A stretch of DNA of 32,000 nucleotides from Cupriavidus necator (GTDB taxonomy: Bacteria > Pseudomonadota > Gammaproteobacteria > Burkholderiales > Burkholderiaceae): the NCBI RefSeq assembly GCF_016127575.1, contig NZ_CP066018.1, forward strand, positions 2,430,001-2,462,000, read 5' to 3'. Shown piece by piece: positions 1 to 32,000 of this stretch (the first letter of the stretch is position 1; every line of letters begins with the position of its first letter). The position numbers and the translations under genes were made by a program. The notes under the pieces were generated by a model. It was not told the origin of the DNA, ran no database searches, and saw nothing but the letters and a program-made list of their open reading frames with translations.

Positions 1-1
1 G

Positions 2-480
2 CAGCGCCTCGGCGAATCCGAGCTCAGCCTAGCGCGGCTGGAAGGCGAGCTTGCGCAGAAGACGGAACTGTTCTCGACGGAGCTGGAGCGCGGGGCAATG
101 GAGCGAAGAGCGCTTCTTGCACGCCTGGAGGCGATCCACGCCAGCACTTCCTGGCGTATCACTGCGCCGATGCGCATGGCAATGCGTGCACTGCGCGCAC
201 TTGCGCGACCGAAGTCCAGCATGAAGTCGGGACTGAAGATCGTGATCAGGAAGGCCGTGCCGATCGTGCTTGACCAGGTCTGGCTGCGTCCGATTCTGAG
301 GCGGGTCGCTGCTCGATTCCCGGGGCCCTGGGACTGGCTGATGCGTCGCATCCGCGGGGTGATTGTTGAAACGCCCGCTGCCCCTGTCGCGCCTCGCCTT
401 TCGGAGGAGGCGCTCCTGTTCAAGGCTGCCCTCACCAAACGACTGGCAGGCAAGCGCAATATGGTGGGAGGCAGCTTCTG

Positions 481-481
<1 letters not shown>
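2..481 (+). CDS. C-terminal fragment of a coiled-coil protein (5' end upstream of window); possible glycan chain-length/termination factor
   Basis: Frame 2 is open from the window edge (QRLGESELSLARLEGELAQKTELFSTELERG..., E/L/A/R-rich and coiled-coil-like) and runs into track ORF 98..481. It contains STSWRITAPMRMAMRAL followed by a basic tail. The stop TGA at 479-481 overlaps the ATG at 481-483 of the next gene. Confidence 0.5.
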
Positions 482-5486
<5,005 letters not shown>

Positions 5487-5490
<4 letters not shown>

Positions 5491-6596
5491 GTATTCTGAA
5501 GGTGGGGCTTAGTTCCGGGCCGCTCTATCGCGGCGGGGACGGAATCAGCGTCTACACAGCAGCGCTCGCACGCGAGCTGGCACAGCTGGACTGTGCGGTT
5601 GTCCCATGCGTGTACTCGGAGAATGGCACCGCGGCGCGGGCGCCGGCGCAAGCGATACGGTTTTCGCGCTCGTTCGGACAGCAGGCGATGATGAGTGCTC
5701 TCGGCGTGCAATTGCATGTGGCCAGCCGGATCGCTGTCTATCATGCCACCGATTATCGCGTCGCTCGCATGGATTGCCCCGTCGTCGCGACCTTGCACGA
5801 TGCCGTTCCATTGCGGTTTCCCCAATGGACTTCATCCCGGCTGCGGCGTCTGAAGAACTGGCAGATCCGCCAATCCGGCCGGCTCGCGGATCATGTCATC
5901 GCGCATTCGAAGGCGGCGGTGAGCGACCTGACCGAGTACTTCGGCATCGATGAAAGCAGGATTTCGGTGGTCCCGTGCGGGGTTGACCGTCACTGGCTCG
6001 CGCCGGTGGACCGCGCGAGCATCGACGCTGCGATGACGCTATACAGGCTCGTCCCCGGCTATTATCTTTTTGTCGGCACCTTGCAGCCGCGCAAGAATGT
6101 CGGGCGCATCCTGCACGCCTATCTCGCGCTGCCCGCCAGCGTTCGTCGCGACCGTCAGCTGGTCATCGTCGGGCGTGAAGGCTGGCGTTGCGAGGCCGAC
6201 GTGGCGGCGATCCGTGCAGCACAAGCAGCCGGCGAGCGCGTGCTGTGGCTGGATACCGTGTCAAGCCAGGAAACCCTGCGCGCCATCTATGCACAAGCTG
6301 GTGTATTTGTGTTTCCGTCGCTGTATGAGGGCTTTGGCCTGCCGCTGCTAGAAGCATTCGCGTGTGGAGTTCCAGTGATTGCTTCGAACAGCTCCTGCTT
6401 GCCCGAAGTGGCCGGTGGGGCGGCCGTCGAGGTCGATCCGCTATCGGTGGAGGAACTGACCTCTGCCATGATCAGACTGGGAGAGGATGCTGGATTGCGA
6501 ACGCGGTGTATCGAGCAGGGTCGCAAACGGGCGCTTGAGCTTTCATGGGAGAAGACAGCACGTGCGACCATGGATGTCTATCGACGTCTCGTCTGA
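5487..6596 (+). CDS. GT4 glycosyltransferase (WbpY/WbdB-like candidate)
   Basis: 369 aa with FVFPSLYEGFGLPLLEAFACGVPVIASNSSCLPEVAG (the E-x7-E GT4 motif). ATGA overlap with the rmd stop at 5487-5490. Confidence 0.85.
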
Positions 6597-6610
6597 CAGA
6601 TTGAATTGAC

Positions 6611-7726
6611 ATGCGCGTTCTCCACGTATTCAAGACCTATTTTCCCGACTCCTTTGGGGGCGTGGAGCAGGTCATCCGGCAGATCTGCCTTGGCGTCGAG
6701 GCGCAGGGCATGGAATGTCGCATCTTCACGTTAAGCAGGAATGCGAGGAACAAGCCGGTTATCCATGACGGGGCGACCGCAGTCTATCGCGCGCAGGTTA
6801 GCATCGATGTCGCCTCCACGCCGATGTCGTGGTCCGCGATGCAGTTGTTCAAGCGGCAGTGCGATTGGGCCGACATGATCCACTATCATTTTCCCTGGCC
6901 ATACGGCGATCTGCTGCATACGCTCGTGAGGCCGGGGAAGCCCGCGCTGGTCACTTATCATTCCGATATCGTGCGGCAGCGCACGCTGCTGAAGCTCTAT
7001 CAGCCGCTGATGCATCGCTTTCTGGGCCAAATGCGAGCCATTGTGGCCACTTCGCCGAATTATTTGGGCACGAGCGACGTTTTGGCGAAGTATCAGGACA
7101 AGGTCAGCATCATTCCTATCGGCGTGGATGAGCAAAGTTACCCGAAGCCTGACGAGCGTTTGATGGAACACTGGCGCGGCAAGCTGGGTGAGGGATTTTT
7201 CCTCTTTGTCGGCGTCATTCGCTACTACAAGGGGTTGCACATCCTGCTGGATGCCTTGAAGGGCACCGACCTCAGGGTTGCCATCGTGGGGGCGGGTCCT
7301 ATCGAGAAAGCCCTGCGCGAGCAGGCGAACCGATTGCGCCTTACAAATGTGCATTTTCTGGGCGCCCTGCCGGAAGCGGACAAGATGGCATTGCTCCATT
7401 TGTGCGGGTGTGTGGTATTTCCGTCGCACCTTAGATCCGAGGCTTTCGGGGTCACCCTGTTGGAAGGTGCGATGCTCGGCAAGCCGATGATATCGTCGGA
7501 AATCGGGACAGGCAGCAGCTTTGTAAATATCAATGGCGAGACCGGCATTGTAGTGCCACCCGGTGATGTGAGTTCGTTCCGGGAGGCAATGCAAATCCTG
7601 ACAGCATCGCCAGCTCTCGCGGAGGCGATGGGTAGCAAGGCGAAAGAGAGATTTGATACACTTTTTACCGCCAAGCGCATGGCGGATGCCTACGCCGAAC
7701 TCTACGCCGACCTGGCGCGACAATGA
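6611..7726 (+). CDS. GT4 glycosyltransferase (WbpZ/WbdC-like candidate)
   Basis: 371 aa. N-terminus MRVLHVFKTYFPDSFGGVEQVIRQI is typical of WbpZ/WbdC-type enzymes as I recall them. C-terminal VVFPSHLRSEAFGVTLLEGAMLGKPMISSEIGTG. Confidence 0.82.
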   Translation: MRVLHVFKTYFPDSFGGVEQVIRQICLGVEAQGMECRIFTLSRNARNKPVIHDGATAVYRAQVSIDVASTPMSWSAMQLFKRQCDWADMIHYHFPWPYGDLLHTLVRPGKPALVTYHSDIVRQRTLLKLYQPLMHRFLGQMRAIVATSPNYLGTSDVLAKYQDKVSIIPIGVDEQSYPKPDERLMEHWRGKLGEGFFLFVGVIRYYKGLHILLDALKGTDLRVAIVGAGPIEKALREQANRLRLTNVHFLGALPEADKMALLHLCGCVVFPSHLRSEAFGVTLLEGAMLGKPMISSEIGTGSSFVNINGETGIVVPPGDVSSFREAMQILTASPALAEAMGSKAKERFDTLFTAKRMADAYAELYADLARQ

Positions 7727-7773
7727 CAGGTTTGGGCTGTGTTGCCAGTGACCGCGCCTGGCCACTATTAGTA

Positions 7774-7789
7774 ATTCGACTAGTCGAAT
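7774..7789. repeat. Perfect 16-bp palindrome ATTCGACTAGTCGAAT in the AT-rich spacer between glycan modules; function unknown (operator or hairpin candidate)
   Basis: Read directly from the sequence. It is self-complementary over all 16 nt and lies in the 139-bp non-coding gap 7727-7865. Confidence 0.6.
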
Positions 7790-7865
7790 CCCTGCTGGAA
7801 GCCGCTGATTGAGCAGGCAACTAGAGCAGCATTTTCCGGCACAAGAGATTGAATAACCTACTGAG

Positions 7866-8948
7866 ATGAATAGCCTACTTAATTTTGAAAAAGCGCTGTC
7901 CGGCAGGAAGGTATTCGTCACCGGACACACCGGTTTTACCGGAGGCTGGGCCAGCGTATGGCTGCAAGCCATTGGCGCGAACGTAGCCGGCTTTGCCCTG
8001 CCGCCGGATACGACGCCCTCTCTGTTTCAGTGCCTCGGCGTTGACCAGCAAATCCCGACCGTCTTCGGCGATATCTGCGACTATCCCAGCCTGGCAGAGG
8101 CGGTCCGCGCCTTTGAGCCGGAGCTGATCCTGCATCTGGCGGCCCAGCCTTTGGTGCGCCGGTCCTACCGTGAGCCGCTGTCGACGTTTGCGGTCAATGC
8201 CCAGGGCACTGCCAACGTTCTGGAGGCGGCACGTGCCGTAAAAAGTGTCCGCGGCGTGCTGTGCATCACGACGGACAAGGTGTATCTGAACCGGGAGTGG
8301 CCATGGCCGTACCGCGAGAACGATCCGCTCGGCGGCAAGGACCCGTATAGCGCGTCGAAGGCCGCGGCCGAGATGGTGATACAGAGCTATGCGGCGTCCT
8401 ATCCCTGGTCTGAAAACCGGGGGCCCGCCATCGCCATCGCGCGAGGCGGCAATATTATCGGCGGTGGAGACTGGTCCGAAGACCGCCTGGTTCCGGACTT
8501 TGTCCGTGCCGTAGTTGCCGGGGAAACCTTGACCTTGCGGTATCCGGACGCTACCCGGCCATGGCAGCACGTCCTTGCCCTCGTATATGGATACCTAGTC
8601 CTGATGGCGGGGCTGATATCCGATCAGCCAGGACGATTCGCGCGAGCCTGGAATCTCGGACCGCAGGACATCAGGCAATATTCTGTGCGCGATGTGCTGG
8701 AGTTGATGAGCCAGCACTGGAAACGACCGGCACTGGAGTATCTGGACAACCCTTTGCCAGAAGCAGGGGCCCTCGCCCTCGATAGCTCGCTGGCCAGGAA
8801 TGCACTGGGCTGGCTGCCAGTCTGGGATACCGCTCGCGTCGTCAGCGAAACTGCCAGTTGGTACCGCGAGTTTTACGCGAATCCGGAGTCGGCGCGAGCC
8901 ATCACCGAGCGGCAGATCAATTCGTGGCGCGAGGGTATCAAGGAATGA
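7866..8948 (+). CDS. rfbG: CDP-glucose 4,6-dehydratase
   Basis: 360 aa. KVFVTGHTGFTGGWASVWLQAIGANVAGF N-terminus is typical of RfbG/DdhB. DPYSASKAAAE (YxxxK). Co-located with rfbF. Confidence 0.9.
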   Translation: MNSLLNFEKALSGRKVFVTGHTGFTGGWASVWLQAIGANVAGFALPPDTTPSLFQCLGVDQQIPTVFGDICDYPSLAEAVRAFEPELILHLAAQPLVRRSYREPLSTFAVNAQGTANVLEAARAVKSVRGVLCITTDKVYLNREWPWPYRENDPLGGKDPYSASKAAAEMVIQSYAASYPWSENRGPAIAIARGGNIIGGGDWSEDRLVPDFVRAVVAGETLTLRYPDATRPWQHVLALVYGYLVLMAGLISDQPGRFARAWNLGPQDIRQYSVRDVLELMSQHWKRPALEYLDNPLPEAGALALDSSLARNALGWLPVWDTARVVSETASWYREFYANPESARAITERQINSWREGIKE

Positions 8949-9766
8949 AATTCGTTATTGGAGCGGGCGGCCGTCTAGGTCAGGCATTGACCGCCTTGTA
9001 TCGAGAAGACAATGTGGTTGTCGTCGATCGCCAGTGCTACCGGGATTGGTGGCAGGATGGCTCCCAGGCTGCCATTTCACGTTATTTCGAGCAGTGGTCC
9101 GGTGTCGACAGCACAATATTCATTGCGGCGGGGATTCTCGATCCGAAGATTTCCGGCGAAGACCATCTTAGAGTCAATTTCCTGCTGCCAAAGCACCTGA
9201 TCGAGGGGACGGCCCAGGCAGGCATGCGGGTGGTGACGTTCGGTACGGTGATGGAAAAGCTGATTGCCAACCAGAACCCATACATCCACAGCAAGGCTAT
9301 GCTGGGCCAATACGTGGCGGAGCGCGCTGACCGGCTTGCTCATCTCAGGGTGCACACCCTCTATGGCATCGGACAGCCCAGTCCCTTCATGTTTCTCGGC
9401 CAGATTTGCCAGGCCCTGCGGCAGCAAACGCCTTTCGAGATGTCGCCGGGGAATCAGTTGAGGGAATACCATCACATCGAGGACGAAGTTCGGGCGATTG
9501 CAACACTGGTCGAGCAGCGGTCAAGCGGCGTGATCGACCTGAGTCACGGTCAGCCGGTACGGCTGAAGGATCTGGCAACGCACGTCTTCCGTAGCTTCGA
9601 TGCGGAGTCGCTGCTGCGCATCGGTGCTTTGCCCGACCCCGGCGACGAGAACTACCAGACGTTTTTCGAGCGCCCGAAGTCGTTGCAGAATATTCGCTTT
9701 CGTGAAACGCTTCCCTCGGTTGTGGACTATCTGAAAGCCTGCTCCCTAGGCTGGGAGGTGGCGTGA
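8945..9766 (+). CDS. Small NAD(P)-dependent SDR-fold sugar-nucleotide reductase/epimerase (candidate CDP-4-keto-6-deoxyhexose reductase)
   Basis: I re-set the start to the ATG at 8945, which is in frame with track ORF 8858 and forms an ATGA overlap with the rfbG stop. MKFVIGAGGRLGQAL (GxxGxxG) and YIHSK (YxxxK). 273 aa. Confidence 0.72.
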   Translation: MKFVIGAGGRLGQALTALYREDNVVVVDRQCYRDWWQDGSQAAISRYFEQWSGVDSTIFIAAGILDPKISGEDHLRVNFLLPKHLIEGTAQAGMRVVTFGTVMEKLIANQNPYIHSKAMLGQYVAERADRLAHLRVHTLYGIGQPSPFMFLGQICQALRQQTPFEMSPGNQLREYHHIEDEVRAIATLVEQRSSGVIDLSHGQPVRLKDLATHVFRSFDAESLLRIGALPDPGDENYQTFFERPKSLQNIRFRETLPSVVDYLKACSLGWEVA

Positions 9767-10749
9767 TGACGGCAGCGGAACAAGTGATGGCAGAGCGCAG
9801 GCCGCTGATTTCGATTTCCATCCCGGTTCTGAATGAGGCCGGGAATATTAATGCGCTGTACGCTCGCCTGACAGCGGTTGCCGAGAAGATGCGCGACCGG
9901 TGCGATCTCGAATTCGTATTTTCCGATAACCACTCGGATGACGATACGTGGGATATCCTGAAGCGACTGGCAGCCACCGATCCACGTGTAAAGGCAATCC
10001 GCTTCTCCAAGAACTACGGCTTCCAGCGCTCCATTTTTGCAAATTATCTCCACACCCGTGGCGATGCGGTCATGCAGATTGATGCGGATCTGCAGGATCC
10101 GCCGGAATTGCTGGAATCGTTCTTCGAACTCTGGCAACAGGGATACCATGTAGTCTATGGGATTCGCAAAAAGCGCCCTGAAGGATGGCTGCTGAACAAT
10201 TTCAGGCGCCTTGGCTATTGGGTCATCGACAAGATCAGCGAGCACCCGATTCCGCGCGATGTGGGTGATTTTCGCCTGATCGACCGGAAGGTGATCGAGG
10301 CCCTGTCGGGAATCCGGACGTCCAGTCCTTACCTGCGTGGCATGATTGCCGGTCTTGGATTCAATCAGACCGGCATTCCCTATGATCGCGATGCGCGGGT
10401 AGCGGGGGAGAGCAAGTTCAATGTATCGCGGTTGGTCCGGCTGGGACTGACTGCGGTCTTCAACCACTCCACCGCACCGCTGCGCGCTGCCTCGTTTCTG
10501 GGCGCTGTCATCCTGGCGGCCAGCTTCCTGGGTGCTCTGTACTATGTCGTGCTTCGCCTGTTTCATCCGGAACTGCCACGCGGACTGGCAAGCATTCACG
10601 TTCTTGTCCTGTTTGGTATCGGGTTGAATGCGTTTCTGCTCGGTATTATCGGGGAATATATCCTGAGAATATATCTGGTGCTGCGTGCCGAGCCGATCGC
10701 CATTATCGAGCAAAGCATCAACTTTTCCAGGTCTGAACTCAAACTCTAG
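9766..10749 (+). CDS. GT2 polyprenyl-phosphate glycosyltransferase (GtrB/ArnC/DPM1-like)
   Basis: ISISIPVLNEAGNI...FSDNHSDDDT...QIDADLQDPPE (GT-A DxD region). Two C-terminal TM helices plus LLGIIGEYILRIY, the GIIGEY motif typical of GtrB/ArnC. GGGAGG at 9753-9758 lies 7 nt before the ATG at 9766. GTG at 9763 is an alternative start. TGATG overlap with the preceding stop. Confidence 0.85.
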   Translation: MTAAEQVMAERRPLISISIPVLNEAGNINALYARLTAVAEKMRDRCDLEFVFSDNHSDDDTWDILKRLAATDPRVKAIRFSKNYGFQRSIFANYLHTRGDAVMQIDADLQDPPELLESFFELWQQGYHVVYGIRKKRPEGWLLNNFRRLGYWVIDKISEHPIPRDVGDFRLIDRKVIEALSGIRTSSPYLRGMIAGLGFNQTGIPYDRDARVAGESKFNVSRLVRLGLTAVFNHSTAPLRAASFLGAVILAASFLGALYYVVLRLFHPELPRGLASIHVLVLFGIGLNAFLLGIIGEYILRIYLVLRAEPIAIIEQSINFSRSELKL

Positions 10750-10759
10750 GGGGAAATCG

Positions 10760-11533
10760 ATGAAGGCAGTCATTCTTGCCGGCGGTCTCGGGACTCGAAT
10801 TGCCGAGGAATCGGATACCAAGCCGAAGCCGATGGTGGAGGTGGGCGGGCGGCCACTGCTCTGGCACATCATGAAGATCTACGCGCATCATGGCATCAAG
10901 GACTTCATCATTTGCCTGGGCTACAAGGGCTATGTGATCAAGGAATTCTTCTTCAACTACTATCGGCACATGGCCGATATGCAGATCGACCTCAAGACCG
11001 GCGATCACCAGATCCTGAACAGCCAGTCCGAGGACTGGCGCATCACGCTGGTCGACACCGGCTCCGAGACGATGACCGGCGGGCGGCTGAAACGTGTGGC
11101 AAGTCATCTGGGCAACGATACCTTCTGCCTGACCTACGGAGATGGTTTGTCCAATATCGATATTACGGCGGAGCTGCAGTTCCACCGGCGGCATGGAAAG
11201 CTTGCAACCGTTGCCGCGGTTCAACCTCCTGGCCGTTTTGGCGTGCTCAATCTGGATGCCAACCAGAATGTCTCTAGTTTCGAGGAGAAGCCTCGTGACG
11301 AAATCGGCTGGATCAATGGTGGATTCTTCGTCCTGGAGCCGTCGGTCGTTCGCTATATCGAAGACGATGCGACTTCATGGGAAGCGGCGCCGCTAATGAA
11401 TCTCGCCAAAGACGGTCAGCTTGCCGCCTTTCAGCACACCGGATTCTGGCAGCCGTGTGACACGCTGCGCGATAAGCGCGAACTGGAGAGCCTCTGGAAC
11501 AAGCGGAAGGCGCCCTGGCGCATTTGGGAATAG
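10760..11533 (+). CDS. rfbF: Glucose-1-phosphate cytidylyltransferase
   Basis: I re-set the start to the ATG at 10760 (in frame with track ORF 10685, with AGGGGG upstream). MKAVILAGGLGTRIAEESDTKPKPMVEVGGRPLLWHIMKIY... 257 aa, the canonical RfbF/DdhA length and N-terminus. Confidence 0.92.
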   Translation: MKAVILAGGLGTRIAEESDTKPKPMVEVGGRPLLWHIMKIYAHHGIKDFIICLGYKGYVIKEFFFNYYRHMADMQIDLKTGDHQILNSQSEDWRITLVDTGSETMTGGRLKRVASHLGNDTFCLTYGDGLSNIDITAELQFHRRHGKLATVAAVQPPGRFGVLNLDANQNVSSFEEKPRDEIGWINGGFFVLEPSVVRYIEDDATSWEAAPLMNLAKDGQLAAFQHTGFWQPCDTLRDKRELESLWNKRKAPWRIWE

Positions 11534-11535
11534 CG

Positions 11536-12567
11536 ATGACGGAAGGCGGGAAAGGAAGGCGTGACTGGATAAAGCAACTGGTGGGAGGGGCGATCACCCT
11601 CGTCTGTCTGTTCATCATTGCCAGGCAGGTCGATGTTGGCGAAGTCGTCAAGGCACTCGAGCATTTTCATTGGCCGTTTCTCACGCTTGGCATTGCATCA
11701 CTGAGTCTGGGCTACGGGCTCAGGATTCTGCGCTGGTCGCTGATGCTACGTGCCGCGGGTGCCGACGCTAAGTGGCGGAACTGTGCCACGCCGTTTCTTG
11801 GCTCGATTGCCTTGAATAACGTGCTGCCGTTGCGGCTGGGTGATTTGATCCGTGCTTTCGTGTTTCCCAATGCCATGGGAATCAGCAAGACCACGGCCGC
11901 TAGCAGTCTGTTGATGGAGCGCCTGATCGATCTCATGACGCTGCTGGGCTGTCTTGCGATCGGGCTGGTGGCGAGTCAGGGTACGCGCTTGCCGGGCATG
12001 CTGGCTGAATCGGTCGTCGGCATCGCCATTGGCGGCGGCGTCATCCTGATTGCCGGTTTTCTATTCAGCGGAAGACTGGCCAACCTTTGTCAGAAGTTCG
12101 CGCAGGGGAATGCGGCATCGCGGCCATCGGCAAGTTTTTCGCGAGCCCTGCTGATACTGGCCAGCTTGCTGCGGAGTTTCGAGGCGATGTCGAGGCCGCG
12201 TGTGCTATTGACTGTCGTTGCAGTCTCGATGCTGGTCTGGGCCGGCGAATCGGGTCTGTTCTATTTCGTATTACGGGGTTTCGGATTTGATGCAAATCCG
12301 GCCCTTGCTGTGGTGGTGATGGCGATCGCAACCCTCTCGACGCTGGTGCCCTCATCGCCTGGCTATATCGGTCCGTTTCATCTGGCTGCCTTCACGGCGG
12401 TCTCGCTGCTCGGTGGTACGTCCGCGCAAGCAGGAAGCTATGCCGTACTGGTCCATCTAGCGTTATGGCTGCCCACCACCCTTGCCGGCGCAGTGGCAAT
12501 CTGGATGCGCCCGTCACTGTTCAGGGCAATCCGCTCCGGACCGAATCCCGAATTGAAGATTAATTGA
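11536..12567 (+). CDS. Polytopic membrane protein, LPG_synthase_TM / MprF-flippase-domain-like (UPF0104, 'flippase-like domain' family)
   Basis: About 8 hydrophobic helices. LRILRWSLMLRAAG...FLGSIALNNVLPLRLGDLIRAFVF matches the conserved R..RW...N..LP.R.G(D/E)..R pattern I associate with this family. Track start 11524 is a TTG; the ATG at 11536 lies 2 nt after the rfbF stop. Confidence 0.68.
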   Translation: MTEGGKGRRDWIKQLVGGAITLVCLFIIARQVDVGEVVKALEHFHWPFLTLGIASLSLGYGLRILRWSLMLRAAGADAKWRNCATPFLGSIALNNVLPLRLGDLIRAFVFPNAMGISKTTAASSLLMERLIDLMTLLGCLAIGLVASQGTRLPGMLAESVVGIAIGGGVILIAGFLFSGRLANLCQKFAQGNAASRPSASFSRALLILASLLRSFEAMSRPRVLLTVVAVSMLVWAGESGLFYFVLRGFGFDANPALAVVVMAIATLSTLVPSSPGYIGPFHLAAFTAVSLLGGTSAQAGSYAVLVHLALWLPTTLAGAVAIWMRPSLFRAIRSGPNPELKIN

Positions 12568-12577
12568 GTGGTAAACC

Positions 12578-13882
12578 ATGAGTAATTACGATGTCGTTGT
12601 GGTCGGTGCCGGCTTTACCGGGCTGACGGCAGCTTATGCCCTTGCCAAGCAGGGAAAGAAGGTTCATGTCGTCGAGGCCGATGCTACCCCGGGTGGACTG
12701 GCCGGAACGTTCGAATTCGCCGATGGCGTCAAGCTGGAGAAGTTCTATCACCACTGGTTCAACAATGACGTCTACGTCCCGGAACTGGTGAAGGAACTCG
12801 GCATGGAGGGGGATGTGATTCTTCTTCCTACCCGCACCGGCATGTACTTCAACGGGCGCATGTGGAAGCTGTCGACCCCGCTCGACCTGCTGAAGTTCAA
12901 GGCGCTATCGTTCATCGACCGGATCCGCCTTGGCTTGCTCGTATTCCAGGTCCGTCGGATCAAGGACTGGAAGACTATCGAGCATCTGAGCATCCGTGAA
13001 TGGCTGGAGCCGATCTGCGGGAAGACCGTCTATCGGATCGTCTGGGAGCCTCTTATTTCGTCGAAGTTTTCCGTTTATGCGGAAGCAGTCAACGCTGTCT
13101 GGATGTGGAAGAAGCTGGTACTGCGTGGCAGCACCAGGAATGACAAGGGCGGCGAGGAACTCGCCTACTTCAAGGGGGGCTTTGGCCGGTTGGCGGAGGC
13201 GATGGTCGCGGCAATCGAACGGGCCGGCGGCGAGGTCACGTTTAAGAACAAGGTAAATGGTGTTCTTGCCGACGGCAAGAAAATCACGGGCCTGGAGACC
13301 GAGCAAGGCGAACTGAAGGGGAAACAGTATCTCTTCACGCCGTCTTTCCCGATTATTGCCGACATGTTTGAAGGCACAGCCCCGCCCGAGTGGCTGGCCC
13401 GTCTTCGCCGGGTACGCTACCTGGGCAACGTTTGCCTGGTGCTGCGCCTTAATCAGAGCCTTTCGGAAACCTATTGGCTGAACGTGAATGACCCCGGCTT
13501 TCCTTTTGTCGGGGTAATTGAACACACCAACTTCGACAAGCCGGAGAACTATCAGGGTTCTCATATTGCGTACCTGTCGCGATATCTTGCGGTCGAGGAT
13601 CCGGTGTGGGGCTACACCGATGAGCAATATGTTGACTTCGCGTTTGAGCACCTGAAGCGCATGTTCCCGAAGATGGACCGCTCCTGGATTGTCGAACACC
13701 GTGTGTGGCGTTCGATGTACGCACAGCCGGTTACCGAGAGACAGTATTCGGAGTATGTACCCAGCGAGGAGACGCCCTACGAAAACGGATGGATATCTAC
13801 CATGGCGCAGATCTATCCAGAGGATCGAGGCACGAACTACGCCATCCGCGAGGGCAAGAGAATCGTCGAGAAGCTTGCGTAG
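12578..13882 (+). CDS. FAD/NAD(P)-binding flavoprotein (amine-oxidase / phytoene-desaturase / UGM-like superfamily); specific function unknown
   Basis: MSNYDVVVVGAGFTGLTAAYALAKQGKKVHVVEADATPGG is a classic GxGxxG beta-alpha-beta motif with an acidic residue and GG. 434 aa with no TM segments. Confidence 0.8.
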   Translation: MSNYDVVVVGAGFTGLTAAYALAKQGKKVHVVEADATPGGLAGTFEFADGVKLEKFYHHWFNNDVYVPELVKELGMEGDVILLPTRTGMYFNGRMWKLSTPLDLLKFKALSFIDRIRLGLLVFQVRRIKDWKTIEHLSIREWLEPICGKTVYRIVWEPLISSKFSVYAEAVNAVWMWKKLVLRGSTRNDKGGEELAYFKGGFGRLAEAMVAAIERAGGEVTFKNKVNGVLADGKKITGLETEQGELKGKQYLFTPSFPIIADMFEGTAPPEWLARLRRVRYLGNVCLVLRLNQSLSETYWLNVNDPGFPFVGVIEHTNFDKPENYQGSHIAYLSRYLAVEDPVWGYTDEQYVDFAFEHLKRMFPKMDRSWIVEHRVWRSMYAQPVTERQYSEYVPSEETPYENGWISTMAQIYPEDRGTNYAIREGKRIVEKLA

Positions 13883-13920
13883 TGGGATCGTTGGACGGGG
13901 ACGTTTCTGGAACTGAGAAA

Positions 13921-15858
13921 ATGCAAAAAAATCTATCGGCATTTCAGATAGGGTTGATGGCAGCAGTGGCCGCGATCCTCATTGTTTTCAATGTGGATTC
14001 GATGTGGAGCCAGAGTGTCGATTTGGCTCATCACTATGCACTCGCATTCAGAATTTCCGAAAACTGGACCTTGACGCCCGGGGACCCGTCGATTGCGGAG
14101 ATGAATTTCTATCCCCGCACAAGCCATATCCTGGCGGCGATTCTCGGGCTCATCTTTAATTCAACGTTCCTCGGCATTCATTTGCTTAGCCTGATTGCAC
14201 TTGTCGTGCTCTGGGGTTCTGTGGTCTTTGTGCTCAGCACGCTGCCGCGGCGTGTTGCCAGTGTGTCCATTCTCGCATTGACGACACTGCTGGTCCTGAA
14301 TCGCGTGGTGCTTCGGCTCGAAATCCATGGTGCGGAGATAGATGATAATTTTTTCTTCTCGCAGCTAGTCGCACAGGGAATGGTGCTGCTGATTTTGGCG
14401 GTCGCAGTGTTCGTGGAGGTGCACTCGCGCATTAGTTATGCCTTCGGCATCTTTCTGGTGGCGGCCGTCTATATCGTTACCGGAACACATCTCCTGCCTG
14501 CGCTCGAATTGCTCGGGGTACTGCTGGGCATCGTCATACTGAATGCCTGGACTCGGTCGGCCGGCACACTCGGGAATCGAGTGCGGACTTATCTTTGGTA
14601 CGCATTGATCGCCATTTCAGCGATAGCAGCCACCTTTTTGAATCCAGCATTTTCCGCGATGCGGAAAATTTCTGAGAATAACGGTGCTTTGCATCTGGTG
14701 CGAATTCCGGGTGCAGGGATGCTCGTGACGCTAGCGTTGCTGGTGGCAGTAGTTTCCCTGGCGCTAATGATCATATGGTGGCGCTCCGGAAAAGACACGG
14801 TGCGCTTCAATGTGGCACTTAAGTACTTCGGACTTTACGGCGGGTCGATTGCTTGCCTGTGCATATGCCAGATTGTGCTCTTGCGATTTGGATATGGCAG
14901 CGAATATGCGGCTAAGAAGTATGCCTTTGGTTTGTCAACGCAATTATTTATCTCCGCTGCAATCCTGATTGGCCTTTACTTCAATCGCGGCCGTGCCACG
15001 GAGGACCAGGGCGGATGGTCCGGCAACGAGCATGGTTTATCTTTGCTGGTGCTGGCCTCATTCACCGGCATCATCCTGTTGATACTTCCATCCTCGAAAC
15101 GGCTAGATACTTCGGATGTGGTCTCCCTCGAGCACCAGCTGATCGTTCTTCGTGATGTCGGACTGTCCCCGTCGAGTGCAAAGCAGAATGTTGTAATTGG
15201 CTTGCGAAACATGTCGCCGGTTATCAACTACATGTTTTCGGTTGCCGTCGCAAAGACCTATAGAGAATTTGCGATAGACGTTTTGATGGGAAACAAGCTG
15301 GGCAATATCTCAAGCTACGGCACTATTCTGACTTCGACGGGGTTTGCGCCGTATTATCGCGCCGATTGTGCGCGTTCTGTCGCATCGGGCGCTGTTTCTC
15401 TCGTTGACGCCACCTGCATGGCAGAATCGTTGGCAAAGCCGGAAATCTGCAAGGGCAAGCTTGACTTTACTTCGAGGGGCTGGATGAATGCGTCTGCTAT
15501 TCCCGGATTCAGCTGGGCGGAGGATCACGGGCGCTGGACAGATGGTCGAAGTGCAGCGATCACATGTTCGGTTAGCGACGACATGCCGAGCCGGGTGAAG
15601 ATTCGTCTGGCGCCTTTCTTTTATGGTAGCCACCGTACGCAACGTCTCATTGTCAAGGTGGGATCGTCCAGCAGCGAGTACAGCTTTGCCCAGGAAAACG
15701 CGCCAGGATCGATCGATGTGGCCCTCCCGCAGACGCGGCCGGATGAAAATCTGACCATTCGGTTGCAAATGCCGGATGCAATTTCGCCGATGCAGGCAGG
15801 AATGAATCCAGACGAACGCATGCTGGGATTCCTGATTGAATCGGTTACGTTCGAATAG
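13921..15858 (+). CDS. Orphan polytopic membrane protein (about 12 TM) with a C-terminal soluble domain of about 200 aa; GT-C-like transferase or atypical polymerase candidate
   Basis: I re-set the start to the ATG at 13921. The upstream part of track ORF 13705 overlaps the flavoprotein gene and is Arg-rich junk. There are many hydrophobic segments (AFQIGLMAAVAAILIVF, FLGIHLLSLIALVVLWGSVVFVL, GMLVTLALLVAVVSLALMIIWW, ...). A hydrophilic tail from about aa 435 carries 4 Cys. This is the lowest-GC stretch in the window. I recognised no family signature. Confidence 0.7.
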   Translation: MQKNLSAFQIGLMAAVAAILIVFNVDSMWSQSVDLAHHYALAFRISENWTLTPGDPSIAEMNFYPRTSHILAAILGLIFNSTFLGIHLLSLIALVVLWGSVVFVLSTLPRRVASVSILALTTLLVLNRVVLRLEIHGAEIDDNFFFSQLVAQGMVLLILAVAVFVEVHSRISYAFGIFLVAAVYIVTGTHLLPALELLGVLLGIVILNAWTRSAGTLGNRVRTYLWYALIAISAIAATFLNPAFSAMRKISENNGALHLVRIPGAGMLVTLALLVAVVSLALMIIWWRSGKDTVRFNVALKYFGLYGGSIACLCICQIVLLRFGYGSEYAAKKYAFGLSTQLFISAAILIGLYFNRGRATEDQGGWSGNEHGLSLLVLASFTGIILLILPSSKRLDTSDVVSLEHQLIVLRDVGLSPSSAKQNVVIGLRNMSPVINYMFSVAVAKTYREFAIDVLMGNKLGNISSYGTILTSTGFAPYYRADCARSVASGAVSLVDATCMAESLAKPEICKGKLDFTSRGWMNASAIPGFSWAEDHGRWTDGRSAAITCSVSDDMPSRVKIRLAPFFYGSHRTQRLIVKVGSSSSEYSFAQENAPGSIDVALPQTRPDENLTIRLQMPDAISPMQAGMNPDERMLGFLIESVTFE

Positions 15859-15882
15859 GATCTTGACCTCGGGCCTAGGAGA

Positions 15883-15907
15883 CTCGCCGTGGTTGTGTCA
15901 CGGCGAG
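15883..15907. terminator. Hairpin between convergent genes (possible bidirectional terminator)
   Basis: CTCGCCGTG (15883-15891), a 7-nt loop, then CACGGCGAG (15899-15907). It lies in the 65-bp gap between the + strand block and the - strand block. There is no clear U-tract. Confidence 0.4.
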
Positions 15908-15923
15908 CCCATGACCGCCATCC

Positions 15924-17150
15924 TCAAGCGGACTTGCGGCGCCTGATCAGTGCGATCGCCTTCATATAGATATCTATCACGCGGCCCTCGCTAAAGCGCG
16001 CATCCACATCCAGTCGTCCGGCCTTGCCCATTTGCCGCAGCGTTTCCTCCTCGCTTTGGCAAAGCTCGAGCATGGTTTGCGAGAGATCCTCTGCACTGCG
16101 TGGGCGACACAGTCTTCCTGTTACCCTATCGCGCACAACGTCCCGGCATCCCGGCACGTCCGTGGCCACAATCGGCTTCTCCATTGAAGCAGCTTCAAGC
16201 AGTGTGCGAGGCACGCCTTCGCGGTATGAGGGCAAAACAATACAGTCCGCCTGCGCTATGGCCCCTCTGACATCCGTTGCTGTACCAAGATATTCGATGA
16301 GCCCTTCATCCTGCCACGCCAGGAGTTGCGTCCTTGAAATGGCGCTGGGGTTCTCGACATCGGCAGGCCCGAGAAGCTGAAACCGGGCTGTCGGATAGAC
16401 GGCACGAATGCGGCGTGCAGCCTCGACATATTCGCCGACCCCTTTGTCCCATAGCATTCGCGCAATCAGGAGGAAGCGGAATGTGTTGTTTTCTCGTGGC
16501 TGCCGCTCGCCTGGTGTGTAGTGCTCGAGATCAATCCCTTCGCTGGGAAGCACAAAGGTTCGTTGCTCGCTGACCAAGCTCCGCTTGACGAATTCGCGAC
16601 GGTCGTCTTCGTTGAGAAACCATACTTGATGCACTGAGCGCAGCGCCAGACGGTATAGCGCGCGTCCGATTCGTGCGACAAAGTTATTGTTGATGAAAAC
16701 GAAGCCAAGCCCGGTCGTCACTGCAATGCACGGGACGCCGGATAACCTTGCGGCCAGCGAGCCATAAATGTTCGGCTTGATCGTGTACTGAAATGCGCAG
16801 TCCGGTTTAAGCTGCCTATACAACCTGGTCAACTGGCTGAAGCACTTCCAGTCAGCTAACGGATTGGCACTCCTGGCCGATAGTGTCAGAGGGTGGAATT
16901 CGCAGCCAAGTGCCTGTAACGCTTCAGAGCTGCGATCCACAGGTGCAATGATACTGACCTTCGCTCCGTGCGCGAGTAAAGCACGCACGACCCCGCCACG
17001 GTACTGCTGTATAGACCAACTCGAATTGCCGACGAATGCTATATGGATGCCGTCCAGATGCAGCTTGCCGGGCTGATGGGCCACCTCTTCAAATCGCTTT
17101 GATACCGCGTGGGCCGGATGTTCGTCAATACTGTTCAGCATCCTTGTCAC
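15924..17150 (-). CDS. GT4 glycosyltransferase (PglA/WbuB/CapM-like subfamily)
   Basis: IAFVGNSSWSIQQYRGGVVRALLAHGAKVSIIAP...LKPDCAFQYTIKPNIYGSLAA is the N-terminal pattern of this GT4 subfamily. C-terminal IVLPSYREGVPRTLLEAASMEKPIVATDVPGCRDVV. The track start at 17150 is a GTG; the ATG at 17141 is an alternative. Confidence 0.8.
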   Translation of the reverse strand: MTRMLNSIDEHPAHAVSKRFEEVAHQPGKLHLDGIHIAFVGNSSWSIQQYRGGVVRALLAHGAKVSIIAPVDRSSEALQALGCEFHPLTLSARSANPLADWKCFSQLTRLYRQLKPDCAFQYTIKPNIYGSLAARLSGVPCIAVTTGLGFVFINNNFVARIGRALYRLALRSVHQVWFLNEDDRREFVKRSLVSEQRTFVLPSEGIDLEHYTPGERQPRENNTFRFLLIARMLWDKGVGEYVEAARRIRAVYPTARFQLLGPADVENPSAISRTQLLAWQDEGLIEYLGTATDVRGAIAQADCIVLPSYREGVPRTLLEAASMEKPIVATDVPGCRDVVRDRVTGRLCRPRSAEDLSQTMLELCQSEEETLRQMGKAGRLDVDARFSEGRVIDIYMKAIALIRRRKSA

Positions 17151-17360
17151 ATGCCAATTCGGCGGTCACACAGGGCCAAAAAGTTGCGGTTGTGCTCCGT
17201 CTTGCATTCCTGATTCCTTGTACAGAAGATCTGCGCTGAAGACAGTGGATTTTAGCAGAACCCCTGCAAGGGCCCCCTTATGGGCTACTGTGTCACCGCA
17301 CAACCAGGAGAAGGCGCTCCGGGCTGCTACGAGCGATCTGGTTGCGGTAGCATTACCAGC

Positions 17361-18614
17361 TCACGCAGCTTGCTTTGCGGCATCAGACTCGCGAGCCAGC
17401 ACGACGAACCCCAAGCTCACAACAACCGCCAGTGCATTGGCCGCTATATATCCGTAGACCGCACCCTGCACACCATACTTGGGGATCGTGAACAGGTCGA
17501 CAGCGGCTGTTGCAACTAACACGAGCAGCGATTTGCCTACTAGCCAAGCTGGCTTGCGCAGATGGACGGCAAGCAAAGCCAAGCCCGCATCCGCGAAGAT
17601 CAGTCCAGAGGCAATGGCGCCTTGCTGCAGAAGGTTCACAGTTGCCTCAAAACGCTCACCATACAGAAGTTGCACAATCCACGGTGCGCCGATAGCAATG
17701 AGAATACCGCCCGCCATTCCGATCGCCGCCATGCCTCCCGCCACACGCAAGACGTTGTAACGCGCCTTGGCCAGGCTCGGCTGCGCATAGACCGCGAGCG
17801 GTGCAACCGCGCTCGCGATGATTGTGGCCAGCAGGGAGAAATTGTCAAGTACCTGCATGCACGCCGCATAGGCCCCAAGGTCGACTAAGGGGACGCGTGG
17901 TTTCAGCAGCAACTGGTCGATCCGCCGCGCGCTGAACAGAAGGATCATGCTGATCCAGAATACGGAGCCGTCGCGCACCAGGCGGATAAGCAATCCACGA
18001 TCCGGCGAGATTCGGATACGTGGGCGCCGGCGGGCATAGTACCAGGCGAGCATCGTTGCCAGCAGTCCTGATTCCAAGGCAAAGGTCCAGGCGTACTCGT
18101 GGACGGCGTGCACGGCGGAAAAATAGAGTGCAGCGATCAGGACAGCCTTGAACGCCAGCGCGGACAGGCTGAAGACTACGCTAGGGCGGTTGTCGGTGTG
18201 CGCCTGCATCCAGGCCGTCACGACACCGAACGGTTCGCGCAGCAGGATGGAAATACCCAGAATGGCTGCGATATGCACGGTGGTGGCATCTTGCCCGGTC
18301 AGCACGCTGCTCACGAGCAGAGCCAGGTAGCCAGCAATGGAGGCAAGCGCACGCAGGCCGAAGGCATGTGCGATCAGATGGGACTGGGCATCCGGTGACG
18401 GATGCGCGACCAGCCGCGGCACAACAACTTCAGCACCACAAATCAACCCAATCGACGCCGCAATCAGCACCAGCGACTGCGCATACTGAAAATGCGCAAA
18501 GCCCTCCGGTCCGACGCCGCGTGCAATCAACGCCACGATGGCGATGCTGACAGTGATCTGAAGAGCCCGCTCGCCCAGCAGCCAGACGACATTGCGCGCG
18601 ATCTGCCTACGCAT
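17361..18614 (-). CDS. wzx: Oligosaccharide-unit flippase (MOP/Wzx family)
   Basis: I re-set the start to the ATG at 18614 (M60 of track ORF 17361..18791). MRRQIARNVVWLLGERALQITVSIAIVALIARGVGPEGFAHF is a typical Wzx N-terminus. About 12 TM, 417 aa. It overlaps the upstream GT4 stop by 8 nt. Confidence 0.75.
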   Translation of the reverse strand: MRRQIARNVVWLLGERALQITVSIAIVALIARGVGPEGFAHFQYAQSLVLIAASIGLICGAEVVVPRLVAHPSPDAQSHLIAHAFGLRALASIAGYLALLVSSVLTGQDATTVHIAAILGISILLREPFGVVTAWMQAHTDNRPSVVFSLSALAFKAVLIAALYFSAVHAVHEYAWTFALESGLLATMLAWYYARRRPRIRISPDRGLLIRLVRDGSVFWISMILLFSARRIDQLLLKPRVPLVDLGAYAACMQVLDNFSLLATIIASAVAPLAVYAQPSLAKARYNVLRVAGGMAAIGMAGGILIAIGAPWIVQLLYGERFEATVNLLQQGAIASGLIFADAGLALLAVHLRKPAWLVGKSLLVLVATAAVDLFTIPKYGVQGAVYGYIAANALAVVVSLGFVVLARESDAAKQAA

Positions 18615-19749
18615 GGTCGGCCTTGCCGGGAGCGGGCAGCGCGGCTCCCCGACGCTGCACGAGTTCCCGATACAGGTCGATCCAGCGCTGCGCGACACTG
18701 GCCAGGCTGTATGCCGCAACGGCGTGGGCGCGGCCTGCCGCGACATCCTGCCGGCCCAGCAGGGCCGCACGCATGCCGCGCGCAAGCGCATCGGTGTCGG
18801 CTGCCGGCACTATGCTGCCCGACGCCGCCAGCAGCGCGCGGATGCCTGACACGTCGGTGGCCACCACCGGCGTTTCGCAGGCCAGCGCCTCGGCCACCAC
18901 GAGGGGCAGGCCTTCGCGAACGGAAGACAGCACGAACAGGTCGGCGGCGTTTATCAGCGCGGGGACGTTGTCACAAGGGCCGAGCAGCCGCACGGCGTGC
19001 GAGAGCCCGAGCGCCGCGGCGTGCCGCACCAGCGTCGCCTTCAGCGGACCATCGCCGGCAATTAGCAAGCGAATGCTTGCGCCAGTTTCCGGATCGCCCG
19101 CAAGTTGCCGGAACGCTTCGATCAGGCGCTGCTGGTCTTTCTCATGGACCAGGCGGCCGACATTGAGCACGACCTTTGCATCGGGGCCGAGTCCCAGCGC
19201 CTGCCGCGTCTGCGCACGCGCCTGCGGGTCGCGGCGGAACCGGTCGGTATCGATGCCATTGGGCATCACGCTGATCCGCCCGGCGGTCGTGGCACCGACG
19301 TCCAGCATGTACTGTCTGCCTTCCGCGCTGACATGGGTGGTGGCCGCACACAAGCCATCCGTCAACCGATACGCCAGCATGCGCAGCCTGCCCCCCTCGC
19401 GCGAGCTGTGCGCGGTGCAGAGGACGGGGATGGGCGCGCCACCGGCCCGCTGCGGCCGCAGCAGCCGCGCGAAGATGTTGGCGTGGAACATGTGCGCGTG
19501 GACGATGTCCGGCTGCCAGCGCCCGACCCACTTGCGCACGGCCTGCAAGGTGAGTAGGAAACGCAGTGGGTCTTTGCGCAGGTCGACGCGATGCAGCGTC
19601 ACTTCCCTGGGCAGCGCCACCTCTTGCGCCAGGGTCAGGCTGACTACAGCCACCTCATGGCCGAAGGCGACGAACTGGCGTGCGAGGTCCGCAACCTGGC
19701 GTTCGGCGCCGCCAAGCCGAAGTCCTGTCGTCAGCAGCAGGATGCGCAT
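18607..19749 (-). CDS. GT4 glycosyltransferase
   Basis: MRILLLTTGLRLGGAERQVADLARQFVAFGHEV N-terminus; FVLSSVREGLPLVVAEALACETPVVATDVSGIRAL GT4 motif. 380 aa. Confidence 0.85.
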   Translation of the reverse strand: MRILLLTTGLRLGGAERQVADLARQFVAFGHEVAVVSLTLAQEVALPREVTLHRVDLRKDPLRFLLTLQAVRKWVGRWQPDIVHAHMFHANIFARLLRPQRAGGAPIPVLCTAHSSREGGRLRMLAYRLTDGLCAATTHVSAEGRQYMLDVGATTAGRISVMPNGIDTDRFRRDPQARAQTRQALGLGPDAKVVLNVGRLVHEKDQQRLIEAFRQLAGDPETGASIRLLIAGDGPLKATLVRHAAALGLSHAVRLLGPCDNVPALINAADLFVLSSVREGLPLVVAEALACETPVVATDVSGIRALLAASGSIVPAADTDALARGMRAALLGRQDVAAGRAHAVAAYSLASVAQRWIDLYRELVQRRGAALPAPGKADHA

Positions 19750-19786
19750 CAGGCGGGGAGATAGATCGTGTGGGCCACACCGTGCA

Positions 19787-21127
19787 TTAGCGTGCGCCGT
19801 AGCCTGTCAGCAGTGTGCGCATGGTCTTGCCGGCGATCAGCAGGTCCATTGCCATCGAGCAATGCTTGACGTAGTAGAGGTCATAGCAAAGCTTGGTGAC
19901 GGTTTCCTCGTGGCTCGCGGCATAGCCTTGCTGGACCTGCGCCCAGCCCGACAGGCCAGGACGGACCAGGTGTCGGTAGGGATAGAACGGGATCGTCTCG
20001 GAGAAGGACTCGACCATCGAGGACTGTTCGGGACGCGGTCCGATCAGGCTCATGTGGCCGACCAGGACATTCCACAGTTGTGGAATCTCGTCGAGCCGGT
20101 ATTTGCGGATGATCCTGCCCACGCGCGTAACGCGGGGATCGGAGTGCGCGGCGAACTGGGCTTCGGTATCCGGTTCATCGGTCATGCTGCGGAACTTCAG
20201 CATCGTGAACACTTTCCCGTAAAGGCCCACGCGTTCCTGGCGGAAGATGGCCGGACCGCTCGACTCCATGCGGATGGCCAGGGTAACGGCCAGCCCGATG
20301 GGGATGGCCAGAGGTGCCAGCAGCAGCACCGCGGCAATATCGCCCAGCCGCTTGAACGGCGCATAGAGGAAGTTCTGTGCGTGGTCGTCCAGGAAGTTCT
20401 CGTCGATGTGCGTGAGGGCCAGGCGGCCGGTCAGCAGTTCCGCGATCCGTTCGACCGAATAGACGTGGACGTGGCTAAGCTTGTAGCGGGCCAGGGTACG
20501 GGTGCGATGCGGGTCGACGGCAGCGCTGCGCTCCATCATCAGGCCGTCGCAGTCGGCGGCTTCCGCCAGCGTGGTGATGCGGTGGAACTCGGCGTGCCAG
20601 TTGCGCGCTGCGCCAGGCATCGCCAGCAGTTCGTCTAGGTGTTCGAGGGCCTGGGGATCGGTGTAGCCGAACTTCGGTACGTAGCGGCGCACGAAGCGCA
20701 GGTAGCCACTCCACAGCCAGACCATTGTGATCGTCATGCAGACCAGCATCGCGCCACGTGAATAATCGATGCGGAAAACCGCACAGGTGGCGAGGAGGAC
20801 TGCGAAGGGCAGCAGTGTCGCAAGCGCCACTATGCTGTTCCCCTCGACTGGCGGAATATAGATAGTGCGATCCAGCAGCATGAAGGCGATGGCATACGGC
20901 ACCACGGACAGGCCGATGGTATTCAGGAAGACTTGCGTGACCCAGCCGTGGCGGGCGGCTTCATGGCCCCCGAGGGCGGCCAGTCCGTACAGCAGGAGGC
21001 CCAGGGCACCCCATGCGAGCATGCTGCGGCGGCGGGTGGTTTCTGACGATATACGCGTTGGCAGCTTCATCTTGTGATGCTCGGCTGGCGCCAAGGTATG
21101 ACCAACTGGCTCTGGGGAGTACGACAT
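19787..21127 (-). CDS. Polyprenyl-phosphate hexose-1-phosphate transferase (large WbaP/WcaJ-type initiating phosphoglycosyl transferase)
   Basis: N-terminal TM helices plus the C-terminal bacterial sugar-transferase signature LKFRSM...[38 protein letters not shown]. The track start at 21190 is a TTG. I used the first ATG at 21127; the ATG at 21070 (MKLPTRISS...) is also possible. Confidence 0.85.
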
Positions 21128-21364
21128 ACGGACAGGAACAGGCTGGCCAGGAACAATGGCGCCGTCGGCACCGGAATCGTTGGCCTGCAAAGGCCGGGGC
21201 GGTCTGTCGGGGTAGTGCCAACAACGGGCATACTGCCACGAGCAAACCAGCGGAGCGCATTATAAACCCCCCAGGAAACCGGCCCCCGATTTCAAATCCG
21301 GCACAATAGCGGCTGAGTTGACTTCTTGCGACTGCGGCGGATCGTCGCGTATTTGGAAAAAACT

Positions 21365-22750
21365 ATGGCAATCGACCCCACCATGTTCAAGGCTTATGAC
21401 ATCCGCGGAATCGTAGGCAAGACCCTGACGCGCGAAGTGGCTCGGGATATAGGCTGGTCCTTTGGCACGGCCGCCGCCGCCGAGGGCGAAAAAACCGTCG
21501 TAGTCGGCCGCGACGGCCGCCTCTCCGGCCCCGACCTAATCTCCGGCCTGGTAGAAGGCCTGCGCGCCGCCGGCCTGGACGTGATCGACATCGGCCTGGT
21601 CGCCACCCCGATGGTCTACTTCGCCACCAACATCGAGATCGACGGCGTCCGCCCGACCTCCGGCATCATGGTCACCGGCAGCCACAACCCGCCGGACTAC
21701 AACGGTTTCAAGATGGTGCTGGCCGGCAAGGCGATCTATGGCGAGCAGATCCAGGCGCTGCGCCAGCGGATCGAAGCCGGCCAGTTCAGCAGCGGTGCCG
21801 GCACCTACAAGCAAGTCGATGTGCGCCAAAAGTACCTCGACCGCATCATCAGCGACGTCAAGCTGGCCCGTCCGATGAAGGTTGCCCTGGATGCCGGCAA
21901 CGGCGTGGCCGGTGCCTTCGTGGGTGACCTGTTCCGTGGCCTGGGCTGTGAGGTGACTGAACTGTTCTGCGACGTGGACGGCAACTTCCCGAACCATCAC
22001 CCTGATCCCGCACATATCGAGAATCTGCAGGATCTGATGAAGGCCCTGCGCGAGACGGACTGCGAGCTTGGCCTGGCCTTCGACGGTGACGGCGACCGCC
22101 TTGGCGTGGTGACCAAGGACGGTCAGGTGATTTTCCCGGACAGGCAACTGATGCTGTTCGCTGAAGAGATCCTGTCGCGCAACCCGGGCGCCCAGGTTAT
22201 TTACGACGTGAAATGCACCGGCAAACTGGCCCCCTGGATCCGCGAGCACGGCGGTGAGCCGCTGATGTGGAAGACCGGCCATTCGCTGGTCAAGGCCAAG
22301 CTGAAGGAAACGGGCGCGCCGATCGCGGGCGAGATGAGCGGCCACGTGTTCTTCAAGGACCGCTGGTATGGCTTTGACGATGGCCTGTACACCGGGGCGC
22401 GCCTGTTGGAGATCCTGTCGCGCCACGCGGATCCGAGCGCGGTGCTGAACGCGCTGCCGAATGCCAACAACACGCCGGAACTGCAGCTCAAGTGTGCCGA
22501 GGGTGAGCCGTTCACGCTGCTGGACCAGATCAAGGCGAACGCGAAGTTCGAAGGGGCGCGTGAGGTGATCACCATCGATGGCGTGCGCGTGGAGTATGCC
22601 GATGGCTTCGGCCTGGCACGCCCGTCCAACACCACCCCGGTGGTGGTGATGCGTTTCGAGGCGGATAACGACGCCGCGCTGGCGCGTATCCAGGCGGAGT
22701 TCAAGCGCGTGATCCTGGCAGAGAAGCCGGATGCTCAGCTCCCGTTCTGA
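21365..22750 (+). CDS. manB: Phosphomannomutase/phosphoglucomutase (AlgC/ManB type)
   Basis: I re-set the start to the ATG at 21365 (the track start at 21326 is a TTG). MVTGSHNPPDYNGFK (phosphoserine loop), AFDGDGDRLGVV (Mg site) and AGEMSGHVFF (sugar-binding loop). 461 aa. Confidence 0.92.
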   Translation: MAIDPTMFKAYDIRGIVGKTLTREVARDIGWSFGTAAAAEGEKTVVVGRDGRLSGPDLISGLVEGLRAAGLDVIDIGLVATPMVYFATNIEIDGVRPTSGIMVTGSHNPPDYNGFKMVLAGKAIYGEQIQALRQRIEAGQFSSGAGTYKQVDVRQKYLDRIISDVKLARPMKVALDAGNGVAGAFVGDLFRGLGCEVTELFCDVDGNFPNHHPDPAHIENLQDLMKALRETDCELGLAFDGDGDRLGVVTKDGQVIFPDRQLMLFAEEILSRNPGAQVIYDVKCTGKLAPWIREHGGEPLMWKTGHSLVKAKLKETGAPIAGEMSGHVFFKDRWYGFDDGLYTGARLLEILSRHADPSAVLNALPNANNTPELQLKCAEGEPFTLLDQIKANAKFEGAREVITIDGVRVEYADGFGLARPSNTTPVVVMRFEADNDAALARIQAEFKRVILAEKPDAQLPF

Positions 22751-23837
22751 GCGCGCGACGGTGCCGGCGGCATCGTCGGACGCGGCCGGTGTGGCGCAGC
22801 CCACGCCGGCCGCGGTGCCTTTCACACTGCCGGAACGGCCGCGCATCCTGCTGGTCAAGGTGTCGTCGCTCGGTGACGTGGTGCACAACATGCCGCTGGT
22901 GCACGATCTGCGCGCGCGCTGGCCGGGTGCCGAGATCGACTGGGTGGTGGAAGAGGGCTATGTCGAGCTTGTCCGGCTGTTGCCGGAGGTGCGCCGGGTA
23001 ATTCCGTTTGCGCTGCGGCGCTGGCGCAAGCGCATCCTGCAGGGCGGCACCTGGCGCGAGGTGGGCGAGGTGCGTGACTTGTTGCGCCAGGAGCGCTATG
23101 ACGCGGTGATCGAAAGCCAGGGTTTGCTCAAGACCGCGGTGGTCGCGCGCGTGGCCGCGCGGGCGCCCGGCGCGCCGATTATCGGGCTGGGCAATGCCAC
23201 GCAGGGCTCCGGCTATGAGCCGGCGGCGCGGCTGCTATACACCGATCCGGTGCGCGTGCCACGCCAGACGCATTCGGTGCGGCGCTCGCGCTTGCTGGGC
23301 GCTGCGCTGACCGGGCTTGTGCCGGCGGAGCCGCCGCAGTTTTTCGGGCCTGCCGCGCAGTCGCTGCATGTGGACGATCCGCTGTGGGGCGATCTGCCTG
23401 CGCGCTATGCCGTGTGCTTCCATGCGACCGCTGGCGCGCGCAAGAAATGGGCGGTGCAGAACTGGCATGCGCTGGGCAGGCGGCTGGCGGATGAGGGTCT
23501 GGTGATGTTGCTGCCGTGGGGCAATGACAAGGAACGCCAGGCTGCCGAAGAGATCGCTGCTGGTGTGCCGCAGGCGAGGGTGTTGCCGCGATTCTCGGTG
23601 ATGCAGGGTTTCGGGCTGATCAACGGGGCCGAGGTGGTGATCGGGGTCGATACGGGCCTGGTCCATATTGCCGCGGCGTTGTGCCGGCCGACGGTGGAGA
23701 TCTATACGGCCACGTGGCGCTGGAAGACTGAGGGCTACTGGTCCGGGCGCATCGCCAATGTCGGTGACGACGGCGTGGTGCCGTCTGTCGATGAGGTCTA
23801 CGACGCGGCTTGCCGCGTGCGCGGAGTGGCTGCCTGA
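22731..23837 (+). CDS. waaC: ADP-heptose:LPS heptosyltransferase I
   Basis: RILLVKVSSLGDVVHNMPLVHDLRARWPGAEIDWVVEEGY parallels E. coli WaaC (VLIVKTSSMGDVLHTLPALTDA...DWVVEEGF). The ATG start overlaps manB by 20 nt and gives an N-terminal extension of about 35 aa. In-frame GTGs at 22761, 22791 and 22815 are alternatives. Confidence 0.88.
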   Translation: MLSSRSERATVPAASSDAAGVAQPTPAAVPFTLPERPRILLVKVSSLGDVVHNMPLVHDLRARWPGAEIDWVVEEGYVELVRLLPEVRRVIPFALRRWRKRILQGGTWREVGEVRDLLRQERYDAVIESQGLLKTAVVARVAARAPGAPIIGLGNATQGSGYEPAARLLYTDPVRVPRQTHSVRRSRLLGAALTGLVPAEPPQFFGPAAQSLHVDDPLWGDLPARYAVCFHATAGARKKWAVQNWHALGRRLADEGLVMLLPWGNDKERQAAEEIAAGVPQARVLPRFSVMQGFGLINGAEVVIGVDTGLVHIAAALCRPTVEIYTATWRWKTEGYWSGRIANVGDDGVVPSVDEVYDAACRVRGVAA

Positions 23838-25126
23838 TGCTGCGTTTGCTCTATAGCATGTTATGGGTGGTGGTGCTGCCGCTGGCGCTGCTGCGCCTGG
23901 CCTGGCGTGCGCGCAAGGAGCCGGGCTACTTGCAGCATGTCGGCGAACGCCTGGGTATATACGGCAGCCTGCCCCGGAAAGGTCCGTGGCTATGGGTCCA
24001 CGCCGTGTCGGTGGGCGAGACCCGCGCCGCGCAGCCGCTGATCGAGGCGCTGCTCGGCGCCTATCCGCACCACCGCCTGCTGCTGACGCACATGACGCCG
24101 ACCGGCCGCCAGACCGGTGCGCAGCTGTTCGGCAAGGAGCCGCGCATCCTGCAATGCTACCTGCCGTATGACCTGCCATGGCTGGTGGGGTGTTTCATGC
24201 GGTATTTCCGGCCGCAGGCGGGCATGCTGATGGAGACGGAGGTGTGGCCCAACCTGGTGCGCGGCGCGCGCAAGGCCGGAGTGCCGCTGTTCCTGGTCAA
24301 TGCGCGCCTGTCGCCGCGCAGCTTCCGGCGCACGGCGCGGTTTGGGCGCGCTGCGGCGGTCATGTATGCGGATTTTGCGGGCGTGCTGGCGCAGACGGCG
24401 GGTGATGCCGAGCGCTTTCAGGCGTTGGGCGTGCCGGCGGTGCAGATCACCGGCAACCTGAAGTTCGATATGCAGCCGGCGCCGGCAGGCGTTGCGCTGG
24501 GCGAGCAGTTGCGCAAGGTCATTGGCACGCGTGCGGTGCTGGCAGCCGCCAGCACGCGCGAGGGAGAGGAGCCGATGTTGCTCGACGCGTTCTCCCGTTG
24601 GCAATCACTGGCGGGCGATGTCCCGCGTCCCGCTCTGCTGCTGATCCCCCGTCACCCGCAGCGCTTCGATGAAGTCGCCGCGATGGCGGCGCGTGCGGGG
24701 TTCTCGGTCGAGCGCCGGAGTGCACTGGATCTTGACGGCATCCAGTCGCCGCTGACTGCCGATATCGTGCTGGGCGATTCGATGGGCGAGATGGCGATGT
24801 ACTTTGCTGCGTCGGATCTTGCCTTTATCGGTGGCAGCCTGTTGCCGCTCGGGGGGCAGAACCTGATCGAAGCCTGCGCGGTCGGCACGCCGGTGCTGGT
24901 CGGTCCGCATACCTTCAACTTTGCGCAGGCGACGGAAGACGCGATTGCCGCGGGCGCTTGCCTGCGCGTCGACAATGCCGATGCGCTGATGCGCATCGCG
25001 GCAAGCGTGCTGGCCGATCCAGCCCGGCTGGCGGATATGCGCGCGCATGCGCAGACCTTTGCAGGCCTGCATCGGGGCGCCACCGTGCGCACCCTCGCTG
25101 CGCTGGCCCCGGCGCTGGAAGGCTGA
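23837..25126 (+). CDS. waaA: 3-deoxy-D-manno-octulosonic acid (Kdo) transferase
   Basis: I re-set the start to the ATG at 23837 (TGATG overlap with the waaC stop; the track start at 23810 is a TTG). N-terminal membrane helix, then LWVHAVSVGETRAAQPLIEAL, the WaaA hallmark. 429 aa. Confidence 0.9.
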   Translation: MLRLLYSMLWVVVLPLALLRLAWRARKEPGYLQHVGERLGIYGSLPRKGPWLWVHAVSVGETRAAQPLIEALLGAYPHHRLLLTHMTPTGRQTGAQLFGKEPRILQCYLPYDLPWLVGCFMRYFRPQAGMLMETEVWPNLVRGARKAGVPLFLVNARLSPRSFRRTARFGRAAAVMYADFAGVLAQTAGDAERFQALGVPAVQITGNLKFDMQPAPAGVALGEQLRKVIGTRAVLAAASTREGEEPMLLDAFSRWQSLAGDVPRPALLLIPRHPQRFDEVAAMAARAGFSVERRSALDLDGIQSPLTADIVLGDSMGEMAMYFAASDLAFIGGSLLPLGGQNLIEACAVGTPVLVGPHTFNFAQATEDAIAAGACLRVDNADALMRIAASVLADPARLADMRAHAQTFAGLHRGATVRTLAALAPALEG

Positions 25127-25134
25127 TCCGGTGC

Positions 25135-26226
25135 CTACCCTGGTGCCTTGACCAGGGCATCCCACTGCAGCGCAAGCCGCTCCAGCGTGAATTGGCTTGC
25201 CTTGTCGCGGCCGCCGGCGCCAAGGCGGCTCGCCAGTTCCGGCTGGCGGATCACTGTCAGCAGCGCCTTGGCCAGCGCATCGGCATCATCCGCGGCAACC
25301 ACCAGAGCATCCTGCCCCGGGGTAAGCAGTTCGCGGGGTCCGGTCTCGCAATCGGTCGATATGATCGGCAGGCCAAAGGCCATCGCTTCGATCAGCACCA
25401 GCCCGAATCCCTCATAGCGCGAACTCAGGCAGAAGATCGATGCATGCCCGTAGGCCTGCGCCGGATCCTGGCAGATACCCGGCAGGCTGGCCCGGTCTTG
25501 CAGTTGCAGCTGGCCGATCAGTGCAGTGAGGGCAGGGCGCTCTTCGCCTTCGCCGTGGATGACCAGTTGCCATTCCGGTTCCGCTTGCGCCACCTTCTGC
25601 CAGGCGCGCAGCAAGACATCGAAGCCTTTCGCCGGAACCAGCCGGCCCATGGCCAGCACGGTCTTCTGCATGCGTGGCGCGGGTTCGGCCGGGATCGGAA
25701 ATGGCAGCGGATTCGGCAGGCAGACGACCTCGCTGCGCGGCCGCAGTGCCTCACGCCAGCGGCGGCGGTCCCGTTCTGTCAGCACGACCACCTGCCGGCA
25801 GAACTGCGCGGCCAGCCGACGTGCCACCTTGCGTGCCGGCTTGCCGAGATCCTCGTCGAAATGGCAATGCTCCCACGCGATATGGTGCAGGCCCAGGCCG
25901 AGGGTGGCAGGCAGCACGAAGAGTTCAAGCATGGTGTCGACCTGTACCAGCACATCGATGCGATGCGCGGTGCAGTGCCTGCGGATGCCGGCGACCGTGG
26001 CGAAATAGGCGCGTTTGAAGGAGGGCCGTTGCGCGAACAGCGCTTCATGGTGCACGCGTGGATGCAGAGGGAACCGGCTGGCAGCATCCCAGAGGCTCAG
26101 GATCGTGACACGATGGCCAAGATCGGCCAGCGCATTGGCGATCGTTGCGGTCATCCGCTCCGCGCCGGCCATCGCGTTCAAGGTACCGGTCAGGAAGCAG
26201 ATGTGGCGTCGTGAGTCCTGGCTCAA
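25135..26226 (-). CDS. GT4 glycosyltransferase, probably LPS core
   Basis: HICFLTGTLNAMAGAERMTATIANALADLGHRVTIL N-terminal strand; IFCLSSRYEGFGLVLIEAMAFGLPIISTDCETGPREL GT4 motif. No ATG precedes the first beta-strand. The TTG at 26226-26224 forms a TTGA overlap with the upstream ligase stop, so I prefer it. The start is uncertain. Confidence 0.75.
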   Translation of the reverse strand: MSQDSRRHICFLTGTLNAMAGAERMTATIANALADLGHRVTILSLWDAASRFPLHPRVHHEALFAQRPSFKRAYFATVAGIRRHCTAHRIDVLVQVDTMLELFVLPATLGLGLHHIAWEHCHFDEDLGKPARKVARRLAAQFCRQVVVLTERDRRRWREALRPRSEVVCLPNPLPFPIPAEPAPRMQKTVLAMGRLVPAKGFDVLLRAWQKVAQAEPEWQLVIHGEGEERPALTALIGQLQLQDRASLPGICQDPAQAYGHASIFCLSSRYEGFGLVLIEAMAFGLPIISTDCETGPRELLTPGQDALVVAADDADALAKALLTVIRQPELASRLGAGGRDKASQFTLERLALQWDALVKAPG

Positions 26227-27512
26227 CTGGCCGCCCGCGCAGGCAATGCGTCCTTGCGCGCAACCACATAGGCAAAGCAAACGGCCATGATCAGGCTGTA
26301 GAAGGCATTGACCAGGGTCGTGGCGAACATGACCTCGGTCAGGCCGAACACCATGAAGCCGCAGCACAGGGCCAGGCCCATGGCGCTGGCAACCTGCGTG
26401 CCCCGGTCTGCATTGCCAAGGTGGCGCAGGAAGAAGGCGGCCGGTACCAGATACAGGGCAAGGATTGCCAGTAGTCCCGGGATGCCGAGTGTGGCCGTAG
26501 CATGCAGGAGTTCGTTGTGTGAATGCGGCATGGTGGCAGCCAGCGGGGTGATCACATGCTGCGCCTCAAGCGTTTGCAAGGTCCGCTCGAAGTTCTCTGG
26601 CCCCACGCCGGTCCAGGGGTGAGCCTGTATCAGTTCCAGTGAGGCTCGCCAGAGCTGTAGCCGTATCCCGGTTGGGGTGTCCGGGGTTACATGCTGAGCG
26701 AATTGAGACACTTCGGATACAACGTCTGCCGTGCGCTGCTGCACGCGGGCGCTGCCGAGCCACGCGAGGCCCATGAGGCCAGCCAGCCCAACCATGGCCG
26801 CCGCCTTGTGCATCCGCGTCAGCCTGTGTGATGCAGCTAGCGCAATAAATGCCAGCACGGGGATGGCGAGCCAGCCGCCACGCGTGCCGCTCATGTATGA
26901 GGCGTACAGGCCGGCAAAGCCTGCCAGCAGCTTCAGGCCCGATTGCAGGTAGTCCCTGGGACGATCCCATCCAATTGAAATCAGGGCGAGTATTCCCATC
27001 AGCATGGAAAGATTGCTAAGGGGAATGATATTCGAGGACCCTACGTGAACTGGGCGACCGGCAGCTGTCGCCTCGTGGATCCAAGCCGCGGAAAGGAGTG
27101 CACAGACCACGAAACCCCACTGCACGCTCCGCATCCCACCCCTGCCAAGCCGTACCATCCCAAAAACCAACGGAATGAACAAAGCAAAGCGCAGGTAAAG
27201 GTAAGAAACATGCGGCTCCTCCGCCCCCGACAGCAGTTGCTGCAACAGCACTGCCAGCGGCAACGCCGCCATGGCCAGCATGAAGAACCAGTACCTGCGC
27301 AACAGCCCCCCACATTCCGTCCGGCCCTCGCGCCCGCCGGCAACGAGAGTGATGGCGCTCCAGCCGAGCAGGAGTCCGTAGCAGAGGTTGCTAACCGTCG
27401 GCTTGACAAACATCAGCGCAGGGAACGCTGCCAGAACGGCACAGGCGGCCAGGTACAGAGCTTTGTCGACCCCATACGATTGGGATCTCTGCAATCTCGT
27501 CATCAAGAGCAT
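26223..27512 (-). CDS. waaL: O-antigen ligase family protein (Wzy_C domain; WaaL candidate)
   Basis: About 10-12 TM. SGTRGGWLAIPVLAFIAL and a periplasmic loop ending PHSHNELLHATATLGIPGLL are typical of the O-antigen ligase family. Adjacent to the core GT and waaA. The track start at 27638 is a TTG; I used the ATG at 27512, and the ATG at 27503 is an alternative. Confidence 0.72.
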   Translation of the reverse strand: MLLMTRLQRSQSYGVDKALYLAACAVLAAFPALMFVKPTVSNLCYGLLLGWSAITLVAGGREGRTECGGLLRRYWFFMLAMAALPLAVLLQQLLSGAEEPHVSYLYLRFALFIPLVFGMVRLGRGGMRSVQWGFVVCALLSAAWIHEATAAGRPVHVGSSNIIPLSNLSMLMGILALISIGWDRPRDYLQSGLKLLAGFAGLYASYMSGTRGGWLAIPVLAFIALAASHRLTRMHKAAAMVGLAGLMGLAWLGSARVQQRTADVVSEVSQFAQHVTPDTPTGIRLQLWRASLELIQAHPWTGVGPENFERTLQTLEAQHVITPLAATMPHSHNELLHATATLGIPGLLAILALYLVPAAFFLRHLGNADRGTQVASAMGLALCCGFMVFGLTEVMFATTLVNAFYSLIMAVCFAYVVARKDALPARAAS

Positions 27513-27868
27513 GGAGAGAGGTTTCCGGAGGAAGGGTTGTGCACTCGGGATGCGGGCCGATCCATCCTTCTTATTATTTTGTTGCCGCCTGTTGAGCAGC
27601 GGAGCCTGTCGGTCACATTGCTGCGCCGGGCGAGGCAATTATATCGGATGGTCAGGGTGGGATTTCTTGATGTTTCGCATCCTAGCCCGCCGAACCGGTT
27701 GGGACGTTACAGAATGTATGTGATTCAATCGATGCTTCACCGGCGCTTTGGCGCAACCGCCTTGCTAAACTGATGTATCAGTAGGGTGCACTTTTCGGCA
27801 TGCCCTTTGTCAGATCTGTCGATTGCATCCATGCGGCCGTCTTGAGCGGCCTGTTACAGGAGTCCTTC

Positions 27869-28693
27869 ATGCACAGCCGTACCAGCCTGTTCCCCTTCTC
27901 CCTGGCTGCCCGCAGCGCGGCCGCCTTGCTGGTGGCAGTCATGCTCGGGGCCTGCACGACCGCGCCGGCGCCTGATCTCCCCTCCGCCGGCACCAACCTC
28001 AACCAGACCCAACCCTCCGGCCCCAGCCGCTGGGAACTGGTGCGCTGGCAGCAGCCCGACGGCGCGCAGCGCGATATCCCGCACGGCGACAACGGCCAGC
28101 CCATCATTTTTGAGTTCAATGAGGGCATCGATGCCGCGCAGGGCACGGTCAGCGGTACCAGTGGCTGCAACCGCTTTACCGGCAGCTATGGCAAGACCGA
28201 TACCGGCATCCGCTTCGACCGCATCGCCGGCACGCGCATGGCTTGCCCGCCGCCGCGCATGGAACTGGAATCGGCGTTGCTCAAGGCGATGCAGACGCCG
28301 TTTGCCACGGTCGGCACGCAGCCGTCGGCGGGCAGCACGGGCCGGCAGATCATCTGGAAGACCGCCGGCGGCGACCTGCTGCAGTTTGTCGAGCGCGAAG
28401 GCGTGGGCAGGCGCGGTGCGAGCGTGGAGGCCGGCGGCGTGGAGAAGGTGGTCTATATCGATTCGCAGCGCGTGGAGTGCTCGGGCGTGGGCAAGATGAC
28501 GTGCTACCGCTGGCGCGAATCGCCGGAGGCGCCGTGGCAGCTCTGGTATGGCCCGATCGAGGGGCTGGATTTTGAGCCGGGCGTGGCCTACACGCTGCGA
28601 GTGCGCGAGTACCAGGTGCCGAACCCGCCGGCGGATGCGTCGTCGATCCGCTGGCAGCTGCTGAAGGTGGAGTCGCGTACGCGGGCGAAGTAG
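27869..28693 (+). CDS. Lipoprotein with META (HslJ-like) and DUF4377-like domains
   Basis: I re-set the start to the ATG at 27869, with AGGAG at 27858-27862. Signal peptide plus lipobox ...LLVAVMLGAC. META signature VSGTSGCNRFTGSYG...GTRMACPPP. The C-terminal VYIDSQRVECSGVGKMTCYRWRE...GLDFEPGVAYTLRV looks DUF4377-like (from memory). Confidence 0.85.
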   Translation: MHSRTSLFPFSLAARSAAALLVAVMLGACTTAPAPDLPSAGTNLNQTQPSGPSRWELVRWQQPDGAQRDIPHGDNGQPIIFEFNEGIDAAQGTVSGTSGCNRFTGSYGKTDTGIRFDRIAGTRMACPPPRMELESALLKAMQTPFATVGTQPSAGSTGRQIIWKTAGGDLLQFVEREGVGRRGASVEAGGVEKVVYIDSQRVECSGVGKMTCYRWRESPEAPWQLWYGPIEGLDFEPGVAYTLRVREYQVPNPPADASSIRWQLLKVESRTRAK

Positions 28694-28712
28694 TGCGACG
28701 CCGTTCACGCAA

Positions 28713-28734
28713 ACGGGCCGCAGTTGCGGCCCGT
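28713..28734. terminator. GC-rich hairpin between convergent genes (bidirectional intrinsic terminator candidate)
   Basis: ACGGGCCGCA / TGCGGCCCGT arms around a minimal loop. Followed by CTTGCTTTG on the + strand and by TTTGCGTG on the - strand. It sits between the stop at 28693 (+) and the stop at 28761 (-). Confidence 0.6.
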
Positions 28735-28760
28735 CTTGCTTTGCGGCGTGCTGCGGAGGA

Positions 28761-30278
28761 TCAGGAGCGCGGTGCGCCGGCAGGCGTGGCTTCGCGCCGC
28801 GTGCCGCGGCGCTCGACCGAGGCGCGCGGGTTTGCCGGGGCCCTGGCGCCGGCCTGGGCGGGCGCGGGCAGCTTGTACAGCGCGCCCGGCGAAGAGGTCA
28901 GCAGGGTGTTGATCTGCACCACATCGGCTTCCTGCAGCACGCCAGTGGAGGCCTTCAGCCTCAGGCCGTTCATGATGGTGTCGTAGCGGGCCTTGGCCAG
29001 GTCGCGCCGGGTCGAAAACAGTTGCGCTTCGGCGTTGAGCACGTCGATATTGATGCGCACGCCCACTTCATAGCCGAGCTGGTTGGATTCCACCGCACTG
29101 GTGGCCGAGCGTTCGGCGGCTTCCAGGGCCTTGACCTGGGCCAGGCCGTTGGACACGCCGGAGTAGGTCTGGCGGGCCGTCTGCGCGGCGCTGCGGCGCG
29201 CGAATTCCAGGTCGCTGGCGGCCTTGTCGGCCAGGGCCAGGGTCTCGCGCACGCGCGACTGGATCTGGCCGCCGGCGAAGATCGGCATGGTCAGCTGCAC
29301 GCCGATCTGCGAGGCGTTGTAATGGGTGGAGATCGCCTGCGTGGCGCTGCCGGTCTGATTGGTGAAGCCGTACGAGGCCACCAGGTCGACCGAGGGCAGG
29401 TGGCCGGCCTTGGCCTTGTTGGTTTCGCGCTGGGCGGTTTCCAGGTTGTAGCTGGCCAGGTTCACCTGCAGGTTGCTGGTCTCTGCCTGCGCGGCCCAGG
29501 CGTTGACGTCGGGCGGCTGCGGGCCGGGGATGGGTGCCTCGGGGCGCAGGCCCAGCACTTCGTCGACCGGCTTGCCGGTGATCTGCTGCAGCGTGGCGCG
29601 CTTGATCTCAAGGTCGCTCTGCGCGGCGATTTCGGTCGAGGTGGCCAGGTCATAGCGGGCCTGGGCGTCGTTGGTGTCGGTGATGGTGGCGGTGCCGACT
29701 TCGAAATTGCGCTTGGCCTGCTCCAGCTGCTCGGAGATGGCCTTCTTCTGCGCGCGTGCCAGGTAGAGGTTGTCCTGTGCCGCCAGCACGTCGAAGTAGG
29801 CCTGCGCGCTGCGCGTGATCAGGTCGAGCTCGGCCTGGTGGAAGCTGACTTCACCGGCCAGCGACGCCAGTTCGCCCTGCTTGTAGGTTTCCCAGCGGTC
29901 CCAGCGGAACAGCGGCTGGCTCAGTTGCAGCTGCCAGTTGTTGTTGTTGAAGAAGCGCGTGCCGGAGGCGCTGGCCCCGGCGCCGACCGGCAGCGAAGCG
30001 GTCTGGTCGAGCTTGGTGCGGTTGGCGCCCGCGGTGCCGACCACCTGCGGCAGCAGCCCGGCGCGGCCCTGGGGCAGCCGCTCGCGCGTGGCCAGCAGCT
30101 GCGAGCGCGCGCTGGCAAACTGCGCGTCATTGGCTTGCGCATCGCGATAGACCTGCAGCAGGTCGGCCGCGCTTGCCGGTGCCGCCGGCATCATGGCCAG
30201 CAGCGGGGCAAGCAGGGAAACCGCGATCGCCAGGCGTGTCCGGATCACTCCGGGCAGGGCGTTGGGCGCAAACGTCAT
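28761..30278 (-). CDS. tolC: TolC-family outer membrane efflux/type I secretion channel
   Basis: Signal peptide ...MMPAAPASA/ADLLQVYRDAQANDAQFASARS, a typical TolC mature N-terminus. Two-fold internal repeat architecture. 505 aa with a Pro/Ala/Arg-rich tail of about 40 aa. Confidence 0.9.
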   Translation of the reverse strand: MTFAPNALPGVIRTRLAIAVSLLAPLLAMMPAAPASAADLLQVYRDAQANDAQFASARSQLLATRERLPQGRAGLLPQVVGTAGANRTKLDQTASLPVGAGASASGTRFFNNNNWQLQLSQPLFRWDRWETYKQGELASLAGEVSFHQAELDLITRSAQAYFDVLAAQDNLYLARAQKKAISEQLEQAKRNFEVGTATITDTNDAQARYDLATSTEIAAQSDLEIKRATLQQITGKPVDEVLGLRPEAPIPGPQPPDVNAWAAQAETSNLQVNLASYNLETAQRETNKAKAGHLPSVDLVASYGFTNQTGSATQAISTHYNASQIGVQLTMPIFAGGQIQSRVRETLALADKAASDLEFARRSAAQTARQTYSGVSNGLAQVKALEAAERSATSAVESNQLGYEVGVRINIDVLNAEAQLFSTRRDLAKARYDTIMNGLRLKASTGVLQEADVVQINTLLTSSPGALYKLPAPAQAGARAPANPRASVERRGTRREATPAGAPRS

Positions 30279-30353
30279 GAAAGCTCCAGGTTGCCGGGCG
30301 CGGGCCGCGGCTACAGTCGATTCTTCTTGGTGTTGCTGTGCTGGACTGCCGCT

Positions 30354-30677
30354 TCAGTACTTCGGCATGGCCGGGTCGACATCGCTGGCCCAGGCGTCGA
30401 CGCCGCCGGTCAGGTTGTAGACCTTGCCGTAGCCCTGGCGCTCCAGGTAGGCCGCCACCTGCATGCTGCGTGCGCCGTGGTGGCAGATGCAGACGATGTC
30501 GGCGTCTTCGTCGAGTTCGGCCGCGCGCGCGGGGATGTCCCGCATCGGGATGTGGGTGATGCCGGGCATGGCGCAGGTCTGCACCTCCCAGCCTTCACGC
30601 ACGTCGAGCAGGACCGGCTTGGCGCGGCTGGCATCGGCCAGCCACTGGGCCAGTTCGGTCGCTTTGATGACCTGCAT
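30354..30677 (-). CDS. Single-domain rhodanese (sulfurtransferase)
   Basis: 107 aa. LLDVRE...IVCICHHGARSMQVAAYLERQGYGKVYNLTGGVDAW, with the active-site loop CHHGARS. Confidence 0.9.
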   Translation of the reverse strand: MQVIKATELAQWLADASRAKPVLLDVREGWEVQTCAMPGITHIPMRDIPARAAELDEDADIVCICHHGARSMQVAAYLERQGYGKVYNLTGGVDAWASDVDPAMPKY

Positions 30678-30690
30678 GGTGGATCTGTCC

Positions 30691-31344
30691 TCAGAACTGG
30701 AATTGCGACGGCCGGGCCGCGCCCTGCAGGGGCTTGACCGCGGTTTCGAACAGGTTGACGACCTGGTATTCGGTCTCGGACACGCGTGTGACCAGGCGCG
30801 CTTCCATTACCGGCAGTTCGCCGATGAAGGCGGCGATGCGGCCGCCCACCTTGACCTGCGACAGGATCGACTGCGGAATCGCCGGCAGCGAGCCCGAGAT
30901 GCAGATCACGTCGTAGGGCGCGGCGGCGCTCCAGCCGTCGGCGGCGTTGCCTTCGGCCACGTCGACGTTGGTGACGCCCGCGTTGGCCAGGTTGGTGCGG
31001 GCCAGCTCGACCAGCTCGGGCACGATGTCCACGGTCAGCACGTGGCGCGCGCGGTTGGCCAGCAGGGCGGCCATGTAGCCGGAGCCGGCGCCGATTTCCA
31101 GCACGTTCTCATGCTTGCGCACGGCCAGGTCCTGCAGGATGCGGGCTTCCACGCGCGGCGCCAGCATGTTCTGCCCGGCGGGCAGCGGAATCTCCATGTC
31201 GACGAACGCCAGCGAGGCGTACGCGGCCGGGACGAACTGCTCCCGCTTGACTACCGCCAGCAGGTCCAGGATTTCCTGGTCCAGCACGTCCCACGGGCGG
31301 ATTTGCTGTTCGATCATGTTGAATCGGGCTTTTTCGAGATCCAT
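30691..31344 (-). CDS. Protein-L-isoaspartate O-methyltransferase family protein (Pcm-like)
   Basis: I re-set the start to the ATG at 31344, with AAGGAA upstream. SAM-binding motif VLEIGAGSGYMAALLA. 217 aa. Confidence 0.8.
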   Translation of the reverse strand: MDLEKARFNMIEQQIRPWDVLDQEILDLLAVVKREQFVPAAYASLAFVDMEIPLPAGQNMLAPRVEARILQDLAVRKHENVLEIGAGSGYMAALLANRARHVLTVDIVPELVELARTNLANAGVTNVDVAEGNAADGWSAAAPYDVICISGSLPAIPQSILSQVKVGGRIAAFIGELPVMEARLVTRVSETEYQVVNLFETAVKPLQGAARPSQFQF

Positions 31345-31457
31345 CTTGCCATTCCTTACCAATGCCAACCGCTGTCGGTCTGTGCGCCGGCCGCGCGGTG
31401 CCACGGCCGGACAGTCTTATCAAACCCTTTATTTTAACCTTGCAGACGCCGCCAGGC

Positions 31458-32000
31458 TCATTCCGCGCTGGCCTCCGCCGGGGCCGGGCGATCCGGTGCC
31501 GCTTGCCGGCCGGGCGCGGGCTGCGCGTGCGCTGCGGGCTCGCTGGCGGGCTTGCCTTGCCACAGCCGGCGCAGCCAGGCGCCGAAATCATCAAGATACG
31601 TATAGATCACCGGCACCACCACCAGCGTCAGGATCGACGAGGTAATGATCCCGCCGATCACGGTCTGGCCCATCGGCGCGCGCTGCTCGGCGCCTTCGCC
31701 CAGGCTGAAGGCCAGCGGCACCATGCCGAAGATCATCGCCAGCGTGGTCATCAGGATGGGGCGCAGCCGCACGCGCGCGGCCTCCACCAGCGCCGCCTCG
31801 CGCGACAGCGGCTGGCGGCCGTCGCCAACTCCACCCTGGTCCACATGGCCCTGGCGCGCCTGGTTGGCGAAGTCCACCAGCAGGATCGCGTTCTTGGTCA
31901 CCAGCCCCATCAGCATGATGAAGCCGATGATCGAGAACATGTTCAGCGTCGAGCGGAACAGCAGCAGCGCCGCGAACACGCCGACCAGCGTCAGCGGCAG
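31458..32000 (-). CDS. RND efflux transporter permease (AcrB/HAE family), C-terminal fragment; the 5' part lies beyond the window end
   Basis: The frame is open to position 32000. [30 protein letters not shown]...[28 protein letters not shown]...[18 protein letters not shown] corresponds to TM10-12 of RND pumps. Confidence 0.85.

What the first reader, a model, noticed from the sequence alone, without database searches (positions are those of the whole stretch)
7866..15858. Seven-gene module joining a CDP-6-deoxyhexose pathway to a GtrB/ArnC-like GT2, an MprF-flippase-like protein, a flavoprotein and an orphan polytopic membrane protein
Seen in the sequence: seven co-directional genes are packed with stop/start overlaps or gaps of 38 nt or less (ATGA at 8945; TGATG at 9764-9768; 10749/10760; 11533/11536; 12567/12578; 13882/13921). 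The block is bounded by a 139-bp AT-rich spacer on the left and a convergent hairpin on the right, and its GC is lower than the flanks. Established knowledge: RfbF plus RfbG produce CDP-4-keto-6-deoxy-D-glucose. 3,6-dideoxyhexose routes also need RfbH/RfbI (E1/E3), and neither those nor an aminotransferase is present. The only tailoring enzyme is the 273-aa SDR, so a CDP-6-deoxyhexose is the expected product. GT2 enzymes with a C-terminal two-helix anchor and the GIIGEY motif (GtrB, ArnC, DPM1 type) load a sugar onto polyprenyl phosphate for use on the periplasmic face. Such systems canonically pair with a small flippase (GtrA, ArnE/F) and a GT-C transferase (GtrC, ArnT). Inference: here the flippase slot is filled by an LPG_synthase_TM / MprF-flippase-domain-like protein. 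The transferase slot is filled by an unrecognisable 645-aa membrane protein. The donor would be CDP-linked rather than UDP-linked, and an extra FAD enzyme is embedded. I know of no characterised system with this composition, but that rests on memory, not a search.
Basis: partly seen in the sequence, partly recalled or inferred. Interest (0 to 1): 0.72.

Follow-up and report, generated by a model that had tools for sequence, protein, structure and literature searches.

The report
Periplasmic deoxy-sugar side-branch cassette for O-antigen
These seven genes look like a self-contained kit: it makes a rare 6-deoxy sugar, loads it on a lipid carrier, flips it across the inner membrane and attaches it as a side branch to the rhamnose O-antigen, and it always includes a widespread flavoprotein whose job nobody has worked out.

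Summary
Seven tightly packed + strand genes (7866-15858) of Cupriavidus necator H16 encode CDP-glucose 4,6-dehydratase, a small SDR, a full-length GtrB/ArnC-type polyprenyl-phosphate glycosyltransferase, glucose-1-P cytidylyltransferase, an MprF-flippase-domain protein, a flavoprotein (NF005560/PRK07233), and a 645-aa membrane protein.

The 645-aa protein models confidently as a GT-C glycosyltransferase with a C-terminal carbohydrate-binding module. The same seven genes, in the same order, occur in Pseudomonas syringae, Yersinia, Massilia and Pectobacteriaceae.

In relatives GtrA replaces the MprF-like protein. A GtrC/YfdI-type or PMT-type enzyme replaces the 645-aa protein.

The P. syringae copy was published in 2020 as "unknown sugar / unknown". 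That strain's D-rhamnan is reported to carry alpha-D-fucofuranose.

My best reading is CDP-D-fucose -> Und-P-fucose -> flip -> GT-C adds a side branch to a D-rhamnan O-antigen. The flavoprotein is the most conserved part and partners GtrB-like enzymes across phyla. It most likely acts on the lipid-linked sugar, possibly as a non-canonical pyranose-to-furanose mutase, but this is unproven.

Verdict: a new variant of a known kind (three-component periplasmic glycosylation).

The parts
7727..7865 (.). 139-bp intergenic spacer upstream of the module; probable operon boundary or promoter region
   Evidence: GC 51.8% against about 60% in the flanks. No sigma-70 consensus match lies inside it. P. syringae, Pectobacteriaceae and Massilia also have a gap before the dehydratase gene.
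7866..8948 (+). rfbG: CDP-glucose 4,6-dehydratase (360 aa)
   Evidence: TIGR02622 equivalog, 420 bits against a cutoff of 278. 74-77% identical to the first gene of the same cassette in P. syringae, Pectobacteriaceae and Massilia.
8945..9766 (+). Small extended-SDR (273 aa). Inferred NAD(P)H-dependent C4-ketoreductase acting on CDP-4-keto-6-deoxyglucose
   Evidence: PF01370, 45 bits. The N-terminus reads GAGGRLG and a YxxxK motif (Y113-K117) is present. The start overlaps the rfbG stop (ATGA) and the stop overlaps the GT2 start. 49-51% identical in the orthologous cassettes. The activity is inferred, not shown.
9766..10749 (+). GtrB/ArnC-type polyprenyl-phosphate glycosyltransferase (GT2, 327 aa, two C-terminal TM helices)
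   Evidence: PDB GtrB 5EKP, E 2e-54, aligned over 15-315. The alignment includes the DAD catalytic motif and LGIIGEY. ArnC structures score 114-127 bits. NCBIfam PgfS scores 178 bits and ArnC 133 bits, both below the equivalog cutoffs.
10760..11533 (+). rfbF: glucose-1-phosphate cytidylyltransferase (257 aa)
   Evidence: TIGR02623 equivalog, 422 bits against a cutoff of 300. 80-82% identical in the orthologous cassettes.
11536..12567 (+). MprF-flippase-domain (PF03706/UPF0104) polytopic membrane protein (343 aa). Inferred flippase for the Und-P-sugar
   Evidence: PF03706, 204 bits; TIGR00374 'flippase-like domain', 76 bits. GtrA (PF04138) replaces it in the same slot in class B loci. There is no PDB sequence match. 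Flipping is inferred.
12578..13882 (+). Cytoplasmic FAD protein of the NF005560/PRK07233 family (434 aa). The role is unresolved; it most likely acts on the lipid-linked sugar
   Evidence: NF005560, 526 bits, named 'hypothetical protein'. 70-85% identical across classes and genera. The nearest solved relatives are phytoene desaturase, MAO, PPO and UGM, at similar distances. hhalign against E. coli Glf gives 95% probability over 292 columns.
13921..15858 (+). GT-C-fold glycosyltransferase (645 aa). It has a TM domain of about 11-13 helices, a periplasmic alpha/beta domain and a C-terminal CBM (DUF7024, aa 525-641 = nt 15493-15843)
   Evidence: AF2 pLDDT 90.6, pTM 0.85. Foldseek hits: AftA 8IF8 E 3e-5, AftD, ArnT 5F15, AglB, EmbA/B. 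The C-terminus matches CBM6/35/36. Invariant S32, D34, H37, H38 and Y39 lie just after TM1. No Pfam family covers the TM domain and there is no PDB sequence hit.
15884..15908 (.). Perfect 9-bp stem / 7-nt loop inverted repeat between the convergent gene ends
   Evidence: Sequence CTCGCCGTGGTTGTGTCACGGCGAG. It has no T-run.
2..7726 (+). Context: genes for the presumed acceptor polymer. They encode a WbdD-like coiled-coil C-terminus (to 481), a WbdA-like double GT4 (481-3561), Gmd (3558-4598), an Rmd-like reductase (4555-5490) and two GT4s (5487-6596, 6611-7726)
   Evidence: Pfam; translation of the left end. The same neighbours (methyltransferase/WbdD, double GT4, Wzm/Wzt, Gmd/Rmd) flank the cassette in P. 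syringae, Pectobacteriaceae, Massilia and L006 (PMC7820976).

Best explanation
The module is a self-contained, horizontally mobile cassette. It decorates an already-made O-polysaccharide with a single 6-deoxyhexose side branch on the periplasmic face of the inner membrane. In this genome the acceptor is most likely an ABC-transporter-type D-rhamnan. The polymer genes (a WbdD-like terminator, a WbdA-like double GT4, gmd, rmd and two GT4s) lie directly upstream.

Proposed steps:
1. RfbF makes CDP-glucose. This rests on equivalog-level HMM matches.
2. RfbG makes CDP-4-keto-6-deoxy-D-glucose. This also rests on equivalog-level HMM matches.
3. The 273-aa SDR reduces C4, probably to CDP-D-fucose. 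This is inferred from translational coupling to rfbG, from the biochemically proven CDP-D-fucose route of C. jejuni HS:41, and from the D-fucose found in P. syringae.
4. The GtrB-type GT2 transfers the sugar to undecaprenyl phosphate. The family is shown by full-length homology to GtrB and ArnC; the donor is inferred.
5. The flavoprotein acts on the lipid-linked sugar at the cytoplasmic face. Its most economical role is a redox-neutral, reduced-flavin pyranose-to-furanose ring contraction giving Und-P-D-Fucf. I put this at about 45% among the options for this step.
6. The MprF-domain protein flips the lipid-linked sugar. This is inferred from slot equivalence with GtrA.
7. The GT-C enzyme binds the polymer through its C-terminal CBM. 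It transfers the sugar using the conserved Asp34/His37/His38 loop after TM1. The fold is shown; the chemistry is inferred.

The terminal transferase is the swappable, acceptor-specific part. The donor-making genes are conserved.
For: Gene identities.

GT-C fold plus CBM.

The identical seven-gene order occurs in P. syringae, Pectobacteriaceae, Massilia and Yersinia. The cytoplasmic enzymes are 74-82% identical but the GT-C only 37-42%.

Achromobacter keeps the six donor-making genes but ends with a YfdI_N (GtrC-type) protein.

I surveyed 35 loci whose flavoprotein is at least 60% identical and that have enough flank:
- 35 have the GtrB-like GT2.
- 33 have a flippase-like gene (21 LPG_synthase_TM, 12 GtrA).
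- 31 have a small SDR.
- 18 are the full CDP class.
- 23 have a recognisable terminal transferase.

Neighbours are ABC-type O-antigen genes (Wzm/Wzt, WbdD- and WbdA-like, Gmd/Rmd), and in this window.

Literature:
- The cassette is IYO_022960-022995 in the CPA locus of P. syringae pv. actinidiae ICMP 18884, annotated 'synthesis of unknown sugar' and 'unknown' (PMC7820976).
- That same strain is reported to make alpha-D-rhamnan with alpha-D-fucofuranose (PMC12173070 citing Ghods 2015).
- alpha-D-Fucf also occurs in the pv. phaseolicola O-polysaccharide (PMC10888714).
- CDP-D-Fucf is made in C. jejuni by a cytidylyltransferase, a 4,6-dehydratase, a C4-reductase and an FADH2 mutase (PMC12369002).
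- Side-chain addition to ABC-type O-antigens by a lipid-P-sugar synthase, a flippase and a GT-C with a C-terminal CBM is proven in Citrobacter youngae (PMC11127046).

Evidence that the flavoprotein works at the lipid stage:
- It stays 70% identical where the GT2 is only 26% identical and rfbF/rfbG are absent.
- It always lies after the GT2 and flippase genes.
- Homologs of 32-33% identity sit in UbiA/PRPP-type pentofuranose clusters, where no nucleotide sugar exists.

Evidence for a mutase:
- No Glf-type gene lies in any of the 92 fetched loci.
- No reductase partner is present in the homolog loci of about 50% identity.
- hhalign against E. coli UGM gives 95% probability over residues 4-335. 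The alignment pairs VNDPGFPFVGVIEHTNF with the UGM signature FTDANVPYTRIIEHKHF.
Against: - No experiment exists for any gene of this cassette.
- The O-antigen structure of C. necator H16 was not found, so D-rhamnan as acceptor and fucose as the sugar are extrapolated from P. syringae.
- The P. syringae locus also carries rmlA, rmlB and an rmlD-like gene without rmlC. That is a second possible source of a 6-deoxy-D-hexose.
- The flavoprotein has no GLF (PF03275) domain.
- Its best solved relatives by profile and by fold are phytoene desaturase, MAO and PPO. No UGM appears in the Foldseek top 50.
- The diphosphate-binding Arg of UGM (E. coli R278) aligns with a near-invariant Gly.
- The flavoprotein model is only moderate (pLDDT 74.5), and it is poor in the putative substrate region.
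- The GT-C Foldseek TM-scores are low (0.31-0.38), although the probability is 0.99-1.0.
- A second polysaccharide gene set (Wzx-like, Bac_transf, GT4s) lies convergently downstream and could supply the acceptor instead.
Confidence: 0.62

Rival explanations
1. The overall system is the same, but the flavoprotein is a true oxidase, a functional analogue of DprE1 in a different fold. It oxidises a ring hydroxyl of the Und-P-linked sugar. Then either a reductase (the small SDR or a cellular enzyme) inverts that centre, or the keto-sugar itself is transferred.
For: - The amine-oxidase/PDS/PPO superfamily is dominated by dehydrogenating enzymes.
- A small SDR accompanies the flavoprotein in 31 of 35 close loci.
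- Lipid-linked pentose clusters pair flavoenzymes of several folds with SDRs. These include DprE1-like plus DprE2-like plus an extra SDR plus this family in L091/L092, and a GMC oxidoreductase in Rhizobium CCGE531.
- Epimerisation on Und-P-sugars is documented (PMC11127046).
Against: - In the seven-gene form the only SDR is translationally coupled to rfbG, and it is needed to reduce the 4-keto group. No second reductase is left over.
- Loci whose flavoprotein is about 50% identical have the GT2, flippase and GT-C genes but no SDR at all.
- This reading does not explain where the furanose ring of P. syringae D-Fucf comes from.
Confidence: 0.2
2. The flavoprotein acts on the polyprenyl tail rather than the sugar. 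For example, it could saturate or isomerise an isoprene unit, as retinol saturase and phytoene desaturase relatives do. That would create a dedicated carrier-lipid pool for this pathway.
For: - The best profile and fold match is plant phytoene desaturase over the full length (65.6 bits; Foldseek E 1e-21, TM 0.60). Prenyl-binding Rab GDI is also high in the list.
- The enzyme partners lipid-P-sugar synthases of two unrelated types, GT2 and UbiA.
- It is far more conserved than the sugar-specific GT2.
Against: - Flavoprotein identity follows the cluster or sugar type, not taxonomy. A Rhizobium class B copy is 78% identical to the C. necator protein, but the Agrobacterium/Rhizobium pentose-cluster copies are only 31-33% identical. 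One shared lipid substrate would not predict that.
- I know of no report of modified undecaprenyl carriers in these bacteria. That rests on my own knowledge, not a search.
- It leaves the Fucf ring contraction unexplained.
Confidence: 0.13
3. The cassette does not decorate the upstream D-rhamnan-type O-antigen. It modifies another periplasmic acceptor, such as lipid A/core, the product of the convergent Wzx/Bac_transf cluster, or a protein.
For: - GtrB/ArnC-type systems also serve lipid A (ArnT) and protein O-glycosylation (the best NCBIfam hit for the GT2 is PgfS).
- A Wzx-like flippase, Bac_transf and GT4 genes lie immediately downstream on the other strand.
- In Yersinia, Achromobacter and L004 the cassette lies away from any O-antigen genes.
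Against: - In five independent genomes the cassette abuts ABC-type O-antigen genes.
- The transferase carries a CBM-like domain of the kind shown to bind undecorated O-polysaccharide in the Citrobacter GT-C (PMC11127046).
- Free-standing gtr clusters also act on O-antigen made elsewhere in the genome.
Confidence: 0.12
4. The 645-aa protein is an ordinary Wzy polymerase or O-antigen ligase, and the GT2 is a cytoplasmic chain-extending transferase.
For: The protein is large, polytopic and poorly conserved, like Wzy proteins. A Wzx-like gene is nearby.
Against: - No Wzy_C match was found in any of 40 family members, and the WaaL gene is elsewhere (26223-27638).
- The fold search returns GT-C enzymes that use polyprenyl-monophosphate sugars, not Wzy or ligases.
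- The GT2 aligns end to end with GtrB and ArnC, including the membrane helices.
- GtrC-type and PMT_2 proteins substitute for the 645-aa gene in relatives.
Confidence: 0.03

Closest known systems
Citrobacter youngae O1/O2 three-component pentofuranose side-chain system (ORF15 PPPRS, ORF14 flippase, ORF12 GT-C = GT136 founder; PMC11127046)
   Same: - It adds a single furanose side branch after polymerisation, in the periplasm, to an ABC-transporter-type O-antigen containing D-Rha and Man.
- The donor is linked to polyprenyl monophosphate.
- The GT-C is about 650 aa, with an essential Asp just after TM1 and a C-terminal CBM (ORF12: 652 aa, D31, CBM 503-652; here: 645 aa, D34, CBM about 520-645).
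- Auxiliary enzymes remodel the sugar while it is lipid-linked.
   Different: - The donor there comes from PRPP through a UbiA-type synthase, not from a CDP-sugar through a GtrB-type GT2.
- The flippase there is MATE or SMR type, not PF03706.
- No flavoprotein of this family is described there.
- hhalign shows no sequence relationship between the 645-aa family and the GT-C of a cluster that the paper lists (Rhizobium CCGE531; probability 0.7%).
GtrA/GtrB/GtrC O-antigen glucosylation (Shigella and Salmonella phages) and Klebsiella gmlABC
   Same: - GtrB-type synthase.
- A flip step. GtrA itself occupies the slot in class B relatives.
- An acceptor-specific, swappable GT-C. A YfdI_N/GtrC-type protein ends the Achromobacter cassette.
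- The cassette is mobile, has lower GC and is sometimes free-standing.
   Different: - The donor is not housekeeping UDP-Glc or UDP-Gal. The cassette carries its own CDP-6-deoxyhexose pathway.
- It has an MprF-type instead of a GtrA-type flippase.
- It has an obligatory flavoprotein.
- It was not found in the phage collection or in E. coli genomes.
CDP-alpha-D-fucofuranose pathway of Campylobacter jejuni HS:41 (HS41.17-HS41.21; PMC12369002)
   Same: The pathway runs glucose-1-P cytidylyltransferase -> CDP-glucose 4,6-dehydratase -> SDR C4-reductase -> flavin-dependent step. The first two enzymes match at equivalog level here.
   Different: - There the mutase is annotated as a nucleotide-sugar pyranose/furanose mutase and acts on the CDP-sugar. 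A cytoplasmic Leloir transferase uses the product.
- Here the flavoprotein lacks the GLF domain and looks as much like phytoene desaturase or MAO as like UGM.
- Here the sugar is routed through Und-P.
Mycobacterial decaprenyl-phospho-arabinose pathway (UbiA/Rv3806c, DprE1, DprE2, Rv3789 GtrA-like, Aft/Emb GT-C)
   Same: - A flavoenzyme and an SDR work on or near a polyprenyl-P-sugar.
- A small flippase-like protein is present.
- GT-C furanosyltransferases with CBMs are present, and AftA and AftD are the best structural matches of the 645-aa protein.
- Distant homologs of this flavoprotein sit beside DprE1- and DprE2-like genes in proteobacterial clusters.
   Different: - DprE1 belongs to the VAO/FAD_binding_4 fold, not the amine-oxidase/PDS fold.
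- The sugar there originates from PRPP, not a nucleotide sugar.
- The arabinan there is polymerised, not added as a single side branch.
GT2 plus MprF-like flippase glycolipid systems (archaeal AglD GT2-UPF0104 fusion; C. difficile HexSDF)
   Same: A GT2 that makes a lipid-linked sugar is paired or fused with a PF03706 domain proposed to flip it (PMC5898192, PMC10128005).
   Different: Those systems act on dolichyl-P for N-glycosylation or on diacylglycerol glycolipids. They lack the GT-C, the flavoprotein and the CDP-sugar genes.

Membership tests
Polyprenyl-phosphate glycosyltransferases (GtrB/ArnC/DPMS type GT2) | GT-A catalytic domain with a DxD-type motif, followed by an interface helix region and two C-terminal TM helices, homologous over the full length to GtrB and ArnC | tested here: met
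   phmmer against PDB: GtrB 5EKP 188 bits, query 15-315 against 28-327, with the 'idadlqdp' and 'giigey' segments aligned; ArnC 114-127 bits over 14-323.
Polyprenyl-phosphate glycosyltransferases (GtrB/ArnC/DPMS type GT2) | Transfers a sugar from a nucleotide donor to undecaprenyl phosphate | not testable with these tools
   This needs an enzyme assay. The CDP-linked donor is inferred from the adjacent rfbF and rfbG genes.
GT-C fold glycosyltransferases | Polytopic TM domain (7-13 helices) with the first extracytoplasmic loop or domain after TM1 carrying a catalytic acidic residue | tested here: met
   AF2 model pLDDT 90.6. Foldseek probability 0.99-1.0 to AftA, AftD, ArnT, AglB and EmbA/B. 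D34 is invariant in 40 homologs and lies 10 residues after TM1. TM-scores are only 0.31-0.38, so this is a fold-level assignment only.
CAZy GT136 (C. youngae ORF12 family) | Sequence homology to ORF12 and its orthologs | tested here: inconclusive
   The ORF12 sequence was not obtainable. hhalign of the 40-member profile against the 658-aa GT-C candidate of a cluster listed by the GT136 paper (Rhizobium CCGE531) gave 0.7% probability. The architecture (length, Asp after TM1, C-terminal CBM) is alike.
Gtr three-component O-antigen modification | Small GtrA-family (PF04138) flippase | tested here: not met
   The window has PF03706 instead. GtrA occupies the same slot in 12 of 35 related loci.
MprF flippase-domain family (PF03706 / TIGR00374 / COG0392) | Significant match to the family HMM over its full length | tested here: met
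   PF03706 203.8 bits, profile 2-302 of 302; TIGR00374 75.6 bits against a cutoff of 43.2.
MprF flippase-domain family (PF03706 / TIGR00374 / COG0392) | Lipid translocation activity | not testable with these tools
   Support is only by slot equivalence with GtrA and by published predictions (PMC5898192).
CDP-6-deoxyhexose pathway (RfbF + RfbG) | Equivalog-level matches to glucose-1-P cytidylyltransferase and CDP-glucose 4,6-dehydratase | tested here: met
   TIGR02623 421.7 bits (cutoff 300); TIGR02622 419.8 bits (cutoff 278).
3,6-dideoxyhexose (RfbH/RfbI) branch | PMP-dependent E1 dehydrase and E3 reductase, or an aminotransferase, in the cluster | tested here: not met
   No such domains were found in any ORF of the module or its flanks.
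UDP-galactopyranose mutase family (Glf, PF03275) | GLF domain match and the conserved diphosphate-binding Arg (E. coli R278) | tested here: not met
   No PF03275 hit. R278 aligns to the near-invariant G312. Remote homology is nevertheless detectable: hhalign 95% probability, 292 columns, shared IEH(T/K)(N/H)F motif, and tblastn of Glf hits cyanobacterial family members over residues 5-319.
DprE1 (decaprenylphosphoribose 2'-oxidase) | VAO-type FAD_binding_4 fold | tested here: not met
   The flavoprotein matches Amino_oxidase and NAD_binding_8, not FAD_binding_4. A genuine FAD_binding_4 protein coexists with a homolog of this family in L092.
Phytoene desaturase / CrtI family | Match above the family cutoffs to the CrtI/PDS equivalogs | tested here: not met
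   TIGR02734 47 bits against 238; TIGR02731 36 bits against 569; HpnE 70 bits against 283. Only superfamily-level similarity to PDS 5MOG was found.
Wzy polymerase / WaaL ligase | Wzy_C (PF04932) domain or a polymerase/ligase fold | tested here: not met
   No match in 40 family members at E<=1. The WaaL gene of the window is at 26223-27638.

The most novel reading that the evidence does not exclude
The NF005560/PRK07233 flavoprotein founds a new enzyme class: a pyranose-to-furanose mutase that works on polyprenyl-phosphate-linked sugars rather than nucleotide sugars. Here it would convert Und-P-D-fucopyranose to Und-P-D-fucofuranose. That would define a previously unrecognised four-component route (GtrB-type synthase, lipid-sugar mutase, MprF/GtrA flippase, GT-C) for placing hexofuranose side branches on bacterial surface glycans. 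At least 564 species-level genomes across many phyla carry a homolog of this flavoprotein.
Probability: 0.3. Interest if true: 0.85.

Novelty: new variant of a known kind. Interest (0 to 1): 0.68.

Why it matters
If the model is right, it matters in four ways.

1. It gives the genetic basis of the D-fucofuranose (or other 6-deoxyhexose) side branches on D-rhamnan O-antigens. In Pseudomonas syringae these side chains shape serotype, and tailocin and phage sensitivity correlates with the CPA locus. The genes there have stood as "unknown sugar / unknown" since 2020.

2. It extends the three-component periplasmic glycosylation paradigm. The system would have a private CDP-sugar supply, an MprF-type flippase and an unclassified GT-C family.

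3. It assigns a testable role to a very widespread "hypothetical" flavoprotein family that is nearly always next to GtrB-like synthases. The role could be an enzyme activity not yet described.

4. It provides portable parts for glycoengineering of furanose- or deoxy-sugar-decorated glycans.

Tried and rejected
- **PDB sequence searches.** The 645-aa family (single sequence and 40-member profile) and the PF03706 protein found nothing. Only fold comparison was informative.
- **Pfam at E<=1 on 40 GT-C family members.** It gave only DUF7024.
- **GT136 membership.** I could not obtain the ORF12 sequence. The supplement holds the alignment as an image. Two accessions listed by that paper are not in the local collections. 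A third (Rhizobium CCGE531) was retrieved and showed no profile similarity.
- **E. coli and phages.** I looked for the cassette in E. coli complete genomes, hoping to link it to a solved O-antigen, and in phages, by analogy with gtr. There was no match in either.
- **Literature searches.** Searches for LPG_synthase_TM with glycosyltransferase and for DUF7024 returned nothing. A search for a follow-up on furanose and GT-C systems found none beyond the 2024 paper. Two later P. syringae LPS papers do not mention the CDP genes. The primary structural paper on Psa polysaccharide (Ghods 2015, PMC4524148) is not held, so that point rests on a citing paper.
- **Canonical UGM for the flavoprotein.** Rejected (no GLF domain, Arg not conserved).
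- **DprE1 homolog for the flavoprotein.** Rejected (different fold).
- **DprE1/E2-style epimerase pair as the general role.** I rate this unlikely, because the more distant loci have no SDR.
- **Wzy or ligase for the 645-aa protein.** Rejected.
- **Promoter and terminator scan.** It gave nothing above the shuffled expectation within the module.

Full report
**1. Origin and observation**

The window comes from Cupriavidus necator H16. The 645-aa product is 100% identical to 'hypothetical protein E6A55_14740 [Cupriavidus necator H16]'.

All seven ORFs are present on the + strand at the stated coordinates.
- ATGA overlap at 8945-8948.
- GTGATG at 9763-9768.
- Gaps of 10, 2, 10 and 38 nt at the other four junctions.

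The left spacer is 139 bp at 51.8% GC. That is lower than the flanks but not truly AT-rich. A perfect 9-bp/7-nt-loop inverted repeat lies at 15884-15908, between the convergent gene ends.

Module GC is 56.6%, against 60.7% (left), 62.0% (right) and 66.2% (far right).

**2. Gene identities**

HMM scans gave the following:

| Gene (nt) | Assignment | Score |
|---|---|---|
| 7866-8948 | CDP-glucose 4,6-dehydratase, TIGR02622 | 420 bits |
| 8945-9766 | Small extended SDR, PF01370 | 45 bits |
| 9766-10749 | GT2 | PF00535 82 bits; best NCBIfam PgfS 178 bits, ArnC 133 bits |
| 10760-11533 | Glucose-1-P cytidylyltransferase, TIGR02623 | 422 bits |
| 11536-12567 | PF03706 LPG_synthase_TM; TIGR00374 'flippase-like domain' | 204 bits; 76 bits |
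| 12578-13882 | Flavoprotein, NF005560/PRK07233 (named 'hypothetical protein') | 526 bits |
| 13921-15858 | 645-aa protein, C-terminal DUF7024 only | 36 bits |

The SDR has a GAGGRLG N-terminus and a YxxxK motif.

The GT2 aligns end to end with the crystal-structure GtrB of Synechocystis (5EKP, 188 bits, residues 15-315) and with ArnC structures. The alignment includes the two membrane helices and the GIIGEY segment. It is therefore a polyprenyl-phosphate glycosyltransferase, not a cytoplasmic chain extender.

**3. The 645-aa protein**

I aligned 40 homologs of 32-52% identity. Columns S32, D34, H37, H38, Y39, R44, H69 and H190, among others, are invariant.

AlphaFold2 on this alignment gave pLDDT 90.6 and pTM 0.85. 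The model has TM1 at 7-24, a helix-rich membrane domain to about residue 390, a small alpha/beta domain, and a beta-sandwich from about 520.

Foldseek against the PDB returned these top hits:
- AftA (8IF8, E 3e-5).
- AftD (6W98).
- ArnT of C. metallidurans (5F15).
- AglB (3WAJ).
- EmbA/EmbB (7BVC).
- CBM6/35/36 modules for the C-terminus.

The TM-scores are low (0.31-0.38), as expected for remote multi-domain matches. The claim is therefore 'GT-C fold with a C-terminal CBM', not membership of a named GT family.

No Pfam model covers the membrane domain in any of the 40 members. No PDB sequence is detectably related.

**4. The cassette recurs**

The same seven genes, in the same order, occur in:
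- Pseudomonas syringae (L001/L002).
- A Pectobacteriaceae strain (L003).
- Massilia niabensis (L005).
- A Yersinia contig (L008).
- Other genera found in the genome survey (section 6).

For the first three (L002, L003, L005), identity to the C. necator proteins is as follows:

| Protein | Identity to C. necator |
|---|---|
| RfbG | 74-77% |
| SDR | 49-51% |
| GT2 | 78-80% |
| RfbF | 80-82% |
| Flippase-like | 57-65% |
| Flavoprotein | 78-79% |
| GT-C | 37-42% |

The neighbours are ABC-transporter-type O-antigen genes: Wzm/Wzt, a WbdD-like methyltransferase, a WbdA-like double GT4, and Gmd/Rmd.

This window has the same context:
- The coiled-coil C-terminus of a WbdD-like protein (to nt 481).
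- A 1026-aa double GT4.
- Gmd.
- An Rmd-like reductase.
- Two GT4s.

**5. Slot swapping**

(a) In 'class B' loci (L004, L006 and others), rfbF and rfbG are absent and the GT2 is only about 26% identical. GtrA (PF04138) sits where the PF03706 gene sits here. The flavoprotein stays about 70% identical and the GT-C about 34%.

(b) In Achromobacter the six donor-side genes are kept, but the last gene encodes a 486-aa YfdI_N (GtrC-type) protein. In Yersinia the last gene is a different 653-aa protein with a weak DUF7024 C-terminus.

(c) In loci from Gemmatimonadota, Alphaproteobacteria, Deltaproteobacteria, Cyanobacteria and Bacteroidia, a flavoprotein of about 50% identity is adjacent to a GtrB-like GT2. 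Often it is also adjacent to PF03706 and PMT_2-type GT-C genes. No SDR and no nucleotide-sugar genes are present.

**6. Survey numbers**

A pattern scan of one genome per species found at least 564 genomes encoding a relative of the flavoprotein.

Among the 80 best loci, 35 have a flavoprotein at least 60% identical and enough flank. Of those 35:
- 35 have the GT2.
- 33 have a flippase-like gene (21 PF03706, 12 GtrA).
- 31 have a small SDR.
- 18 are the full CDP class.
- 12 are the GtrA class.
- 15 carry the 645-aa family.
- 9 carry the Yersinia-type terminal protein.

Of the 27 loci with a flavoprotein of about 50% identity, 22 have the GT2 adjacent.

**7. What is already published**

Jayaraman et al. 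2020 list exactly this gene series in the common-polysaccharide-antigen locus of P. syringae pv. actinidiae ICMP 18884. The series lies next to wbdA/wbdD/wzt/wzm/gmd/rmd. They label it 'synthesis of unknown sugar' and 'unknown', without experiments (PMC7820976).

A 2025 JBC paper states that the polysaccharide of that same strain contains alpha-D-rhamnans and alpha-D-fucofuranose, citing Ghods et al. 2015 (PMC12173070). The primary paper is not held.

alpha-D-Fucf is also reported in the O-polysaccharide of pv. phaseolicola (PMC10888714).

Simons et al. 2025 proved that C. jejuni HS:41 makes CDP-D-fucofuranose with a cytidylyltransferase, a CDP-glucose 4,6-dehydratase, an NADPH C4-reductase and an FADH2-dependent mutase (PMC12369002).

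Kelly et al. 2024 proved a three-component periplasmic system in Citrobacter youngae that adds pentofuranose side chains to an ABC-type O-antigen. It consists of a lipid-P-sugar synthase, a flippase, and a 652-aa GT-C with an essential D31 and a C-terminal CBM. An SDR in that system is proposed to epimerise the Und-P-sugar (PMC11127046).

GT2 plus PF03706 pairings are known from the archaeal AglD fusion and C. difficile HexSDF.

I found no paper that characterises the present combination.

**8. Mechanism**

Each step is marked as shown or inferred.
1. RfbF and RfbG make CDP-4-keto-6-deoxy-D-glucose. This rests on equivalog-level matches.
2. The SDR is translationally coupled to rfbG. It is inferred to reduce C4, probably to D-fucose.
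3. The GT2 loads the sugar on undecaprenyl phosphate. The family is shown; the donor is inferred.
4. The PF03706 protein flips the lipid-linked sugar. This is inferred from its equivalence with GtrA.
5. The GT-C binds the polymer through its CBM and transfers the sugar using the D34/H37/H38 loop. The fold is shown; the chemistry is inferred.

The much lower conservation of the GT-C, and its replacement by other GT-C families, fit an acceptor-specific, serotype-determining role.

**9. The flavoprotein**

This is the real unknown. The facts:
- It is cytoplasmic. The Rossmann motif starts at residue 5.
- It is the most conserved component.
- It always lies after the GT2 and flippase genes.
- It keeps 70% identity where the GT2 and the presumed nucleotide differ.
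- It needs no SDR neighbour in the distant loci.
- Homologs of 32-33% identity sit in PRPP/UbiA-type pentofuranose clusters. Those clusters contain a HAD-UbiA synthase, DprE1-like and DprE2-like proteins, an SDR and GtrA. No nucleotide sugar exists in that pathway.

Together these facts argue that the family acts on polyprenyl-phosphate sugars.

Its identity tracks cluster type rather than taxonomy. A Rhizobium class B copy is 78% identical, but the Agrobacterium/Rhizobium pentose-cluster copies are only 31-33% identical. That argues that it reads the sugar and not only the lipid.

By sequence profile it is about equidistant from several families:

| Solved relative | Score |
|---|---|
| Phytoene desaturase 5MOG (full length) | 65.6 bits |
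| MAO-A | 58 bits |
| 3KA7 | 57 bits |
| UGM 1I8T | 53.5 bits |

By fold, phytoene desaturase, 3KA7, PPO and Rab GDI lead. No UGM is in the top 50. The model is only moderate, at pLDDT 74.5.

hhalign against E. coli Glf gives 95% probability over 292 columns. It aligns VNDPGFPFVGVIEHTNF with the UGM signature FTDANVPYTRIIEHKHF. However, the diphosphate-binding Arg278 of UGM aligns with a near-invariant Gly. The local similarity has a z-score of about 4.5 against shuffles.

No Glf-type gene is present in any of the 92 loci.

My ranking for this step:
- Redox-neutral pyranose/furanose mutase, most likely on the Und-P-sugar: about 45%.
- Oxidase, giving an epimer or a keto sugar: about 20%.
- Modification of the polyprenyl tail: about 13%.
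- Something else: the remainder.

The mutase reading gives each of the seven genes one job. It matches the C. jejuni chemistry and explains Fucf in P. syringae. It remains an inference.

**10. Comparison and novelty**

The system works like the Gtr, Klebsiella gml and Citrobacter three-component systems. It differs from each in four ways:
- A private CDP-6-deoxyhexose supply.
- A PF03706 flippase (interchangeable with GtrA).
- An unclassified GT-C family.
- A constant flavoprotein partner.

The 645-aa family shows no profile similarity to the GT-C of one cluster listed in the GT136 paper. ORF12 itself could not be tested.

I rate it a new variant of a known kind. The flavoprotein could turn out to be a new enzyme class.

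**11. Limits**

- Everything beyond family assignment is inferred from sequence, predicted structure, gene context and literature on other organisms.
- The C. necator O-antigen structure is unknown to me.
- The P. syringae locus has a second possible 6-deoxyhexose source: rmlA, rmlB and an rmlD-like gene without rmlC.
- The acceptor could instead be the product of the convergent Wzx/Bac_transf cluster.

Noticed in passing
L091:2500-8739 and L092:2506-8688 (Burkholderia stagnalis and Agrobacterium salinitolerans replicons): Distant homologs (32-33% identity) of the flavoprotein lie in lipid-linked pentofuranose clusters. The gene order is HAD-UbiA synthase, DprE1-like FAD_binding_4 protein, DprE2-like SDR, a 310-aa SDR, the flavoprotein, then GtrA. 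These clusters hold two flavoenzymes and two SDRs, which suggests more elaborate remodelling of a polyprenyl-P-pentose than is described so far.
   Followed up: partly
L093:9971-17913 (Rhizobium sp. CCGE531 plasmid pRCCGE531b): A pentofuranose three-component cluster listed by Kelly et al. 2024 contains a GMC-family flavin oxidoreductase, two SDRs and an SMR transporter beside a 658-aa hypothetical GT-C. This is a third flavoenzyme fold associated with lipid-linked sugar pathways.
   Followed up: no
L002:14176-17068 (P. syringae) and PMC7820976 Table 2: The 'L-rhamnose operon' next to the cassette has rmlA, rmlB and an rmlD-like reductase but no rmlC in the locus. It could make a dTDP-6-deoxy-D-hexose rather than L-rhamnose, unless rmlC is elsewhere in the genome.
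   Followed up: no
L002:12002-13909 (-), L005:1973-3859, L005:11943-14042, L008:10317-12278, L007:6716-8709: Several further families of 630-700-aa hypothetical membrane proteins accompany the cassette. They share related C-terminal (DUF7024/CBM-like) domains but have unrelated membrane domains. In L007 one of them appears split into 341-aa and 297-aa ORFs. This suggests a modular 'membrane GT + CBM' superfamily with multiple side-chain transferases per locus.
   Followed up: partly
window 15924-21190 (- strand): A second polysaccharide gene set lies convergent to the module: GT4, a Wzx-like Polysacc_synt flippase, GT4, and a Bac_transf initiating transferase. No Wzy was recognised in the window. 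Its product and its relation to the rhamnan genes are unclear.
   Followed up: no
window 21326-30278: LPS core and export genes follow: phosphomannomutase, a GT9 heptosyltransferase, the Kdo transferase WaaA, a GT4, a WaaL-type O-antigen ligase (26223-27638, - strand), a META/DUF4377 protein and an outer-membrane efflux protein. GC rises to 63-69% here, which marks the O-antigen region (52-62%) as compositionally foreign.
   Followed up: no
window 2-481 (+ strand, frame 2): The gene running off the left end finishes with a heptad-like, Leu/Glu/Arg-rich segment. This is typical of the coiled-coil 'molecular ruler' of WbdD-type chain terminators and implies chain-length control as in E. coli O9a.
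   Followed up: partly
L068:9054-11308 (Bacteroidia MAG) and L025:10001-13325: Minimal units flanked by unrelated housekeeping genes: GT2 plus flavoprotein in L068, and flavoprotein plus GT2 plus PF03706 in L025. These show that the flavoprotein/GtrB-like pair is the conserved kernel of the system across phyla.
   Followed up: partly
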